Assembly (NCBI GenBank): GCA_965116665.1 | Contig: OZ220709.1 | Coordinates: 1,340,669 to 1,404,668, forward strand | DNA: 64,000 nucleotides | Source of the DNA: Acidimicrobiales bacterium | GTDB taxonomy: Bacteria; Actinomycetota; Acidimicrobiia; Acidimicrobiales; Aldehydirespiratoraceae | Direction: 5' to 3' | Translations under genes and position numbers: made by a program | The notes under the pieces: model-generated | The model's input: only the letters and a program-made list of their open reading frames with translations | The model's database searches: none | What the model was told of the DNA's origin: nothing | Shown: positions 1 through 64,000 of the stretch, one piece after another | Layout: every line of letters starts with the position of its first letter | How positions within the stretch are numbered: position 1 is the stretch's first letter

Positions 1-3000
1 TACGCCCGCCCTCACCGTAGAGTGCGGCGGCCAGGGCCTGCACATCCTCGGGGGTCAAGCGGCGCAGCTCCTCGGCGCGGCGCCCCTGCGTGGTCACGTT
101 CTCGTCACCGAAATGGGGCACCGACAGCAGCGCGCTGAGCAGATCGGAGTTCTGCGACCTGGCGTAGTCGGTCGTCCTGATGGCGACGGCCTGCTCGAAC
201 TCCGCGGGTGTGAGCCCGTTGGCGGCCACGTCGGCGAGGATGTCCTGCATCGTCTTGTAGATCTCGTCGAAACGGGCGGGATCGAGCGTGGCGTACACCG
301 CCGATTCGAAGTAGTGGCGGGGGGCGCCGTAGCCTTCGACCGACCCACCTGCGATGTAGGAGGCCCCTAGCTCCTCGCGGATCACCAGGAACAGGCGCTC
401 GGCCAACGCGACCCCGAGCACATCGGCCGCGACCGCCGTCAGCGGGGTCACCTCCAGGTCGGCCTCGTGGTAGATCTGCAGCACCGCGCTCTCGCCCTCA
501 CCGACCGTCACCTGCCGCTGCACCAGCCCGGCGGGCATGGGTCGCTGGCGGTTGACGTAGGTGTCGGCCTCGCCGGGGGGAAGCGTGCCGATGTAGTGGC
601 GGGCCAGGCGCTCGATCTCCGTCGCCTCGATGTCGCCGACTACGGCCACCAGCAGGTCGTCGACCGAGCCGAGACGGCTCCTGTACATGTCCAGCAGCCG
701 CTCCGGGGTGAGAGAGTCGATCTCCTCACGATTGGCGATGACCCGGTGCCAGGTGTTGCCGTAGCGAGCCTCGAGGTATTCGATGACGGCCTGCCAGCCG
801 GGGTTGCGGCCTGCCCGCTCCAGCCTGGTCTCGGCTGTGTTGAGGGCGTCCTCGTAGGCCTGGTCGTCGATCCTGGGTGCGGTCACCAGCAGGTGGAGGA
901 GCTGGAACATGGTCTCGACGTCGTCGACGCCGGAACCCCCGACGAAGCCCTCGATCGTCTCGCCTATGAAGGGAACCAGCGACACGGTCCGGCTCTCTAG
1001 GAAGCGGTTCAGCTCCGACCGCGACAGGTCGCCCAGGCCGCTGCCCCTCACCGCGTCGATGGCGATTGCCGACAGGGCCCGGTCGCCTGGCTCCAACACC
1101 GACCAGCCCCCGAGGGCCTGGGCCTGCAGGTTGACGACGCCCTCGGCGATGCTGGAGGGCGCGAACATGACGCGGGCCCCGTTGGCGAACTCCCACTCGT
1201 ACCCGCCTTCGAAGATGTCGAAGGATCCCTCCGAGACCGAGTCGGCGGGCTCGGGGAGGGCCATCAACTGCTCTACGGCGGTCTCCTCGGGCGGGGGCGG
1301 TCCGGGTGCGGCCGCAGCCAGGGCCTCGTCGAGTTCGGACACCGTCGGCACGCTGGACGGGTCGGGGCCGACCGCAATCGCCAGCAAGCCTCCCCGTTCC
1401 ATCTGCCGCCGGTAGTGCTCGGTCAACTCCTCGGGCGTGATCTCCTGCAACAGCGTCGCGGTCCGTGTCACCGAGTTCGCGACGGAGTCGATGTCGGCTC
1501 CGTAGTAGAAGTGGTTCTGGTAGAGACCGGCCCACTGCCCGTCCTGGGTGGTCGCTGCGCTGTCCAGCCGGAACTGGAGGGAGGCCACGATCTGCTGGAC
1601 GGCCCGGCTCAGGTCGCCGGCGGTGAAGCCGTGCTCCTGCGCGGTCAGCAGCACTGTGAGGTAGTCGCTGGAGGCGGTGTCGAGGTTGTCGCCCTGCCAG
1701 TTCGTGCCGTAGTAGCGAAGTCCGCGGGCGTAGGTGAACGTGATGAACTTCGGCGGATCGACCTGGCTCAACTCGCCGCGGTGGTAGGCGTCGCTGACAC
1801 GATTGTCGAGCATCACCTCGATGAGGGCCTCCATCGTCGCGAGCCGGTCGCCGCCGGCGGTGCTGAGGTCGTGGGGGTCGATGGGTATGTCCAGCGAGAT
1901 GAAGCTGATGCCGAACCGCGGATCGGTGATCACATGGCTCGAGGACTCGGCTGGCGGTATGTACACGCTGGGCGGCTGGCGCGGCTCGCCCGGCGGCAGT
2001 GGCCCGAAGTGCTGCTCCACCAAGGCCTGGATGTCCGCGACACCCATGTCGCCCACCGCGACCACCGCCATGTTGGCGGGCACGTACCACTTCTCGTAGA
2101 AGGATCGCAGGTCCTCGGCCGTCATCGAGTTCACGCTGTCGAGGGTGCCCACCGGGTCGCGGCCCTCATACGGGGTGCCCCGGGTGTAGACGTCGTCGAA
2201 TCCGGCGTTGATGACGCCGTTGACGCTCTCGCGCCTGAAACGCATCTCATCGAGGACCACGCCCCGCTCCGAGTCGACGGCTTCCTCGGTGAAGGTGGCC
2301 GCGCTGGCCATCTGCGACAGGGCGTGGAACACCAGAGGCGCCTTGTGGGGCTCGTCGAGACGCACTTCGACTTCGTAGAGGGTCTGGTCGTGGCCCACCT
2401 GGGCGTTGACGTCGGGTCCGAGCTCCACGCCGATCTCCCGCAGCGCCTCTCCCAGGGAGTTGCCGGGGTAGTCGGTCGTTCCGTTGAAGAGCATGTGCTC
2501 GATGAAGTGCCCGATGCCGACCTGATCGTCGGTCTCGTCGACCGCCCCGACGTTGATGAGCAGGCGCACGGCGAGGTTCTTGCCCGGCTTGTCGTTGTGG
2601 CGCAGGTAGTAGGTAAGGCCGTTGTCGAGGGTGCCGATCACAACCTCCGGGTCGACCGGCAGCGGCGTCGGATCCTGGGCCGGGACGTATGGGGCCAGGT
2701 CCACAATGGCCAGCGCCCTGGCCAGGAACGTGGCCATATGGGCCCGGGTCACGAGCTGGTCCGGGCAGTAGCGGACCGGGCTGCTCCCGCATCCCCCAGC
2801 GATCCTGGCCCCGGTGAGCCGGTCGATGTCGTCCGCGTAGGGGTGGCCCGCAGGCACGTCGGCGAACGCGGCGGTCCCGGCCCGGGGCAGGTCGAGGAGG
2901 CGCACCAGGAACTCCGCCATCTGGCCGCGGTCCATGGGCTCCTCGGGGCACAGCTGGCCGGTCCCGCACGTCAGGTCTATTCCCAGTTCGGCCAGCCGTT

Positions 3001-3343
3001 CCGCGTGGGGGGCCCACCAGGCGCTGGCGTCGACGTCGTCGTAGCGCGTCGACCCGACCGCGGGCGGGTTGGCGGCGTCGATGATCCTGACCAGCCAAAC
3101 CGCTATCTCCCAGCGCAGTACCGGCTCATCCGGGCACAACTCGTCGTTGTCGGCACAGCCGGTGCCCGCGAACAGATCCACTCCTGCGTTGAACCCGTAC
3201 CTGTCCAGCGCGTCGATGGAGACCTGATGCCTGCCGGCATCCTGTGGCGAAGCCTGGGCGGCCGCGCCGGGCGCATAGGCGAAGATCGAGGCGGCCACCG
3301 CGATGGCGGCTAGCGCGGCAACACGACAACGGGCCGGCTTCAT
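1..3343 (-). CDS. Secreted M16-family (pitrilysin/insulinase-like) zinc peptidase with N-terminal SLH-like repeats; C-terminus runs off the window start
   Basis: Absent from the ORF track because it is open to position 1. My translation of the minus strand from ATG 3343 (GGAGAG RBS upstream) gives a signal peptide MKPARCRVAALAAIAVAASIFAYAPGAAA. Three repeats ending ...FLVRLL/FLARAL follow, then the inverted zinc motif GHFIEHMLFNGT (HxxEH, ~2490-2515) and two long M16 lobes. The frame stays open to position 2. Confidence 0.8.
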   Translation of the reverse strand, partial: MKPARCRVAALAAIAVAASIFAYAPGAAAQASPQDAGRHQVSIDALDRYGFNAGVDLFAGTGCADNDELCPDEPVLRWEIAVWLVRIIDAANPPAVGSTRYDDVDASAWWAPHAERLAELGIDLTCGTGQLCPEEPMDRGQMAEFLVRLLDLPRAGTAAFADVPAGHPYADDIDRLTGARIAGGCGSSPVRYCPDQLVTRAHMATFLARALAIVDLAPYVPAQDPTPLPVDPEVVIGTLDNGLTYYLRHNDKPGKNLAVRLLINVGAVDETDDQVGIGHFIEHMLFNGTTDYPGNSLGEALREIGVELGPDVNAQVGHDQTLYEVEVRLDEPHKAPLVFHALSQMASAATFTEEAVDSERGVVLDEMRFRRESVNGVINAGFDDVYTRGTPYEGRDPVGTLDSVNSMTAEDLRSFYEKWYVPANMAVVAVGDMGVADIQALVEQHFGPLPPGEPRQPPSVYIPPAESSSHVITDPRFGISFISLDIPIDPHDLSTAGGDRLATMEALIEVMLDNRVSDAYHRGELSQVDPPKFITFTYARGLRYYGTNWQGDNLDTASSDYLTVLLTAQEHGFTAGDLSRAVQQIVASLQFRLDSAATTQDGQWAGLYQNHFYYGADIDSVANSVTRTATLLQEITPEELTEHYRRQMERGGLLAIAVGPDPSSVPTVSELDEALAAAAPGPPPPEETAVEQLMALPEPADSVSEGSFDIFEGGYEWEFANGARVMFAPSSIAEGVVNLQAQALGGWSVLEPGDRALSAIAIDAVRGSGLGDLSRSELNRFLESRTVSLVPFIGETIEGFVGGSGVDDVETMFQLLHLLVTAPRIDDQAYEDALNTAETRLERAGRNPGWQAVIEYLEARYGNTWHRVIANREEIDSLTPERLLDMYRSRLGSVDDLLVAVVGDIEATEIERLARHYIGTLPPGEADTYVNRQRPMPAGLVQRQVTVGEGESAVLQIYHEADLEVTPLTAVAADVLGVALAERLFLVIREELGASYIAGGSVEGYGAPRHYFESAVYATLDPARFDEIYKTMQDILADVAANGLTPAEFEQAVAIRTTDYARSQNSDLLSALLSVPHFGDENVTTQGRRAEELRRLTPEDVQALAAALYGEGGR

Positions 3344-3489
3344 GGGAGTCTCTCCTGGACTAGGGGTGGGAGAAGGTCGGTGTCCGGCCGGTGGCCGGGC
3401 AGTCGAGTGGGCAGCGTAACAATCCCCCCGGTCGAACGATTGCCGTTCTCAGTGTTGCTGCCCGTTTCTCGGGTGCCTGCACCGGAGAT

Positions 3490-4596
3490 TCAGACCGGAG
3501 GCTCGCTCTGAGCCGCTTCGAGCGGCGCGTACCGGGGCTTGATCACGCCCTCGATGATCTGGAGCCGTTCCCGGAACGGCAGGAAGCTCGACTTCATGGC
3601 GTTGACCGTCAGCCATCTCAGCCGGGCCCAGTCGTAGCCGAAGGTGTCCGCCAGAGCGGCCATCTCCGAGGTCATCGACACGTTCGACATCAACCGGTTG
3701 TCGGTGTTGACGGTCACCCGGAACCGCAGCTGCACCAGCGCGTCGATCGGGTGGTCGGCCACCGAGGCGAACACCCCGGTGTTGACGTTGGACGTGGGGC
3801 ACACCTCCAGCGGGATGCGGCGGTCCCTGATGTAATGGGCCAGCCGGCCCAGGGTGCGGTCCCCGTCGTCGCCGGTGACGATGTCCTCGACGATGCGTAT
3901 ACCGTGCCCGAGGCGCTCGGCGCCGCAGAACTGCAGGGCCTTCCAGATCGACCGGGGACCGTACGCCTCGCCCGCGTGGATGGTGATGTGGAAGTTCTCC
4001 CGCTGGCAGTACTGGAAGGCCTCCAGGTGGTCGTCGGGGGGGAAGCCGTCCTCGGGACCGGCGATGTCGAAGGCCACCACGCCGGAATCCCTCCAGCGGA
4101 CCGCAGCCTGCGCCACGTCGGCCGACCGGTGCAGGTGGCGCAGGGCGGTGCAGATGGTCCGGATGGTGAGGGGGGTGCCGTCGCTGCCCTGCGAGAAGCC
4201 TTCGAGGACTGCCTCGATGGCGTCGTCGAGGGTGAGTCCCCGTTCGGTGTGAAGTTCGGGGGCGAAGCGGACCTCGGCGTAGACGACCCCGTCGGCGGCC
4301 AGGTCCTCGGCGCACTCCCGGGCCACCCGAGCGATCGCATCCGCAGTCTGCATCACCCCCACGGTGTGGGCGAACGTCTCGAGGTACAGCGTCAGATCCT
4401 TGCGGTTGGCGCCGCGGCGCATCCAGGCGGCCAGCCGTTCGGGGTCGGTGGTGGGCAGGTCGCGGTACCCGGTCTCGGCGGCCAGCTCGACGATCGTGGA
4501 GGCTCGCAGCCCTCCGTCGAGGTGGTCGTGGAGGACGACCTTGGGGGCGCGCCGGATGCGTGCGAAGGTGGGCGGCCCCAGGTCGGCGGCATTCAA
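3490..4596 (-). CDS. add: Adenosine deaminase
   Basis: C-terminal 368 codons of ORF 3490..4959. Motifs: APKVVLHDHLDGG, ITIHAGE, CPTSNV, VNTDNRLMS. The start is placed at in-frame TTG 4596 (MNAADLGPPTFARIRRAPKV...), because the upstream part of the ORF overlaps the divergent helicase gene and is not protein-like. Confidence 0.85.
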   Translation of the reverse strand: MNAADLGPPTFARIRRAPKVVLHDHLDGGLRASTIVELAAETGYRDLPTTDPERLAAWMRRGANRKDLTLYLETFAHTVGVMQTADAIARVARECAEDLAADGVVYAEVRFAPELHTERGLTLDDAIEAVLEGFSQGSDGTPLTIRTICTALRHLHRSADVAQAAVRWRDSGVVAFDIAGPEDGFPPDDHLEAFQYCQRENFHITIHAGEAYGPRSIWKALQFCGAERLGHGIRIVEDIVTGDDGDRTLGRLAHYIRDRRIPLEVCPTSNVNTGVFASVADHPIDALVQLRFRVTVNTDNRLMSNVSMTSEMAALADTFGYDWARLRWLTVNAMKSSFLPFRERLQIIEGVIKPRYAPLEAAQSEPPV

Positions 4597-4633
4597 GGGA
4601 TTCGCGATACCGCAGGGTAGCCTTGTGGTCCTG

Positions 4634-5860
4634 ATGACCCTTTCTGACCAGCTTGTCGGCGTCGAGACCCTGCGTGAGGACGGCTTCGACCCCTCGACGG
4701 TCGGTGGGGCGACGTTCGCCGGCCTCGGGCTGTGCGACGAGATCGTGTTGGCGCTGGCTGCTCGGGGCATCACCGTGCCGTTCCCCATCCAGGTGCTCAC
4801 CATCCCCGACGCGCTGGCGGGCCATGACGTGTGCGGCAAGGCCAAGACCGGCTCGGGCAAGACGCTCGCCTTCGGCTTGCCCGTCCTGCAGCGCCTGCCC
4901 CGGGCGAAGCCCGCCGCGCCCGCCGGTCTGGTGCTGGCGCCCACACGCGAGCTGGCCAACCAGATCTGCGACGAGTTGGCTGCGCCGGCGGCCGCGGTGA
5001 AGCGCCGGGTGCTGGCGGCTTACGGCGGAGCCCCGATCGACAAGCAGATCAAGGCGCTGCGCCAGGGCGTGGACCTGGTGGTGGCCACTCCGGGCCGGAT
5101 GATCGACCTGATCGACCGCGACGCGGTCAGCGTCGGCTCGGTGCGTCAGGTGGTGGTGGACGAGGCCGACCGGATGGCCGACATGGGCTTCCTGCCCCAG
5201 GTCGAGTGGATCCTGCGCAACGTCGAGAGCGGTCACCAGACCCTGCTGTTCTCGGCCACCCTCGACGGAGCGGTCGACTCTCTGGTCAGGCGCTACCAGA
5301 GCGATCCGGTGATGCACGCCGTGGCGCCCCGCGAGATCACTGTGGCCGAGATGGTCCACCGGTTCGTGGGCGTCCACAAGCTCGACAAGGTGAAGGTGGC
5401 TGCGGCCATCGCCGGCTCGGTGGGTCGCACGCTGATGTTCACCCGCACCAGGGTGGCCGCCGACCGCCTGGCCCGCGACCTGCGGCGAGAGAACGTGAAG
5501 GCGGCACCCATTCACGGCGATCTGCGCCAGGTGGCCCGCGAGAAGTCTCTGCGCCAGTTCATCGCCGGGGACCTTCCCGTGCTGGTGGCGACCGATGTCG
5601 CCGCCCGTGGGATCCACGTCGACGATGTGGATGTCGTGGTGCAGTTCGATCCGCCCGCCGACCACAAGACCTACGTTCACCGTGCGGGCCGCACCGCCCG
5701 GGCGGGAGAGTCCGGCGTGGTGGTGACCCTGTCGTTGTGGGACGAGGAGCTGGACGTGAAGCGGCTCCAGAGGCGCCTCGAGCTCGACGAGCCGATCGTG
5801 GAGATGTTGTCCAACGACCCCCGCCTGAGCGACCTTCTCGGCTGGGAGCAGGCCGGCTGA
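4634..5860 (+). CDS. DEAD-box ATP-dependent RNA helicase
   Basis: ATG 4634 within ORF 4364..5860. Motifs: Q-motif FPIQ, AKTGSGKT, VVVDEADRM (DEAD), LFSATL (SAT), HRAGRTARAG. Confidence 0.9.
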   Translation: MTLSDQLVGVETLREDGFDPSTVGGATFAGLGLCDEIVLALAARGITVPFPIQVLTIPDALAGHDVCGKAKTGSGKTLAFGLPVLQRLPRAKPAAPAGLVLAPTRELANQICDELAAPAAAVKRRVLAAYGGAPIDKQIKALRQGVDLVVATPGRMIDLIDRDAVSVGSVRQVVVDEADRMADMGFLPQVEWILRNVESGHQTLLFSATLDGAVDSLVRRYQSDPVMHAVAPREITVAEMVHRFVGVHKLDKVKVAAAIAGSVGRTLMFTRTRVAADRLARDLRRENVKAAPIHGDLRQVAREKSLRQFIAGDLPVLVATDVAARGIHVDDVDVVVQFDPPADHKTYVHRAGRTARAGESGVVVTLSLWDEELDVKRLQRRLELDEPIVEMLSNDPRLSDLLGWEQAG

Positions 5861-5935
5861 GCCCCGCCGCCCGGAGCAGGTCGCGTCGCGTGAGCGCGAT
5901 CCGGTTCTAGACTGGTCGGCGACCTAGCGGTCAAG

Positions 5936-6022
5936 ACATCACGAGCGGTTCGGCCTCCGGGCCGGGCCCGGCAACCTGGGAACGGACACCCAAGGTGCCA
6001 GCCCGCCTCCGGGCGGGGATGT
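5936..6022 (+). promoter_or_regulatory. SAM riboswitch aptamer (SAM-I/SAM-IV clan) in the metX leader
   Basis: ACAUC-ACGAG...CCCGGCAACC-UGGG..CCCA-AGGUGCC-AGCCCGCC UCCG GGCGGG-GAUGU. Conserved AUCAnGAG, GGCAACC and GGUGC blocks are present. P1 (ACAUC/GAUGU), P3 and P4 hairpins can be drawn. It lies 129 nt upstream of the metX start. Confidence 0.6.
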
Positions 6023-6150
6023 GGCGTCGGCCCGGCCGGCGCAACCAAGTGTCCTTCGGGCACCCGACGTCACTGGCCTCCGAAGTGTCCGGTCCCCACC
6101 AGGGCCACCCTCGACGCGGGGCGGCCGGAGCGGATCACAAGGAGCGACGG

Positions 6151-7374
6151 TTGAGCGCAGGTTCTGGCATCGAGCCTCCGACTCCCGCGGCCGGGCGGGC
6201 CGGCCCCGGGGGGCGCTTCCCGGCCGGGCTGCCCGCCACCGGCGCCTGGCACGTCGGCGATCCCGCCGGGGACCGCCGGTTCGTGACCGTCACCGACACC
6301 CGTCCCTTCGCGCTGGAGTGGGGAGGGCGCCTTGGCGAGGTGCGGGTGGCCTACGAGACCTGGGGCGAGCTAGACCCGCGGGCCTCCAACGCCGTGCTCG
6401 TCTGCCACGCGCTCACCGGCGACTCCCATGCGGCCGGCGACAGCGGGCCGTCGCATCCCACCCCCGGCTGGTGGCACGAGCTGATCGGGCCGGGCAGGGC
6501 GATCGACACCGACCGGTACTTCGTGGTGTGCAGCAACGTGCTGGGCGGCTGCCAGGGCACCACCGGCCCGGCCGATCTCGATCCGGTCGAGGGGCGGCGT
6601 TACGGGCCGCGCTTTCCGGTGGTGACCATCCGCGACATGGTGCGCATCCAGGCCCGGCTGGCCGATCATCTCGGAGTGCGCCGCTGGCTGGCCGTGATCG
6701 GCGGCTCGATGGGCGGGATGCAGGTCCTGGAGTGGGCTGTCATGTACCCGCGGCGGGTGCGGTCGATCCTGCCCCTGGCCACCTGCGCCTCGGCCAGCGC
6801 GCTGCAGATCGCCTGGAGCGCGGTGGAGCGCCTGGCCATCGCCACCGATCCGGGATGGTACGACGGCGACTACTACGACAAGCCCGAGGGGCCCTGGATG
6901 GGCCTGGCCGTCGCCCGCCAGATCGCCCAGGTGACCTACCGCTCCGGGGAGTCCTTCGATCGCCGTTTCGGCCGGCAGCTGTACGACCCGGTCGGGGACT
7001 TCGACCTGTGGGGCCGCTTCCAGATGGAGTCCTACCTCGACCACCACGGCCAGAAGCTGGTCCGCCGCTTCGACGCCAACTCCTACGTGTTGCTCAACCG
7101 GTCGATGGACCTGCACGACATCGGGCGGGGCCGGGGAGGCACGGCCGCGGCCCTGGGCCGCATCCGGGTGCCGGTGCTGACCGCGTCGATCACCAGCGAC
7201 CGCCTCTACCCGCCCCACGAACAGCAGGAACTGCACGACGGGATCGTCGCGGGGGGCGGCGACTGCCGGAGGGTGATGCTGGAGAGCGACGAGGGCCATG
7301 ACGGGTTCCTGCTCGAGCACGAGCTGCTGCGGGATCCCGTCGCCGGCTTCCTCGAGGAGGTGTCCGGTGGCTGA
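6151..7374 (+). CDS. metX: Homoserine O-acetyltransferase
   Basis: In-frame TTG 6151 preceded by AAGGAG (6139-6144) within ORF 5995..7374. Motifs: VLVCHALTGDSHAAG, YFVVCSNVLGGCQGTTGP, nucleophile elbow IGGSMGGMQ, C-terminal GHDGFL. Confidence 0.9.
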   Translation: MSAGSGIEPPTPAAGRAGPGGRFPAGLPATGAWHVGDPAGDRRFVTVTDTRPFALEWGGRLGEVRVAYETWGELDPRASNAVLVCHALTGDSHAAGDSGPSHPTPGWWHELIGPGRAIDTDRYFVVCSNVLGGCQGTTGPADLDPVEGRRYGPRFPVVTIRDMVRIQARLADHLGVRRWLAVIGGSMGGMQVLEWAVMYPRRVRSILPLATCASASALQIAWSAVERLAIATDPGWYDGDYYDKPEGPWMGLAVARQIAQVTYRSGESFDRRFGRQLYDPVGDFDLWGRFQMESYLDHHGQKLVRRFDANSYVLLNRSMDLHDIGRGRGGTAAALGRIRVPVLTASITSDRLYPPHEQQELHDGIVAGGGDCRRVMLESDEGHDGFLLEHELLRDPVAGFLEEVSGG

Positions 7375-8581
7375 GAACGCCGGCGGCAACTCCTCTGGAC
7401 TGCACGTTCAGACCCGGGCGATCCGCGCCGGCCGGGACGACAACCAGAACGCGCTGGCCCCGATCCTGTGGGCCACCTCGACGTTCACGGCCGACACCGT
7501 GTCCGAGGCCCACGACATGGCGGTCGACACCCATTCGAGCCGGTTCTACACCCGCTACGGCAACCCGACCGTCAAGGCCTTCGAGGATGCCGTGGCCGAC
7601 CTGGAGGGCACCGAGTCGGCCCGGGCCTTCGCCTCGGGCATGGGAGCGCTCAGCGCCATCGTTCTCGGCCTGTGCTCCAGCGGCGACCACATTGTCGCCC
7701 AGCGCCAGCTCTACGCGGGCACGCAGCTGCTGCTGCAGACGGCGTGCCCCCGCTTCGGCATCGGGGTGACCTTCGTGGACGGCACCGAGCCCGGCGCCTT
7801 CGCGGAGGCCGTGAGGCCGGGCCGGACGGTGCTGGTGATCGCCGAGACGCCCGCAAACCCGAAGCTGGCGGTGGCCGACCTGGCCGAGGTGGGCGCCATC
7901 GCCGGTCCGATGACGGTGGTCGACTCGACGTTCGCCACACCGCTGGGGCAGCGGCCCGCCGACCATGGGGTGGATCTGGTGGTCCACTCGGCCACCAAGG
8001 CGATCGCGGGCCACAACGACGCCACCATCGGGGTGGTGGCCGGCAGCGAGGAGCTGCTGGCGTGGTTGTGGAACTACGCCGTGCTCCACGGGGCGGTGGC
8101 CTCGCCGTTCGACGCGCTCAACGCTCTGCGGGGCATCCGCACCCTGGCCGTGCGCCTCCGCCAGCAGACCGAGACCGCCACCGCGCTGGCCACCGCTCTG
8201 GAGGGCCATCCGATGGTCGAGGCGGTGCACTATCCGGGTCTGGCGTCGCACCCCCAGCACGAGCTGGCGGCCCGGCAGATGGACCTGGCCGGCGGTCTGG
8301 TCACCTTCGACCTGGCCGACGGCTACGAGGCCGGCCGGGCCTTCGTGGAGGAGGTCCGGGTTGTGCGGCTGGCCACGTCGCTGGGCGGTCCCGAGAGCAT
8401 CGTCACCCATCCGGCGTCGACTACCCATGTGAGCCTGCTGCCTGAGGAGTTGGAGGCGGTGTGCATCGGCCAGGGGACGGTGCGGTTCTCCGCCGGGCTC
8501 GAGCACACCGACGACGTGGTCGCGGACGTGATCGGGGCGCTCGACCGCGTCGATCGAATCGTCGGCGGCGCACCCCGGTAG
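7367..8581 (+). CDS. Cys/Met-metabolism PLP-dependent enzyme (cystathionine gamma-synthase / O-acylhomoserine sulfhydrylase-like)
   Basis: GTG 7367 overlaps the metX stop (GTGGCTGA), with GAGGAGG upstream. Motifs: YTRYGNPT, ASGMGA, PLP-lysine motif HSATKAIAGHND. Operon context with metX. Confidence 0.85.
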   Translation: MAENAGGNSSGLHVQTRAIRAGRDDNQNALAPILWATSTFTADTVSEAHDMAVDTHSSRFYTRYGNPTVKAFEDAVADLEGTESARAFASGMGALSAIVLGLCSSGDHIVAQRQLYAGTQLLLQTACPRFGIGVTFVDGTEPGAFAEAVRPGRTVLVIAETPANPKLAVADLAEVGAIAGPMTVVDSTFATPLGQRPADHGVDLVVHSATKAIAGHNDATIGVVAGSEELLAWLWNYAVLHGAVASPFDALNALRGIRTLAVRLRQQTETATALATALEGHPMVEAVHYPGLASHPQHELAARQMDLAGGLVTFDLADGYEAGRAFVEEVRVVRLATSLGGPESIVTHPASTTHVSLLPEELEAVCIGQGTVRFSAGLEHTDDVVADVIGALDRVDRIVGGAPR

Positions 8582-8592
8582 CGTCGGGATTC

Positions 8593-9423
8593 GTGCGTTT
8601 TGGCAGAGCCTGGTTCGCGGCGCCCCTGCTGGCGGCGGTGCTGCTCGTGGCGGTGGCCGGCCCGGTGCCGGCTGCCGGAGGGGGCGAGGCACCGCCGGCG
8701 GTGAGCGCCGAGGTGTCGGGTTCGGTGCTCGCGGTCAGCACGGCCCAGTCCGGCACCGGGATCGATCCGGATTCGGACACCGAGCCGCGCCTGGTCGGCC
8801 GCGAGAGCAGCGAGCGCGTCGATGCGGTGGTGATCGCGCTCTGGTCGATCGCGGCGGGCATGTCGGTGATGCTGGTGCTGTTCCTGTGGCACACCAGCCC
8901 GCGCCGGCGGCTGCGTCTTGCCCGCCGCCGCTCGACTGAGCTCTATGACGGCGAGACGGACGAGGCTGCAGCCGCTACCGGGGCGGATTCCGCTGACGAT
9001 GCGGATTCCGCTGACGATGCGGGTTCTGCTGACGATGCTGAGGTTGTTGATGATGCTGCGGCCGCGGCTGAGGCTGCCGAACAGGACGAGGAGGCCGTCG
9101 CGGTGGTGGCTTCCGGAGCGGACGAGGAGGCCGTCGCGGTGGTGGCTTCCGGAGCGGACGAGGAGGCCGTCGCGGTGGTGGCTTCCGGAGCGGACGAGGA
9201 GGCCGTCGCGGTGGTGGCTTCCGAACAGGACGAGGAGGCCGTCGCGGGGGTGGAGGAGCCGGAGTTGCCGCCGGTCTGGGAGGATGAAGCCGGGCCGGCC
9301 GGCGAGGGCGCTGAGCCTGCCGACCGCGGCTCCGGGAACGAGCCCCCAGCGGCCGGGACAACCACCAGAGAGGGCCGGCCGGGGTTCTGGCTGCAACTGC
9401 GGCGAACACTCGGTCTAGATTGA
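8593..9423 (+). CDS. Membrane protein with signal/TM segments and a highly acidic tandem-repeat C-terminal region
   Basis: GTG 8593 in frame with ORF 8461..9423. Signal-like VRFGRAWFAAPLLAAVLLVAVAG, a TM segment VVIALWSIAAGMSVMLVLFLW, then ADSADD x3 and DEEAVAVVASGA x4 repeats. Confidence 0.6.
   Translation: MRFGRAWFAAPLLAAVLLVAVAGPVPAAGGGEAPPAVSAEVSGSVLAVSTAQSGTGIDPDSDTEPRLVGRESSERVDAVVIALWSIAAGMSVMLVLFLWHTSPRRRLRLARRRSTELYDGETDEAAAATGADSADDADSADDAGSADDAEVVDDAAAAAEAAEQDEEAVAVVASGADEEAVAVVASGADEEAVAVVASGADEEAVAVVASEQDEEAVAGVEEPELPPVWEDEAGPAGEGAEPADRGSGNEPPAAGTTTREGRPGFWLQLRRTLGLD
8983..9250 (+). repeat. In-frame tandem repeats: 18-nt unit x~4 (8983-9054) and 36-nt unit x~4.5 (9085-9250)
   Basis: gcggattccgctgacgat is repeated at 8983, 9001 and 9019, with a degenerate copy at 9037. 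gacgaggaggccgtcgcggtggtggcttccggagcg is repeated head-to-tail at 9085, 9121, 9157 and 9193, plus a partial copy. Confidence 0.9.
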
Positions 9424-9656
9424 CAGCCGTGGTCGAGGGTTTCGACGCCGACGCGATGATCGAGCGCTTCCGCGAGCGGGCTGAGGGAGTCAAGCGCCGC
9501 AACCTTCCGCCGGTGGCGGGCGACGAGCGGCGGCACTTCCTCGAGCAGGCTCAGAAGGACTTCCAGGACTTCGCCATGATCGGCGACGCGGAGGCCACGC
9601 TGGAGGACGGTGTTCTGCGGCTCACGATCGACCTGCGTCCCCCGGAGGCTCGCTGA
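9420..9656 (+). CDS. Small hypothetical protein (78 aa)
   Basis: ORF 9420..9656 with a TTG start overlapping the upstream stop (GTG 9429 is an alternative). Balanced, non-shadow-like composition (ERFRERAEGVKRRNLPPVAGDERRHFLEQAQKDFQDF). No recognised domain. Confidence 0.45.
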   Translation: MTAVVEGFDADAMIERFRERAEGVKRRNLPPVAGDERRHFLEQAQKDFQDFAMIGDAEATLEDGVLRLTIDLRPPEAR

Positions 9657-9703
9657 CGCAGCGTGGCCGCGGGCGGGCCTCGCCGGTAGGATCGGCCGTC
9701 TCC

Positions 9704-9776
9704 GCGGACGTAGCTCAGTTGGTAGAGCGCAACCTTGCCAAGGTTGAGGTCGCCGGTTCGAGGCCGGTCGTCCGCT
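9704..9776 (+). tRNA. tRNA-Gly (anticodon GCC)
   Basis: Cloverleaf drawn by hand: acceptor GCGGACG/CGTCCGC, D-arm TAGCTCAGTTGGTAGAGC, anticodon stem CAACC/GGTTG with loop TTGCCAA, T-arm GCCGGTTCGAGGCCGGT. Confidence 0.9.
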
Positions 9777-9779
9777 CCG

Positions 9780-10355
9780 ATGAATGCTGGGGGAGCCTGC
9801 GGGGTGCGCTCCCTCGCGGCGTTGGGTGTGGAGCTGGTCGTGCTCGATGACTACTGGCGAGCTGACTGCGACGAGCGCACCGATGTCGGCTGGCTGGTCC
9901 ACCGAGCCAGGGACCGGGACGATCCCGATGCGCTCACCGAGTTGGCCGGCCGGTTCGCAGGTCTGGCCGGGGCGCTGGCGGACACTCCCGACGGCTCTGA
10001 CCGCCTGGTGGTGCCGGTTCCGCCCACGCTGCCGGCGGGGGACTCCACCGGCGGGCTGCTGGTCGACGCGCTGGCCCGTTCGCTGGCCGCGGCCGGGGCA
10101 GGGGAGTTCCGGCCGGATCTCGTGGCCAGAACCGCCGCCACGCCTCGTCTGCGCCACATCGATCCGCAGCGGCGGACCGAGATCGCGGCCGCAGCCGGCT
10201 ACCGGGCCTCCGATGCGGTCGCTGGGGGCCATGTGGTGGTGGTGGACGACGTGATCCTGACCGGCACGACCGTGGTCGCGGTAGCCGCCTGCCTGAGAGA
10301 CGCCGGGGCAGCCTCGGTCACCGCCGCCGTGGCCGCCCGAACGAGACTGCGCTGA
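9780..10355 (+). CDS. ComF-family / type I phosphoribosyltransferase-like protein
   Basis: ATG 9780 (GTG 9804 alternative) in ORF 9735..10355; upstream codons overlap the tRNA. PRPP-binding loop HVVVVDDVILTGTT. No N-terminal zinc finger. Confidence 0.7.
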   Translation: MNAGGACGVRSLAALGVELVVLDDYWRADCDERTDVGWLVHRARDRDDPDALTELAGRFAGLAGALADTPDGSDRLVVPVPPTLPAGDSTGGLLVDALARSLAAAGAGEFRPDLVARTAATPRLRHIDPQRRTEIAAAAGYRASDAVAGGHVVVVDDVILTGTTVVAVAACLRDAGAASVTAAVAARTRLR

Positions 10356-10441
10356 CAGGCCGCTCCCCGCCGTCTCCGTGCGCCGTGGCAGCGGTTGTTG
10401 CGGGACCGACAAACTGTATTACGAATCGGTATACTGCACGT

Positions 10442-10690
10442 ATGGCACAGATAATTGCGCGAGTGGACGATCGCCTGATGGAGCAGCTCGATGCGATCGT
10501 GGCGAGCGGCGAGGCGGAATCCCGCTCCGATGCCGTGCGGCGCGCGTTGGAGGCGATGATCGATCAGCGCCGGCGCCGGCTCGTCGGCGAGTCGATCGCG
10601 GAGGGCTACCGCCGGGTGCCCGAGACCGATGAGGAACTGCGCTGGGCGGACGAGAACACTCGCGCCATGATCGCTGAGGAGCCCTGGTAG
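10442..10690 (+). CDS. Ribbon-helix-helix (CopG/MazE-like) antitoxin
   Basis: ATG 10442 in ORF 10385..10690. MAQIIARVDDRLMEQLDAIVASGEAESRSDAVRRALEAMI is a typical RHH fold signature. Its stop lies 2 nt before the toxin start. Confidence 0.75.
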   Translation: MAQIIARVDDRLMEQLDAIVASGEAESRSDAVRRALEAMIDQRRRRLVGESIAEGYRRVPETDEELRWADENTRAMIAEEPW

Positions 10691-10692
10691 CG

Positions 10693-11004
10693 GTGGCGGC
10701 GATGGCTCAGGGCGACATCTGGTGGGCCGAGAGCGAGATGGGGCGCCGGCCCGTGCTGGTAGTCACCCGCAACGAGGCCATCGGCGTGCTCAACAAGGTT
10801 GTCGTGGCTCCCGTCACCCGCACCGTCAGGGGCATTCCGACCGAGGTGCCCCTCGATTCCGAGGACGGTCTGCCGCATCGCAGCGCGGCCTCCTTCGACA
10901 ACCTGCGAGTGGTCGCCAAGTCGCACCTCACCGAGCGTGTCGGCTCCATCGCGCATCGCCGCTCTGAGATCTGCACCGCTCTAGCTGCCATGGCCGATTG
11001 CTAG
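10693..11004 (+). CDS. MazF/PemK-family type II toxin endoribonuclease
   Basis: GDIWWAE...RRPVLVVTRNEAIGVLNKVVVAPVTR...IPTEVPL...AASFDNLRVV match the PemK pattern. Paired with the upstream RHH gene. Confidence 0.8.
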   Translation: MAAMAQGDIWWAESEMGRRPVLVVTRNEAIGVLNKVVVAPVTRTVRGIPTEVPLDSEDGLPHRSAASFDNLRVVAKSHLTERVGSIAHRRSEICTALAAMADC

Positions 11005-11170
11005 TCCCACGTCCTGCAGGCTCGACCCCGGAGGCAACGGGAACCGGCATTCCAGTTACCCATCAGAAGATCAAGAAACTGGCGGCCGTCCTCGGCACAG
11101 CGCCGACGGGCTGCGCCCCACCGTCACCGGGTCTGCCCGAGGGCCTGGCACCGGTACGCTGCGATTCCCT

Positions 11171-11245
11171 GCGCCGGTGCCCGAGCGGACCAAGGGAACG
11201 GCCTGCAAAGCCGTAAAGCCGCGGGTTCAAATCCCGCCCGGCGCT
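11171..11245 (+). tRNA. tRNA-Cys (anticodon GCA), followed by CCA
   Basis: Acceptor GCGCCGG/CCGGCGC, anticodon stem ACGGC/GCCGT with loop CTGCAAA, T-arm GCGGGTTCAAATCCCGC, discriminator T, then CCA at 11246-11248. Confidence 0.85.
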
Positions 11246-11404
11246 CCAGTGGCCCCTTCTCCCTAATTCGGAGTTCGGCTTCCCGCAATTGTCTGTAGCG
11301 CTGTAGTGGACAGCACTTGGGGCTGTGGACGCCGTAATTGTCCGTCGTGTGGGTGTCTTCGGCGACCTCGGGGCCTCCGGAGCTTGTGCACGGGCGCGGC
11401 AAAG

Positions 11405-11425
11405 CCGGCGGTCTGTGACCGCCGG
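11405..11425 (-). terminator. Possible stem-loop terminator after the transposase gene
   Basis: CCGGCGGT-CTGTG-ACCGCCGG: an 8-bp GC stem about 25 nt past the stop at 11450. No U-tract. Confidence 0.3.
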
Positions 11426-11449
11426 ACTCGCCTGAGGCCCTAGTTGGCG

Positions 11450-13363
11450 TTAGGGAGGCGCCCGATCCGGCGGCCGGTCAGGCGGCCGGTGTTCGCGGTC
11501 GGCGTCTGGTGCCGTTGAGGAGACGTCGGGGGTGGTCTCGCTGGGTGGTTCTTCGATGTTGTTGGAGTGGCCTGTGGTCTCGCCGTCGTTCGCGGCCTGC
11601 TTGTTGGTTGACTTGTTGGCCTTCTTTGCTGCCCGTTTGGCTCGTTGGTCTTTGACGGTCTCTTTGAGGTTGTGAGCGACCGCGAGCGCGATCGAGGCCA
11701 TCGTGTTAGCGGCCAGGCCAAACGCTTGACACCGCCCAATCTCGCGACCTTTTTCGGGCTTGAACATGCCGTTGACCGTCTCGACGAGGTTGCGGCGCCC
11801 ATAAGCAACTTTCCACGCCGGTGTGCCGTAAGGGATCAGCTGGTAGTGGTCGAGGTCTTTGAGTTTGATGGTGACGACCCCACCGCAGCACTGTGTCGTG
11901 CCGGGCTTGGCGAGCGGTGGGTGGTCATAGGTCTGCGGCGGGGCTGAGGGGTCGTCGCAAAGGTCGGAACAGGCGGGGCATCGGAACCGTTTGTCGCCGG
12001 TCATTTCGCCGGATTTGGTCTTGACGTACCAGCGGTCCGCCCATCGCAGCAGTTTCGCCCGCAGGGCGTACCATTCCGCGAGTTTCTTCCTCTCTTCGGG
12101 GCGCAGGTACCGGGCGGGGGGCTTCTCCCAGTAGCGGGTGATCCAGTGCGGCAGGATCGTGCCGCAGTGGATGTGCACCGCGGTTCGCGTCTTGGTGGTT
12201 GCGCCGACGGTGATGGTCCGGGCTTTGCGGCGAACAGTGACCTTGTAGTCCATTGTGATGTTGATTTCGATCTCGTGCAATGGCCGCACGAATGTCTCGA
12301 TCTTGGTGCTGTAGCCCCGATCGGCTATGACGTCGTTGAGACTTGGGGCGTTGATGCGGCCCGCCTCGACCACGTCGCGGCCGTTTGGTCCCGGGTCGGT
12401 GCCGGCGGGTTTGACGCTCAGCGCGAGGATGTAGAGCGGGACTTCGTCGCCGAGCGCGAGCTTGTCCGGGTTGCCGCTCCAGCGCGCTTCTTGGCACGCG
12501 ACGAGCAGCGTGAGCCCGTAGCCGACGTAGTGTCCCGCGGGTAGGCCCGATGTGGCGGTTGCCCATCCCATGCGAGCGTCGGGGTCCTTGCCATGGATGA
12601 GCCTGCCGTCGGGGCCGACCTCGTAGCCCATGTGGATCGCTTGGGCCTCGATCATCGCGACCCATTCCTCGCCCTCGGTGGGGACCGGCCTATTCGGGTT
12701 CTCTTTGCGCCAGCGCTCCTTGGCCTCCCGCTCCAGTTCGGCCTGGTTCTCGAACACGGTCGTGCGGCGGGCCCACATCGGGCGGGGGGTCTCGTCGAGC
12801 GCGGCCGCTTTGATGGCGCGTAGCGCGGCCGGCGGGATGCTGGCTCCGAGCAGCCGCGTCGACAGCCAGTCAAAATCCCGGTACTGCTTGCCTTCGAACC
12901 ACCCCAACTTCAGCGTGTTCTCGAGCTCTTTGATTCGCCTGGCGATCGTGTTGTATGTGATGTGCTCCCACCGGCTGGCGGTGCATACTCCCAGTTCGTA
13001 TGCGACGGTTGCGTCGAGCCCGATCAGGGCCAGCGCGACGGCGCTTCGGTTGTAGCTGCGGGAGGGGTCGTACGCGGCGACGATCATCGCCACCAGCAGC
13101 GCCTCGACACTGATGCGGCGCTTGGGACCCCGACGCGAGGCAGGTCCATCGACCTGGCGCTCCAGTTCGTCTGCCACGCCTGCGCGGCGCACGGCGTTGA
13201 GGATCCGCATGCCCACCGCCTTGGAGGTGATCATCGGCTCAGCCCCCTGGTTGGGATGACCAGACGGGATCGACGGCCGCTTGTCGTTGTGTCGCTGGCG
13301 TTGCCGCGCGGTGAGCGCCGCCTTCGGCCTGCGGCCCGAGGGTGGCTTGCGTCGGCGGCTCAT
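11450..13363 (-). CDS. IS4-superfamily DDE transposase (637 aa)
   Basis: ORF 11450..13363. Contains ADRGYS (second catalytic Asp context) and an exact Y-(2)-R-(3)-E-(6)-K signature in YGRRNLVETVNGMFK. Also a CxxC...CC cluster and a basic N-terminal DNA-binding region. Confidence 0.75.
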   Translation of the reverse strand: MSRRRKPPSGRRPKAALTARQRQRHNDKRPSIPSGHPNQGAEPMITSKAVGMRILNAVRRAGVADELERQVDGPASRRGPKRRISVEALLVAMIVAAYDPSRSYNRSAVALALIGLDATVAYELGVCTASRWEHITYNTIARRIKELENTLKLGWFEGKQYRDFDWLSTRLLGASIPPAALRAIKAAALDETPRPMWARRTTVFENQAELEREAKERWRKENPNRPVPTEGEEWVAMIEAQAIHMGYEVGPDGRLIHGKDPDARMGWATATSGLPAGHYVGYGLTLLVACQEARWSGNPDKLALGDEVPLYILALSVKPAGTDPGPNGRDVVEAGRINAPSLNDVIADRGYSTKIETFVRPLHEIEINITMDYKVTVRRKARTITVGATTKTRTAVHIHCGTILPHWITRYWEKPPARYLRPEERKKLAEWYALRAKLLRWADRWYVKTKSGEMTGDKRFRCPACSDLCDDPSAPPQTYDHPPLAKPGTTQCCGGVVTIKLKDLDHYQLIPYGTPAWKVAYGRRNLVETVNGMFKPEKGREIGRCQAFGLAANTMASIALAVAHNLKETVKDQRAKRAAKKANKSTNKQAANDGETTGHSNNIEEPPSETTPDVSSTAPDADREHRPPDRPPDRAPP

Positions 13364-13854
13364 GCTCGCAAGAACCCTTCGCTGGGGTGCTCAGCGGTCG
13401 GCAGTGCTTCCAGCGTCGTGAGTCGTCTGGCGACTGTCTTGTACGTGACCTGCTGCCATTGGTCGGTATCGCACAGCCCCAGTTCATGAGCGACGTCGGC
13501 GTCGAGGCCGATGAGCGCCAACACGACGGCAGCTCGGGTATGACTAGGGGCGGGGCCGCTGGCGGCGATGATCTTGGCCACCAGGAGTGCTTCGACGCTG
13601 ATGCGGCGCTTGGGGCCTCGATGTGCCCCGGTGCGATCCAACCGCTCCTCAAGCCACTGCGCGACGCCGGAACGGCGCACAGTGTTGAGGACCTCCATGC
13701 CCAACGCCTTGGAACTCAGCAGCGGTTCTGCGGCCCGGTTGGGGTGGTCACGCGGGACCGGTGGCCGGATGTCGTTGAGCCGTTGGCGCTGCTGGTGGGT
13801 GAGTGTCGGCGCGTCGCGATTGCCGCGGGTCGATGGCTTCGGTTCGCGGCTCAT
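13360..13854 (-). CDS. Stand-alone paralogue of the transposase N-terminal (DNA-binding) domain, 164 aa
   Basis: ATG 13854 overlaps the upstream stop (ATGA), and its own stop overlaps the transposase ATG (ATGA at 13360-13363). It aligns by eye over ~150 aa to residues 1-160 of the 637-aa protein (GPKRRISVEALLVA, ALIGLDA, HELG). Confidence 0.6.
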   Translation of the reverse strand: MSREPKPSTRGNRDAPTLTHQQRQRLNDIRPPVPRDHPNRAAEPLLSSKALGMEVLNTVRRSGVAQWLEERLDRTGAHRGPKRRISVEALLVAKIIAASGPAPSHTRAAVVLALIGLDADVAHELGLCDTDQWQQVTYKTVARRLTTLEALPTAEHPSEGFLRA

Positions 13855-14804
13855 GCCCGCATCGCCTCTTCCACGGCCTGCTCGGGTGTGAGCACCCGAC
13901 AGGCGGGCGGCAACAGAGCGTCCAGCCGGGTTAGGGACTTGCGCCCGGCGACAGCCTCCAACACATGCAGCCGTGTCCCGGCGACGAGGTGCGCGACCAG
14001 CCACGTAGCGTTTGCACGCGGCAGCGACAGTCCCTCTTGGGTGAGTCCCGCCGCGATGTTGTACACGGTGTGCGAGCCGTCGGTGACGATGAACTTGCCT
14101 GTGCGGGCCTCGCGTGCGGCCTCGCGCACAACCTCTGTGTACAGATCTCGGATCGGGACCACCTCGGCGTAGTGGGCGGTTCGTATTCCGATGCGGCCGT
14201 TTCGCAGTTCGACGAGATCCTCGACGCATGCTTCGCGGATCTTGGGTCCGGGCCATCCTGCGCCCGCGCTGGCGCCCAGTATGAAGAGCCGGGCGGCTCG
14301 TTGCGGGTATCCGCCTAGGAGAGCGTTGGCGATGAAGCTGTCCTCTTGATACGGCTCATAGCCCTTCGGAGGGCCGCTGCGCCCGATCGGCGGCGGCGGT
14401 GGCGCGAACTCGGCCGGGTTTGCTGTCGTCCCCAGCCGCCGCAGCGCCGGTCGCATCGCGTAGCGCCACGACTCCGGTTGACGCCGCCGCTCCGACACTA
14501 GGAACGTTTCGATGTTGTGGTGCTGGTATAGATTTTTGTCGTCGTTGATGCCATATTGGAAGCCCCATAGCGCGAATCGGATCGCGGCCCACAGCAGCAG
14601 CCGTGCCACCCTGGGGGTGGCGGGCACCGCGGCGGTCACCAGGGCCCGGACCCTCGGCATCGCCTCGGCAACATCCTCTGGGTCCGCCGTGAGCTTCTTC
14701 GGCCGGTAGCCCGCGATCTTGTCGACGACCACCGGAGCGATCTTCGGTCGGCGGCGGCTCACGCCCCACTCCCGCTGTTCGGGCGCCGCCGCGACAAACC
14801 GCAC
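13851..14804 (-). CDS. Hypothetical protein, possibly a degenerate tyrosine-recombinase-like fold
   Basis: ORF 13851..14804 with protein-like composition. The C-terminal LSLPRANATWLVAHLVAGTRLHVLEAVAGRKSLTRLD resembles the HxxR...GH...Y region of integrases but lacks the His/Tyr. Start uncertain. Confidence 0.45.
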   Translation of the reverse strand: MRFVAAAPEQREWGVSRRRPKIAPVVVDKIAGYRPKKLTADPEDVAEAMPRVRALVTAAVPATPRVARLLLWAAIRFALWGFQYGINDDKNLYQHHNIETFLVSERRRQPESWRYAMRPALRRLGTTANPAEFAPPPPPIGRSGPPKGYEPYQEDSFIANALLGGYPQRAARLFILGASAGAGWPGPKIREACVEDLVELRNGRIGIRTAHYAEVVPIRDLYTEVVREAAREARTGKFIVTDGSHTVYNIAAGLTQEGLSLPRANATWLVAHLVAGTRLHVLEAVAGRKSLTRLDALLPPACRVLTPEQAVEEAMRA

Positions 14805-15402
14805 AGGTTCCGGCGGCGAGCCCCAGGGTTCGCTATCTCGCCGATCGGTGTCGGCAGAGTAGGGCCAATTTCTGGTGCCGTGGCGATCGCGCGCGCCACG
14901 AGCACGGAGATGCTATGATTCATCTCTACCTTTCGGATGAGCCGTAAGCCCTGCCTCAGGCAAGAAGTCGGGCTTGCGGCTCGTTCGCGTTTTGGACTGC
15001 CATAACGGTAGGGGTCCGGAACACTCGAGCAACGCCGGTGCGGCGACCGGCAGGCCAAATCGCGAAGCGGGGCCCGAAGCTGTCCCCCGCGAACTCGCTT
15101 CTACAAAATATGTGTTTTCAGCTCTGGGAACCAGCACACCGATTACCCCTTTTAACAGATGTTTTAGCGTTGCCCGGAAAGTTATATCTGCTCAATCAAA
15201 TGTTACCAACATATCGGGTTGTCACACTGTCGAGAAGTTGATTCCGGGGTGCGCTGCGTCGGCTTGGCGCGGTCCGGGAGCCCCGCTGCGGAACGCCTTA
15301 CGGGCACCTGTGAAGCCGTGGAGCCGATCCAGTCGGTGTGATCAGTTGCGGTCTTGGCTCGGGGCCTAGCGGCTTGACACACACAGCGGCTACCTTCGCG
15401 CT

Positions 15403-15783
15403 GTGCCTCCCCGCAAGAAGCCGAAGAACCTCAAGCCGCGCCTTAAGCGCACCAAGGACCTCAAATCAGCGGATGAGTTCGACCCGCCCCGCACGTACAT
15501 CGTGTCCGGCAAATGGCCCCACGGGCAACTGGCGCCAGATGCACCTCCCGAGGCGCGTCTGCTCCAAGGGATCGCAAGAGACTTCGACGAGTACCGCAAC
15601 AGGGACGACTACCACAATGCCGTCTACGTCATCGCCCACGAACTGAAGTTGAGCCATGCGACGGTCTACAACATCCTTCGGGGCACGACATGGCCCAATC
15701 TCATCACCATCGCCCGCCTGGAGATCCTCTACAAGCGTCGCCTCTGGGGAAACGAACACCTCGACAAGAAGCAGCGATCCTGA
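15403..15783 (+). CDS. Small basic HTH DNA-binding protein (Xre-like)
   Basis: ORF 15403..15783. Lys/Arg-rich N-terminus, then IAHELKLSHATVYNILRGTTWPNLITIARLE (helix-turn-helix pattern). Preceded by a visibly AT-richer intergenic region. Confidence 0.55.
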   Translation: MPPRKKPKNLKPRLKRTKDLKSADEFDPPRTYIVSGKWPHGQLAPDAPPEARLLQGIARDFDEYRNRDDYHNAVYVIAHELKLSHATVYNILRGTTWPNLITIARLEILYKRRLWGNEHLDKKQRS

Positions 15784-16028
15784 GACAGATCACCCCATCG
15801 GGCCGCTAACTCAGGGCACAGCAAGTCGGCGAGGTCTCACAAGCCTCCGAACATCGTCCCCCGTCCCGAGGCGTGTGACCTCACGAGACCGCCCGGCCAC
15901 GTTGTCTCAAGTCGCTTCTCGCGTGTGGATGCTGAACACCGGCAGGCAGCGCCACCTAGTCCGCATCCCTCATGACAGCAAGGCCAAGCGTGGAGCCCTC
16001 CGAGACGGAGGGCTAGCTTCTGTGACGC

Positions 16029-16994
16029 ATGCCGCAGTCAGGGCCTTCAGATTGGGGATGGTTGGATGATCCCGACGTGGCGGCAGAGTTGGAGGCCAGA
16101 GAGGCGAGAGCGGCCGCGGACCCCTATGAACGGTGGGCGGGTGAACTGTTGACCTCCTTGCTCGGAGGCGTCGACTGGGTCCCGCGGGACGTGGGATCTG
16201 CTGGTGACGGGCTACACGACCTCGATGTGGTGTTCGGTGACGGAGAGCGCATAGCGGTAGAAGTCACGACCCACACATCTGAGGGTCGTGCAGCGTTCCA
16301 CGCGAAGTTGCGGAGCGTGAATCCGGTGCCGGCGGGGAGCTTGAGGCACCACTGGACGGTTGGTCTGGTAGCGCCGCGGGAGGAAGCGGCCGACGAAGCG
16401 GCCATGCATCGGATGGTCGACAAGGCCCGAATGGAGATTGTGGCGATCCTTGAACAGGTCGAGCACGAGGGCCTAGCGCACCATGTGGGCTTCGTCGGCG
16501 GTGTCATCGAGATGCCACCGGACGATCCCCGGTTCCAGACCCTCCGGGCTCTGGGCTCGAATCTCCGAGCGCTTGGTGTCAGCTATGCCTACCCCGAGGG
16601 CTGGCCGCAACAGGCCCGCATCTGGTTCACGCCTTCATGGCCAGGTACCACAGAGGCGCCTGACGAGATCGCAGATGCCGTGGACGCACACATCCCCCTC
16701 AATCTCACGAAGCTGCAGAGGGCAAGAGATGACGGCGCACAGGAAGCGCACCTGTTTCTGTGGCTTCCGAGCGGTGTCGGCCGCAGCGATGCAGCCGAAC
16801 TGTCATCCCGGAGCAGCTGGGCAAGCCCCGAGATGCCCCGCGAGACCGACCTGAGGGGACTCGATTCTGTGTGGGTGGCACCGGATGGATTCCCCGTCCA
16901 TAGCTTGGAGATCCACGGCTACTCATGGCCGATCTGGCAATTGAACCCGGCAGGATGGCGTCGGTGGGTCCGGTCGTGGATGTCCTTTCCCTGA
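16029..16994 (+). CDS. Hypothetical protein with a PD-(D/E)xK-like N-terminal motif
   Basis: ORF 16029..16994. GLHDLDVVFGDGERIAVEVTTH fits a D...E-x-T/K nuclease-fold pattern. No other recognisable domain. Confidence 0.45.
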   Translation: MPQSGPSDWGWLDDPDVAAELEAREARAAADPYERWAGELLTSLLGGVDWVPRDVGSAGDGLHDLDVVFGDGERIAVEVTTHTSEGRAAFHAKLRSVNPVPAGSLRHHWTVGLVAPREEAADEAAMHRMVDKARMEIVAILEQVEHEGLAHHVGFVGGVIEMPPDDPRFQTLRALGSNLRALGVSYAYPEGWPQQARIWFTPSWPGTTEAPDEIADAVDAHIPLNLTKLQRARDDGAQEAHLFLWLPSGVGRSDAAELSSRSSWASPEMPRETDLRGLDSVWVAPDGFPVHSLEIHGYSWPIWQLNPAGWRRWVRSWMSFP

Positions 16995-17190
16995 TCGGTG
17001 ATGCAGGTGAGCGCCTGGCCCGCGCATTCAGCGAAAGCGCTTCTCGGGCGGGCCGTGAAACCGATGACGGCTACCTGCGCGGTCCATGCGCTCCGTTCAG
17101 GTTCCCAACCCGCGTACGCTGCGCTGCCACAAGCATCCCGGGAGTGGAAGCGGTGTCCATAGCCACAGATGACCTAGTGCCGCGTCGGTA

Positions 17191-20100
17191 TTGTCGGTGA
17201 TCTTGGGGTTCGGTGATCTGGTCGCGGGTATGCGGCTCTCGGGGGTGGTGGCTGATGGCGATGTGACGGTGGTGGCTGTGGACGTTCACGGTCCCGGTTC
17301 GGCCACGCTGACCTATCGCACCGGCGATGGTCGTCTGGGCGAGCGGATCGTCTTCGACGACGACCTCGCAAGGTTCTCGGAAGTGTCTGAGCGGCGGTGG
17401 AGCTTCGACGCGGACGCGGCGATGTTCTGTTTGGCGTCGGAGGCCCGCCGCATGCAGCAGGCCCACCTTGCGGACCCGTTCGCGGCGGTGGACACCTCCA
17501 ACATCGATCCGTTTCCGCATCAGATCGACGCTGTGTACAACCGTCTGTTGACCCAGAAGCCGCTGCGGTTCCTGCTGGCTGATGACCCGGGAGCGGGCAA
17601 GACGATCATGTCGGGCCTGCTGGTGCGCGAGTTGATGCTGCGCGGCGATGTGGCCCGCTGCCTGATAGTCGCGCCGGGCAGCCTGGTCGAGCAGTGGCAG
17701 GACGAGATGTGGGACAAGTTCGACCTGACATTCGAGCTGATGTCACGCGCCGCGGTAGAGGCGTCACGCACTGGCAACCCGTTCACCGACAAGAGCCGGC
17801 TGATAGCGAGGGTCGATCAGCTGGCCCGGTCCGAGGACCTGATGGCCAAGCTCGAAGCCTCGGACTGGGACCTGGTAATCGTGGACGAGGCCCACAAGAT
17901 GTCCGCTCACCGCTACGGCGACGAGCTGCGCCGCACGAAACGGTTCTCCCTGGGCGAGAAGCTGCGCGACTGCACCCGCCATCTGCTGCTGTTGACGGCT
18001 ACGCCCCACAACGGCAAGAACGAGGACTTCTTGGCGTTCATGACTCTGATCGATCCTGAGCGCTTCGCGGGGCGGCTGCGAACCGTCGGCAAGGGCGGCT
18101 CAGACGGCGATGCGCCGCCGATGCCAGATGTGAGCGACGTGATGCGGCGCCAGGTCAAAGAAAGCCTGCGAACCTTCGAAGGCAAACGGCTGTTCCCCCA
18201 ACGCCACGCTTACAGCCTCAAGTTCGAGCTGTCCGAACCCGAGACGGAGCTCTATGAAGCTGTCACGGCATACGTCAGCCAGGGCATGAACCGCGCCGCC
18301 AGGATGCAGGCCGAGGGCGACAAGCGCAGAGGAATCATCATCGGGTTCGCTCTGGCCAGCCTCCAGCGGCGGCTGGCGTCATCACCAGCCGCGATCTATC
18401 ACTCGCTGCGTCGCCGTCGCGACCGCCTGGCCGAGCAGGCCGCTGAGCTACGCCGCCTCGCGGCGTCAGGCAAGCCGGTCCCGGTGATCGAACTGCCCAA
18501 AGGTGTAAGGCTGGCCGAACTGGACGACATCGACTCAGGGTTCGACCTCGACGACTACGGCGACACCGAACGCGAGGAACTCGAACATCTCGTGATCGAC
18601 TCGGCCACAGCCTCCGAGTCAGCCGACGAACTCGAGAAGGAAGTCGACGAGTTGGACGAGCTGGTGAAGCTGGCCGACAGTGTCCGCAACAGCGGTATCG
18701 ACACCAAATGGGTCGAGCTGCGCAACCTGCTGCGCTCCGAGCACTTCACTTCGCCGAACCCGGCCACATCCGAAGGGCTCACCGATAGCGACCCAGGGCC
18801 GGTCCGCAAGCTGATCGTGTTCTCCGAGCACAAGGACACCCTCGACTATGTGGCTGAGAGGATCCAGGCGGAACTGGGTTGCCCCGAAGCAGTGGTCAGG
18901 ATCCACGGCGGGATCAAGCGTCACGACCGCCGAGCCATTCAGGACCGGTTCCGTGTGGATCCCACCGTTCGGGTGCTGGTGGCTACCGACGCCGCCGGCG
19001 AGGGCGTCAACCTGCAGGTCGCCAACATGATGGTCAACTACGACCTACCGTGGAACCCGAACCGCATCGAGCAGCGCTTCGGGCGGGTGCACCGCATAGG
19101 CCAGCACCTGCCGTGTCACCTGTGGAACCTTGTCGCTCACCGCACCCGAGAGGGCAAGGTGTTCGAGCGACTCTTCGACAAGATCGAACAGCAGCGCACC
19201 GTGTACGGCGACCAGGTCTATGACGTGCTGGGCGCCTCCCAGATCAACACGTCGCTGCGGGACCTGCTCATGCGAGCCATCGCCGACGACGCCGACCCCG
19301 CCCACGCCGCGTGGATGGACGAAGTGATAGAAGCCGACATCGGCCCCACCATGGAGGCCGTGCTCAAGGAACGGGCACTCATAGCCGGGTTGGCCGACCC
19401 CGCGGCCAACGACAAGATCCGCCGCGACATGGAGATCGCCCGAGCTCGCAAGCTCCAACCCTGGTTCGTCGAGTCGTTCTTCACTGAGGCGCTGCGCCGC
19501 TACGGCGGACGCATCGCTCGCCGAGAACAAGGCCGATTCGAAGTAACCAGAATCCCAGCAGCGGTGCGCGCCGTGGCCGATCCCCGTCTTGGCCCGGTGC
19601 ATGACCGCTACCAGCGCGTGACCTTCGACAAAGCCAACATCCAGCTTGACAGCTCCAGCCACAGCGTCGGCGCCGTGCGAGCGGAGTTGATCTCACCGGG
19701 CACGCCGCTGCTGTCAGCGGTCATCACCAGAGTGCTCGCCGACCACGCCGAAACCCTCCAACGCGGAGCCGTATTGATCGATCCCACCGACTCTTCGATT
19801 GAACCGCGGCTGCTGGTCTACCTTGATCACACCATCACTGACGGACGCCGGGTCCACGGAGACCGCCAGGTGGTCTCGCGGCGGTTTCACTACGTCGAGA
19901 TCGACCGCCACGACAACACAGCGGATCCCGGCGGTGAGCCCTACTTCAACTACGCGCCCCCATCGGAAGATGAACGAGGTCTGCTGGAGGGGCGGCTTGA
20001 TCTTGACTGGGCCAGCCACACCGCCGAGGACACCGCCCGAGCCTGGGCCATCGAACACCTCGCTGGCCCGCACTTCGACGAGATCGACGCAATCACCGAA

Positions 20101-20796
20101 GCTCGTGTCGCCAAAGTCAAGGCCGCGGTGGCTGAGCGCCTGCACTCTGAGATCCGCTACTGGGACAAACGAGCATCAGAGATCAAGGTCCAAGAGACCG
20201 CCGGGCGCAAACCCAGACTCAACTCGGCTCGCGCGCAGGCCAGAGCCGAGGAACTCGCAGCGCGCCTGGAGCGCCGACGCCTAGAACTCGACTTGGAATC
20301 GGACCTCCACAACAACCCGCCCACAGTCGTCGCAGCCGCAGTTGTCGTACCCCAGGGACTGCTCGACGAACTAGCAGGCAAGCCGCACGATCCAGCCGAC
20401 GCGGCTGTGCGGGCCGAGACCGACCGCCGGGCCGTGGCTGCGGTGATGAACACCGAGCGGGCGCTCGGCCGGGTGCCCGAGCAACAACACCACTCCAACC
20501 CCGGCTATGACGTGCTCTCAACCGATCCCACCACCGGCGTCTGCTACTTCATCGAAGTCAAAGGCCACTTGCCCCAAACTGAGCAGATCAGCGTCAGCAA
20601 ACGCCAAGTAGGCCAAGCCAAGTGCAGCCCCGAACGCTGGCGCCTAGCGGTGGTGTCTGTGCCCGAGGATCCCGACGCCGAGCCCCAAGTGCGCTATCTG
20701 ATCAACCCGTTCGAAGCAGTGACCCTGCACCCGGCTCAGACCAGCGTCCCGTTCAACGTCGCTGAACTGCTCACCTACGCGAGCCCGCCGCAGTGA
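17191..20796 (+). CDS. SNF2-family helicase with C-terminal DUF3883-type (PD-(D/E)xK-like) domain
   Basis: ORF 17191..20796. Motifs: LLADDPGAGKT, VIVDEAHK, LLLTATPHNGK, VLVATDAAGEGVNLQ, NPNRIEQRFGRVHRIGQ. C-terminal NPGYDVLS...CYFIEVKGH. Confidence 0.9.
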   Translation: MSVILGFGDLVAGMRLSGVVADGDVTVVAVDVHGPGSATLTYRTGDGRLGERIVFDDDLARFSEVSERRWSFDADAAMFCLASEARRMQQAHLADPFAAVDTSNIDPFPHQIDAVYNRLLTQKPLRFLLADDPGAGKTIMSGLLVRELMLRGDVARCLIVAPGSLVEQWQDEMWDKFDLTFELMSRAAVEASRTGNPFTDKSRLIARVDQLARSEDLMAKLEASDWDLVIVDEAHKMSAHRYGDELRRTKRFSLGEKLRDCTRHLLLLTATPHNGKNEDFLAFMTLIDPERFAGRLRTVGKGGSDGDAPPMPDVSDVMRRQVKESLRTFEGKRLFPQRHAYSLKFELSEPETELYEAVTAYVSQGMNRAARMQAEGDKRRGIIIGFALASLQRRLASSPAAIYHSLRRRRDRLAEQAAELRRLAASGKPVPVIELPKGVRLAELDDIDSGFDLDDYGDTEREELEHLVIDSATASESADELEKEVDELDELVKLADSVRNSGIDTKWVELRNLLRSEHFTSPNPATSEGLTDSDPGPVRKLIVFSEHKDTLDYVAERIQAELGCPEAVVRIHGGIKRHDRRAIQDRFRVDPTVRVLVATDAAGEGVNLQVANMMVNYDLPWNPNRIEQRFGRVHRIGQHLPCHLWNLVAHRTREGKVFERLFDKIEQQRTVYGDQVYDVLGASQINTSLRDLLMRAIADDADPAHAAWMDEVIEADIGPTMEAVLKERALIAGLADPAANDKIRRDMEIARARKLQPWFVESFFTEALRRYGGRIARREQGRFEVTRIPAAVRAVADPRLGPVHDRYQRVTFDKANIQLDSSSHSVGAVRAELISPGTPLLSAVITRVLADHAETLQRGAVLIDPTDSSIEPRLLVYLDHTITDGRRVHGDRQVVSRRFHYVEIDRHDNTADPGGEPYFNYAPPSEDERGLLEGRLDLDWASHTAEDTARAWAIEHLAGPHFDEIDAITEARVAKVKAAVAERLHSEIRYWDKRASEIKVQETAGRKPRLNSARAQARAEELAARLERRRLELDLESDLHNNPPTVVAAAVVVPQGLLDELAGKPHDPADAAVRAETDRRAVAAVMNTERALGRVPEQQHHSNPGYDVLSTDPTTGVCYFIEVKGHLPQTEQISVSKRQVGQAKCSPERWRLAVVSVPEDPDAEPQVRYLINPFEAVTLHPAQTSVPFNVAELLTYASPPQ

Positions 20797-20896
20797 CTCG
20801 CCGTGGCGGCGCCACACCCGCTCGGGAGCAAGTCTGCGGTACACCCGGGCCTGTGGGTCCCTTTCATCCGCAGCGCCTCGTATAGCTTGACCGGCC

Positions 20897-23662
20897 GTGA
20901 TGCAGTACCGACCCAAGCTGATTGAGGTGGCGCTGCCGCTGGCGGCGATCAATGCCGAGGCGGCGCGGGAGAAGTCACTGCGACACGGGCATCCCTCGAC
21001 CCTGCATCTCTGGTGGGCTCGCCGACCGCTGGCAGCAGCACGGGCGGTGATTTGGGCGTCGCTTGTGGACGACCCCTCCGGCGACCCGTCGTTGTCTTCG
21101 GAGGAGCAGAAGGCTGAACGGGACCGGCTATTCGGGATCCTTGAGCGGCTGGTCAAGTGGGAGAACTCTAACGACCCCAACGTGTTGGCCGAGGCCCGCA
21201 TTGAAATCGACCGCTGCTTCCCCAACGGGGCTCCCTCCATCCTGGATCCCTTCGCCGGAGGAGGGGCTATCCCATTGGAGGCGCAGCGACTCGGACTTGA
21301 GGCGGTGTCCGGGGATCTGAACCCGGTAGCGGTGCTCATCAACAAGGCGATGATCGAGATCCCGCCCCGCTTCGCTGGGATACCGCCTGTGCATCCTGAC
21401 ACAAACGAGCGCACCACTTGGCAGCGAGCCCAAGGACTAGCCGCTGATGTCGAGATCTACGGAAAGTGGATGCGTAGCCAAGCCATACGCCGCATCGGAC
21501 ACCTCTACCCTGACGCCACCGGCCCCGACGGCGAGAAACTCACACCCATTGCCTGGATCTGGGCCCGCACCGTCGAGTCACCCGACCCGAGTTGGTCTGG
21601 CCACGTTCCGCTGGTGGGGTCGTGGACACTCGTAAGGAAACCCGGCAAGCCCCAAGTCTGGATCGAGCCGATTATCGACCACCAAGCCCAGACGATCAGC
21701 TACGAGATCCGCGAAGGCGGCGAACCGTCATATGCAGAGTCATGCAGCGGAGGCAACGGAACCTGCTTGGCAACAGGTGCCGCTATCCCGACCTCATATA
21801 TCAAGACCGAGAGCCGTGCCGGGCGAACACGTCATGATCTGATCGCTGTCGTTGCTGAGGGGAATGGTATCCGTCACTACTGCTCGCCAAGGCCGGCCGA
21901 CTCGAGGGCAGCAGCCGAGGCACAACCCCGATGGAGACCGGAAGCGTCGCTACCAGACAAGGGTCTCGGGTTCCGTGTACAAGCCTATGGCCTCGGCGAA
22001 TGGTGGAAGCTGTTCACGGCGAGACAACTCACCGTGCTAACGACGTTCTCGGATCTTCTCGACGAAGTTGCGGACAAGGTGATTGCAGATGCACTAGCGA
22101 GCGGCATGGCTGGCGATGAGAAGCGGCTCCGAGATGGCGGAAATGGCGCCGCGGCGTATGCCGACGCGGTCGTCACCTATCTTGCTCTCGTAGTCGATCG
22201 TCTGGCGGACCGGAACTCGACTCTCTGCTCCTGGGATGTGTCACGGCAACACGCTCGGAATGTATTCGCTCGTCAGACAATATCGATGACCTGGGACTTC
22301 ACCGAAAACAACCCGCTCGGCGCGTCGTCGGGAAGTTGGCTGAATTACTTATCAGGACTCGTGCGCGCAATCGAGCGGCTACCAGCCTCGCGGGCCGGCA
22401 CAGTTGTGCAGCGCGATGCTCGAGCGCACGTGGCAGAGTCTGTCGGCGCTGTCATCTCCACAGACCCTCCGTACTACGACAACGTTGGATACGCCGACAT
22501 CTCCGACTTCTTCTATGTTTGGATGCGTGAGAACCTCCTGAAGACGTGGCCCGATGAACTCTCGACGCTATTAACACCGAAGGCGGACGAACTGATTGCC
22601 GACCCGGGTCGTCACGGAGGATCGGTCGGTGCCAAGAGACACTTCGAGTCGGGGATGGCCGAGTTCATGGAGACACTCGCAACGAGCGTGTCTCACGAGA
22701 TTCCGGCAACGGTCTACTACGCCTACAAGGCCACCGAGACGAAAGACGGTGAGATTCGTTCCACCGGTTGGGACACGTTCCTGCAAGCCGTTGTCGACGC
22801 AGGATTGCAAGTCAACGCCACCTGGCCCCTACGCACGGAATTAGCCAATCGCCCCCGCGGTATCGGTTCCAATGCGCTCGCTTCGTCCATCGTCCTCGCC
22901 TGTCGCCCCCGCTCAGAATCCGCAGCACCAGCCACGCGCGGCGAGTTCATCGCAGCTCTAAGGCAGGAGCTTCCCGAGGCGGTTCGGGTGTTGCAGTCGG
23001 GCGACATCCGTCCGGTGGACATGGCGCAATCCACGATTGGGCCCGGCATCAAGGTGTTCTCCCGCTATGGGCAGGTCGTGGAGGCTGACGGCTCACCCAT
23101 GCGAGTCTCAGCCGCTCTGGGGATCATCAACGACGTGCTCGGTGAGGTGCTCGACGGTACCGAGGCCGATCTCGACGCCGACACCCGCTTCGCGCTGACA
23201 TGGTTCGCAGAGCACGGTTACAACGCCGGTCCCTCAGGCGACGCCGACAGCGTGGCACGAGCCAAGAACACCTCGTTGGCTGGCATCGAGGCGTCCGGCG
23301 TCGGGGAGGCCCGAGCGGGGGAGTTCCGGCTGTATGAGCGCACTGAACTGGACCCCGACTGGTTACCGGCCGAGGACAGTCGGCGGACGGTGTGGGAGGC
23401 CACCCAGTACATGGCGGCCGCTCTGGAGCGTTCGGAGTCAGAGGCGGCTGATCTGCTGTACGCCCTCGGTGGTGATGGCGACCGGGCCCGCCAGCTCGCC
23501 TACTTGCTGTATCAGACAGCGAATGATCGGGGCTGGGCGTCCGAGGCGGGTGCCTATGACGCTCTCATCGCCGCTTGGCCGAGTTTGCGCGTCGGCGCCG
23601 CCCGTGTCGCCGCCACGGTCGCGGCCGAGGCCGTCGGCCCCGTCCAACAAGTACTGCTATGA
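20897..23662 (+). CDS. DUF1156-type DNA amino-methyltransferase
   Basis: ORF 20897..23662. N-terminal KLIEVALPLAAINAEAAREKSLRHGHPSTLHLWWARRP, motif I ILDPFAGGGAIPLEAQRLG, motif IV ISTDPPYYDNVGYADISDFFYVW. Confidence 0.9.
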   Translation: MMQYRPKLIEVALPLAAINAEAAREKSLRHGHPSTLHLWWARRPLAAARAVIWASLVDDPSGDPSLSSEEQKAERDRLFGILERLVKWENSNDPNVLAEARIEIDRCFPNGAPSILDPFAGGGAIPLEAQRLGLEAVSGDLNPVAVLINKAMIEIPPRFAGIPPVHPDTNERTTWQRAQGLAADVEIYGKWMRSQAIRRIGHLYPDATGPDGEKLTPIAWIWARTVESPDPSWSGHVPLVGSWTLVRKPGKPQVWIEPIIDHQAQTISYEIREGGEPSYAESCSGGNGTCLATGAAIPTSYIKTESRAGRTRHDLIAVVAEGNGIRHYCSPRPADSRAAAEAQPRWRPEASLPDKGLGFRVQAYGLGEWWKLFTARQLTVLTTFSDLLDEVADKVIADALASGMAGDEKRLRDGGNGAAAYADAVVTYLALVVDRLADRNSTLCSWDVSRQHARNVFARQTISMTWDFTENNPLGASSGSWLNYLSGLVRAIERLPASRAGTVVQRDARAHVAESVGAVISTDPPYYDNVGYADISDFFYVWMRENLLKTWPDELSTLLTPKADELIADPGRHGGSVGAKRHFESGMAEFMETLATSVSHEIPATVYYAYKATETKDGEIRSTGWDTFLQAVVDAGLQVNATWPLRTELANRPRGIGSNALASSIVLACRPRSESAAPATRGEFIAALRQELPEAVRVLQSGDIRPVDMAQSTIGPGIKVFSRYGQVVEADGSPMRVSAALGIINDVLGEVLDGTEADLDADTRFALTWFAEHGYNAGPSGDADSVARAKNTSLAGIEASGVGEARAGEFRLYERTELDPDWLPAEDSRRTVWEATQYMAAALERSESEAADLLYALGGDGDRARQLAYLLYQTANDRGWASEAGAYDALIAAWPSLRVGAARVAATVAAEAVGPVQQVLL

Positions 23663-23789
23663 CCGAGCCAGTCCGTGCTGGCACACTGTGTAACGATGAC
23701 CTCGGAGACGACGTCATGAAGAACGGCTGCACCGTTGTGCCTGCCGTGCCCGCAGCGCATCGATGCCCAAGTGCTGGAGGTCCATCAAG

Positions 23790-26700
23790 ATGGTGATGGC
23801 CAACACCGAGCGGATCGCAAAGGCGCTCATCCTGCTGCGTGACGGGCTCAGCCCCAGGTGTGAAGCCGCTTGGCAGAGGCTCTATGGCGACAACTGGCTC
23901 CAGAGCGTCAACTCCAAGCTCCGCAAGCCCGACAGGAACCCCACCACTGACGATGTGGCGTTTCTGTGCAATGGCATCAAGGCCACCTGGGACGAGGTGT
24001 TCGGCCGCGAACATTCTCCCGCTGTGCGGTCACTGGTGTTCGAGATCTCCGCCATCCGCAATCGCTGGGCTCATCAAGACTCGAAGCTGTCAGTGGCCAG
24101 CGATGATGCATTGCGAGCCCTCGACTCGATGGAACGGTTGCTGGAGGCGTTTAGCAACAAGGACGAGCGAGGCCAAATCCGCAGCCTGCGCCGCGACCTC
24201 ATGCGCCAGATGTTCGATGAGGAATCTCGCAGCGAGCGTCGCCGAACTGCCGCGCAGGCCACCGAGGGCACCCCCCAGTCGGGGCTCAAGCCATGGCGCG
24301 AACTCATCACACCGCACCAGGACGTGGCCAGCGGCAACTTCGTGCAGGCCGAGTATGCGGCTGATCTGGATCTCGTAGCCAACGGCGGCGCCGAGGACGA
24401 GTACCAGGACCCGTATGCGTTCTTCGCGCGCACCTACATCACCCAGGGCCTCCGCGATCTGCTCTCGGGAGCGGCCAAGCGGCTGGCAGGCAAGGGCGGG
24501 GACCCGGTGATCGAACTGCAGACCAATTTCGGTGGCGGCAAGACCCACTCGTTGATAGCGCTGTACCACCTGGCTTCGGGTGTCGACATCAACAAGCTGC
24601 CGGGGTTGGCCGATGTGCTAGCCGAAGAGAAGATCACCTTGCCCTCAAAGATCAACCGGGCGGTACTGGTGGGCCAGAAGATCTCGCCAGCGACACCGGA
24701 GACGGTCGCAGACGGTGTCGTGTTGCACACCTTGTGGGGTCGTCTCGCCTACCAGCTCGGCGGAGAAGAGGGCTACGCCATGGTGGAGGCCGACGACGTT
24801 GCGGGCACTAGCCCCGGCGCGGCTCTCACGAAGCTGTTCGACCGGTTCGGGCCGGCGGTGGTGCTCATCGACGAATGGGTCGCCTACGCCCGCCAGCTGC
24901 GCGATAGCCCTGCCAACGGTGACGGCGCCGGAGAGCGACTTGCCGGCGGGGACTTCGACACCCAGTTCACGTTCGCCCAGGCACTCACCGAGGCCGCCGC
25001 CGCGGTACCCAACGTGGTGGTGCTGGTATCGATCCCCGCCTCGGAGGTCGAGGTGGGCGGCCCGCGGGGCCGTACCGCGCTGGAGAAGCTCAAGAACGTC
25101 GTGGCTCGCACAGCCGCGCAGTGGCAGCCAGCGTCTCCTGACGAGTCCTTCGAGATCGTACGCCGGAGACTTTTTGACCCGCTGTCAGCGGAGAAGGCCA
25201 GAGCACGAGACAGCGTGATTTACGCGTTCAGCGGCATGTACCGAGACCAGCACGGCGAGTTCCCGCCCGGAGTGGCCGAGGGCGATTACCGCCGCCGTAT
25301 GCAGCTGTGCTACCCGATCCACCCCGAGTTGTTCGACCGGCTCTTTGACGACTGGTCCGCTCTCGACAAGTTCCAACGCACCCGCGGCGTTCTGCGGCTG
25401 ATGGCGTTGGCGATCTCCGAGATGTGGCAGCGCAACGACCAGTCACTGCTAATCATGCCGGGCAACCTGCCGATGGACTTCGGGCTGCTGGTCAGCGAGA
25501 TGAAGAAGTACCTCGAGGACGGCTGGGACCCAGTCATCAAGTCCGACGTCGACGGAGCCAACTCACTGCCGTTGCGCATCGACAGCGAAGTCAGCCACCT
25601 CGGACGGCTGTCCGCGGCCCGTCGAGCAGCCCGCACGGTGTACATGGGGTCCGCGCCGCGTCCAGACGGCAAGCAGGGAGTGGACCTCAAGTCGGTAGTG
25701 CTGGGCTGCGCACAGCCCGGTGAGTCTCCTCAGCAGTTCGCGGATGCTCTCAGACGCCTCTCAAACAAGGCCACCCACCTCTATGTCGCTGGCGCCCAGT
25801 ACTGGTATTCGCTGACCCCAAACGTGACCCGCATCGCCGAGGACCGGGCCCGTTCCAACTTCGACGCCCGCGACGCCGACGACGAGGCACGCTCCCGTAT
25901 CGCAGCCCAACGAGACAGGGGCTCCTTTGCGGCGGTACAGGTGTTCGCCGCGGGACCCGGGGATGTGCCCGACAACGACGACGGTGTGCGCCTTGTGATT
26001 CTCGAGCCGAACGCCACCCACTCCCTCAACGACGCGAACTCGCCCGCGGTGGCTCTCGCTGACAGGATCCTGACGCAGCGTGACGCCGGACCGAGACTGA
26101 ACCGCAACCTGGTGGTGTTCGTGGCCGCGGCCGCCAACCGCCTCGACGAACTACGCGACGCGGCCCGGCGCTACCGGGCGTGGGAATCGGTTGTCGGCGA
26201 CGAATCGCTGAACCTCACTGCCCACCAGCAACGCCAAGCCGAATCTCAGATGGCCGAGACGTCCAAGCAGGTCGACAGCCTCATCGCAGAGACGTTCACC
26301 TTGGTGCTCGCACCGTCGCAGAAGCCCGGCACCTCCGAGGTGGAATGGCAGACCATCCGGGCCAACTCAGCAGGTGACATCGCCGCACGAGTCAGCCGGA
26401 AACTCGCAACCGAGGAGCAACTCATCAACACCTACAGCGGGAGGCGGATCCGCATGGACCTCGACCGCCGCGAATTGTGGTCGGACCGCGGCGACATTGC
26501 CGTGCATGAGCTATGGGAGACCTACGCCCGGTTCCTTCACATGCCCCGCCTCGCCAGCCGTGAGACTCTGAATCATGCCATCGCCGCCAGAGCCACAGAC
26601 CTCACATGGCAACAAGAGACCTTCGCCTACGCGGAGGGCCACGACGGCGAACAGTGGCTGGGCCTGCGCACCGACACCGCCGTCGCCCCCGCCCCCAGCG

Positions 26701-27056
26701 GCCTGCTCGTACATCCAGACAAGGTCCCAGCACCCGCTCCGCAGCCCCAGCCACCGCCCGTCGCGCCCGCAGGTGGCACCCATACACCACCGGGCCCGCC
26801 CCGCGGCGACCCCGAACCACCCACAGCCCCGGTCTTGCCCAGAGAGTTCTACGCCCAGTTCCACCTCGACGTCATCCGCTGCATCAAACAACTAGACGCA
26901 ATCATCGAGAACGTCAGCAACAAACTCGGCGACTCCGACATCGACCTAGTGCTCGAACTCCGCGCCAAGAACCGGCAGGGCTTCAACGAGTCCACACAAC
27001 GAACCGTCTCAGAGAACGCCCGCAACCTGGAAGCCCAATCTTCCGAATTTGAATAG
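23790..27056 (+). CDS. DUF499-type P-loop ATPase with N-terminal Swt1-like HEPN domain
   Basis: ATG 23790 with GGAGG 9 nt upstream (ORF track start 23763). RxxxxH motif AIRNRWAH at 24057-24074. P-loop QTNFGGGKTHSLIALYHL. Large helical C-terminal region. Confidence 0.85.
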   Translation: MVMANTERIAKALILLRDGLSPRCEAAWQRLYGDNWLQSVNSKLRKPDRNPTTDDVAFLCNGIKATWDEVFGREHSPAVRSLVFEISAIRNRWAHQDSKLSVASDDALRALDSMERLLEAFSNKDERGQIRSLRRDLMRQMFDEESRSERRRTAAQATEGTPQSGLKPWRELITPHQDVASGNFVQAEYAADLDLVANGGAEDEYQDPYAFFARTYITQGLRDLLSGAAKRLAGKGGDPVIELQTNFGGGKTHSLIALYHLASGVDINKLPGLADVLAEEKITLPSKINRAVLVGQKISPATPETVADGVVLHTLWGRLAYQLGGEEGYAMVEADDVAGTSPGAALTKLFDRFGPAVVLIDEWVAYARQLRDSPANGDGAGERLAGGDFDTQFTFAQALTEAAAAVPNVVVLVSIPASEVEVGGPRGRTALEKLKNVVARTAAQWQPASPDESFEIVRRRLFDPLSAEKARARDSVIYAFSGMYRDQHGEFPPGVAEGDYRRRMQLCYPIHPELFDRLFDDWSALDKFQRTRGVLRLMALAISEMWQRNDQSLLIMPGNLPMDFGLLVSEMKKYLEDGWDPVIKSDVDGANSLPLRIDSEVSHLGRLSAARRAARTVYMGSAPRPDGKQGVDLKSVVLGCAQPGESPQQFADALRRLSNKATHLYVAGAQYWYSLTPNVTRIAEDRARSNFDARDADDEARSRIAAQRDRGSFAAVQVFAAGPGDVPDNDDGVRLVILEPNATHSLNDANSPAVALADRILTQRDAGPRLNRNLVVFVAAAANRLDELRDAARRYRAWESVVGDESLNLTAHQQRQAESQMAETSKQVDSLIAETFTLVLAPSQKPGTSEVEWQTIRANSAGDIAARVSRKLATEEQLINTYSGRRIRMDLDRRELWSDRGDIAVHELWETYARFLHMPRLASRETLNHAIAARATDLTWQQETFAYAEGHDGEQWLGLRTDTAVAPAPSGLLVHPDKVPAPAPQPQPPPVAPAGGTHTPPGPPRGDPEPPTAPVLPREFYAQFHLDVIRCIKQLDAIIENVSNKLGDSDIDLVLELRAKNRQGFNESTQRTVSENARNLEAQSSEFE

Positions 27057-27084
27057 CCGCCGGTTCAACCCGCTGCTCTAGCCC

Positions 27085-27546
27085 TTACCAGTGCGCGTCA
27101 ACATCTAGGGAGAATCGAAGGCTTCGTCCCCGATGGACGCTGCCAGCAGTAGTGGCAACTCGCGGCCGGAGTCTTGCCTGGCTACGTTTCGCGGAGAACC
27201 TCGGTGACAAGCCCTGGAGCACGGAAGCGATTGGCTCGGTCGGAAAATACCACGTCGCTGCGGTGCCGGGATCCAACGTCGCTGGGAGTTCTGGGTGGGC
27301 TTGAGGTGGCGGCGCGCCTTGCGTGGGGAATCCGAACTTGCGAGCAAACATGAGGCGGATGTCCCGGATCTCAACCTTGGCGCCGCCCCTGTTCGTGACG
27401 TCCACCTTCACAGAGTTCTGCGTGAAGCCGAATTCCCGACTAACGGGGCCACGTATTTCTTCAGCGGACACGCGAATGCGCCAACGCCAGTAGAACACGT
27501 ACTTGACCATGTTGAATACAACCAGTACCAGCGGGCTGGGATCCAC
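27085..27546 (-). CDS. Small membrane-anchored hypothetical protein
   Basis: ORF 27085..27546 with an N-terminal hydrophobic helix PLVLVVFNMVKYVFYW. Lower-GC codon usage consistent with the surrounding island. No known domain. Confidence 0.4.
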   Translation of the reverse strand: MDPSPLVLVVFNMVKYVFYWRWRIRVSAEEIRGPVSREFGFTQNSVKVDVTNRGGAKVEIRDIRLMFARKFGFPTQGAPPPQAHPELPATLDPGTAATWYFPTEPIASVLQGLSPRFSAKRSQARLRPRVATTAGSVHRGRSLRFSLDVDAHW

Positions 27547-27934
27547 TCTGAGATTCTACGAGCCAGAGGCTCAGCCTCTAGTGGTTCCGCCATGGGTTCC
27601 CCATCGACGACCGCGGTTGCGCTCACCGCTGACGGAGCAGGTCTGCTCGAATGATCGTGGCCGAGACTGAAGCGGGGGCAGCGTTGGCAGTCCCTGGGCA
27701 GGTGTTCGCGGCCATGGAGCCGCGAACACCTAGTCAGCGTGCGGCCTGAGCCGTGGGCTTGCAGCACGCCACAACGGCGCCGGGATGGTCAAGATCATCA
27801 AGCCGGTAGAACACATCATCGTGGGGGAGCCGGACGTGCATGTGATGTAGCCCGTCGGCTGCAATGGGTCAGCCTGTTGATTCCGCCAAAGAGGATCGGG
27901 CGGCACACCCGTCGACAGGTACCGTTCCGAGGCG

Positions 27935-29407
27935 ATGGACGACAGGACAAGCATCAGCGACTTGGCTCGCGCCTTCTTGACATCGGCGCTGGGGGTGCTT
28001 CGAAGAGAGAGCGTGGTCCCGACCCCGAGGTTCCATCCGTTCCTGCAGGTCGGACGCGACTACTTCGGGGACAGCCTCATGGGCCTAAGCGAGTTCGTCG
28101 CGCTTGAGGGCGCGATCGCCGAGCGCCATCCACGGTTCAGCGACGCCACACCACACATGGAGCGCGACTTCGCAAATGGATACATCTTCAGCTTCTTGGA
28201 GGCGTTCATCGCTGAGGTCTCGTTGAACGGAGAGGACTGGTCGCCTGACGCTTCGAGCTTCGACAGGTGTCTGGCCAGCCTCGTTTCAGCCATAGAGGCC
28301 GCGAGCCGGGAGGTGGCGTGTTGTCGCGAGGTCTCTAACCTGACCATAGCCAGCGGCGAGCCCCTCGAATTCTCTGACGTCACCGTCATCCCGCTAACGG
28401 TGCCTCCCCACGATCACAGCCGAGAAGCCGTCCGCACCATCGCTCGAGTGATTCCCCACGCACAGAGTGCCCATGGCCGAGCCTCGCCCGACGGATGGGA
28501 CCCGCCACACTCGATAGTCATTGCCCGCGATCACAGCCCCAAGCCCTTCGAATCCGCCAAGACCCTTTCCAGCCGGATCGAGCGCTTTCTGTTGATTGGT
28601 CGACTCCTACATGCTGGAACGTGCGACTCCCTTTATGAAGTCCAAGGCGAAACAGCGCTGGTTCGCCGGTATACGCCAACGCTCATGCACTTCCGAGGCT
28701 CTGCAGGCTCGCTCTGGGCACCCAGCATGATTCGTCGCACCACCCGACTTGAACCCCAAGACGTCGAGCGATTCGACGGCCTCAGCGAGGCGATCGCAAC
28801 CGCTGAGGGCGACCCTCAGGGCATGTTGCTGAGTTCGTTCGGCATGGCCAAGCATCGGTTTCAGATGTCCTATCACGAGCACGCCTGGTATGAGCAGCTC
28901 ATTGACCTCGCCATCGCATTCGAAGCAGCGCTGTCCGGCGCCCACAAGACCGACGTCCTGCTGCGCCTCAAGACGCGCGCCTCGGCGCTGTTGGCAACCG
29001 AGAATGACCCAGTTGATTCGATATTCAAAGATATTGGCATCCTGTACGACCTCCGGTCGAAGCTGATCCACGGCAACGCGTTCTCAGAGAAGGGTTTGGC
29101 GAAGTCCGCAAAGTCGATCACCACCGTGCCCTACGACAGCCCAAGCGGAGAGGCCGTCGACCACGCCGTCGACCGGCTACGTGACTTGGTACGCCGCGCC
29201 CTGCTAGCGCGGATATGCCTGGCGGCGTGCGAGCCGCCATTGTGGAACCTCGACGAAGACAAGAGTGTTGACGCCCAGCTAGCTGACGCATCGACGAGAG
29301 ACAAGTGGTGTTCCACATGGCGCGCCGTTCTGGAGCAATTCGATGCGCACGGTTCCGTCGACCGGCCACGAACCGCCGCGAGTTTCGTCAGCCCAGAGGA
29401 TCGATAA
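27935..29407 (+). CDS. HEPN-domain protein (ApeA/Abi-like candidate RNase)
   Basis: ORF 27935..29407. Canonical RxxxxH motif in YDLRSKLIHGNAF near the C-terminal third. Helical composition; stand-alone gene. Confidence 0.6.
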   Translation: MDDRTSISDLARAFLTSALGVLRRESVVPTPRFHPFLQVGRDYFGDSLMGLSEFVALEGAIAERHPRFSDATPHMERDFANGYIFSFLEAFIAEVSLNGEDWSPDASSFDRCLASLVSAIEAASREVACCREVSNLTIASGEPLEFSDVTVIPLTVPPHDHSREAVRTIARVIPHAQSAHGRASPDGWDPPHSIVIARDHSPKPFESAKTLSSRIERFLLIGRLLHAGTCDSLYEVQGETALVRRYTPTLMHFRGSAGSLWAPSMIRRTTRLEPQDVERFDGLSEAIATAEGDPQGMLLSSFGMAKHRFQMSYHEHAWYEQLIDLAIAFEAALSGAHKTDVLLRLKTRASALLATENDPVDSIFKDIGILYDLRSKLIHGNAFSEKGLAKSAKSITTVPYDSPSGEAVDHAVDRLRDLVRRALLARICLAACEPPLWNLDEDKSVDAQLADASTRDKWCSTWRAVLEQFDAHGSVDRPRTAASFVSPEDR

Positions 29408-29451
29408 TCCGCTTCATGCACGCATGAGTGAGGTCCGGACAGAAGAATGTG

Positions 29452-30171
29452 TCATGTGGACCACGAGAAAGGGATCGCGAGTTGGCGATTCCACCACTCG
29501 GCGACTTCTGGGCGCCAGTCGGGATTGATCCGCCGGGCGACCACAACGATGGCCGGCACTTCGGCACCGGCTTCTCTCAGCGCGAATGCGGCCGACTGCG
29601 ATCTTGCGCCGGTGGTGAATACGTCGTCGAGCAGCAGCACGCGGCGGTCCGCGACCCCAGTCGTCGGCTCGAAGGCGCGCCGGTCAGATTTGCGGTGCGC
29701 GACCTCGCCGGGCCCTCGGCGCAGCAGCTGCTTGAGCGGCCCGATACTCCCAGCGTCATGGTCCGACAACGCCCGCGCGAGGGGATGGGGCGGCTCGCGA
29801 TCAGTGGAGGGCACCACGCACACGGTGTCCCAAGATCCGAGTCGGTGCGCGAGCGATTCGTTGTGTTGGATGAAGAACCGTTCGATGAGCGCGGCCACCT
29901 CCCGGCTAAGTCGTCGGCGCGTCGATGCGTCGTCGCTGTCTTTGTAGTTCCGCAGTCGGTCTCGCATTGTCGATGGCTTCGCGTACAGCGATATCGGCAC
30001 GACCGGGCGGAGGGACCCGAGAATCTGGTGGCAGACGGTGCAGCTGTCGCAGAGACCTTCTGTCTGATCGCGATGTCCCCGGCAGATGGGGCACACGTCG
30101 GGGCCCTGCATCGGTACGGTGACGCAGTCGGGCGCGAGCGAATCGCCGAGAGCGGCGAGCGCCTGGTTCAT
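29452..30171 (-). CDS. ComFC-type phosphoribosyltransferase with N-terminal 4-Cys zinc finger
   Basis: ATG 30171, 1 nt after the upstream stop. Motifs: CPICRGH...CDSCTVC, and PRPP loop RRVLLLDDVFTTGARSQSAAFAL. Confidence 0.8.
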   Translation of the reverse strand: MNQALAALGDSLAPDCVTVPMQGPDVCPICRGHRDQTEGLCDSCTVCHQILGSLRPVVPISLYAKPSTMRDRLRNYKDSDDASTRRRLSREVAALIERFFIQHNESLAHRLGSWDTVCVVPSTDREPPHPLARALSDHDAGSIGPLKQLLRRGPGEVAHRKSDRRAFEPTTGVADRRVLLLDDVFTTGARSQSAAFALREAGAEVPAIVVVARRINPDWRPEVAEWWNRQLAIPFSWST

Positions 30172-30172
30172 C

Positions 30173-31045
30173 TCAGTGCTGGAAGGCCAGTTCCCTGATC
30201 TCCGTTGCTGAGCACACCAGATGGACGTTGTCGTCAGTGGCGGCGAGGCTGCGCGCCCAGGGCCTGTTGCCCAGCACGGGTGCCCACAGCAGAACCGGCC
30301 GGTTGAACTCGAGGCTGTAGTCCATCTCGATGCGGGTGCCGCTGAGTTCCTCGGCCTCGATGACCACACTGGCACTGGACAGTCCGGCGATCACAGCGTT
30401 GCGCACTGGGAAGCTGGTCTTGGACGGACGCAGACCCGGCGGGAACTGCGACACGACGGCGCCGCTGCGGACGATCCGCTCGATAAGCTGCCGGTTCTCG
30501 GGCGGGAAGACCACATCGATGCCCGTGCCGACAACGGCGGTTGTGCGTCCGCTCGCGTCGAGGGCTCCCCGGTGCGCTGCGGTGTCGACACCGCGGGCCA
30601 AACCCGAAACGATCGTTGTACCGGCGTCAGCAAGGGTGGCTGCGACCTCATGTGCCGCATCGGTTGCCTGCTCGCTTGCGTCGCGGCTTCCGACCATTGC
30701 GACAGAGCCCGCTCCGTTGCTGTCCAGCGAGCCCCGTACGAACAGGACCGCAGGGGCATGAGCTGTCTCGAGCAGCAAGCTCGGATAGCCAGGGGAATCA
30801 GCCAAGAAGATGTGGAAGTTGGTGAATTGTTCACCTAGTCGCGCGATGGCGGTTCGCCACTTCTCGCCGTTGTCCTCGTTGGGCGTGTCGAGGGAAAGCC
30901 GTCGCAGGTCGTTCGCGGTCAACCAGCCATCGCAGCGATCGGCTTGCTCGGCGAGGGCGAGCAGGCGTGCGACTTGGCCGGGGGCCCACAACACGTCGAG
31001 AGGCGAACGGAAGCTGTCTCCGGTAGCGGTCGTGGTATTCGTCAT
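30173..31045 (-). CDS. DprA/Smf-like Rossmann (SLOG-superfamily) protein
   Basis: ATG 31045 with GGGAGG RBS inside the upstream gene tail. Motifs: VAMVGSRDAS, VSGLARGVDTAAHRGAL, VVGTGIDVVFPPEN, FPVRNAVIAGLS, VVIEAEELSGT. Confidence 0.85.
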   Translation of the reverse strand: MTNTTTATGDSFRSPLDVLWAPGQVARLLALAEQADRCDGWLTANDLRRLSLDTPNEDNGEKWRTAIARLGEQFTNFHIFLADSPGYPSLLLETAHAPAVLFVRGSLDSNGAGSVAMVGSRDASEQATDAAHEVAATLADAGTTIVSGLARGVDTAAHRGALDASGRTTAVVGTGIDVVFPPENRQLIERIVRSGAVVSQFPPGLRPSKTSFPVRNAVIAGLSSASVVIEAEELSGTRIEMDYSLEFNRPVLLWAPVLGNRPWARSLAATDDNVHLVCSATEIRELAFQH

Positions 31046-31049
31046 GCTC

Positions 31050-32465
31050 TCAGCCTCCCTCACGAATATACAACGCTTGTTCTGACAGGCGAGCGGCAGC
31101 TCTGGCGCACTCCTCGGGGTTGCCGTCGCAGAGTGAGTTGAAGTCCGCCCGGTCAACGGGCAGCCCTCCAAGCCGATAGTCATCCAGACTCTCGTTGATG
31201 CGAGTCCACTCCTGCAGCGCCGAGCCACCGAACTTGCCTATCGGGACAACTCCGAGCCCGTCCGCTCGCGCTCGCTTGATCTCGTCGGCAGTACCGGGTC
31301 CACCACCGATCGCTAGAACTGCGCGCGCCCCGCGGAACGCCGCATCGCGCATTTCGTGTTGGTTAGACCCTTGGAAGACAATGCTGCCGAATCGCTGGCT
31401 CGGCTCATCGAGGGGCTGATCCTTGCTCCGCCTCAGCAACACGAACCGCTCGGCGTGGAGCCCGCTAGGTTCCTGCAGCCTTCTGAGGAGCGCGTAGCCG
31501 ACCCGGGCACCGAACGCGCCCCCAGCGCTCAAGGCCACTGAGGTCTCTTCGAAAGCAGCCCCCAGATGATTCGCGAAGTCTGACATGGGCTCAGTCAGAT
31601 CGATTGACGGGTAGCTGTCTCCGGTATCTGGCTTCTCCTCGGGTGGTGATCCGGCAATGAACAGTCGACATGGCCGACAGCGTGCGATCAGTTGCTTGAG
31701 CAGCACTTCGAGTTCGGAGTACTCGTCAATCGTCGCGACGTTGATCCCGATCGCCTCCAGATCCTTGAGGTGAAGGTTGAAGAGAGTCTTGTCCTGTTCT
31801 GCGGGTGGTTTCCGTATGACAGCAAAGTGCTCGCGATGAATGTCGTACCGTGCTCGCCGGATCGCCTGAAAGACCTGGTCGAAGTTGGGATCCTCAAAGC
31901 TGAAGCCGAGGAACAGGAAGCTCTTGGTGAGGAGACTCGCTTGAAGCAATGCCCAGAAGCGCTTGTGTGAATCGGGGTAACGGATGTACTGGTCTCTTGC
32001 AGCGATCAGTTCTTGATCCTGGTCCGTGAGTGAGCCATGCATCTTGTAGACGCGACATCCCGTGCTGTCGTCCCTTCGTGCAAGGTCGTCGTCCCTAACG
32101 AATGCGCGCGCGCCGTCCGCCATGGCGCGCTCGATCAAGTCGTCGTAGTTAGTCGTCCAGATCTCCGCGAGCGGAAGCGCTGCCAGGAGTTCGTGACGCC
32201 GAGTGGGTTGTGGCGGCGGTTCCAATTGGAGTTCCTGCCGGATGAGGCGCTGAAGGTCTTCTTCGGAGTGCTGACTGATGTAGTACTGCGCCAGCAATGG
32301 GAGATCGTTGAGGTCGGGCAACTGCATCGCGTCCCGCACCTGCTCCAAGAGGCCCGACCAGTCCGGGTAGCCCGCATCCTTCGACAAGCCGGCGCCCACG
32401 AGAACAGTGGCCTCCCGGTTGTCGACGTACTGGCCGAATGACGCAATCAGTCTCGAGGGTTCCAT
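31050..32465 (-). CDS. thsA: ThsA-type SIR2-SLOG protein (Thoeris effector homologue)
   Basis: ORF 31050..32465. The SIR2 half carries VLVGAGLSKDAGYPDWSGLL, WTTNYDDLIERA, VYKMHGSL and FLFLGFSFEDPNFD. The C-terminal half carries LFIAGSP, LSAGGAFGARVG, AIGGGPGT and VVPIGKFGGSA (SLOG-like). It appears colinear with Bacillus ThsA as I recall that sequence. Confidence 0.85.
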   Translation of the reverse strand: MEPSRLIASFGQYVDNREATVLVGAGLSKDAGYPDWSGLLEQVRDAMQLPDLNDLPLLAQYYISQHSEEDLQRLIRQELQLEPPPQPTRRHELLAALPLAEIWTTNYDDLIERAMADGARAFVRDDDLARRDDSTGCRVYKMHGSLTDQDQELIAARDQYIRYPDSHKRFWALLQASLLTKSFLFLGFSFEDPNFDQVFQAIRRARYDIHREHFAVIRKPPAEQDKTLFNLHLKDLEAIGINVATIDEYSELEVLLKQLIARCRPCRLFIAGSPPEEKPDTGDSYPSIDLTEPMSDFANHLGAAFEETSVALSAGGAFGARVGYALLRRLQEPSGLHAERFVLLRRSKDQPLDEPSQRFGSIVFQGSNQHEMRDAAFRGARAVLAIGGGPGTADEIKRARADGLGVVPIGKFGGSALQEWTRINESLDDYRLGGLPVDRADFNSLCDGNPEECARAAARLSEQALYIREGG

Positions 32466-32830
32466 AGCGTCTTCATGCTATATACTTATATTTGGTGTCT
32501 GACGAGTAGCAGGGCTCCGGCGGAGATCGGCCGGCGCGAGCAGGCCCGCCGTGCGTAGACAGTGCTCCACAGAGATCCTCCTGCTCTCGAGTGTCTGTCA
32601 GCGCCAATAATGGGGGATCCTCCGCGTCCAGCCGCGGACCCTCCACCCTGACCTCGATCTCAAACGCGAAGCGCCGTATGGCTACTGCAGACCGTTTGAC
32701 GGCGATCACTGAAACTCCCCACTTCTGATCACTGAAATTCCCCACCCTGGGGCATCCACCCGACATGGGTGGGGCTCCTCTGTGCTGGACGTTCGCCAGA
32801 GCGTTAGCGACCAGAGGAGCCCCGGCTCAG

Positions 32831-34129
32831 ATGATCACACATGGAGAAGACGTGGAGCTTCACGCACTGAGGGCACAGGGTTGGTCGATCTCGGCGATCG
32901 CCCGGCATTTGGGCTTGGACCGCAAGACGGTGCGCGCCCACCTCGCCGGCGAGCGCGAGGCGGGGGTGCGCCGCAACAGTGCGGTGGATCCCTTCGACGC
33001 GGTGGCGGACTATGTGTGTCAGCGGCTGGTCGAGGACCCCCATGTGCGGGCCACGGTGCTCTTCGGTGAGGCGCAACGGTTGGGCTATCGGGCGTCGTAT
33101 CCGACGTTCGTGCGCCGGATCCGCCACGGGGGTCTGCGACCTGAGTGTCAGGCGTGCACACCGGGCCGGGTTCACACAGACATCGAGCACCCGCCCGGTG
33201 AGGAGATCCAGTGGGACTGGCTGGAGCTGCGAGACACCCCGTGGGGCACAGCGGCGTTCGTTCTGGTGGGGGTGCTGTCGCACTCGGGGCGGCTGCGGTG
33301 CTGGTTCTCTGAGTCGATGGATCAGCCCCATCTGGTGGCGGGCATCCACCAGGTGCTGGAACGCCTCGGCGGCACCGCCCGGCGCTGGAGAACCGACCGC
33401 ATGGCCGCGGTGGTGGCGCCGGGAACGGACCGGGTTCAGGCGTCGTTCGCGGCGGTGGCCAAGCACTATGGGGCCGCGGTCGATGTGTGCCCGCCTCGGC
33501 GCCCCCGCCGCAAGGGCTCAGTCGAGAAGGGCATCGACTATCTCACCCAGTCGTGGTGGCGCACCGCTGCGGTCGCATCACCCGAGGCAGCCCAGGTTTC
33601 AGCTGACCGCTGGTGCACCGAGGTCGCGGATGCTCGAGTGCGCCGCGTCGGCGGCGACGTCCTCACCGTCGCGGAGGCCGCAGCCGGCGAGCCGCTGGGG
33701 GCTCTTCCCGGCGCCGCGTTCCCGGTGACGCTCACCCTTGAGCGGGTCGTGGCAGCCAACGCGCTGGTGGCGCTGTGGGGCAACCGCTACTCGGTCCCGC
33801 CCGAGCTGGCCGGCGCGAACGTGGTGGTCACCCACCGAGTCGGCACCGATGTCATCGAGATCCACGCCCCCGGCGGGCGCACCGTCGCCGAACACCGCCT
33901 GGCGCCACCGGGAGCGCACCGCACCATCCGCTGCGCCGAGCACACCCAGGCCCTGCGGGCCGCGGTGCTCGCAGCCTTCGACACCGCAGGCCCCTGCCGG
34001 CGCAAGGCCAACCGGCCCCCCAGCCCCCAAGCCACAGCCATCGCGGCCCGCCTGCACCCACACATCAGCACCGATCCTGTCATCGACTTGGACGTCTACC
34101 GGCGTCTCACCCAACCGGAGGACTCGTGA
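32831..34129 (+). CDS. istA: IS21 transposase IstA
   Basis: ATG 32831 in ORF 32765..34129. HTH region LRAQGWSISAIARHLGLDRKTV, DDE-region blocks (IQWDW, WRTDRMAAV). Stop overlaps the istB start. Confidence 0.9.
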   Translation: MITHGEDVELHALRAQGWSISAIARHLGLDRKTVRAHLAGEREAGVRRNSAVDPFDAVADYVCQRLVEDPHVRATVLFGEAQRLGYRASYPTFVRRIRHGGLRPECQACTPGRVHTDIEHPPGEEIQWDWLELRDTPWGTAAFVLVGVLSHSGRLRCWFSESMDQPHLVAGIHQVLERLGGTARRWRTDRMAAVVAPGTDRVQASFAAVAKHYGAAVDVCPPRRPRRKGSVEKGIDYLTQSWWRTAAVASPEAAQVSADRWCTEVADARVRRVGGDVLTVAEAAAGEPLGALPGAAFPVTLTLERVVAANALVALWGNRYSVPPELAGANVVVTHRVGTDVIEIHAPGGRTVAEHRLAPPGAHRTIRCAEHTQALRAAVLAAFDTAGPCRRKANRPPSPQATAIAARLHPHISTDPVIDLDVYRRLTQPEDS

Positions 34130-34929
34130 ACCCCAAAGACAGCCTCTACCAGCAGCTGAGATCGCATCTGGCCTACCTCAAGCTGACCGCAGCCGCCGAG
34201 GCCCTGCCCGCCGCCCTCGACGCCGCCACCCGCAACAAACACACCCACACCGAGTTCCTCGAACAGCTCCTCGCAGTCGAGGTCGACGCCACCGAGGCCC
34301 GCCGCCTCGCCGGGCGGATGCGCTTCGCGAACTTCCCAGCCCCCTGGAGACTCACCGACTTCGACTTCGACGCCCAACCCTCAATCGACTCAGCCCTCAT
34401 TCGTGACCTCGCCACCACCAGATACACCGCCGACGCCACCAACATCTTGTTCATCGGGCCGCCCGGTGTGGGCAAGACCATGCTCGCCGTCGCATTGGGA
34501 CATGAAGCCGTCGAAACCGGCCTACGCGTCTACTACACCACCGCCGCCGACCTAGCCGCCCGATGCCGCAAAGCCGCCATCGAGGGACGCTGGGCCACCA
34601 CCATGCGATTCTTCGCCGGGCCCGCCGTGTTGATCATCGACGAACTCGGCTACCTCCCCATGCCCACAGAAGACGCCAACGCCCTGTTCCAGGTCATCAG
34701 CCAGCGCTACCTCAAGAGCTCCATCATCTTGACCACCAACCGAGGCGCCAACGCCTGGGGAGACATCTTCGGCGACACCACCATCGCCGCCGCCATGCTC
34801 GACCGGCTCCTGCACCGCTGCGCCGTCATCAACATCACCGGCGACAGCTACCGCCTACGCGCCCACCAAGCCCGCAACCGTCAACACACAACTACAATCC
34901 AACCACCCCAGGGTGGGGAATTCCGCTGA
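34126..34929 (+). CDS. istB: IS21 helper ATPase IstB
   Basis: GTG 34126 overlaps the istA stop (GTGA). Motifs: LKLTAAAEAL, Walker A FIGPPGVGKT, Walker B LIIDELGY, and TTNR. Confidence 0.9.
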   Translation: MNPKDSLYQQLRSHLAYLKLTAAAEALPAALDAATRNKHTHTEFLEQLLAVEVDATEARRLAGRMRFANFPAPWRLTDFDFDAQPSIDSALIRDLATTRYTADATNILFIGPPGVGKTMLAVALGHEAVETGLRVYYTTAADLAARCRKAAIEGRWATTMRFFAGPAVLIIDELGYLPMPTEDANALFQVISQRYLKSSIILTTNRGANAWGDIFGDTTIAAAMLDRLLHRCAVINITGDSYRLRAHQARNRQHTTTIQPPQGGEFR

Positions 34930-35098
34930 TCAACTCTGGGGAATTTCGCTGATCGGCGTCACGTTCTCGGGGAGGCATCGATTGGCTAGTGCGGCGGCCT
35001 TGGCCCCGCTGCAGGGCGTGTTGGGCGAATCGCCCTGACTTCCGGAGGTTCTGGCCCGCCGAGGCCCGTCGTTGGCTCCGGCGGCTGGGAGGGCGCGT

Positions 35099-36427
35099 CT
35101 ATGTGGGTGGTGTGGTGATGTCGGCGCCGAGGTGTGTGAACTTGGCCAAGACGTTGTCGTAGCCACGTTCGAGGTGGTGGACGCCTGTGAGCAGGCTGTC
35201 GCCTGTGGCTGTGACGGCGGCGACGGCGAGCCCGAACCCGGCGCGGATGTCTTCCATGGCTACTTCGGCGCCGTGGATCTTGGTGGGCCCCGCGACGAGA
35301 GCGGAGTGGCGGTGGCGGCCGGATCGGAACCGGCAGTCGCCGCTTCCGAGGCAGTCGTTGAAGGTCTGAACCGTGGCGCCCATCAATGCGAGTTGGCCGG
35401 TATAGCCGAGGCGGTCCTCGAAGACGGTTTCATGCACTGCGGACACGCCGTCGGCCTGGGTCAGCGCAGCAACCAGCGGGGGCTGCCAGTCGGTCGCGAA
35501 GCCCGGCCAAGGAGCGGTCGAGACCGCCACGGGGTCAAGTCCGTTGGGGGCTTCGGCTTCGATCGCGCCGTCGATGTCGATGCGGACTGTGGCTCCAAGG
35601 CGCCGCAGCAAAGCGATCGCGGGTGCCATCCGGGCCGGGTCACAGCCTGTCACTTTCACCTTGCCTTTGGTGGCGATCCCCGCGGTCAGATACGAGAAGG
35701 CTTCGACTCTGTCTCCGGCTATGCGCTGGTTGGCGGGTTGCAGAGATGGTACGCCGTCGATCACGTAGCACCGGTGGTCGCTTCTGTCGATGATCGCGCC
35801 CATGCGCGACAAGAATTCGACAAGCTCGTCGACTTCGGGCTCCACGGCTGCGTTGTGCAGGATCGTGCGCCCCTGAGCGAGCACCGCGGCCAACAGGACG
35901 CTTTCGGTCGCTCCCACACTGGGATACGGCAATGTGATGTCGGTACCCCGCAGGGTCCCGGCCGCGGTGATGCCGTCGGGGTCGACGCGGACCTCGGCAC
36001 CCATCGCAGCCAACGCTTCGCGGTGGAAGTCCACCGGACGCGCTCCGATGCCGTCGCCGCCCACCAGCGGAACCCGGGCCTGCCCGAAGCGGTGCAACAG
36101 CACCGGCAGACACAGAATCGGCATGCGGTTCAAACCCGAATAGGCCACCCCGACCTGCTCACAGCACACAGTCGAGCCGTCGATGACAGCACGGCCGGAC
36201 TCCACCGCCACACCGGCACCGACAGCGTCAAGCATCGCCGCGGTGATCCGCACATCGGCGATGCCGGGCCCATTGTGAAGCTCAGACGCGCCGTCGGCGA
36301 GACACGCAGCGATCATCAGCTTCGTCGCAGTGTTCTTTGCGCCCGCCACCGCGACCGTCCCCTCCAACACCGCGCCCGAGCGCACATACCACACCCGATC
36401 ACCCGCAGCGGCCAGCTCGTTCATCAT
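35099..36427 (-). CDS. murA: UDP-N-acetylglucosamine 1-carboxyvinyltransferase with Asp at the catalytic Cys position
   Basis: ATG 36427 within ORF 35099..36559. Motifs: VAGAKNTATKLM, RVPLVGGDGIGARPVDFH (Asp codon gac at 36055-36053 where E. coli has Cys115), YPSVGATE, PWPGFATDWQ. Confidence 0.85.
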   Translation of the reverse strand: MMNELAAAGDRVWYVRSGAVLEGTVAVAGAKNTATKLMIAACLADGASELHNGPGIADVRITAAMLDAVGAGVAVESGRAVIDGSTVCCEQVGVAYSGLNRMPILCLPVLLHRFGQARVPLVGGDGIGARPVDFHREALAAMGAEVRVDPDGITAAGTLRGTDITLPYPSVGATESVLLAAVLAQGRTILHNAAVEPEVDELVEFLSRMGAIIDRSDHRCYVIDGVPSLQPANQRIAGDRVEAFSYLTAGIATKGKVKVTGCDPARMAPAIALLRRLGATVRIDIDGAIEAEAPNGLDPVAVSTAPWPGFATDWQPPLVAALTQADGVSAVHETVFEDRLGYTGQLALMGATVQTFNDCLGSGDCRFRSGRHRHSALVAGPTKIHGAEVAMEDIRAGFGLAVAAVTATGDSLLTGVHHLERGYDNVLAKFTHLGADITTPPT

Positions 36428-36734
36428 CGCCGCCTCCAGACGCGCAACCGGCCCCAGGGTGCCGCTGTGTCCTGTCGCGGGTGCAGGGTGGCTCACACAC
36501 TCAAGGTTATTGCTGTGCCCGCTGCCAACAGCTCGCCACGGCAAGGTGCCGAGTGCCACCGGCCGCCCGGCGGCCTGAAGTCGAGGTCCTTGTCGACGCT
36601 CCCACTACCGGTGCACTCGTTCCAGGCGGGGCCATGCGCCGCGACAGCCCACCGCATTCACCCGCAACTACAGCCCGCCCACAAGGATCCCCCGCGCACG
36701 CGGGGCCTCGCACTCTCTCGGGCACAATTGGTTC

Positions 36735-37559
36735 GTGACGCCTGAGGACTTCTTCATTGACAGCGGTCCGGGGCGGCGCGCCCTCAACCGGGGTCTCCTA
36801 GAGCTTGTTCGCTCCGGTGCGTACGACAAGAGGTCCGATGTCGAGGTCGGTGCCGCGTTGCTGCGACTCGCCCACGATGAGTTGGAGGCCTACGGCACAG
36901 ACGGCGCCCAACGGGTGAGCGAAGACGACATCCGTCACATCCTGCAGACCTGCCGGCGCCTCATGAAGCGCATAGGAGTCGATCTTGAACTGCCGTTTAG
37001 CGACTTCCGGACGTTCCGGTCGTATTGGCTGGCAAACGATGCCTACAACAGTTGGCAGGCGCGCCGAGACATCCTGCACGGCCTGTTCGAGCCGGCGCAT
37101 CGCGAGTTGGTACGGCTAGAAGACGACGAGATCGAGTCAACCCTGGCGCGGCCTGTTACGAGCCATCCCGGTACGGGCTGGTCCCGGGTGGATGCCGAGA
37201 TCAACGAGCTCCGGCGTCATTTCAAGGCGGCTCGCAGCCCGCAGGACTACCGGAACATAGGCAACGACTGTGTCGCCGTGCTTGAGAAGCTGAGCGCAGC
37301 CGTGTTCGATCCTGGCCGCCACCTCAATGAGGGCGAGGACGAACCTCCAGTCGCGAAGACGAAGGAGCGACTCGGCCGATTCGTGGAACGCTCCGCGCCG
37401 GGTCCAGCGAACAAGGAGATCAGAAAGGTCGCCCGGGCTGTGATCGAGCTCGCACAGGCCGTGAAGCACAGCGACACGCCCTCTCGAAGAGATGCAGGCA
37501 TCGCTGCTGACTCGGTGATCCAGTTGGCGAACATCTTTCGCCGCCTGGCCGAACAGTAG
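36735..37559 (+). CDS. Hypothetical helical protein
   Basis: ORF 36735..37559 (GTG start). Protein-like, lower-GC composition. No recognised motif. Confidence 0.5.
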   Translation: MTPEDFFIDSGPGRRALNRGLLELVRSGAYDKRSDVEVGAALLRLAHDELEAYGTDGAQRVSEDDIRHILQTCRRLMKRIGVDLELPFSDFRTFRSYWLANDAYNSWQARRDILHGLFEPAHRELVRLEDDEIESTLARPVTSHPGTGWSRVDAEINELRRHFKAARSPQDYRNIGNDCVAVLEKLSAAVFDPGRHLNEGEDEPPVAKTKERLGRFVERSAPGPANKEIRKVARAVIELAQAVKHSDTPSRRDAGIAADSVIQLANIFRRLAEQ

Positions 37560-37780
37560 AGCCACAGTGATTCGGTGTGGCACTCCAGGCCGCCCCGCTC
37601 GAGCGACGACGGACGTCTCAAGCCCGAGCAGTGGTCGCGGCGCCGTACTGTGGGGACTGGCCCGCCGTTCGTGGAAACGATCCGGCGTCGACAGGAGTCC
37701 CGGGTCTCGCCTTGCAGCGGCGATCGACCTGGACAATGGGCCACGACCACTGGTGTTTCCCTCACGAGAGCGGTGACGTG

Positions 37781-38653
37781 ATGGGAGCATCCTTCCCGAA
37801 GAGCCAGCACATTGTTCCCAGGACGCTGCTCAATCGCTTCTGCGACAACGACGGATGGCTGTGGGTGGGGATAAGAGATCGCTCAGATGTGTTCCGGCAG
37901 AGACCCGAGCGCGTGTTCACCCAGAACCACATCTACACCCGCTACGCCTACGACGGCGCTCCGCCCAGCGCCGAACACGAAGAGACGCTCGCCATCCTGG
38001 AGAGCGACGCCGCTCCCGTGATCAGTCGTATCGTCGGCTGTGCCCGACGCATCGAGCCCCCGGAGTTGTCGCCGACAGAACTCGTGGCGCTCCAGAGGTT
38101 CGTCTTGTCGCTGGCCTGCAGGACACCGGAGTCCCGGCAGCGCGTGTCGCGCCGGCTCAGCGACGGCGAGTTCTATGACATCGTCCGCCGACGTGCCGAG
38201 CAGCAGGGCTTCGAGGGCCTATCCGACACACACGGCTTCTACGCCGACGCAAAGATCCGGGAGTTGGCCAAACGCATACGGCACAACGCCGACGCCTCGT
38301 TCGCGGCAGGAGCTGACCCGCGCCTAGCCGCCGAAGAAGGCAAGTTCATTACGGAGACCGGCGTCCGGTTCGCGGTGATCCAGGCGCCGTCCAAGAGTCT
38401 CGTGATCGGAAGCCACGGCATCACCAACTGCGATCCCCGCCTCGTCGGCGGCTACCTGGCGGGAGCGGTGTTGCCCATAGCGCACGATGTCGTTGCCCAC
38501 ATCACACCATGGCCCTGCACGGCGGGGCTTCTGGTGCTCAAGGACACTGCAGAGTCCTCCAAGCTGATCGACACGGTCAACGCGGCCACAGCCGCACAGA
38601 GCTCGATGATCGCTGGCCGCTCCCAGACCCTAATCCGGTCACTACTGGACTGA
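37781..38653 (+). CDS. DUF4238-family protein
   Basis: ATG 37781 (37736 alternative) in ORF 37577..38653. N-terminal KSQHIVPRTLLNRFCD matches the HYVPQFYLRxF-type DUF4238 opening. Confidence 0.65.
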   Translation: MGASFPKSQHIVPRTLLNRFCDNDGWLWVGIRDRSDVFRQRPERVFTQNHIYTRYAYDGAPPSAEHEETLAILESDAAPVISRIVGCARRIEPPELSPTELVALQRFVLSLACRTPESRQRVSRRLSDGEFYDIVRRRAEQQGFEGLSDTHGFYADAKIRELAKRIRHNADASFAAGADPRLAAEEGKFITETGVRFAVIQAPSKSLVIGSHGITNCDPRLVGGYLAGAVLPIAHDVVAHITPWPCTAGLLVLKDTAESSKLIDTVNAATAAQSSMIAGRSQTLIRSLLD

Positions 38654-38793
38654 GCACGCCCGCGGGTGTGTGTCTCACCTCAGCCGCCGCGCCCCAACGG
38701 ACCTCCCCCGGCAGGATCATCTTGTCAATGGCCAGGCTCCAGATTTCTGGTGCTGACCTGCAATTTTGTTGAGACTTGAGAGGGGTCTACGGT

Positions 38794-39438
38794 ATGGGGG
38801 TGGGGAGCGTTGATGGGATTCGAGTCTTGCGCAGCGTCCCCGCCATGAGCCTGAGCGTCATCGCCGCGAGGCTCGGGATGTCGGTGCATCAACTCAAGTT
38901 CGCGGTGGACCAACTCGATGGCCGCGGCCGCTGCGATCAACTAATCGCGGCAGCGACAGCCGGCCGGCGGCGTGAGCCGCGCCGACGCCAAATGGTCCTA
39001 CAAACACCGGCGTGCCCGCCGTTTGTTGCCCGTCGCGCCGGCTGGGACGAGTCCCGCTTCGTCCGCCGCAGCGCTCCCGGCGTAGCGGGATGGGCCAGCC
39101 GCGGCGTGAGCGACGCCGCAGCGCCACGGGTCGCTCACGCAAGAGCGGCCACGATTGCCGCCTCACGCCCCAGCGCGGCCAGCCAGCGGCAGTGCCCATC
39201 AGCGATCGCGATGCGGCTTATGTCAGATGACCGTCCGACCGCGCAATACCTCGCGGCGACCACCGATCACTTGGCGGTGATCGCCGCGTTGGCGACCGCC
39301 GGCAACGACGACGCGCGCGCGGTTGCCGCCAGCCGCACGGACCGGCCCGTAGCGTTGTCTGAGATCGCGTCGCTTCGGAACAAGCCGGGTCGCGCCAAGA
39401 CCCGACCTGGCCCTGATCCACGCACCTCGTCGCGCTAG
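38794..39438 (+). CDS. wHTH + LRV-like helical-repeat protein (paralogue of 51538..52164)
   Basis: In ORF 38776..39438. GIRVLRSVPAMSLSVIAARLGMSVHQLKFAVDQLDGRGRCDQLIAAA parallels GLRMLRSAPAMETAAAAEAAGIPVRDLVTGVERLRGRGRCDQLAADA in the other copy. Both have a conserved CP.AIA block. Start uncertain. Confidence 0.5.
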   Translation: MGVGSVDGIRVLRSVPAMSLSVIAARLGMSVHQLKFAVDQLDGRGRCDQLIAAATAGRRREPRRRQMVLQTPACPPFVARRAGWDESRFVRRSAPGVAGWASRGVSDAAAPRVAHARAATIAASRPSAASQRQCPSAIAMRLMSDDRPTAQYLAATTDHLAVIAALATAGNDDARAVAASRTDRPVALSEIASLRNKPGRAKTRPGPDPRTSSR

Positions 39439-39439
39439 G

Positions 39440-40004
39440 CGGCCCGCTCGCCACAGTGGCGACGGGCCATCCGTCGCTGAAGCCGACGACCGCTAAGTGT
39501 TGCCACCAGTCGTCGAAGGTGCGTCGCGATCTCTGCTGCGCAGCGGCGCCGCGGGGGAACCACGCCAGCTCGCGGTCGCCGCCGGGCGGCTGCGAACCGG
39601 CAGTCGACACCGTCGAGGCCGGCATCGAGGACCGCTGTGCCGATGGGCTGGCAGGTGCTGTGGGTATGCGGCTGCCGTCGGCGTTGTGTGGGTAGGTGTG
39701 GGGCAGCCCGAGAGATGCGAGTCCGTCATCGGAGTTTGCGTCAGCTGCCTGCCCGGCGGGCACGGTGACCTCAACTAGCACGGGCGCGGTCGCAGGGTCG
39801 AGATCCTCCGGGCCGTAGGCCAGCCCCACAAAGCGGCGCAACGTTGGCCCGGGCGGTCTCTTCGTCTCGGTTCAGGTACAGGCACTGCATCTGTGGCGGG
39901 TTCCAGCGCTGGCCCCGCGAGGCGGCATAGGACGGGTCCAGCGGATCGTCCCATTCGAGTTCGACGACGCGGCAGTAGACGCCGGTGATCGCGACGGTCA
40001 GCAC
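39440..40004 (-). pseudogene. RES-domain toxin, disrupted by frameshifts
   Basis: The N-terminal part is in ORF 39771..40004 (SRGQRWNPPQMQCLYLNRDEETARANV). It continues in a second frame (ORF 39218..39841: GLAYGPEDLDPATAPVLVEVTVP...HTYPH). It then reads best in the third frame (STCQPIGTAVLDAGLDGVDCRFAAA) and returns to the second (GGDRELAWFPRG). The 3' boundary is approximate. Confidence 0.55.
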
Positions 40005-40007
40005 GGC

Positions 40008-40385
40008 TCAGGCGACGCCCGTGTAGTCGAAGCTGTCCTTGACGGATCGCAGCAGCCACTCATAGTCATCGTCGGCGATTACCTCGAGCATGCTGCGCCC
40101 GTCGTAGCCGTCGGCGCTGCGACGCACGACCACCGCTGCGGTCCCGTCTCGAAGCCGGTAGCTGAGGATGTCCGCGATCTCTGCCAGAGCGCCGATCTTG
40201 GTGATGCGATCAGCGGGCGGCCCTGCCAGCAGCCACTTCTCGACGGCCTGGCGCTTCACGCCCATCAGCTCTGCGATGTCGCTGCTCGACAAGTCCAGCG
40301 TCGTCATAGCTCGACGCAGCGCAGAAGCGCTGCGAGCTGCGCTCAACGACGCTCTCCGAGAAACCGTCGCGCCTTCATCCATCAT
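40008..40385 (-). CDS. Xre-family antitoxin with DUF2384-type toxin-binding C-terminal domain (RES partner)
   Basis: ORF 40008..40385. HTH region SSSDIAELMGVKRQAVEKWL, then a C-terminal RRSADGYDGRSMLEVIADDDYEWLLRSV pattern. Lies immediately upstream of the RES remnant. Confidence 0.7.
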   Translation of the reverse strand: MMDEGATVSRRASLSAARSASALRRAMTTLDLSSSDIAELMGVKRQAVEKWLLAGPPADRITKIGALAEIADILSYRLRDGTAAVVVRRSADGYDGRSMLEVIADDDYEWLLRSVKDSFDYTGVA

Positions 40386-40431
40386 CTAGTGAATCCCATC
40401 GTGTCGTAGGGGCTCAGTATGGTGCGCTTCG

Positions 40432-41430
40432 GTGGCTGAGCGGGCTGGCAGCGGTGCGTTGAAGCGGCGAAGAACCCGCAACCCGACGCGCCCCACGACG
40501 CCAACAGCCACGGGCCGGCCGGTTCGCGGGGAGCCTCGCCATGTCGCAGGGTTCGATGTCGCGGGCGCCCTCCAGCGAGGGCTGCCTGTTGATGAGCTCG
40601 CGAAGCTCAAGGCCCAGAGCCGCTATCTAGGTTCTTATGCATGGGAGCTGGGCCTGGACCCCCGTGATCTGTGCCCGTTGTGTGGGGAGATGTTCGGCGG
40701 GTGGTGCCTTCACGCTGATCATGTGATGCCTGAGCACTTCGGGGCGCTGTATCGCATCGACGGTGCGTGGCGGGCGGTGCGCGACGCCGAAGATATCCCA
40801 GCGGGTGCCGGGGTCTTCCACGCGGTGCAGTGCGCCGCCTACGCGCACGCGCCGTGCAACCTTCGAAAGGGCCGCACCGCCGATGTGTCTGCTTGGCGAT
40901 TGACGGGGATGGCGCCGCTGATCGTGGCAGAATCGGACGCGGGAGAGGCGGTGGCGGTCCCCGGTCCGGTGATCGTGGCCGCAGAGCCGCGAACCCCCGA
41001 GCAGCGAGCCGCTGAGGCTCTGGGCCTGCAGCACGCCAAGACCGCCAGCGGCGGCGTGCGCGGACGGCGTCTCAGCATCGAGGAACGCAACCGCGAGGCC
41101 GAGCTGGCCCAGCAGGCCCTCGCCGCGCACCAACAACGCCGTGTGAGCCAGCAGCGGGCATTGCCCGCACCCGATGCGACATGGGCCTTCTCACAACAAC
41201 GCCGCAAGCTGGCGCGAGCTCGACGTCGAGGCGACCGGAACATCTTGTGCAACTTCACCGGACAGGACCGCCCGAAGTTGTGTGTCGGCAACGGGCCCCG
41301 GGAGTGCTGGTGCGCCAGAGTGCGCCCCGAGGCAGCAGACCGCCTCATCGCCGCGTTCGGAGCTGAGAAGGCGCTCGAGATACTCGTCGAGGACCCGCCC
41401 AGGCCAATGCAGGCCCTAGGAGACTGCTGA
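40432..41430 (+). CDS. HNH endonuclease-like protein; last five codons and stop lie inside the IS1182 inverted repeat
   Basis: ORF 40432..41430. Motifs: CPLCG...LHADHVMPEH...HAPCNLRKGR (HNH/Zn pattern). Start uncertain; the C-terminus ...PMQALGDC* reads into the IR at 41413. Confidence 0.55.
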   Translation: MAERAGSGALKRRRTRNPTRPTTPTATGRPVRGEPRHVAGFDVAGALQRGLPVDELAKLKAQSRYLGSYAWELGLDPRDLCPLCGEMFGGWCLHADHVMPEHFGALYRIDGAWRAVRDAEDIPAGAGVFHAVQCAAYAHAPCNLRKGRTADVSAWRLTGMAPLIVAESDAGEAVAVPGPVIVAAEPRTPEQRAAEALGLQHAKTASGGVRGRRLSIEERNREAELAQQALAAHQQRRVSQQRALPAPDATWAFSQQRRKLARARRRGDRNILCNFTGQDRPKLCVGNGPRECWCARVRPEAADRLIAAFGAEKALEILVEDPPRPMQALGDC

Positions 41431-43201
41431 GCAAGTCGCCTGTGGTGGTGACGGTGTAGCGGCGGGTGGGGGGTCGGTGTCGGTTGTGGTGTGCAGCCGG
41501 GCGGTGCCGGTTGGGGGCGCTGGGGGCCTCGGCGGGTTGTGTGGGGGCCCGGGTCGGGTGCTTTGGGGGGTTCGGCGGGTCCGTCGGGGTCTGGGGCGGG
41601 CCTCGGCGGGTCAGGCGATGGCCCAGTTGGTGCCGTTGTGGTGCAGGCCGAGGCTGGTGAGTCGTTTGAGGTTGACTGCGGCGGCGCGCAGGGTCAGCCA
41701 GTGGCGGTTCTTTCGGGTGCCTCTGTAGGGGCACCTTCGGTTGTTGCGGACGAGCCAGGCGATGGTGCGCTCGGCCATGGGCCGGTGTGTGGTGTAGGCG
41801 CGCTGGAACTCGCTGGTTCGGGCCTGGGCTCGGGCTGCGGCGAGCAGGTCGTGGTGTGGGTGCAGCCGGATGGTGCGTCCGGCTGCAGCGGTGGTGCAGC
41901 GGGCCCGCACCGGGCAGCTGCGGCACCTGTTGCCGAAATGGGCGTGCCCTTTGGGGGTGAACGAGACGGTGACCCCGGCGGGGCAGGTGACTGTTCGGGC
42001 TTGGGCGTCGATGTCGAAGTCGTCGATGCTGTAGCCGCCTTCGACCGCGGTGCGCAGAGGCGGCGGCTTGATGACCGCTGTCATGTTGCGCTCTTCGAGA
42101 CGGGCTCGCAGCGCTCCGGTGCCGTAGGCGCTGTCGGCGAGCACCACGGTGCCGGCAGGCTCGCCCGCCAGCAGCCCCGCGGCGGCGTCCGCGTCGGCGG
42201 CGTCGCCTGGCGTGAGGTCGACCGCGGTGACCAGCCCGGTGTCGGGCTCAGCACAGACGTGGGCCTTGTAGCCGTCGCGGTAGCTGTGGGCGCTCTTGTG
42301 GGCGTGGCGCGACTCGGGGTCCACCACCGACACCACCCGCCCAGCAGCGACGCGACGTGCGATGCGCCACCGGCCCGGGCCGTCGCCGGGCTCGGTGTCT
42401 TGGCCCGCCACCAGCGCCAACAGCCCCAACGCGTCGGCCTGCGCGTCGTTGAGGTCGAGATCCTCGCAGGCGCCGATCAGCTCCAGAGCGTCATCGACCA
42501 ACTCGCTCACCAGACGCTCCACATCGCCGGGGTCGTCCCAGTCCACCTCAGGCCCCGCAGCGGCGTCGAGGTTGTGCTCGCGAACCCACACCTCGCCCAG
42601 CTGCGGCACCAGCTTGCGCAGCTTGCGCATCTGCACCCGCAGCATCGTCACCGTGCCCTGGCGCGCCACCGCGTCATCCAGCACCGTGGAGTCCAGCACC
42701 CGGCGCTGCTTGCCCGACACCGCCCCCGTCACCGCCACCAGCTCGCGCACCGCGTCGAAGACCCGGTCCGGGCGGTCTGAGGCCCGCAGCCGGTTCCGCC
42801 ACAGCACCAGCACCGTCGGATGAAACGCCCCATCGGTCAAAGCCAGCCCCGCCGCAGCCTTCCAGCGCACATCACAACGCAACCGCTCAACCGCCTCACG
42901 GTCAGAACAGCCCTCCAACGCCTGCAGAACCAGCACCACCGCCATCACCGAACCCGGCACCGACGGACGGCCCCGCCCCGACGCAAACAAGTCCCCGAAC
43001 ATCTCATCGGGAAACAACCTGTCACGATGCTGCGCCAACAACGCATACACCGAATCCGCCGCAACCAGATGCCCGCACACCGCCGCGGCGTCCAACAGCT
43101 CCCGATCCGGCTTCTCAATGCCCTGCATGACCGAAATCCTCCCACACCCCACCAACGATCGCGAGCACCCAACCCCGAATTATTCAGCAGTCTCCTAGGG
43201 C
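41413..43201 (-). mobile_element. IS1182/IS5-like insertion sequence (1789 bp) with perfect 18-bp terminal inverted repeats
   Basis: GCCCTAGGAGACTGCTGA at 41413-41430 and its exact reverse complement at 43184-43201. One transposase gene between them. Confidence 0.85.
41611..43128 (-). CDS. IS1182-family DDE transposase
   Basis: ATG 43128 in ORF 41611..43155. Blocks: RGRPSVPGSVMAVVLVLQ, DREAVERLRCDVRWK, HAHKSAHSYRDGYKAHV, LADSAYGTG, and a C-terminal NLKRL block. Confidence 0.85.
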   Translation of the reverse strand: MQGIEKPDRELLDAAAVCGHLVAADSVYALLAQHRDRLFPDEMFGDLFASGRGRPSVPGSVMAVVLVLQALEGCSDREAVERLRCDVRWKAAAGLALTDGAFHPTVLVLWRNRLRASDRPDRVFDAVRELVAVTGAVSGKQRRVLDSTVLDDAVARQGTVTMLRVQMRKLRKLVPQLGEVWVREHNLDAAAGPEVDWDDPGDVERLVSELVDDALELIGACEDLDLNDAQADALGLLALVAGQDTEPGDGPGRWRIARRVAAGRVVSVVDPESRHAHKSAHSYRDGYKAHVCAEPDTGLVTAVDLTPGDAADADAAAGLLAGEPAGTVVLADSAYGTGALRARLEERNMTAVIKPPPLRTAVEGGYSIDDFDIDAQARTVTCPAGVTVSFTPKGHAHFGNRCRSCPVRARCTTAAAGRTIRLHPHHDLLAAARAQARTSEFQRAYTTHRPMAERTIAWLVRNNRRCPYRGTRKNRHWLTLRAAAVNLKRLTSLGLHHNGTNWAIA

Positions 43202-44773
43202 GTAGGCCTTCGCAGCCGCGAATAGCCGCAACTGCCGATAGAGCTCGGCGATGACGAGGCATGCGAGAACGGATCCACGGACAGTGTCGCCGGACCACCA
43301 GTCAACTCTCGCCCGGTGCAGCTCCTCCAAAGCGTCAAGGAGGCGGCCCGCGTTCATGAGGGCCATCGCCCGGTCTCGGGCGCGCTCTGCGACCGCGCTG
43401 TTGCCTTCCCTGGTACCGATCTCGTCGTCGACTAGATCCAGCAATCTCCGCCATTCGGCTTGCGTGCTCCACAGCGGCAACAGCAACTGGAGCATGTACG
43501 CGAGCGACTTCAAGGGGAACAGCGGTGTTTCTTCTAGCCCCTCTATCAGTTCGGTCCACGCGGACAAGGCGCGCGATGCGTCGCGGCACTTGAAGTCCGC
43601 AGGAAGCGAGAGCGTGGCGTCCAGCGGCGTCCACGGCGGGGGGACTGGGTCGATGTCGCCGTAGGAGGGTCCGTCCGTCAGCTGATCGTCGCTCAGCGCA
43701 GGATGGAGCCCGAGATACCCGAGCGTCGAAAGCAAGCTCGCCCGTCTGTGGGGGGTCGCATCGGGGATGAGCTCCTCAATGCGGCTCGCGAGTTCGGTGT
43801 TCCAGTGATCGAGCTCGGTTGGGTGAATTGTCGTGACAGCGATCTGAGCTGCGCCGTGCGCATACATCAACAGATTGCCTGCATCCTCAAGACGCGCCGG
43901 GTCGCTCTCCTGTAGCGACTCATCGAGATACGAGCGTGCGACTTGATCGACAGGCCGCATGTCCCCGGTCCCACGTAGGGTGGCTACGACCAGTTCGTAT
44001 CGCGCTCGTTGCCGGACGTGGTCCGACAATTCGGAGTTCGTCAACAGCTCGCGCATGTGCCCCAACCAGAAGGGAAGGTCGCTGCGAGCAGCTTCGCGAA
44101 ACACTGCTTCGCGCAGCCCTGCCTTCAGATCCAAGAACGTGCCAAGGGTTGGATTCAACACGGGGTCATCGCGCCACGCGCTTCTGAGCTCGAGGTAACC
44201 GTCTGGGAGATCCCCATCGTCGGGTGGTGCGGCTGGTCGGACCTCGGCCGGCAACGAGAGGAAGCGCTCGGCTATCCAGAAGCCCTCAGGCAAAGCGAGC
44301 AGCTCGGTGATGGACTCAGCGTCGTGGAACTCCAGACGAACGTTGTGCTCTTCCTGAACCTCATCCTGGAGTCTGTGGCGTGCGCCTACGGGGACTGACG
44401 CCAGAGTGAAAGCACGGATCTCGTGAACCGGATACCCCGAAGCGCAGACGGTCGCGACGTCGCTGCTGATCTTCGTAGGCACATCGTCGGCCTGGAGGGT
44501 GCAAATAAACGCGATAGGCCCCTCACGTACGAGTCCCAGAAACGCTCCATGTGGTCCGAGCTCTTCCCGCAAGTAGGTGCGAAACGTCTCAAAGTCGCGA
44601 CCCTGGTCACCCCCTGCAGAGACCGGCCCCGTCGCCGGCAGGACATTCGAGCAGATGAACCGTTTGGTCAGGTGGCGGCACATCTGCTCAAACTCGTGAT
44701 GAGCGTTCCGGGCAGGCAGATGCGACAGGGCGAACCTGACCTGCGTCGCGACTTCGACAGGGTCAGCAGGCAT
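43184..44773 (-). CDS. Mrr-like restriction-endonuclease-fold N-terminal domain fused to a large helical C-terminal region; stop supplied by the IS inverted repeat
   Basis: ORF 43184..44773. The N-terminus has HEFEQMCRHL...GGDQGRDFETF...FICTLQ (Mrr-cat-like pattern). The C-terminus ...KAYALGDC* ends inside the IR at 43184-43201. Confidence 0.5.
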   Translation of the reverse strand: MPADPVEVATQVRFALSHLPARNAHHEFEQMCRHLTKRFICSNVLPATGPVSAGGDQGRDFETFRTYLREELGPHGAFLGLVREGPIAFICTLQADDVPTKISSDVATVCASGYPVHEIRAFTLASVPVGARHRLQDEVQEEHNVRLEFHDAESITELLALPEGFWIAERFLSLPAEVRPAAPPDDGDLPDGYLELRSAWRDDPVLNPTLGTFLDLKAGLREAVFREAARSDLPFWLGHMRELLTNSELSDHVRQRARYELVVATLRGTGDMRPVDQVARSYLDESLQESDPARLEDAGNLLMYAHGAAQIAVTTIHPTELDHWNTELASRIEELIPDATPHRRASLLSTLGYLGLHPALSDDQLTDGPSYGDIDPVPPPWTPLDATLSLPADFKCRDASRALSAWTELIEGLEETPLFPLKSLAYMLQLLLPLWSTQAEWRRLLDLVDDEIGTREGNSAVAERARDRAMALMNAGRLLDALEELHRARVDWWSGDTVRGSVLACLVIAELYRQLRLFAAAKAYALGDC

Positions 44774-45146
44774 CGCGACCCTTGCTATCCGAGATCCTGC
44801 CGGCTGAAGCCGTGCAGCGCCTTGTGGGATCCCGAGGCGCGACTTCCCGGTGCCGGTGCCTCAGCTTGCCGTCGGCGCCTTCCGTCACGTACTTCTCGCC
44901 GCTTGTGGTGGCCGGTGGTTCCGTCGCTGCAGCGCAGCAACCGTGCCTAATTCGTTAAGGCGCCGCTTGTCGGCGATGGTGAGTCCACCGCCATCTACTC
45001 TGCGCATACCGCTGACAGTACTGTGACCCTGCGACACGCTTAGCCCTCTGTGCACGGCTTTCGCACCGCAACCCTGCCCAACCTCGCCAACTTAGGTGCG
45101 TGTGCCCTGCGCGATAGTCGTCGACCCTTCTGCGGGCACGTGCCAC

Positions 45147-45182
45147 TGGATCGGTAGCCCGGACTCGAACCCGGCCCTTCTG
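45147..45182 (-). repeat. Remnant of a tRNA 3' half (T-arm + acceptor), direct repeat of the 3' half of the tRNA-like gene at 50236..50308
   Basis: Minus strand cagaagggccgggttcgagtccgggctaccgatcca versus cagaggaaccgggttcgagtcccggctgccgctca at 50234-50268. About 28 of 34 aligned positions match by eye, in the same orientation. Confidence 0.5.
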
Positions 45183-45275
45183 CTGTGTCGATCTGCCGGT
45201 GATCGACGCCTCGGGGGTCGCAATATACAGTGCGTGCATGGCTGCTCATGAGCTCCGCCGAGTCCAGCCCTTCTC

Positions 45276-45746
45276 GTGTTGCCGGGGCCACTGTCGGACA
45301 GCGGGGCGATCCAAGTGGTGCCGGTGCTAGGCAGGTCTGGGGCCTCAGCGCTGGTCGACTTCGTCGTGCCGGGCACTCCGAAGTCCCAACAAGCGGACAA
45401 CAAGAGCATCAAGCGGTGGCAACAGAAAGTGAAGGCCGCAGCGCCAGATCTACCCGAGTTCTTGACAGGTCCGCTGAGGGTGCGGATTGCCTTCTTCTTC
45501 AACGGCACCACTGATGTCGACACCGACAACATCATCAAGCCGATACAGGACGCTCTTGAAGAGACCATCTACGAGAACGACAAAATCGTGGTCGATGTCT
45601 GCGCCCGCAAGATCGACCGGCAACGCCTCCCCGCCGTTGTGGGTGCTCCTACAGTGCTGTTAGCGGCTCTAGCCGAACCGGCCGGGAACTTCGTGTTTGT
45701 TCGGGTCGCGTCCGCTCAAAATGGACTCGGTCCGTCATGGCTATGA
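45276..45746 (+). CDS. RusA-family Holliday-junction resolvase-like protein
   Basis: ORF 45276..45746. FVVPGTPKSQ...LRVRIAFFF...DVDTDNIIKPIQDALEETIYENDKIVVDV matches the RusA D-x-D-N..K...DAL..DD pattern. Start uncertain. Confidence 0.6.
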   Translation: MLPGPLSDSGAIQVVPVLGRSGASALVDFVVPGTPKSQQADNKSIKRWQQKVKAAAPDLPEFLTGPLRVRIAFFFNGTTDVDTDNIIKPIQDALEETIYENDKIVVDVCARKIDRQRLPAVVGAPTVLLAALAEPAGNFVFVRVASAQNGLGPSWL

Positions 45747-46600
45747 CATCACCCGAGCGTGACGCCGTTGAGCGCGCCAGGGCCGCGTATGTGGCTGACG
45801 GCTACACCGTCAGCGTCCAGGAACGGCTCGAGCCGCTCGGCGACTTCAGGGCCGACGCTGTGGCCCGTCGGGGGAATGAGACCGTGGTCATCGAGGTCTG
45901 CTCGGCTGGATTGGCTGACTGGGAACGTGAGAGGATTGCCCGTCTAGCCGAGAAGGTCACCACCCAAGACGGTTGGCGCGTCGACATCTTCACCTACGAG
46001 TCTGTCACTCGACGGCCCGTCCCCAAACGCGACGATGTGGTTCGCCGCATCGAAGAGGCTCGCCGAGTGGCGGACCTGTCGATCGAGGCGGCAGTCATGT
46101 TGATCTGGTCCGCCGTTGAGGGTGCGCTGCTCCAGTTCTCCGGACGGCGCGGTCTTGGCTCTGCTCGTGCAGTGTCGCCGCGCGCTCTCATCCTGCAGCT
46201 CAACATCGATGGCATTCTCACCGACAGCCAGGCCGACGATCTGGATGATCTTGCCCTGATCCGTAACGACATAGCGCACGGAATGCGCTCAACTCTGCCA
46301 GATCAGCAGCGACTGGAAAGGCTGGCCGAACTCGCGCTAGCACTCGCGGCTTCCCATGACGATGTGGCCAGCGCCGAAGACATGATCGAGTGGTTCTTCA
46401 CCAACTACGCCACACCGGAAGAAGCGGCGCTGTTCTACGACAAGGAGGAGGGCGACTACTTCTGGCTCGGGGCTGGTCCTCATGATCCAGCCGATGTCTT
46501 GCAGGATCAGTTCGACACAGCATCGGAATCCGACATCGCCGAAGCCGTCACGGTGATCACCCGGCAAGGCTTCGATTGGGCTCGGCGCGATCATCTGTGA
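45737..46600 (+). CDS. PD-(D/E)xK-like N-terminal domain fused to a HEPN domain
   Basis: ORF 45737..46600 overlaps the RusA-like gene by 10 nt. FRADAVARRGNETVVIEVCS is a nuclease-fold pattern. LALIRNDIAHGM is a canonical RN-xxx-H HEPN motif. Confidence 0.6.
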   Translation: MAMTSPERDAVERARAAYVADGYTVSVQERLEPLGDFRADAVARRGNETVVIEVCSAGLADWERERIARLAEKVTTQDGWRVDIFTYESVTRRPVPKRDDVVRRIEEARRVADLSIEAAVMLIWSAVEGALLQFSGRRGLGSARAVSPRALILQLNIDGILTDSQADDLDDLALIRNDIAHGMRSTLPDQQRLERLAELALALAASHDDVASAEDMIEWFFTNYATPEEAALFYDKEEGDYFWLGAGPHDPADVLQDQFDTASESDIAEAVTVITRQGFDWARRDHL

Positions 46601-46857
46601 CCCAAGGCGACCCATCGCGACGGCCAAGCGGATCATGACGAGAGCGGCTGCGCCCTACGAAGCCCGCCACGCGGCCTCGCCGGCGTGAAGCTCGCGCAGG
46701 CGCACACCACAACCCGACCAGTTCGGGCACATCATGAACGTTCTAGCCGGTCGCCATCGCGCTCCGCCAAGAACCGCGCTGAACCAATCTGAACGGCCCT
46801 AATCCCCTTGGAGCGCTGGCTCACGGCCTCCCAGCCGTGTGTTGGATGGGATGTCGG

Positions 46858-47637
46858 TCAACGCGAGTTCCCAATATCTGCGGACGGGGTGTGGCCTCGC
46901 TCTGTGTTGTCAGTGGTCTGGCCGCTGTCGAGACAGACTTCGGGACTGGTCGACGTGCCATCGCAGTGAGATGTTGGGGCCGACCACATCGACATCCATA
47001 GGCCGATCATGCCCAGCACCGCTCCTGCGGCGATCCAGATGACGCCCGTGCCCAGGTGGGTCAGTCGTGCCGCGTTGGTGTCTACGCCCGTGGGAACATT
47101 CTCGGCGTAGTCGCGTGCCAAGAACCTGCGGAGCTCCCCCGGTTCGTTCGTGAGGTCAATAACGATGTCGGTCTGTTTGAACGGTGCCCTGTCTCCGATG
47201 AGTGCTCCCATTACGAGCGCACCCAGGAGCATCATCCCGGAACCGGACAGCAGCAGGATGCAAGTGATCGTTCGCCAGGGCTGCTCGATGCCGTTGAGAT
47301 CGTCTAGCGATGTGAGGAAGAAGACTGATGCCGCTACCCCCACGGTCAGCAGGACGCTTGCTCGGGTGGTGACGTACTGCAGCTCGCTGAACTGGCTGTC
47401 GAGTTGGCGCCGGCCTTCTTGTATGGCGAGAGTCTGGTCTTCTTCGTCCCAGGATTCGATGCCCTCGCCGATCTCGCCCGGATGGACCTTCTTGTGCCTG
47501 TAGATCTTGATCTTGTATCTGGTCAGCACCGCGATGACGAAGGACAGGTGGTGGTGGTTCCACCATCGGGTCTTGGGCTGCTTCTTGGGCGTTTCGGGTT
47601 CATCAGCGCTGGGGCCGGTGTCGAGGTCGCGGGTCAT
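46858..47637 (-). CDS. Multi-pass membrane protein, last gene of the ATP-grasp cassette
   Basis: ATG 47637 overlaps the ATP-grasp stop (ATGA). Hydrophobic segments: SVLLTVGVAASVFFLTSL, ITCILLLSGSGMMLLGALVMGALIG, GVIWIAAGAVLGMIGLWMSMW. Visibly lower GC. Confidence 0.6.
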   Translation of the reverse strand: MTRDLDTGPSADEPETPKKQPKTRWWNHHHLSFVIAVLTRYKIKIYRHKKVHPGEIGEGIESWDEEDQTLAIQEGRRQLDSQFSELQYVTTRASVLLTVGVAASVFFLTSLDDLNGIEQPWRTITCILLLSGSGMMLLGALVMGALIGDRAPFKQTDIVIDLTNEPGELRRFLARDYAENVPTGVDTNAARLTHLGTGVIWIAAGAVLGMIGLWMSMWSAPTSHCDGTSTSPEVCLDSGQTTDNTERGHTPSADIGNSR

Positions 47638-48560
47638 GAGTGGCCGCTCAGAAAGCTCACGATGTGGTCGGTTATGGGATCAGCGACGTCTGGTGGCAGG
47701 AACATCCACTGACCGGCCGGGTTCAAGTCGATGAACGTCGGCTCGCCCGTTACCGGCATCAGCCAGTCTTGGCTCGAGAATCCGACTCGCAACTCGGCGG
47801 CGAGTCGGGCGGCTTGGGCTTGGACCTGTTGCGATTCATGTCGGCGCCACGAATGGTGAGCGTCATCGGCGAGGCGCCAGTCCAGTGGCCAACAGTCGCC
47901 GTCGAGAACCGCTGTCGTGACGATGCTTCCGGCTGTGACCACCCGCAGGTGCTGGTGAACCTCGATTCGCTGCTGGGCGACGAACGGGGCAGACCCGAAG
48001 TCTCCGGTCGCCAGAAGATCTGTAGTCAGCGGAGTTGTGTGCACCGCCTGAGGTTCTCCCTGGGTGTTGACGAACGCGCCGGTTGCGAGGGGCTTGATGA
48101 CCGCGTCGTCGCCCAGCGCTCGCTGTATCTCAGCGGGGTCCGAGGACACGATCGTCGCAGGCGTAGCGATCCCGAGCCGTCGCGCCGCCGTTAGCTGATG
48201 AATGCGGTCCTCGGCCGATTGCAGCGCGTCGATGTCGGTAACCCAGTCGCGGTTGCCATGACGTGCGATGGACGCGATGAGGCGTACTCGTGCACGGAAT
48301 GACACATCCGAGACCGACCCGACGCGATCACCGCTGCTCCATCGGCTCGGTGCCGCCCTTCGCAGCCAGGCGCGGCCCTCATCGGCGATCACCTCTCCGT
48401 CGATGACGAGTGCTTGCGGCGAGAACGAGTAGCTGACCTGCGCCAGCGAGTCAGCGTCGAACACCACAGGCTCGACACCGCGCTCTTGGAGCCGGTCGGC
48501 GACAGTGCGAAGATGGGCGTCCGACTCGTTGCCCACCAGCAGCGGGCGCTGACCCATCAC
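47634..48560 (-). CDS. ATP-grasp ribosomal-peptide maturase (graspetide ligase-like)
   Basis: ORF 47634..48560; GTG 48560 or ATG 48557 overlaps the precursor stop. Pre-ATP-grasp N-terminus LLVGNESDAHLRTVADRLQERGVEPVVFDADSL, then VIKPLATG and a C-terminal FIDLNPAGQWMFL block typical of RiPP ATP-grasps. Confidence 0.75.
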   Translation of the reverse strand: MMGQRPLLVGNESDAHLRTVADRLQERGVEPVVFDADSLAQVSYSFSPQALVIDGEVIADEGRAWLRRAAPSRWSSGDRVGSVSDVSFRARVRLIASIARHGNRDWVTDIDALQSAEDRIHQLTAARRLGIATPATIVSSDPAEIQRALGDDAVIKPLATGAFVNTQGEPQAVHTTPLTTDLLATGDFGSAPFVAQQRIEVHQHLRVVTAGSIVTTAVLDGDCWPLDWRLADDAHHSWRRHESQQVQAQAARLAAELRVGFSSQDWLMPVTGEPTFIDLNPAGQWMFLPPDVADPITDHIVSFLSGHS

Positions 48561-48757
48561 ATCAGAGGCAACACAGAGTCGTCGTCGTAAGTCTCCAAGT
48601 TCGACCTCGTGATGAGAGTGCCGCAGTCCGCGATCGACGGCAGCACGAAGTCGTCGTCGTAGGTCTCGTCGGGGTTAGCGGTGACAAAGGTGCCGTGATC
48701 TGACGCTGCCGCCGCGACGGGGCGGCCGAGCAGTTCGAACAGGTTGGTCTTTCCCAC
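48557..48757 (-). CDS. Candidate graspetide precursor peptide (66 aa) with two repeated cores
   Basis: GTG 48757 with AGGAGAG RBS 5 nt upstream. Leader MGKTNLFELLGRPVAAAASDHG, then TFVTANPDETYDDDFVLP and TLITRSNLETYDDDSVLP. Thr plus Asp/Glu-rich cores suit ester cross-links. Confidence 0.6.
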   Translation of the reverse strand: MGKTNLFELLGRPVAAAASDHGTFVTANPDETYDDDFVLPSIADCGTLITRSNLETYDDDSVLPLM

Positions 48758-48890
48758 AGGACTCTCTCCTGTCGTGTAGTTACTCGGAGAATACCCCGGC
48801 GAGATCGCGCCGAGAACGATCCTGTCACCATCGGGGAGCGGAAGACCGGCTCTCCAAACCCATAGCTGCGGGCCCGCTTCGCCGAGTGCC

Positions 48891-50075
48891 TCAGCACGCG
48901 CTCGGGTTGGCAGCTAAGGCGGCGGCTGTTTGAGCCTGGTTGCGCTTGTAGCGGGCTGCGTCGCAGACGACTTGGGGCATGATCTGTTCCCAGGCGGCAG
49001 AGGTCCGAGGATCCCGGCGGTAGTGAGCGCATCGGCATACGGTGACCTTGAGATCATCTAGCTCGAGTTGAGTCAGGCGGGCGCGCTCGGCGCTCCTCGC
49101 GCGGATCCTGGCCCTATTGGATTCAGTGGCGAACGGCGACCGGTACATGGTGTCATCGGACCCTTGGCATGCCTGCCGGTCTTTCCAGGCGACGCGCACC
49201 CGCGGTGGGGCGTTGCAGGCGGCCCCGATGCGGTCATCCAGCACAAGCCAGTGCCAGGCTCCGCCTTCCGCGAAGCGCCGCGCCGTCTGCGAATTGCTCG
49301 CCGCTGACGAAGGCTCACAGACGACGAACGGTGAGCTGATCACACCCGGCGCGCCAGCCACTTGCCAGTCCACGAGGTCTTCACGCGCAGCGGACCCCGC
49401 CACGACGCGCACCTCGCCGGGGGCCATGTCGGGGTCGGGAGCGCCGCAGATCAGCACGTGGGGTGACAGCGGCATGATGAATTCAGCGGTCCCGACCGGT
49501 CGGCCACCCCAGTCATGTGCGTCCAGCACCGGCACCGCGCCCAACGGCACGGAGTCATCGGCGTGGACGACAATCTCGATTCCGCAGGCGTGGTACCGCT
49601 GGTGCGCGTCATTCCACCGCTGATCGATGTGCGCTGAGGTCTTCGCCGCATCGGCCTGCCCGCCGCCGAAGAAATGTCGCAACGGCACGACCAGCGACCG
49701 CGCGTGATGCAACACCGCGAAGTCGACCAACGTCTCAACCCGTGACAGGTCCTCGACAAGATAGGTGCGGGCAGCGACGAGGTCGCTCAGAGACTCCCCG
49801 AGTTCTGTGTGCAGTTCGTTGATCACCGTCTTCGCAGCGTCTTCGAGCGTGCTCCACGCTGTCTCCTGTTCACAGGAAGCGGTCTCGCGCGTGTAGTACA
49901 GCGCTCCGAAGGGCACCGAGACGGTGTCGCGGTGGCATAGACAGACCACTGCGACCTGCCCATCGTCGTCGGACCAACGCTCAACGTGCGACGCAGTGAC
50001 GTAATGCTGCTTGGGAGGTCTGGAGTGCAACGCCCGCCTGATGGTCTGACTTCGGCATCCGCCGCGGCATCGCAA
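48891..50075 (-). CDS. DUF4238-family protein
   Basis: ORF 48891..50075. The N-terminal PPKQHYVTASHVERW is a DUF4238-type opening. The start may be TTG 50030. Confidence 0.6.
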   Translation of the reverse strand: MRCRGGCRSQTIRRALHSRPPKQHYVTASHVERWSDDDGQVAVVCLCHRDTVSVPFGALYYTRETASCEQETAWSTLEDAAKTVINELHTELGESLSDLVAARTYLVEDLSRVETLVDFAVLHHARSLVVPLRHFFGGGQADAAKTSAHIDQRWNDAHQRYHACGIEIVVHADDSVPLGAVPVLDAHDWGGRPVGTAEFIMPLSPHVLICGAPDPDMAPGEVRVVAGSAAREDLVDWQVAGAPGVISSPFVVCEPSSAASNSQTARRFAEGGAWHWLVLDDRIGAACNAPPRVRVAWKDRQACQGSDDTMYRSPFATESNRARIRARSAERARLTQLELDDLKVTVCRCAHYRRDPRTSAAWEQIMPQVVCDAARYKRNQAQTAAALAANPSAC

Positions 50076-50235
50076 CGCTAACGCATCCCGAAGCTGCGTA
50101 ACGACGGCTTGTCGTCGCCGCTGATCGAGCCTCGTCGCCGCATGGCCGGGCCCCTGTTTAGCCGGCCGCGAGTCGGACTGAGCCGTCGTCCCGGCATCTG
50201 TAGCAGCCCACGACAGGGGCTGCCGTTTGATTTGA

Positions 50236-50308
50236 GCGGCAGCCGGGACTCGAACCCGGTTCCTCTGCGAGTGTGCAGGAGCTCTAACCCTGTTGAGCTA
50301 CTGCCGCT
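50236..50308 (-). tRNA. tRNA-like gene with non-canonical anticodon arm (probable pseudo-tRNA or unusual tRNA)
   Basis: Good acceptor (GCGGCAG/CTGCCGC), D-arm (GCTC-AACAGGGTTA-GAGC) and T-arm (CCGGG-TTCGAGT-CCCGG). Only 21 nt lie between the D- and T-arms. The best fold is CTGC-ACACTC-GCAG: a 4-bp stem with a 6-nt loop and no U33. Confidence 0.55.
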
Positions 50309-50784
50309 ACTTTGTGTGACTGCTGAACACCGGCTGGCTGACCCTTGTGGAGGAGACATTCGCGTGTCGGCCTTGCACTCCTCATGCACCATCCAGATCT
50401 TGTGCTGCCCGCCGCTCCCCCAGTGTGCGCTGAGTCGGTCCATGGTCGGCCCGGAGCGGTGTGCCCTGCTTCACGCAACAGGGGCGCCGTTGTGCGGGCC
50501 GGGCAGCTAACCGATGGTTACGCTCCCGCCCGCCTCGCATGTTTGCTTGCTAACAAGGTCGGACTCCTCGAGTTCGGTTCGGCCGCACAACGTATCACAC
50601 CCCCAAAGTGGGGGCAACACACGTTTTGTCGCTTCCACCTCAGATTACCACATGACACTAAGATACCCTGAATAATCTGATGCACTGGGCTGGGCGTCGC
50701 GCCGGGCTGCCGGGACACAGCAGGTACAGAAACCTTGACCATCGACGAAGCGCTGCCCATTGGTGTCGCGCGAAGCTGGCCGGC

Positions 50785-51360
50785 ATGGACGTAGATCACG
50801 TGCCCGAACTGGTTGGCGACCAGGTGAGACTGCGCGAGCTTCGAGACAGCGACATCGCGCTGCGGGCGTCTCTTGGGCGAAGCCGCGAGATCGCTCGTGG
50901 CTTCGGCGAAGACCTCCACCTGGACGAGCCCATGGCCCAACACGACGCCGCCGACGAACTCGCCCGCCGATTCGGGTCCGGTCCGCACTGGGTCATCGCC
51001 GACCAACACGACGTATTCGTTGGGATCGTGCGCCTGGCCCCCATCGACACCGAGAACCGGTCAGCACGCCTAGGCATCGGGATCCTGGATCCGGGTCGCC
51101 TCGGGCAGGGCCTCGGCACCGACGCAATCCGCCTCGTGCTCGCCTGGGCGTTCAATCGCCTCGACCTGCACCGGGTCAGTCTCACCGTCCTCGCCGACAA
51201 CAGCCGCGCCATCGCCGCCTACACCAGATGCGGTTTTGTCGTCGAGGGAAGACTCCGCGACACGCTCCTTCGCGACGGCGCATGGCGCGACGACTTGAAC
51301 ATGGCCATCCTCAAGCCGCAATGGACATCCCAACAGGCCGGCACACAGACGCCTCGTTGA
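50785..51360 (+). CDS. GNAT-family N-acetyltransferase (RimJ/RimL-like)
   Basis: ATG 50785 in ORF 50680..51360. Motifs: acetyl-CoA motif A region LGIGILDPGRLGQGLGTDAIRLVLAWAF, then LHRVSLTVLADNSRAIAAYTRCGF. Confidence 0.8.
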   Translation: MDVDHVPELVGDQVRLRELRDSDIALRASLGRSREIARGFGEDLHLDEPMAQHDAADELARRFGSGPHWVIADQHDVFVGIVRLAPIDTENRSARLGIGILDPGRLGQGLGTDAIRLVLAWAFNRLDLHRVSLTVLADNSRAIAAYTRCGFVVEGRLRDTLLRDGAWRDDLNMAILKPQWTSQQAGTQTPR

Positions 51361-51537
51361 GAGGTCAACACGGCGCACCCGGCCGCCTGCGCCAGCTGCT
51401 CTCTGGTGCTCACCGAACCTCACTCTCAATCGCAGAACCGGTCATACGCCCGCCTCGATGCCGCTCGGTGGCGCCGTCAACCCCGAGCGCGGTCTAATAC
51501 GTAGTGTCGAGACGGTCGAGCCGCCTGCGGATCCTGC

Positions 51538-52164
51538 TTGGATCCAACGAGCGGGCCTACAGTGGCCGCGGTGAGCGTCAAAGTCGGGTTGCGGATGCTG
51601 CGCAGCGCCCCCGCGATGGAAACCGCCGCCGCGGCCGAAGCCGCAGGGATCCCGGTGCGTGACCTGGTGACCGGAGTTGAGCGGCTGCGGGGGCGTGGAC
51701 GCTGCGACCAGCTAGCCGCCGACGCGATCACCTACCCCCGCATCGCCAAATACAAGAAGCGACGCATCCTCAACCTGCGGGCTTGCCCGCCGCCGGTGAC
51801 GCTTCGCTCAACTTGGGACACCGACATCGCCGACGGTGACCCGGTCCCGGGTATGGCGAGATGGACCCGCCGCAGCGTCGAACTGGCCACCGCGCCGAGG
51901 GTCGCGTTCACCTCAGCTGTAGCGGCTCCGGTGTCGGCCGCTGCGCAGGTCGTCGAGCAGGTCCACTGTCCGGCGGCGATCGCTGTCCTGTTGGCGGCGG
52001 GTCCCCCGCATCGCACCGAGCGCCTGGCGGCTGTGACCCCGCACCCGGCTGCGCTGGCCGCTCTGGTCGCCTCAGATGACGCCGCCACCCGCAGCGCCGC
52101 CGCGAGCCGCGACGACCTGCCGCCGGCACTAGCAGCCGCTACCCGAGCAGCGGAGCCGTGTTGA
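51538..52164 (+). CDS. wHTH + LRV-like helical-repeat protein (paralogue of 38794..39438)
   Basis: ORF 51538..52164. See the paralogue alignment above. Its stop overlaps the GTG start of the next gene. Confidence 0.55.
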   Translation: MDPTSGPTVAAVSVKVGLRMLRSAPAMETAAAAEAAGIPVRDLVTGVERLRGRGRCDQLAADAITYPRIAKYKKRRILNLRACPPPVTLRSTWDTDIADGDPVPGMARWTRRSVELATAPRVAFTSAVAAPVSAAAQVVEQVHCPAAIAVLLAAGPPHRTERLAAVTPHPAALAALVASDDAATRSAAASRDDLPPALAAATRAAEPC

Positions 52165-54320
52165 CGGCGGGAGGCGATCCGCCTCTGGTGGCGGCCGCGA
52201 CGAGGATCGGCGACGCCTACACCAGCCTCGATGACGCCGGTCGTCGTGTCGCTGAGGAGATGGCCGGCGACTGTCCGGCGTCTTCGTCGGATCCGAGGGA
52301 CCCGGGACCGGTGCTGGTCGACTCCGGTGCGGGCCACCGCCGCACAGCACAGCTGTTGACCACCGCCGGCGGCAGTGACCTCCAGGATGCTGCGCAGCGT
52401 CTGGCCGAATGGGCGGAGCCGGTCGTGGAGATCGCAGGCCTTCGGCAGCGGTTGGACGGGTGGCTGCCCGCCGCGGTTTGCGAGGCACCGGTGGCGGCGC
52501 TGACGCGTCGGCTGTTGTGCGACGCCGCAGGGTTGGCCAGAACGTCGTGGTCGGCACATGCCGTGTCGGTCGCTGCGCTCGAGGGTTTCGCCCGCACGGC
52601 GATGGGCCTGGTCGACGATGCCGACTTGATCAACGAGACCGCTCTGCGGCACGACGCCGTAGAGCGGGGCTGGGAGGGCAGTGTCTTTGAGGCCTTGGTG
52701 GAGGTTTGCGGGTTCGAGCGCCTCTTCGGGAGCCTCGCCACGAGACGCAACAGATTCTCGCTGTCGAAAGCTGCGCTGTTGGATCTGCAGCGGAGCGCGT
52801 CCCGCCACGAGATCGCAGAGATGACCGGCCTGACCGCTGAGCAGACCGCGATGGCCCTCGCCACGTGCGCGTCGATCGCGCACACCGGGTACAACCGCTG
52901 GGCGGCGCATGGCGACCCGCGGTTCGTTCGCTTCGCTGCGGCTGTGGCCGCGCTCGGTGACGATGTCGGCCTCATCGACGAGCCTCGCCTTGAGAGGCTC
53001 GCTTCTGAGCGCGGCTGGGATGACCGCCTCGGTGAGTGGATCGCGTACGCGGGCTTTGTCCGCCTCAGCGGTCAGTTGGCGATGGCTGGCACTCAGCGGG
53101 CCCGGGTCAAGGCCGCTGTGAGACACCACGGCAGCGGTGTTCGCGTCGAGCAGGTTGCCGAGACCGCTGGGCTGAGCGTGAAGGCTGCGACATCGGCGGC
53201 GCGCAACATCGAGTCGGTGCGTGTCGCTGCCGGGATATGTGAGATCGTCCCGCGGCGCCGGTCGCTGGTCGAGTTCGCCCGCGCCAACAGCGACGATGTA
53301 GGCATCGTGGATGTCGAGGGCTTCGGCGTCGTGGCCGCAGCCCACGGTTACGAAGGCGGCGTCGACGAGCTCGCAGCACAGTGTGGGCTCGTTGAGATGT
53401 TCGGGCGGTTCGCCCTCAGAGCCACCACTGACGCCGCGGTGAAGGCGGCGTTGTTGGACCTGGCGCGCCCCGCCGTGGTCGCCGAACTGTCGGAAGCGAC
53501 GGGACGCAGCCCCAAGGCGGTGTCGCATGCCCTCACCGAGACAGAGTCGATCGTGCAGGTCGGGCGGCGCTGGACCATTGACACAGACGACGGCGCGTTG
53601 GGCCACTTCGCCGCCACCGCAGCCGACGCAACAGACGACGTCGGACTCATCAACGAACAGGCCCTCCACGATCTCGCCGATGAGCGGGGCTGGTCGGACC
53701 GGTACGACGACCTGGTCGCCGCGTGCGGCCTAGCCCGCATAGGGGGCCGTCTCGCGTTGGACAACACCCATCGAGCCGCCATCAAGGCGGTACTGCTCAA
53801 CGTGGGCCGCCCGGCCACCACCCGCGAAGTCGCCGCCGCTGCCGGCGTGACCGCCGCCGCGGCCGTCAACGTGTTGACGACCATCGCGTCGGTGACACGG
53901 ATACGGCCCTCTGTGTGGGCCACAACCGACATGGCCGGCGGGGTCTATGCCCGCTTCGGCGCCGCATTGGAGTTGTGCAGCGACGACGCCGGACTCATCG
54001 ACGAGACCCAGCTCAGAGACATCGCCCAGCACCAAGGCTGGGGCATGTCCGTTGATGAGTTGATCGACGTGTGCGGGTTGCCGCGGCTGCACGGAACCTT
54101 GGCGATGGACGCCACCGCCGCCGCGGCCGCCAAGGCCGCGCTCATGAAGCTGGGCCGGCCTGCCACGCTGCACGAGCTCGCCGACATCACCGGACACCGC
54201 TACGGCACCATCAACAGCGCCCTGTCCCGGGTCGGTTCCGTGCAGCGGATCACTCGGGGCGCACGCACCGAACGAGGCCTCCTCGCGGTGCGTGACCCCG
54301 CACAACCCGCCGCCCAATAG
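52158..54320 (+). CDS. 720-aa protein built from five tandem ~115-aa wHTH-like repeats
   Basis: ORF 52158..54320. Each repeat starts F(A/G)..(x)DD(A/V)G(L/I)I(D/N)E..L...A..(R/Q)GW and ends with a ...GRPAT..E(L/V)A...G...A......(I/V)..V block. Repeats start near residues 145, 258, 372, 484 and 600. Confidence 0.65.
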   Translation: MLTAGGDPPLVAAATRIGDAYTSLDDAGRRVAEEMAGDCPASSSDPRDPGPVLVDSGAGHRRTAQLLTTAGGSDLQDAAQRLAEWAEPVVEIAGLRQRLDGWLPAAVCEAPVAALTRRLLCDAAGLARTSWSAHAVSVAALEGFARTAMGLVDDADLINETALRHDAVERGWEGSVFEALVEVCGFERLFGSLATRRNRFSLSKAALLDLQRSASRHEIAEMTGLTAEQTAMALATCASIAHTGYNRWAAHGDPRFVRFAAAVAALGDDVGLIDEPRLERLASERGWDDRLGEWIAYAGFVRLSGQLAMAGTQRARVKAAVRHHGSGVRVEQVAETAGLSVKAATSAARNIESVRVAAGICEIVPRRRSLVEFARANSDDVGIVDVEGFGVVAAAHGYEGGVDELAAQCGLVEMFGRFALRATTDAAVKAALLDLARPAVVAELSEATGRSPKAVSHALTETESIVQVGRRWTIDTDDGALGHFAATAADATDDVGLINEQALHDLADERGWSDRYDDLVAACGLARIGGRLALDNTHRAAIKAVLLNVGRPATTREVAAAAGVTAAAAVNVLTTIASVTRIRPSVWATTDMAGGVYARFGAALELCSDDAGLIDETQLRDIAQHQGWGMSVDELIDVCGLPRLHGTLAMDATAAAAAKAALMKLGRPATLHELADITGHRYGTINSALSRVGSVQRITRGARTERGLLAVRDPAQPAAQ

Positions 54321-54419
54321 CCGACCGCAGCAAGTACGCCGCTGCTGACCCGACGACGATGATCCGCGGTCGCGTGCTCGAGGAGCTGGTTCCGGGTGGT
54401 CTAGTGGCGGGTCGGGGCC

Positions 54420-55811
54420 TCAAACAGCGGGGTGCTCGCTCACGTCGATGGTCTGGATCCAGCCGGGGACGTCATGGGATTCGCATTGGTCGGTGAGGGC
54501 TGCGATGACGCAGCGGGCTCCTGGGGGCCTGGTTGGGGGCCAGGGGGTCCAGCCGTCGGTGATGACGACGATGGCGTCGGGGCTGGTCTCGGCCGCGGCT
54601 GCGATGCCGGCGGCCATGTCGGTGCCGCCGCAGCCCTGGAGCTCGATTTGGGTGGTGTTGTGGATGCGCTGGTCGGTGTGGACTTCGGTGTCCACCGACA
54701 GGACTCTGACACAGTCGCCGGGAACGACGGTGGCGATGATGGCGCCGATCTCGGTGAGGGCCCGGTCGAGCTCGTCGTCGGACATGGATCCAGAGGTGTC
54801 CACCACGACTGTGATGGACGGTATGGGGCGGGTCATGGCCGGGCGCAGTACGGGGTCTTGTGGTTGTTGGCGCCTCGAGGGTCGCTGCCACGTGTAGTCG
54901 GCCGTGCCGGTGGTGTGGTGGGTGCTGGTGCGCAGCGCCGCTGTCAGCTGTTGGCGCCAGTCGACGGTGGGGTTCAGGGTCTGGGCGGCCCAGCGGTCGA
55001 GGCCGTGGGGGATGCTTCCGGGGCCGTTGATCTTGCGATGCTCCGCGATCGCCGACGCGACGGAGTGGCGCACCAGTTTTTGGTCGAGGTCGCTGAGCGG
55101 CGCGGTGTCTGAGGGCAGTTCGTGTGGTGCGGGGTGGCTGTGACACCCGGAGCCGCACGCGTCGGACACCGATACTTCCGCGGGCACGGCACCGTCGAGG
55201 AGTTGCCGGTAGTAGTGCTCAGCGGGCAGCAGGTCGTCCATGCCGAAGGTCTCTGGGAACAGCCATTGGTCATAATCGGTGTCGTCGATCAGGTCGTCTT
55301 CGTGGAGGTCGTCGTTGATCTCGCAGTCGCTGGCTGCGTTCCACAGCGGCGCAGTTATGGCGTCCACGCCCGCGTTGCGGGCTCTTGGCGCGTGGTCGCG
55401 CAGAGCGTGGTTGAGCACGTGCACCAGCTCCGTGGCGGCCCGCTCGACGGTGAGCGTCTCCAGGAACGCGCCGTTGGCGTAGATGCGCCAGGTCTCGTCG
55501 ATGCTGATTCTGGGCGCGGCGGTGGGGATGACCGGGCACGAGAAGAGCGCCTTGGCGTAGTAGGGGCGGTTGGCGGCGATCCACAGCCGCGCCGCCTGCA
55601 GGCGGCGCTGCGCGTCGCGGCTCAACTCGTTGGGCGGCCGCGGCGGGGACTGCGCGGCGACGGTGGGCCCGCCGTCGCCGCGCTCGGCGCTGTGGCCCGG
55701 TGTGACGTCGCGGCTGTCGTCCCGGCTGTTGTCGTGGCTGTGGCTGTGGGCGCGGCCGGGTCTGTGGGGCCTGTGACGGCGGTCGCCGCCGTCGGGGCTG
55801 TCAGCGGTCAT
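54420..55811 (-). CDS. DUF2201-type protein: metallopeptidase-like N-domain + VWA domain
   Basis: ORF 54420..55811. Has HVLNHALRDH where this family normally has HExxH. VWA MIDAS motif VVVDTSGSMSDDELD. His/Arg/Asp-rich low-complexity N-terminus. Confidence 0.8.
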   Translation of the reverse strand: MTADSPDGGDRRHRPHRPGRAHSHSHDNSRDDSRDVTPGHSAERGDGGPTVAAQSPPRPPNELSRDAQRRLQAARLWIAANRPYYAKALFSCPVIPTAAPRISIDETWRIYANGAFLETLTVERAATELVHVLNHALRDHAPRARNAGVDAITAPLWNAASDCEINDDLHEDDLIDDTDYDQWLFPETFGMDDLLPAEHYYRQLLDGAVPAEVSVSDACGSGCHSHPAPHELPSDTAPLSDLDQKLVRHSVASAIAEHRKINGPGSIPHGLDRWAAQTLNPTVDWRQQLTAALRTSTHHTTGTADYTWQRPSRRQQPQDPVLRPAMTRPIPSITVVVDTSGSMSDDELDRALTEIGAIIATVVPGDCVRVLSVDTEVHTDQRIHNTTQIELQGCGGTDMAAGIAAAAETSPDAIVVITDGWTPWPPTRPPGARCVIAALTDQCESHDVPGWIQTIDVSEHPAV

Positions 55812-55859
55812 GGCGCCCTCCCGGCGTGAGGGGTTTGCGGGTCCGGCTGGTGTGTGCGG

Positions 55860-57008
55860 TCATGTGTCGGGCTGCTCGTCGAGCAGGCCGGTGTCGGTGA
55901 GGATCCGGGCGAAGATCTCGTGGCCGGGCGGCAGCCGCGCGGTCGTCGGTTTGGTCTGGGCGAGGCGCATCGCGGCCGACGCGGCCACATCCGGCGCGCC
56001 GCAGCCGGCGGCGACGATGCACACCCGGAACGCGTCGCTCCAACGCTCGGGGTCCGCGGCCGCGGCCGCGACGACAGCGTCGAGCGCCGCGAACTGCTGA
56101 TCGGTCCGCTCCAGCTCCGCGAATTTGGCCGGATGCGCGAGCAAGTCCCTGGGGTCGGGCAGGTCCAGGTTGCGCAGATAGTTGAGATATTCGGCCGCGG
56201 GGCCCTCGCCGATCAGCGCGGACGCGACCAGCAGCCGGACCTCGTCGGCGACCCCGGCGGCGTCGGCGATGGCCAAGCAGTCCGCGAGCCGTTCCCATGA
56301 GCGCGGCGAGGGCCAGCCCCGCAGGTTGGCGCCGTTGTTGGGCACGCCGCACACCAGCGCCGGGCGGGCCGCCAGAAACGAGGTCTGCAGCCACTTGATC
56401 AGCTCGTAGTTGTGGGGGTCGACGGCCTGCGGGTCGATGTCGAGGGGTTCGGGGTCGGGCCACCCACCGAGGTAGCCGGCCCGCCAATCCTCGAAGTTCA
56501 CGGGCCAGTCGAGGTGCGCGAACCGGTTCGCCAGCGGCGCGGACAGGTCCCATGCAGCTGAGTTTTGTGACGGCGGGTTGGCCGCCGCCGCGAACCGGAC
56601 CTTCTCTCCCAGCTCGAGGTCTCCGACGCGGCCCTCGAGCACCACTCTCATGAGCGCGTTCTGGGTGGCGGGGGTGGCCGTGTTGACCTCGTCGAAGAAC
56701 ACCAGCGACACGCCGTCGTGCTCTGCGGTGCGGCGTGCCCACGCCGGAGGCTCGAACGCGACTCCTGCGTCGGTGCGTACCGGCAGCCCCGCAAAATCGG
56801 TGGGATCGTGTATGGACGCGATGACTGATGTCGTGCGCCATCCGGCGAGCCGGGCGAACGCCTGGATTGTGGCGGTCTTGCCGGTGCCGGGGTCGCCCCA
56901 CAACAGCACCGGTATGCCCGCGGCCAGCAGGATCTGCATCGCTGTGAGGGTGTCGGCCTGGGTCGCGCCCGCTGCTGGGGGCGCCGCGGGTTGTTTGGTC
57001 GCGGTCAT
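55860..57008 (-). CDS. MoxR-like AAA+ ATPase (AAA_5)
   Basis: ORF 55860..57008. Walker A LLWGDPGTGKT, Walker B LVFFDEVNTATPATQNALMRVVLE, and AAANPP. Confidence 0.85.
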   Translation of the reverse strand: MTATKQPAAPPAAGATQADTLTAMQILLAAGIPVLLWGDPGTGKTATIQAFARLAGWRTTSVIASIHDPTDFAGLPVRTDAGVAFEPPAWARRTAEHDGVSLVFFDEVNTATPATQNALMRVVLEGRVGDLELGEKVRFAAAANPPSQNSAAWDLSAPLANRFAHLDWPVNFEDWRAGYLGGWPDPEPLDIDPQAVDPHNYELIKWLQTSFLAARPALVCGVPNNGANLRGWPSPRSWERLADCLAIADAAGVADEVRLLVASALIGEGPAAEYLNYLRNLDLPDPRDLLAHPAKFAELERTDQQFAALDAVVAAAAADPERWSDAFRVCIVAAGCGAPDVAASAAMRLAQTKPTTARLPPGHEIFARILTDTGLLDEQPDT

Positions 57009-57050
57009 CGCTGGATCTCCTTCATTCTTTGAGAGTTGCCGGCTGTGGCG

Positions 57051-58772
57051 TCATCGTCGGGGTGCTGTGTTGGGCGGCGTTTGCGCGGCGCGCCGCACCT
57101 CGTAGTCGGGGTCGGTCCTGAGCGCGTCGACGAGGTGTCTGGGGGTCTTGTCGTTGCTGCACACGCTGCGCCTGACCCAAGCCGTTTCGTCGTGGGCGAG
57201 GACTTCCAAGAGCTCGGTGGGTGCTGCCGGGTTCGATGCGACGCCGTCACGCACGTACCAGTCTTCGTCGCCGGCCAGCGCCGTGAGCAGCTTCGCTGAC
57301 GCGGCGGTGTTGTTGGCGACGCAGCGTCTCATGTCGGGATCCGGGTCGGTCGCCAGCTGCGCCAGCAGTTCGGGGGGTGCGGAGCGGTTGATGACGGCGC
57401 TGGTTCGCGGCCATGGGTGCTCGTCTCCGGCGAGCAGCTTGAGAGTCCCCGGCGACGCGGCAGGGTTGTAGGCGACCCCGCCGCGCACCGAAACGCATGG
57501 ATCTGCGGCCAGCTGGTCAAGCACCTCCGGTGGGGTCCGCGGGTTGCGGGCCACGTCTCGCCGTACCTGTTCCTTGGGGTCCGCCCCCAGCGCCGCTAAC
57601 ACATCGGGGCTGACCCCGGTGCGCCACGCGATCCGGTGGCGCACCCTCAGGGACCGGTCGCGGACCCGGCCGGCGGCAAGCGCCACCGGGGTTGTCTTGT
57701 TGGTGACGGCCGCGGCGCGAACATCGGCCAGCCGGTCCCCCAACAGCGCCTCCAGCACGGCTATTGGCGTCGAGGTGTTCGACGCCACGTTGCGGCGCAC
57801 CCACACATACCCATCCGATGCCAGGTGCTCCAGGACCTCTGTCGGCGTCGACGCGGCATGCGCCACCGCGGACCGCACCTGGTCTGACTTGTCGCTGGCG
57901 AGTCGCCGCAGCGCCGATGCCGGCGCGTTCGGGTGCCACGCAGCCACATAGCGCAGCACCCAGTCGCCGCTTCGGGTCATGGCACCCAGCATCTGTGCCG
58001 TGACGGCGCGGTTCTGCGCCGCCCGCAGATCCGGCCGCACCCATCCCCCCGAGCCCATATAGCAGAAATGGCGAAGAACCCTCGGCGGGGTCTGCGGGTT
58101 GGAAGCGACCACATCCAGCACCTCAGGGGTGCTCTTGTGCTCCTCGGCCAGGCGCTGCAGCACTTTGGGCCGCGCCGCGGGATCAGACGCCGCCGCCTCA
58201 GCCCGAAGTCGTGCATCGCTGTGGGCGGCCAGCCGTGACCAGAACCCCGCCGGCAGCTCGGAGATCCAGTGGATGTCACGCTCCCACGTCAGGTAGCGCC
58301 GCTGGTGCGACACATGACACGACACCCAGCCCGGGCCCGGCAACAGCCCCCGCACCAGATTCGCCTCCAGACGCGCCGACAACGCGAACCCCAACCAGCG
58401 CGACAGCATTTCGTTGTTCATGCACACGCACACATACGCCACCGCGCCCATCAATTCCCCGGGCACCCGGACCCGCCACAGCTGCTCGGGCTGCTCGGTC
58501 GCGGCGATCGCCGACAGCCGGCCGTTCAGCCGTCTCAGATCCCAGGCCTCGACAACGCCCGCGTCGAGTGCTGCCGCCAGCGCCCAGAACCGCTCGCGGG
58601 CGCCGCGTTCGCCCCGCAGAGCCTCCAACAGCCTCACCTCGGCGTCGTTGTCCAGCACCCAGCGGTCCCCGCGCTGTGCCAGCACGCCGCTCACCGCGCC
58701 GACCGACACCACCCGCCGCTGCCGCCGACCGCTCACCGCCGACACCCCCACCAGAAGCAGACCGCCCCACAT
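57051..58772 (-). CDS. Leucine-rich-repeat-variant (LRV/HEAT-like) repeat protein
   Basis: ORF 57051..58772. More than 10 copies of the ~23-aa pattern (L)A.D....VR..VA.NP.TP..VL..L. A unique ~190-aa N-terminal region. Confidence 0.75.
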   Translation of the reverse strand: MWGGLLLVGVSAVSGRRQRRVVSVGAVSGVLAQRGDRWVLDNDAEVRLLEALRGERGARERFWALAAALDAGVVEAWDLRRLNGRLSAIAATEQPEQLWRVRVPGELMGAVAYVCVCMNNEMLSRWLGFALSARLEANLVRGLLPGPGWVSCHVSHQRRYLTWERDIHWISELPAGFWSRLAAHSDARLRAEAAASDPAARPKVLQRLAEEHKSTPEVLDVVASNPQTPPRVLRHFCYMGSGGWVRPDLRAAQNRAVTAQMLGAMTRSGDWVLRYVAAWHPNAPASALRRLASDKSDQVRSAVAHAASTPTEVLEHLASDGYVWVRRNVASNTSTPIAVLEALLGDRLADVRAAAVTNKTTPVALAAGRVRDRSLRVRHRIAWRTGVSPDVLAALGADPKEQVRRDVARNPRTPPEVLDQLAADPCVSVRGGVAYNPAASPGTLKLLAGDEHPWPRTSAVINRSAPPELLAQLATDPDPDMRRCVANNTAASAKLLTALAGDEDWYVRDGVASNPAAPTELLEVLAHDETAWVRRSVCSNDKTPRHLVDALRTDPDYEVRRAAQTPPNTAPRR

Positions 58773-58881
58773 GCCCCGAAGGTCGCGGCGGCGGCCGCCG
58801 CGACGCCGCGACCTGGGGTTTCACGCCTCGGTTGGCGGTGCTGCAGGGTCCTGTCAACGGTCACCGCCCTACCCTACAAAC

Positions 58882-58922
58882 AATTAGATCATATTCACAC
58901 GTCTCGCCCTGAATAATTAGAT
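58882..58922 (-). promoter_or_regulatory. Putative promoter of the LRV-MoxR-VWA operon, overlapped by two AATTAGAT direct repeats
   Basis: The minus strand reads TTATTC-17 nt-TATGAT (58916..58888), about 110 nt upstream of the 58772 start. AATTAGAT occurs at 58882-58889 and 58915-58922, 33 bp apart, overlapping the -10 and -35 hexamers. An AT-rich patch in otherwise GC-rich DNA. Confidence 0.3.
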
Positions 58923-59009
58923 GATAGAGTCGGGGAGATGGACGACACGCATGCCGCCGCCGCGTTCCCGGCCAGCCCGGCGACAGCGCACCGCGGCCCG
59001 GCGGCGCCG

Positions 59010-59723
59010 TCAGCGCTGGTACGCGACCCTCGGGGGTATCGAGTCTGTGAGGCTGCGCAGACGCCGCCGGAACCTGTCGTTCACGCCCGGGCCGCGTTCG
59101 GTCTCCCCCACCCGGCGCAACTCCGCGGCGCGTATCAGCGCCCCAGGGCCGAGCCGATGAGTCGTGGAACCCCGCGCCACCCAGTCGACGCACTCGTCCC
59201 ATTCATGGCCGGCGTACGCGAAGTACCGCAGCGCCTCCAGCACCGACACCTCAGCCCAGGTGAGCTCGCGGCGGGCCACGTTGGCACGCGACCGGAACTC
59301 CACGAATGCCATGTTGGCCCGCGGGGCGCGCCCCACCACACAGACCTGGCGTCTGATGGGGGGCTGCCAGTTCCAGCCGACCTGGTTGACCGCAGTGAGC
59401 GCCGCGTACCCGGCACCGGGCCCGCCAAAGCGGATCGCCTCCCTGCCCTCGTCGCGCACCACCAGATACGGCGTCGAGCCCACCGGCGCGACCCGTATGT
59501 ACCAGCCCTTGGCGACGCGTTCCACCCGCGGGTCGCGCCGCGCCATCTCACTGAGCGTCTTGGCCGCCACCCCCACGTCCCCGGGAACGTCTGTGAACTC
59601 GAACATCGTCCACACACGCCGCGCCAGCACCCACTCACACACCGCATGCGCCTGACTGCCCCGCCGGTACGCCACCGGCACAACAACTGCCCGATCATCA
59701 CCCTCAGCGCCGCCACCAACCAT
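59010..59723 (-). CDS. Hypothetical wHTH protein, weakly AbiEi-antitoxin-like
   Basis: ORF 59010..59723. AAKTLSEMARRDPRVERVAKGWYIRV resembles the AbiEi N-terminal L..L...G.l.R...G.Y pattern. The start is probably an internal Met (MFEFTD). Confidence 0.4.
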   Translation of the reverse strand: MVGGGAEGDDRAVVVPVAYRRGSQAHAVCEWVLARRVWTMFEFTDVPGDVGVAAKTLSEMARRDPRVERVAKGWYIRVAPVGSTPYLVVRDEGREAIRFGGPGAGYAALTAVNQVGWNWQPPIRRQVCVVGRAPRANMAFVEFRSRANVARRELTWAEVSVLEALRYFAYAGHEWDECVDWVARGSTTHRLGPGALIRAAELRRVGETERGPGVNDRFRRRLRSLTDSIPPRVAYQR

Positions 59724-59845
59724 GGAATCAACATACCTCGTTATGACGCTTCAGCATCCGGCCCCAGCGCCGGGAACCGCAGCCGGCTTGCTGTCGTGGC
59801 GGTGCGCGACAGCCGCGGCCATAGGCTCCACCGATGAACGCGTAG

Positions 59846-60733
59846 ATGTTGTTACCTAGCGACCGCGAGTTTCTCGAGGGCTTCGAGTTCGCCTCCGAGC
59901 GCGCCTGGGACGACGACCCCGCCCTGGCCGACGCGGCGGTCGGGCGCGTGATGCTGCTGGGCGACATCCACAACCAGCGCCACGTTCTCGATGCGGCGCT
60001 GCGAACCGCCGCCGACGAGGACTGCGACGTGCTCGTCCAGGTCGGCGACTTCTGGCTGCAGGACCGAAACTGGCGCGGCTTCACGCCCGAACACGCGCAG
60101 GTAATGTGCTCAGCGGTGCACGCCGACATGCCGGTGGTAGTCATCGACGGCAACCACGAGGTCTGGCCGTCTCTGTCACGATTCTTGGAGCGCGACGACA
60201 CCGCCGAGGCCCGAGCCGCGGGCCGGCCGCTGCACCTGGGCGGCTCCCTGTGGTGGGCCGACCGCGGCAGCACCTGGAGCTGGTCAGATAGACGGTTCGG
60301 GGCGCTCGGCGGCACCGTGTCCCCTGACAAGTGGAAGCCCCACGCCGCGCCGTGGCGCTGGCCAGCCGAGATGATCACCCAACAAGACCTCGATCGGTTC
60401 ACACAGAACGCCGCCGGCGGGCTCGATGTGCTGATCAGCCACGACGCTCCCGCTGACACCATCGGCCTCATCGCCGGAGTCTGGATGCCCCCATCCGTGC
60501 AAGGCGAAGCCGACACCGCGCAACTGTTGGTGCAAGGCGCTGTGGACGTGAGCAACCCGGCGCTGGTGTTCCACGGACATTGGCACCAACAGAACCGGTA
60601 TCGCCTCCACAACGGAACCGAGGTCATCGGACTCGCAGCCGACGGGCACCCCCCGAGCGCGGCCGTGCTGTCAATCAGGGATCTCCAAGCACACTACGTG
60701 GACCCCTTCCAGCGCTCGCGCCGTCGCGCCTAG
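59846..60733 (+). CDS. Calcineurin-like metallophosphoesterase
   Basis: ORF 59846..60733. Motifs: LLGDIHN, QVGDFW, IDGNHE, ISHDAP, VFHGHWH. Confidence 0.75.
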   Translation: MLLPSDREFLEGFEFASERAWDDDPALADAAVGRVMLLGDIHNQRHVLDAALRTAADEDCDVLVQVGDFWLQDRNWRGFTPEHAQVMCSAVHADMPVVVIDGNHEVWPSLSRFLERDDTAEARAAGRPLHLGGSLWWADRGSTWSWSDRRFGALGGTVSPDKWKPHAAPWRWPAEMITQQDLDRFTQNAAGGLDVLISHDAPADTIGLIAGVWMPPSVQGEADTAQLLVQGAVDVSNPALVFHGHWHQQNRYRLHNGTEVIGLAADGHPPSAAVLSIRDLQAHYVDPFQRSRRRA

Positions 60734-61070
60734 ACGCTGGCGGGTCGCCGCGTCTCACGCCCGTCAGGGGATGTGAACTGCAAGCATGGCCGTCCTGTAC
60801 TTGCAGTTCAAGCTCACGAAGCGCCGAACAACTCCGGTCCCCCGCACGGGAAGAGCGTGACGCACGTCATGGCCGACATCTGGTCGGGTTGGTTGATGGG
60901 CGCCGGTGGCGGCTACTACGGTGCTCGTTGCCACTCAACACCGGGGTTTGCCGAAACCCCGTCATGTAACCCGGCCATGTGTTGGCCGTAGCGCTGCCAT
61001 GGTCCTCCCTGGCCGGGTTACAAGGTGTTGAGTGGCTTCAGCGCCATACGACCAACCAGGGGGGGCCACC

Positions 61071-62531
61071 ATGTCCCGAGTCTTCGTCTCAGCCGTTGTT
61101 GCCGTGTTGGTGGTGGCCTCAGCCTGCGGAGGAGGCGACCAAGACGGCACCCGCGTCGAGCCGCCTACAGACGCCCGGGAGGAGCCGCCACCTGACGCCC
61201 GCGCCGAGCCGCCAGCTGACGCCACAGCCATCGACACCGCCGCAGACAGCACAACGGTGGAAGCACTGGACCAACGAGAGAGGGTGCAGCTTGGGAGCCG
61301 GTTCGAGTGGTGCGCGACCACACAGAGCGCATGGGACCGCAACGACGAGGGCTTCCGAGCTGCCTTGGATGCGGTCGCCGACTACAACGACGCCCTGGGC
61401 GCTCTCAGCGGCGCTGTCGACGAGTTGGACCGTGCTGAAGCCCTCGAGCAGATCGACGCTCTCCAACGGCGCGCTGAGGATCTCATCGCCGCGTACGACG
61501 ATGTCGTGATGCGCGGCATGATCGGCCAGCTCAACGCCGGCGCCGAAGGCACCGAAGGTGTGGCCTACTCCCGAGCACTGGACGCTTTCATCGCCAGCGC
61601 TTCCGAGGAGGACTTGACCCTGTTGCGCGAGTTTCACGCCATCGACCGCAGCAGCTATTGGAATCGCGACGCCGCCAGTGTGCTGGCGTTGCCGCTGCCG
61701 TCGGCGGTTCGTGCCTCGCTCGGTGTCAGAGCCGCGGAGGAGGCCCGCGAGTTGCTGGAACGCGAGTTGGCGGAACCTCTCTCGACGCCGACGGTCAGTG
61801 ACGCCAGAGACGCCGTGCGGTCCGGCCTTGAGGAATCCGGGTATGAGTACCGGGTTGTCTTGGCCGCTGGCGGGGTAGCCCATGCCGCGGTTCTAGGGAA
61901 CCTCGGCGACGTCGACCTCGTTTCTGCGGCGAGAGCCTACGCAGAAGCTGTAGTTGACTATCAGGCGACGATCAGACTCGCCTTCGAGTCCGCTATGGCT
62001 GCCTCCGAGACAGCTGCCGCCAATGCTGCTGCCCGGCGTGTCTTCGACGAAGCTGTGGCCGCTAGCGACGCCGCCTACCTCGCGTACAATGAAGCCGAGA
62101 ACGCCGCCTATCCGGAGGCACTGGCCGAAGGTCTCCTAGACGAGGCCTACGAAGCCCGCGAGGATGCCTGGAAGGAAGCGGGATACGCGGTCTCCGACGC
62201 GGTCCAGATGGTCTGGTCCGAAGCAAGACGGGCAGCGGAAGCGGCGCAAGACGCCGCGCGGGCAGCCGCCGACGATGCCCTGGCAACAGACGCACGCCAG
62301 GTCGTGGCCGAAACCGTTCGCGCTGCTCGCGCCGAGGGTCTTGAAGCTGCCGTCGTCGCGGAGGCTGCGCTCAACCAGTTCGAACAGGGGCTCATCGAGG
62401 TCCACAGATACAGGGGTCTAGGCCCGCGCACCTTCTTGGACTTCTTGGAGCAGGCCATTGCGGTCGAGTCCCTTGTGCGCAGCGACCCCTGGCATGCGAT
62501 GCAGCGGTCGCTGGCAGATGCCTGCCAATAG
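61071..62531 (+). CDS. Ala/Glu-rich alpha-helical lipoprotein
   Basis: ATG 61071 in ORF 61032..62531. Signal peptide plus lipobox MSRVFVSAVVAVLVVASAC-GGG. Long helical Ala/Glu/Asp-rich body. Confidence 0.65.
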   Translation: MSRVFVSAVVAVLVVASACGGGDQDGTRVEPPTDAREEPPPDARAEPPADATAIDTAADSTTVEALDQRERVQLGSRFEWCATTQSAWDRNDEGFRAALDAVADYNDALGALSGAVDELDRAEALEQIDALQRRAEDLIAAYDDVVMRGMIGQLNAGAEGTEGVAYSRALDAFIASASEEDLTLLREFHAIDRSSYWNRDAASVLALPLPSAVRASLGVRAAEEARELLERELAEPLSTPTVSDARDAVRSGLEESGYEYRVVLAAGGVAHAAVLGNLGDVDLVSAARAYAEAVVDYQATIRLAFESAMAASETAAANAAARRVFDEAVAASDAAYLAYNEAENAAYPEALAEGLLDEAYEAREDAWKEAGYAVSDAVQMVWSEARRAAEAAQDAARAAADDALATDARQVVAETVRAARAEGLEAAVVAEAALNQFEQGLIEVHRYRGLGPRTFLDFLEQAIAVESLVRSDPWHAMQRSLADACQ

Positions 62532-63204
62532 GGTCGCGTTGCACCGTCGTCATCGTCGGTCAGGACTTCACGACACGCCGGAGTGTCCCGCCAACCCATC
62601 ACGGCGCTCGCCAAGGCCAAAGGCGAAGTCAACGACAATCGGCGTGTCCGGAGCCCGCGACGTGACCGTCTGCTAGTAGTCACGACGCGTCCAGGAATGT
62701 TCGGCTCCCCCTCAATGACGCGCTCTAGCCTGCGAATGATCTTGGGGAGCCCGCAGGTGATGTAGGACAGCCAGAGTCCAGTGGTCGGATGCAGTTTCGT
62801 TGTCGATCGTGGAGAAGGTCGCGGTCCTACATGACCAACGCCACTACTCCTGCGGTGCTGCGCCCATGACGGTCACCCGACCTGCGTCGTGCTGGACGTC
62901 GTCTAGTGGGGCGGAGCCGGCCCGGCAGCGAGGACCCGTGACTCGCTCACCGGGCCGGCATCCTGTTGTCGCTGGTCCCGCACAGGCCAGCGACCGCGCC
63001 CCCACACTGGGCCGGGGTGCGGTTTGGTGTCTGGGCTGGCGGCAGTAGGAGCGTTCTACCGCCAACCCAGGACCGGTCGAGGCTGGCATGTGCCCGCTTG
63101 GGCTGGTGCTCATTGTCGTTTGTGAGCGTCATGTGAGCATCCAGCCCAGTCGTGTGTGGATCTGTGGCGGGCAATGCCGGCCCCGACCGGCCGGGACCTA
63201 CGGC

Positions 63205-64000
63205 TTACTGTGCGTCGAAGGCTGGAACTGTCCGCTGCAGCACCCGGCCCAGAATGTCGACGCCGGTGCCGTTGTCGGGGGTATCCACCCTTGTGCCGTC
63301 GTAGTCGTCTGTGGCTGGGCCGGTTGCGGTGCCGTACGGGATATTCCACATCGCTCCGTTCAAAGGCAGCGGATCATTGCCCGTGGCACCGGAGGCGCTA
63401 AGCGCCGCGTAACCATATGGGTTGAGGCCAGTGGTGTACATGGCAATGTCGGCGACGGTAGCCGGTGAGCAGTTGTGGCGACCGAAGGCCTCCTCTGTGT
63501 CGGAAGTGGCCGCATTGCCGCGGAGGTTGGCACCGGCGTCATACCAGATGCCCCGCAGGTTGCCCTCCGCTGTGGCTGCAATGGTCGCGTCGACAGCGGT
63601 ACCGGCGACCATCGAGTCGTTCCAGTCCGGTCGTAGCACGATCAGGGCGCACGCCCACGCTCCGTCGGCGTTCTTGATCTGGATCCTTATCGCGTCCCCG
63701 TCGGCGACCAGCCACCTGACGACCGGAGCGGCCGAAGCGTCGAGACCGTTGCCAGCATCGCTGCTGGGGTTCACGGCACCGGAGGTAGAGCTGTCACCGT
63801 TGTCGGTGTTGTTGGGAGTGGCTTTGAGGATCATCTGGATCCGCACAACATCCTGACCGTCTGCATCGTCGAACTCCCAGCCGTAACCGCCGCCTGACTT
63901 CATAGTGTTCGGAGGGTTCCAGGTGAACCCAGAGGAAGCGCTGCTCAGCGCCGAGATCAACTCAGCCGGTGGTGCCCCGTCGGACGTGAAGGTGTGTCCT
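63205..64000 (-). CDS. Hypothetical Gly/Asp/Asn/Thr-rich protein; N-terminus runs off the window end
   Basis: ORF 63205..63960 stays open upstream to position 64000 (…GHTFTSDGAPPAE before the listed TTG). Beta-rich secreted-like composition. No recognised domain. Confidence 0.45.
   Translation of the reverse strand, partial: GHTFTSDGAPPAELISALSSASSGFTWNPPNTMKSGGGYGWEFDDADGQDVVRIQMILKATPNNTDNGDSSTSGAVNPSSDAGNGLDASAAPVVRWLVADGDAIRIQIKNADGAWACALIVLRPDWNDSMVAGTAVDATIAATAEGNLRGIWYDAGANLRGNAATSDTEEAFGRHNCSPATVADIAMYTTGLNPYGYAALSASGATGNDPLPLNGAMWNIPYGTATGPATDDYDGTRVDTPDNGTGVDILGRVLQRTVPAFDAQ

Follow-up and report, generated by a model that had tools for sequence, protein, structure and literature searches.

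A recurrent actinobacterial cassette joins a ThsA-type SIR2-SLOG protein to a DprA-like protein and a ComF-like phosphoribosyltransferase without an adjacent TIR gene

A ThsA-like SIR2-SLOG gene, a dprA-like gene and a gene for a ComF-like phosphoribosyltransferase (PRTase) form a compact cassette on the minus strand of the window (the whole 64-kb stretch of Acidimicrobiales DNA that was analysed), and comparison with other genomes indicates that the three genes are a unit and not chance neighbours. In our view it is highly probable that the three genes function together as a single defence-related unit, with control of the NADase independent of TIR proteins, the coupling of the three proteins being predicted from comparative genomics. 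Since the TIR sensor is swapped for a DprA-like protein and a PRTase, the effector is probably switched on differently from that of Thoeris. A preliminary description of this DNA had proposed such a hybrid, a Thoeris NADase effector with a non-TIR partner, and this reading is supported by the recurrence of the trio and by the SLOG fold of its first protein.

The thsA-like gene (31050..32465, minus strand) encodes 471 aa, with an N-terminal SIR2 domain and a divergent C-terminal SLOG domain; the dprA-like gene (30173..31045, minus strand) encodes a ShosA-like, DprA-family Rossmann/SLOG ssDNA-binding protein of 290 aa; and the PRTase gene (29452..30171, minus strand) encodes 239 aa comprising a four-Cys zinc ribbon and a type I PRT domain. 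The 3' end of the thsA-like gene reads GAG GGA GGC TGA, with its stop at 31052-31050, and direct reading of the sequence places a GGGAGG ribosome-binding site for the dprA-like gene within these final codons (31054..31059, minus strand). A 4-nt spacer separates this stop from the dprA-like ATG at 31045, and the dprA-like stop (30175-30173) is separated by 1 nt from the PRTase ATG at 30171. We favoured these start codons over those of longer GTG ORFs because L001, the closest homologous locus, shares both spacers (4 nt and 1 nt) and its proteins each align from residue 1 onwards. Thus, the placement of three tightly packed minus-strand ORFs in the preliminary description, including the near-zero spacing and the GGGAGG within the thsA tail, matches the sequence, and its motifs were all found in the translations: GAGLS, WTTNYD, YKMHG, FLFLGFSFEDPN, LFIAGS, GGGPGTADE and VVPIGKFGGSA, together with the four Cys and VLLLDDVFTTG of the PRTase. 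Upstream of the thsA-like gene lies a short, conserved, AT-rich leader (TATAAGTATATAGCAT; 32466..32518, minus strand), a possible promoter, in which the blastn homology of the cassette to L001 and L002 begins on the 5' side.

The ThsA-like protein matched Pfam SIR2_2 (4e-31) and the PADLOC ThsA model (7e-72), the latter limited to aa 4-327; the SLOG half was not covered by PADLOC ThsA and fell under the Pfam STALD threshold (17.7 bits). A profile match to 6lhx (6e-78) spanned residues 6-455, and an AF2 model (pLDDT 88) gave full-length Foldseek matches to SeThsA, BcThsA and EcThsA (E~1e-25). The suggested colinearity with ThsA is therefore borne out by superposition on these structures over the full length, and the C-terminal half models as a SLOG domain, a point set beforehand as a check on the hybrid reading. 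PADLOC and Foldseek both place the SIR2 half in the ThsA/DSR2-type NADase family and not among deacetylases, and its catalytic N106 and H143 (N112/H152 in BcThsA) were invariant in 108/108 aligned sequences. The protein is thus a full-length homologue of the effector of type I Thoeris (ThsA plus the TIR protein ThsB; signal 3'cADPR), sharing the two-domain fold, the catalytic Asn/His, and the G-S loop, Arg and Glu of the SLOG domain, and probably also NAD+ depletion as its action. In a neighbour-joining tree, however, it belongs to an actinobacterial ThsA-like clade that stands apart from canonical ThsA.

A further difference from type I Thoeris is that no TIR gene adjoins the trio. We searched six-frame ORFs by phmmer with 67 ThsB-like queries and detected no TIR gene in the 64-kb window, in agreement with the preliminary description, nor in 18 trio loci; positive controls were recovered, and a very divergent TIR could escape because the search used phmmer and not profiles. 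In canonical ThsA loci, 58/85 adjacent ORFs were ThsB_TIR and the DprA-like/PRTase pair was found in 0/59. All four defined Thoeris types include a TIR gene (10.64898/2026.01.22.701046).

The trio is not confined to the window. It was present in 23 other loci, in which identity of the ThsA-like protein ranged from 82% down to ~30%, and the order ThsA-like, DprA-like, PRTase on one strand was kept in 22 of the 23, the pair being convergent in the remaining one (L016). In a genome scan the pair adjoined the ThsA-like gene in 16/21 actinobacterial ThsA-like loci, and the other 7 trio loci came by additional routes, so that the neighbourhood check, likewise set beforehand, found the combination to recur. 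Hosts include Acidimicrobiia, Mycobacteriales, Micromonospora, Nocardioides and Amycolatopsis, and the trio was also carried, beside integrases and toxin-antitoxin (TA) genes, on two mobilizable Mycolicibacterium plasmids. The dprA/PRTase junction was a 4-bp overlap in 9/16 resolvable loci. The distance matrices of the three proteins correlate (r 0.72-0.80, Mantel p<=5e-4), to which shared host phylogeny may contribute. No fourth gene was conserved, each flanking ORF family occurring in at most 3/21 loci. These data are consistent with a horizontally mobile unit common in Actinomycetota, an element of our best explanation, which, taken whole with its messenger route, we regard as evenly poised. 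A PRTase-based scan of metagenome contigs added little: the diverse alignment offered no block that could be used, and a narrower one gave the generic pattern DDV[FY]TTGA, for which 78/80 loci held unrelated PRTases and one locus (L085) alone was useful. We found no description of the trio in the literature; Burroughs et al. 2015 (NAR) may mention a SIR2-SLOG/PRTase context.

The DprA-like protein belongs to the DNA_processg_A family of Pfam (4.6e-57), as expected from the DprA core recognised earlier, and matched PADLOC ShosA (3e-58). It thus has the Rossmann core of transformation DprA, but its score against TIGR00732 (175.5 bits) lies under the NCBIfam equivalog cut-off (191.15). Its best PDB sequence matches were S. 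pneumoniae DprA (4e-34) and ShosA (8e-19). R121 and R215, which align to the ssDNA-binding R52/R143 of HpDprA and correspond to R139/R234 of ShosA, were invariant in 16/16 trio homologues.

The PRTase was recognised less strongly from its sequence. Its zinc-ribbon cysteines (C27, C30, C41 and C44) are conserved among homologues, as is the DD-TTG motif of its PRPP loop, VLLLDDVFTTG, which contains D182 (kept in 14/16 trio homologues) and D183 (15/16); across the wider family this Asp pair is invariant or nearly so. Scores against profiles were low: Pribosyltran 3.6e-4, under the curated cut-off; PRK11595 (GntX) 19.9 against a cut-off of 304; PADLOC ShosT 7.7e-5, confined to the PRPP loop (aa 171-217); and comF 2e-6, again on the PRPP loop only (TIGR00201, 27.9 bits; cut-off 233.55). 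Searches of the PDB by phmmer likewise returned PRPP-loop matches only, and likeness to ComF emerged solely at the level of the fold. An AF2 model (pLDDT 96.8) has the PRT fold, and its top Foldseek match was H. pylori ComF (7p0h; 238 aligned columns, E 3.5e-6, TM only 0.45), followed by ShosT over the PRT domain only. The label 'ComF-type' given to this protein in the preliminary description therefore holds for architecture and fold, zinc ribbon and PRT domain being shared with ComFC, whereas the NCBIfam comF score is far too low for it. Furthermore, the trio lies in a mobile-cassette setting, unlike the DprA and ComFC of natural transformation with their competence loci.

The DprA-like protein and the PRTase also occur as a pair without the SIR2-SLOG gene, in Gordonia phage Vasanti (gp30/gp29) and in two further loci (L082 and P0205), and relatives of the PRTase were found singly. 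The pair is therefore not dependent on ThsA and can work, or at least persist, alone. A 200-aa gene upstream of the L082 pair was considered as an alternative effector and rejected; it had no similarity to ThsA and a weak TetR_N match only. The preliminary description correctly cited a DprA+PRTase pair that acts alone against phages and comes from phage-satellite hotspots; this pair is Shosta, or ShosTA (PMC9122126). Toxicity in ShosTA comes from the PRTase and requires PRPP binding, and the unstable ShosA neutralises this PRTase indirectly via ssDNA and RecA, requiring both ssDNA binding and RecA interaction (PMC11961720, PMC12961424). The present pair resembles ShosTA (and the related PsyrTA) in combining a DprA-family protein that has conserved ssDNA-binding Arg with a PRTase, in the intact acidic pair of the PRPP loop (D182/D183 here, D331/D332 in ShosT), and in that such a pair has been validated as anti-phage (PMC9122126, PMC11961720, PMC12961424). 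It differs in three respects. E. coli ShosT has 424 aa, with a PPase-like domain and a PRTase domain (PMC11961720), whereas the PRTase described here, of 239 aa, consists of zinc ribbon and PRT domain without the PPase domain; the ShosT model matches it at the PRPP loop only, ComF being its best structural match; and ShosTA is a two-gene system, whereas a conserved SIR2-SLOG gene lies upstream of the pair in 23 loci here. Thus, the pair is Shosta-like and not a typical member.

We compared the SLOG domain with the 3'cADPR pocket of BcThsA, taking G289, S290, L326, Q359, R371, K388, G399 and E403 as reference residues. The landmarks in the ThsA-like protein are G272, S273, R373 and GGPGTADE (388-395). 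Sequence alignment showed G272, S273 and E395 to be invariant or nearly so down to ~30% identity, and R373 to be kept in 36/47 clade members. Equivalents of L326, F357, Q359 and K388 were not conserved in the clade, and the K388 hairpin appeared to be missing, both with the caveat that the alignment is uncertain mid-SLOG. An exact LOG-type GGxGTxxE loop was present in 20/47 clade members compared with 0/58 canonical ThsA. As in LOG (Lonely Guy) phosphoribohydrolases, this nucleotide-phosphate loop is preceded by an Arg ~22 residues upstream, the spacing of LOG Arg99/Glu122; the clade motif differs in having no leading Pro, and the clade domain in being fused to SIR2. Nucleoside monophosphates are the product class of PRTases. 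LOG enzymes use the GGxGTxxE motif to bind a nucleoside monophosphate by its 5'-phosphate (PMC4979012). The clade pocket thus appears more LOG-like than that of type I Thoeris, and judging by the residues it has probably kept a ribose-phosphate-binding core and lost the adenine-stacking residues of 3'cADPR-binding ThsA.

We propose that the cassette is an anti-phage unit of the abortive-infection type, a reading that we hold, as a whole, with even confidence for and against. The effector would be a ThsA-type SIR2 NADase restrained by its own SLOG domain, and the Thoeris TIR sensor/synthase would be replaced by a DprA-family ssDNA-binding protein and a ComF-like zinc-ribbon PRTase. The DprA-like protein would watch phage ssDNA, or the RecA-ssDNA state, in the fashion of ShosA; its detection would release or activate the PRTase, which would make an N-ribosyl-5'-phosphate compound from PRPP; the ThsA-like protein would bind the compound in its LOG-like SLOG pocket; and the SIR2 domain would thereby be activated and deplete NAD+. 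That the link is specifically a small molecule made by the PRTase and read by SLOG we put forward tentatively, and that the PRTase is an immune signal synthase, whose PRPP-derived nucleotide messenger is cued by the DprA-like sensor and read by SLOG, we regard as somewhat doubtful.

The best-surviving alternative, unlikely in our estimate yet deserving of weight, dispenses with the PRTase-made messenger and views the pair as a Shosta-like toxin-antitoxin pair to which the ThsA-like NADase has been added as a second effector. The DprA-like protein, a SLOG-superfamily dimer, could keep the ThsA-like protein in an inactive state through direct contact between SLOG and SLOG, and titration of the DprA-like protein by phage ssDNA, or its degradation, could free both effectors; another possibility is that the SLOG domain responds to a metabolic effect of the PRTase, for instance an altered pool of PRPP or purine nucleotides. 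The roles of toxic PRTase and unstable, indirect neutraliser in ShosTA fit this arrangement, as do the presence of the pair by itself in a temperate phage and on chromosomes, the dimerisation of ThsA SLOG domains (10.1101/2022.05.07.491051), the function of DprA and ShosA as dimers, and the invariant ssDNA-binding Arg. However, the near-invariant pocket core (G272, S273 and E395) speaks for continued binding of a small-molecule ligand, and toxicity cannot be assumed for a ComF-like PRTase without the PPase domain of ShosT.

It is improbable that the cassette represents two independent, co-travelling systems, an orphan or degenerate Thoeris effector beside a Shosta-like pair. Defence genes do cluster in islands, the window among them, and each part is also found without the other: in four Kribbella-type loci the ThsA-like gene had no pair. 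Genes considered there as replacement partners (AAA_16-LuxR upstream, unrelated genes downstream) were rejected and may reflect ordinary genus-level synteny. Yet adjacency, order and tight spacing hold from 82% to ~30% identity across many genera and plasmids, and homology ends exactly at the edges of the trio, blastn alignments of the window with L001/L002 being restricted to the cassette (32499/32518 to 29452/29431). The three genes are under similar purifying selection (dN/dS 0.19, 0.14 and 0.15; their dS values, 0.53-0.67, are also similar). Moreover, an effector without its activator should decay, yet catalytic and pocket residues are invariant, and no clade member was observed with a TIR gene. 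Least probable is a non-defence DNA-uptake or recombination module of DprA and a ComFC-like protein with a sirtuin-like regulator: the DprA-like sequence is nearer S. pneumoniae DprA than ShosA and the PRTase matches H. pylori ComF best in structure, but both the dprA and comF equivalog cut-offs were missed, the cassette is mobile, with a patchy distribution, and its neighbours are genes for defence, TA systems and integrases and not for competence, and the SIR2 half is of the NADase and not the deacetylase kind.

If the proposed reading is true, the NADase effector ThsA is a module that a sensor other than a TIR protein can drive, and ssDNA sensing by DprA-like proteins is linked to NAD+ depletion. 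It would add a widespread, unannotated defence cassette to actinobacteria, mycobacterial plasmids included. Because the SLOG pocket would be a built-in receptor, the trio would also be a useful natural system for finding the product or acceptor of defence PRTases. If the messenger route in particular is true, the cassette would signal by an immune chemistry that does without TIR, CD-NTase and cOA synthases, and would give a hint at the PRTase product in Shosta, PsyrTA and retron PRTase effectors.

In the window the trio lies within a low-GC island that also carries a DUF4238 gene and an Hma system. Between the cassette and murA (TIGR01072, above cut-off) sits an IS21-family insertion that is outside the system (istA and istB, 32697..34961, plus strand; Pfam rve/Mu-transpos_C_2 and IstB_IS21). 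The insertion has terminal inverted repeats of 56 nt and has duplicated its target, CGTT; after its excision ~364 bp would separate murA from the thsA-like ATG, close to the ~370 bp estimated previously. In RefSeq the trio genes are named only 'SIR2 family protein', 'DprA' and 'amidophosphoribosyltransferase'.

The three genes of the cassette, a thsA-like gene (31050..32465), a dprA-like gene (30173..31045) and a PRTase gene (29452..30171), lie co-directionally on the minus strand at 29452-32465 of the window. Inspection of the sequence confirmed the tight junctions reported in the preliminary description: the 3' end of the thsA-like gene reads GAG GGA GGC TGA with its stop at 31052-31050, a GGGAGG lies within its last codons, 4 nt separate this stop from the dprA-like ATG at 31045, and a single base separates the dprA-like stop (30175-30173) from the PRTase ATG at 30171. 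The nearest relative, in a Candidatus Aldehydirespirator MAG (L001; protein identity 82-85%), has identical spacers and each of its proteins aligned from residue 1; thus, the start codons originally chosen are better supported than those of the longer GTG ORFs. In 9 of the 16 resolvable trio loci, the dprA-like and PRTase genes overlap by 4 bp. Two DprA-domain database proteins, P0078 and P0221, showed high identity to the ThsA-like or PRTase query over 21-37% of the query and are probably gene-call run-ons across tight or overlapping cassette junctions.

The 471-aa ThsA-like protein matched the SIR2_2 (4e-31) and PADLOC ThsA (7e-72) profiles. The top PDB structure matches of its predicted model (pLDDT 88, pTM 0.86) were full-length SeThsA, BcThsA and EcThsA (E about 1e-25, ~495 aligned columns), and its family profile matched BcThsA (6lhx) at 5.8e-78 across residues 6-455. 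Together, these matches uphold the SLOG identity previously claimed for the C-terminal half. This half is divergent, with Pfam STALD under threshold and the PADLOC ThsA model spanning residues 4-327 only. The 290-aa protein is, as had been proposed, a member of the DprA family (DNA_processg_A, 4.6e-57; PADLOC ShosA, 3e-58); its sequence matches S. pneumoniae DprA (4e-34) better than E. coli ShosA (8e-19), and it scores slightly under the NCBIfam dprA cut-off. Its residues R121 and R215, invariant in 16/16 trio homologues, align with the ssDNA-binding arginines R52/R143 of HpDprA, which correspond to ShosA R139/R234, both needed for antitoxin function (PMC12961424). For the 239-aa PRTase, the match to Pribosyltran was weak (3.6e-4) and those to comF and ShosT were confined to the PRPP loop. 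The structure closest to its predicted model (pLDDT 96.8) was H. pylori ComF (7p0h, 238 columns), followed by ShosT in the PRT domain only. Family members share four conserved Cys, a YK motif, VVPS and the DD-TTG PRPP loop. In architecture and fold, the protein agrees with the earlier ComF-type assignment.

We next analyzed the gene neighborhood in a scan of species-representative genomes, using an alignment of ThsA-like homologues as query and keeping the best 80 loci. Among these 80, the top 21 were all from Actinomycetota: the pair of DprA-like and PRTase genes was directly downstream on the same strand in 15 and convergent in one (L016, Curtobacterium), one carried a truncated thsA, and four, of Kribbella type, were devoid of the pair. 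The other 59 of the best 80 came from other phyla with a ThsA identity of ≤33%; none of them carried the pair, and 58 of their 85 same-strand adjacent ORFs matched Pfam ThsB_TIR. Seven further trio loci were reached by independent routes, so that the association of the thsA-like gene with the pair recurs in 16 of the top 21 loci among the best 80 and in 7 others. The trio was found via PRTase homologues in Blastococcus and one metagenome locus; metagenome locus L085, two mobilizable Mycolicibacterium plasmids (including M. chubuense pMYCCH.01), Mycolicibacterium tusciae and Nocardia bear it. By blastn, homology of the window to L001/L002 extended from 32499/32518 to 29452/29431 only, i.e. over the cassette alone. 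No flanking ORF family was common to more than 3 of 21 loci, and there is thus no conserved fourth gene. Furthermore, dN/dS between the window and L001 was 0.19, 0.14 and 0.15 for the three genes at similar dS, and the distance matrices of the three proteins correlated with r 0.72-0.80, to which shared host phylogeny could contribute.

The absence of a TIR gene noted from the sequence held in searches with 67 ThsB-like queries, which recovered the positive controls: the window and 18 trio loci gave no match except for a single marginal and distant one (E 0.004). In a neighbor-joining tree, an actinobacterial clade (47 sequences, with gene context checked for some of them, plus 3 Kribbella-type) was separated from 58 canonical ThsA proteins, including BcThsA. 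BcThsA contacts 3'cADPR through G289, S290, L326, Q359, R371, K388, G399 and E403 (10.1101/2022.05.07.491051). With some uncertainty of the alignment in the middle of the domain, the actinobacterial clade keeps the G-S loop and the Glu, and the Arg in 36/47 members, while the equivalents of L326, F357, Q359 and K388, strongly conserved in canonical ThsA, are not kept. In canonical ThsA, K388 is borne by a hairpin of ~10 residues (GNK....G..GVxxEF), whereas in the actinobacterial clade the hairpin is replaced by a compact GGxGTxxE (GGPGTADE in the window), present in exact form in 20/47 clade members versus 0/58 canonical ThsA, with GGxRTxxE and GGxGVxxE as variants. In LOG enzymes, AMP-type nucleotides are bound at their 5'-phosphate by PGGxGTxxE, whose final Glu works with an upstream Arg (PMC4979012). 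Judged from these motifs, the SLOG pocket of the clade would still bind a ribose-phosphate ligand, although 3'cADPR is an unlikely one. As far as the uncertain mid-domain alignment can be followed, a nucleoside-5'-monophosphate-like ligand would match the product class of a PRTase.

The pair is also found, in the same gene order and without SIR2-SLOG, in the temperate Gordonia phage Vasanti (L170, MK359313, 2976-4663), where a DprA-like gene (gp30) and a zinc-ribbon PRTase gene (gp29) sit next to the integrase, flanked by the integrase/immunity region on one side and by tail genes on the other, likely a prophage-encoded defense site. L082 and P0205 likewise carry the pair without SIR2-SLOG, in a conserved chromosomal context; the 200-aa gene upstream of it is unrelated to ThsA. 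More distant PRTase relatives stand alone, without a partner. Thus, the pair by itself makes up a Shosta-like module. Shosta pairs are validated anti-phage toxin-antitoxin systems (PMC9122126, PMC11961720, PMC12961424), in which the PRTase is the toxin and requires PRPP binding, and ShosA binds ssDNA and RecA, not the toxin (PMC11961720, PMC12961424). In Kribbella (L013, L015 and L019, ~3985-8368), ThsA-like genes of the actinobacterial clade stand as orphans without the pair, each divergently beside an ORF of ~930-960 aa, of which the L013 copy matches AAA_16 and LuxR (STAND-like); this adjacency may reflect genus-level synteny or an alternative partner.

The cassette resembles type I Thoeris at its effector end and Shosta at its sensor end. 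However, it showed no TIR gene, a component common to all four Thoeris types (10.64898/2026.01.22.701046), its PRTase differs from characterized ShosT, a 424-aa protein with PPase-like and PRTase domains (PMC11961720), and it consists of three genes where Shosta has two; it is therefore a member of neither system. No description of the trio was found in the literature covered, which was without the 2015 SLOG survey, and the RefSeq labels for the three genes are generic. The best-supported reading is that the trio forms a single TIR-less abortive-infection unit, in which the ThsA-type NADase acts as sole effector or alongside another and needs the pair for its activation. The DprA-like protein would sense ssDNA or the RecA state, and the PRTase would make a phosphoribosyl compound to be read by the LOG-like SLOG pocket, the link we prefer. 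In the main competing explanation, the pair is a toxin-antitoxin system of the Shosta type and the NADase a second effector, which would be controlled by direct contact with the DprA-like protein or through some metabolic effect of PRTase activity. That the thsA-like gene and the pair are independent neighbors, or that the cassette serves transformation instead of defense, is unlikely in view of the census, the cassette-only homology and the selection on the three genes.

GC content is 0.61-0.65 at ~14000-38000 of the window compared to 0.68-0.72 on either side, which fits an island gained by horizontal transfer. A complete Hma system (17191-27056, plus strand) in this stretch encodes HmaA (SNF2 helicase, NOV_C), HmaB (DUF1156 methylase) and HmaC (DUF499 ATPase). 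HmaC carries an additional HEPN_Swt1 domain at its N-terminus (aa 20-130), ahead of the stretch covered by the PADLOC HmaC profile (from aa 175). An IS21-family element (32697-34961; istA 32765-34129, istB ending at 34929) has inserted upstream of the thsA-like ATG, at a distance of 231 bp. Its 56-nt imperfect terminal inverted repeats each contain a ~19-nt subrepeat in two copies, and CGTT is duplicated at the target site. The island also holds a bona fide murA (35099-36559; TIGR01072 above cut-off) and a DUF4238 gene (37577-38653, plus strand), whose product had no PADLOC or NCBIfam match; a lone DUF4238 gene protected against T7 (Rousset et al. 2022, PMC9122126). Three further plus-strand ORFs, of 490 aa (27935-29407, convergent with the cassette and ending 44 bp from the PRTase stop), 274 aa (36735-37559) and 321 aa (16029-16994), gave no Pfam, PADLOC or NCBIfam match and count as candidates for uncharacterized island genes.

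Two related Acidimicrobiales MAGs carry decayed copies of the cassette: in L002 (8906-10589) a ~1.7-kb insertion with a 477-aa ORF interrupts the dprA-like gene, and in L003 (7001-7795) the thsA-like gene is truncated after ~265 codons and the pair is missing. Downstream of the trio in Nocardia sp. CA-135398 (L172, 7172-9410) are an AEP-like primase-family gene and a gene whose 817-aa product matches nSTAND_NTPase5 and, weakly, SIR2_2, surroundings that look like another defense-island neighborhood.

Follow-up and report, generated by a model that had tools for sequence, protein, structure and literature searches.

[quoted passage not shown] The thuringinin locus of Bacillus thuringiensis (group 3; TgnA, TgnB and a membrane protein) pairs a multi-core precursor with a single ATP-grasp enzyme, and its TgnA cores, given as TTIVTETIENADPDE in the PMC8939145 supplement, carry two esters per repeat (PMC12291112). 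The plesiocin locus of Plesiocystis pacifica (group 2; PsnA2, PsnB and a membrane protein) likewise combines a single ligase with a multi-core precursor; two esters are formed per core, and the leader element LFIEDL of PsnA2 is bound by PsnB (10.1101/2021.03.09.434688). In all graspetides, the nucleophiles come before the acids (PMC7823629). Rosaritide offers an example of a different kind of partner, MirC, a non-enzymatic protein which strictly co-occurs with a graspetide synthetase and copurifies with it, the complex being catalytically active (Carter et al. 2026, PMC13097080).

The cassette described here lies in a 64,000-nucleotide stretch of DNA (the window, by which we mean the whole stretch that was analysed) and has the same minimal three-gene set as thuringinin. 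It belongs to an uncharacterised actinobacterial branch of a familiar class of peptides, the graspetides, and is unusual only in having a small membrane protein that is always present. Motif and genus searches covering part of the RODEO graspetide data set (Ramesh 2021; Carter 2026) did not find this family, the published supplementary list of characterised graspetides contains none from it, and no literature was found on graspetides of Poriferisodalis or sponge Acidimicrobiia.

Organization and conservation of the cassette

The cassette comprises three translationally coupled genes on the minus strand, encoding a 66-aa two-core graspetide precursor with a GTG start (48557..48757), a 308-aa graspetide synthetase, or ATP-grasp macrocyclase (47634..48560), and a 259-aa partner membrane protein with three transmembrane (TM) helices (46858..47637). 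The ORF list and the sequence place all three where the first-pass annotation, made from the sequence alone, had put them. Direct reading of the same strand also agrees with that annotation on a Shine-Dalgarno-like AGGAGAG at 48770-48764, separated by a 6-nt spacer from the precursor GTG at 48757, and on both stop/start overlaps: the TGA of the precursor overlaps the start of the ATP-grasp gene (CTGATGTGATGGGTC), and the ATP-grasp stop and the membrane-protein start share ATGA (CTCATGACC). The ligase can be read as 308 aa from GTG 48560 or as 307 aa from ATG 48557, the latter being the form recorded in the public collection (P0001). A promoter and terminator scan returned nothing exceeding the shuffle expectation, and a search for expression evidence found neither an RNA run containing the sequence nor proteomic data.

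The triad is kept in 35 genomes of Acidimicrobiia, Solirubrobacterales, Nocardioidaceae and others, with ligase identities of 34-82%; cultured carriers include Nocardioides sp. Root140, Aeromicrobium panaciterrae JCM 16926, Knoellia locipacati SLM-625 and Pimelobacter simplex 3E. In all 35 loci the membrane gene immediately follows the ligase and has its orientation, and the search for homologous precursors that had been suggested as a check recovered a small ORF with a leader and Thr-before-Asp/Glu cores directly upstream of the homologous ligases in 34 of them. Because the same order and strand recur in 35 independent genomes across this range of ligase identity, the arrangement is far beyond chance. 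For this clade, some 90 clusters of ligases and over 330 representatives of the membrane partner were found, carried by sponge-symbiont Acidimicrobiia and by soil Solirubrobacterales and Nocardioidaceae.

No fourth conserved gene was found when nine window neighbours were compared by tblastn with 40 loci (zero matches), and in an all-vs-all BLAST of 124 flanking genes the largest cluster, present at six loci, consisted of integrases. Since no other conserved gene accompanies the triad, any system-specific export or maturation function must reside in its three genes. In the same neighbour and flanking-gene comparisons, the conserved cassette had no PIMT methyltransferase, GNAT or ABC-peptidase; a methyltransferase adjoins it only in the outlier locus L040. 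The GNAT gene at 50680-51360 was considered as an MdnD-like tailoring enzyme and rejected because it is divergent, another gene separates it from the cassette, and none of the related loci has it.

Precursor leader and cores

The precursor consists of a leader, MGKTNLFELLGRPVAAAASDHG, followed by two cores and a C-terminal LPLM. Residues 5-11 of the leader (NLFELLG; 48725..48745, minus strand) match the family consensus L[F/Y]xxL, which occurs in 55 of 56 unique precursors and resembles the LFIEDL element of PsnA2, suggesting a putative recognition motif. Across these 56 precursors, the modal distance from the motif to the first core Thr is 17 residues. Core 1 (TFVTANPDETYDDD; T-x-x-T-x4-E-T-x-D-D-D; 48650..48691, minus strand) was delimited by a six-frame motif scan and family statistics, and core 2 (TLITRSNLETYDDD; 48578..48619, minus strand), its tandem duplicate, by the motif scan and a DNA repeat. 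The duplication is visible at the DNA level as repeat D1, with 29 nt that are 86% identical and 72 nt apart, in keeping with the two near-identical cores annotated at first pass. Fused leader-core-leader-core precursors also occur in the family.

The 82 cores of the 56 unique precursors follow the consensus G-x-T-x-x-T-x(3-4)-E-T-x-D-x-D, with invariant positions for Thr, Thr, Glu, Thr and Asp. All 82 cores have a Thr after the Glu, a residue that was not part of the search pattern. The core layout had been described as unfamiliar, which the family as a whole does not support: the spacing T-x-x-T-x-x-x-E-x-x-D-x-D, with a 3-residue loop, is that of TgnA and is found identically in 56 of the 82 cores, whereas the two cores of the window and 24 others have one additional loop residue (TxxTxxxxExxDxD). 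The window's cores do, as had been noted, contain Thr donors and Asp/Glu acceptors but no Lys, and omega-ester links are therefore expected from their sequence. The precursor is without a GG cleavage site, and the cassette encodes no leader peptidase.

A graspetide synthetase clade without a Pfam or NCBIfam name

The ligase matches the graspetide maturase models TIGR04187 (E 2.8e-28), MvdC (3.5e-24) and MvdD (2e-16) over their full length, all far below the curated cut-offs (99 bits vs 350, 85 vs 425 and 60 vs 475, respectively), in the comparison with TIGR04187 and MdnB/C models that had been proposed as a check. Profile searches against the PDB retrieved AMdnB (3.7e-35) and MdnB (1.8e-31), as well as MdnC, PruB, CdnC and PsnB. 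The best sequence-level matches are AMdnB (125 bits), MdnB (113 bits) and TIGR04187. In Foldseek searches with an AF2 model of pLDDT 89.4, the best 31 matches were all graspetide synthetases (PsnB, MdnC, CdnC, AMdnB, PruB and MdnB; TM 0.70-0.82), with RimK ranked below. The protein thus falls within the MdnB/MdnC/PsnB-type superfamily of RiPP ATP-grasp macrocyclases, including the pre-ATP-grasp domain, and retains invariant residues of catalytic type (K156, R206, D227-W-R229, Q264-D265 and D278-L-N-P-x-G-Q-W285). By sequence and predicted structure, the enzyme is a RiPP graspetide synthetase and not a RimK. The first-pass annotation had taken FIDLNPAGQWMFL as its C-terminus, but this segment lies about 21 residues before the end of the protein.

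Against a profile built from the family, its members score at least 320 bits and other proteins at most 125 bits, which delimits a discrete clade that has no name in Pfam or NCBIfam. The TgnB-type ligase of pHS18-2 (L041) scores 98 bits against this profile and does not cluster with the family; it is only remotely related to the ligase of the window (BLASTP, 20% identity, E 1e-12). Other features also separate the two systems. The thuringinin leader is PYIxxY rather than L[F/Y]xxL, the residue after Glu is Asn in TgnA and an invariant Thr here, and the thuringinin loop has three residues and that of the window's cores four. The thuringinin-locus membrane protein has 361 aa and is unrelated to the 259-aa partner described here (Makarova cluster 18 protein; BLASTP E 7.7, HMM E 0.16). 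In L041 the gene order is ligase, membrane protein, precursor, whereas here it is precursor, ligase, membrane protein, and thuringinin hosts belong to Bacillota and Pseudomonadota whereas those of this family are Actinomycetota. What is shared, besides the gene set and, in 56 of the 82 cores, the core spacing, is a tandem array of cores, a frequent location on mobile elements, and the exclusive involvement of Thr, Glu and Asp, which implies ester links only.

Plesiocin is similar in its leader element and in the fold of PsnB, which is among the best structural matches to the ligase although, of the solved graspetide synthetases, it matches least well by sequence (60 bits); the plesiocin core, TTxxxxEE, is unlike those found here. 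The microviridin-type MdnB, MdnC and AMdnB (group 1) and the TIGR04187/SAV_5884 graspimiditide ligases (group 13) have a full-length fold in common with the ligase. Microviridin loci are characterized by two ligases (MvdC and MvdD), a TxKxPSDx(D/E)(D/E) core with Lys and a PFFARFL leader; the cassette has a single ligase below both equivalog cut-offs, cores without Lys or TxKxPSD, and a different leader. The adjacent PIMT-type O-methyltransferase of graspimiditide loci has no conserved counterpart here, and the TIGR04187 cut-off of 350 is far from being reached.

The partner membrane protein

The 259-aa protein belongs to no Pfam, NCBIfam or PADLOC family and is represented by 337 sequences among 1.84 billion proteins. 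It was annotated as having three to four TM helices; a multi-TM protein is indeed predicted, and the count is three TM helices, in addition to which a short hydrophobic helix lies near the N-terminus. The predicted topology is N-in/C-out, with AF2 helices at 65-113, 120-148 and 167-219 (pLDDT 68.8, of moderate confidence). This topology fits the P/T/S-rich or LamG-like C-terminal tails carried by relatives; such tails or read-through account for all of the long representatives, and none of the 337 is a natural fusion to the ligase. Three conserved motifs are predicted to be cytoplasmic, namely W..D...EEGRRQLD.Q before TM1, RA.F..D after TM2 and LA.DY....G..T.AARLT before TM3, and in the alignments combined with the AF2 topology every invariant polar residue falls on the predicted cytoplasmic side.

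Scans of the protein and 24 homologues against Pfam, NCBIfam and PADLOC gave only sub-threshold noise (Holin-X, on one helix), and Foldseek comparison of the model with the PDB gave only generic long-helix bundles (BAR domains, NINJ1), all with E of at least 0.1. HMM searches and Foldseek against the PDB thus revealed no recognisable transporter, peptidase or channel fold. Like MirC, the protein strictly accompanies a graspetide synthetase; unlike MirC, it is an integral 3-TM protein without a recognised domain.

Genomic context

The cassette lies, as had been annotated, inside an integrase-less islet, which is tRNA-flanked and about 5.1 kb long. One edge is a tRNA gene (50235..50307, minus strand; Rfam RF00005, 46.5 bits, E 9e-8), which ARAGORN also detects, with an odd anticodon call; the other is a direct repeat of the tRNA 3' half (45149..45183, minus strand; 83% identical), identified by repeat search (D2) and alignment. 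No integrase was found among the ORFs between the tRNA and its repeat.

Alternative explanations

Three other readings of the locus were weighed. According to one, the ATP-grasp is a primary-metabolism or protein-tailing ligase like RimK, glutathione synthetase or LysX, and the small ORF of 66 aa arose by chance, a reading whose probability is close to negligible. Marginal NCBIfam matches to MptN and LysX (E 0.023-0.17) and the presence of RimK in the Foldseek list (E about 1e-14) are consistent with it, but the graspetide maturase models match over the full length and at least 20 orders of magnitude better, the leading structural matches are RiPP macrocyclases, and the small ORF with its Thr/Glu/Asp pattern is kept across three actinobacterial classes, so that HMM, Foldseek and small-ORF conservation effectively refute it. 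The check proposed in the first-pass annotation, comparison with RimK and glutathione synthetase, therefore groups the enzyme with RiPP macrocyclases, and together with the conserved core-bearing precursor upholds the original identification of a graspetide-type RiPP cassette. A further reading concerns the membrane protein, which, rather than exporting the peptide, may assist biosynthesis as a partner or scaffold on which the stability or activity of the ligase depends, or may confer self-immunity on the producer. Its invariable pairing and translational coupling with the ligase, which suggest that the two are made stoichiometrically, and its conserved cytoplasmic surface would fit such a role, as would the partner-dependent synthetase recently demonstrated for rosaritide (PMC13097080) and the membrane-protein scaffold proposed for microviridin (Weiz 2011, as cited in PMC8939145). 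The complete lack of natural fusions with the ligase among the 337 representatives argues against it. PsnB and TgnB are also reportedly active in vitro without their membrane proteins, and we regard the scaffold or immunity role as possible but rather unlikely.

The first-pass annotation had also suggested, from the islet and a loose likeness of the membrane protein to SLATT/Pycsar-type effectors, that the cassette might serve in conflict. Here the membrane protein would form pores or disrupt the membrane as a SLATT/Pycsar-like or holin-like effector, and the cross-linked peptide, made or consumed on infection, would gate it or have an intracellular action such as the blocking of a phage protease. 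The islet does carry RusA-like, AHJR-REase/HEPN and weak DUF4238 genes, and the 120 flanking genes of 34 related loci include six phage integrases, type I MTases, relaxases and transposases as well as DrmB, PifA, Avs4, QatA, RES and Abi_C. The cassette encodes neither exporter nor protease, Holin-X matches TM3 weakly in 3 of 24 members (best E 0.0059), and phage protection has been suggested as a possible natural function of graspetides (PMC11626197). Against this, the three cassette proteins and the window neighbours yielded zero PADLOC matches, the 24 members showed no SLATT family at E up to 5, the model of the membrane protein had no PDB Foldseek match at E <0.1, and the Holin-X match, confined to one helix, does not reach the threshold. 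No neighbour recurs with the cassette, and the same mobile-island context is documented for groups 3, 4 and 10 of the graspetides, all regarded as ordinary RiPP clusters, so that the islet is not evidence for a defence role. Neither the effector likeness nor the conflict role is thus borne out, and we consider this reading very improbable. Little better, and still improbable, is a bolder proposal in which the triad is a mobile island-borne conflict module rather than a secreted-inhibitor pathway, its 3-TM effector or gate binding the ester-cross-linked peptide through the cytoplasmic face and the peptide acting as an intracellular regulator (e.g., by counteracting phage proteases or triggering permeabilisation of the membrane); in a milder version, the 3-TM protein would represent a novel kind of RiPP exporter, dedicated to that task and obligately partnered with the synthetase.

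Proposed mechanism

The locus is very probably a minimal graspetide biosynthetic gene cluster that works as follows. The ATP-grasp ligase would bind the 66-aa precursor through its N-terminal L-F-E-L-L helix and phosphorylate core Glu/Asp side chains with ATP, upon which upstream Thr hydroxyls would attack to form omega-ester (macrolactone) rings. By analogy with thuringinin, two esters would be expected per core, an inner Thr4-Glu and an outer Thr1-Asp, giving a divalent product with four dehydrations (-72 Da). The family-invariant Thr after Glu and the third acidic residue would leave room for a third ring per core. It should be noted that this connectivity may be wrong, given the 4-residue loop, compared with three residues in thuringinin, and a ligase that is only remotely related to TgnB.

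The 3-TM protein would act as an obligate partner, most likely using its conserved cytoplasmic face to dock the ligase or peptide at the membrane, and allowing the modified peptide to leave the cell. Export is a guess by analogy, transport having been proposed for the analogous, unrelated membrane protein of thuringinin loci (Makarova et al., PMC8939145). The activity of the product is likely to be protease inhibition, as in all characterised relatives. What the analysis shows is the anatomy of the genes, the family and fold of the ligase, the conserved triad, and the core and leader consensus; from these we infer the ester chemistry and connectivity, leader recognition, membrane-protein role and bioactivity.

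Implications

The clade pairs a thuringinin-like core layout with another ligase lineage, providing a natural experiment on the co-evolution or convergence of ATP-grasp macrocyclases and core topologies. The almost constant distance of 17 residues from leader motif to core, together with the leader-core-leader-core precursors, bears on the rules of substrate recognition that matter for engineering peptides. As for the domain-less 3-TM partner, its strict coupling touches on the role of membrane proteins in minimal graspetide clusters, and on how a peptide exits the cell where neither transporter nor peptidase is encoded. As several cultured carriers exist, the question of the membrane partner is directly testable.

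Gene anatomy and assignment of the ligase

The cassette consists of three minus-strand genes, all found by coordinates and reading frame exactly where the first-pass annotation had placed them: a 66-aa precursor gene (48757..48557; AGGAGAG stands upstream of its GTG start, separated from it by 6 nt), a 308-aa ATP-grasp ligase gene (48560..47634) whose start overlaps the precursor stop (…CTGATGTGATGGG…), and a 259-aa membrane-protein gene (47637..46858) with an ATGA overlap at its start. An alternative ligase start, an ATG 3 bases later, gives the 307 aa of the public record, and the sequence FIDLNPAGQWMFL, previously taken for the end of the ligase, actually lies about 21 residues before its C-terminus. 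The precursor has the layout MGKTNLFELLGRPVAAAASDHG-TFVTANPDETYDDD-FVLPSIADCG-TLITRSNLETYDDD-SVLPLM, and its two cores are a tandem duplication in DNA too (29 nt, 86% identical, 72-nt spacing). The cassette is present in single copy within the window.

No Pfam family matched the ligase, and its full-length NCBIfam matches are to graspetide maturase models (TIGR04187, 2.8e-28; MvdC, 3.5e-24; MvdD, 2e-16), all three far under the curated cut-offs. A profile built from 24 family members retrieved only graspetide synthetases from the PDB (AMdnB 125 bits, MdnB 113, MdnC 93, PruB 87, CdnC 86, PsnB 60). With the confident AlphaFold model (pLDDT 89.4), every one of the best 31 Foldseek matches is a RiPP macrocyclase (TM 0.70-0.82), RimK ranking only beneath them. 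The ligase is therefore of the graspetide type, as had been proposed, and does not group with enzymes of the RimK or glutathione-synthetase kind. Residues invariant in the family include K156, R206, the D-W-R triad 227-229, Q264-D265 and D-L-N-P-x-G-Q-W 278-285.

Conservation of the gene triad

A deep protein search for the ligase returned about 90 clusters in two tiers: a close one (57-82% identity) from sponge-associated Acidimicrobiia MAGs ("Ca. Poriferisodalis", Sva0996 and others), and a distant one (34-42%) from Solirubrobacterales, Nocardioides, Aeromicrobium, Knoellia, Pimelobacter, Amycolatopsis and Streptomyces. Among 40 genomic loci fetched for comparison, the ligases of 35 (L001-L035) score at least 320 bits against the family profile, whereas those of L036-L040, a TgnB-type ligase and all PDB entries reach at most 125 bits; the ligase family is therefore a discrete clade. 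A matching membrane-protein gene follows the ligase in the same orientation in 35/35 loci, directly adjoining it in all except L022 (Solirubrobacterales), where about 1.1 kb with a 407-aa ORF intervenes (6906-8040). Precursor ORFs with the core pattern occur upstream of the ligase in 34 of the 35, so that the small ORF is indeed conserved beside homologous ligases. The exception is L014 (Amycolatopsis sp. NPDC051758), whose upstream small ORFs (5523-5983; …ETRVVETGDEGG…, …TETITLTAETADGNDRARV…) are off-pattern and may represent a core variant whose spacing has changed. Two paralogues each of ligase (P0054/P0060) and membrane protein (P0146/P0148) lie on one 3,896,500-bp contig of at least one related genome.

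Outside the family, the distant ATP-grasps of L036-L039 (Proteobacteria and Anaeromyxobacter MAGs; about 74-94 bits against the family profile) have a small Lys/Ala/Pro-rich ORF (…KKPAKKPAAKKTAKKK) upstream and, downstream, an ORF starting MADGADVEARVTALL, which looks like a putative ECF-type sigma factor. This is a different ligase-peptide pairing, possibly an uncharacterised one.

Precursor grammar and known graspetide groups

The 56 unique precursors contain 82 cores with the consensus G-(E/G/R)-T-x-(I/L/V)-T-x(3-4)-E-T-(V/I/L/Y)-D-x-D, the loop between the second Thr and the Glu being of three residues in 56 cores and of four in 26. A Thr directly after the Glu, which the search pattern did not impose, is present in 82/82 cores, and the final Asp in 68/82. 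The leader motif L[F/Y]xxL precedes the cores in 55/56 precursors, most commonly exactly 17 residues from the first core Thr. Acidimicrobiia precursors combine one leader with 1-4 cores, and their inter-core linker (48620-48649 in the window) retains a Cys (…LPS(I/V)xDCGT…). Nocardioidaceae have two tandem genes with ends …ETVDNDRAxLMLDAGVVR, and Solirubrobacterales either 2-4 single-core genes in tandem or single polypeptides of repeated leader-core units. In the latter (L017, L019, L026, L028 and L031; about 5000-6000, upstream of the ligase) each core has its own LYxxL some 17-21 residues ahead, a hint that ligases of this clade measure a strict distance from leader to core.

The first-pass annotation had regarded the ETYDDD core as an unfamiliar layout. 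However, the TgnA cores of thuringinin, as they appear in the supplement of Makarova et al. (TTIVTETIENADPDE, TTIHTFTVENNDTDE, TTRITKTLENIDPDE; PMC8939145), have the spacing T-x-x-T-x-x-x-E-x-x-D-x-D of the family's 3-residue-loop cores, and the window's two cores are longer by one loop residue. In thuringinin, each repeat bears two esters (PMC12291112). A thuringinin-type locus recovered from plasmid pHS18-2 of B. thuringiensis encodes a ligase with only remote similarity to that of the window (E 1e-12, 20% identity) and a 361-aa multi-TM partner with none to the 259-aa protein, and the thuringinin leader has PYIxxY in place of L[F/Y]xxL, which instead resembles the PsnB-binding element LFIEDL of plesiocin (10.1101/2021.03.09.434688). 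In core layout and minimal architecture the family therefore agrees with thuringinin, but it differs in enzyme lineage, leader and partner. Among the characterised graspetides listed in PMC13097080, which reports 43 RODEO groups of graspetides, none comes from the present clade.

The membrane protein and the genomic context

The membrane protein spans the membrane with three helices, at the lower end of the three to four first suggested. Scans with Pfam, NCBIfam and PADLOC assigned it no family. Its relatives are few (337 representatives at E <=1e-3 among 1.84 billion proteins), nearly all of them stand-alone proteins of 190-280 aa. The AF2 model (pLDDT 68.8 overall, 67-90 over residues 61-220) contains long helices at residues 65-113, 120-148 and 167-219; two of the three are cytoplasmic helices extending into TM segments. 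A Foldseek search of the PDB with this model found no structural neighbour. Invariant in both tiers are W63, E74, G75, Q78, Q82, R92, G139, L173, A174, G184 and R191, and nearly so R76, R77, D80, R150, F153, Y177, T187 and T193; the polar ones all fall within predicted cytoplasmic stretches. The alignment lacks a conserved Ser/His/Cys set indicative of a peptidase. Longer relatives have P/T/S-rich or LamG-like C-terminal tails, consistent with an N-in/C-out topology. Several Poriferisodalis-type members (P0133, P0143-P0148, P0151, P0154) end in a Cys-rich extracellular tail (…CCVVECC…).

GC content around the cassette is 62-65%, versus 68-72% in the flanks. The integrase-less islet described earlier can be delimited by a tRNA gene (50234-50307; Rfam 46.5 bits, with an odd ARAGORN anticodon, 'cact') and a direct repeat of its 3' 35 nt (45149-45183, 83% identical). 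These enclose about 5.1 kb, with no integrase between them, in which the cassette is accompanied by a DUF4238-like, an AHJR-REase/HEPN and a RusA-like gene. The last two (45276-46600) are a 156-aa resolvase ORF with a 10-nt overlap with a 287-aa protein that has an AHJR-like restriction-endonuclease domain and a weak RiboL-PSP HEPN match; neither matched in a PADLOC scan, and the two may form an uncharacterised pair of nucleases. Just 3' of the membrane gene lies a fragment similar to the 5' part of a GNAT gene (50680-51360); together with inverted repeats (46659-46770 and 50760-50870; 57 nt + 47 nt, 74% complementary) it suggests an old rearrangement around the cassette. An IS element (41413-43201; 26-nt inverted repeats 41413-41438 and 43176-43201, 88% complementary) with a minus-strand DDE transposase (DDE_Tnp_1, DUF772; 41611-43155) adjoins the low-GC region.

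Proposed function

Gene anatomy, family assignment and conservation are established; beyond these, we infer that the ligase most likely binds the L-F-E-L-L leader helix of the precursor and closes two esters in each core, one nested inside the other (Thr4-Glu and Thr1-Asp), a third being possible via the invariant Thr. The product would be a divalent macrolactone peptide. For the coupled 3-TM protein, the most likely role is to dock this machinery to the membrane and to bring about release. A transport role was suggested by Makarova et al. for the membrane proteins of thuringinin loci (PMC8939145). Precursor, ligase and membrane protein make up the published plesiocin and thuringinin clusters, and therefore a cassette that lacks an ABC exporter, a protease and a methyltransferase, as the first-pass annotation correctly observed, is a known configuration.

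The main alternatives to docking and release are that the 3-TM protein serves as a scaffold or as an immunity protein. That it is instead a conflict effector, as its defence-gene surroundings and a supposed SLATT/Pycsar kinship had suggested, has a low probability. The Pfam, PADLOC and Foldseek results lend that kinship no support. A census of 120 flanking genes at 34 loci did include DrmB, PifA, Avs4, QatA, RES and Abi_C, alongside 6 integrases, type I MTases, relaxases and transposases, and therefore the module tends to travel in variable, mobile regions. None of the islet neighbours co-occurs with the cassette in other loci, nor does any fourth gene recur beside the triad among related loci. 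The same mobile context is published for graspetide groups 3 (TraD, MobA, integrase 23%), 4 (resolvase, integrase) and 10 (AAA ATPase, PcrA, integrase 39%, relaxase); minimal graspetide cassettes thus typically have such surroundings, which are no specific evidence of defence.

The cassette, with docking and release as the preferred role of its membrane protein, is a genuine, well-conserved, uncharacterised variant of a known RiPP class. Its interest is moderate, and lies chiefly in the partner protein and in the way that core layout converges between ligase lineages.
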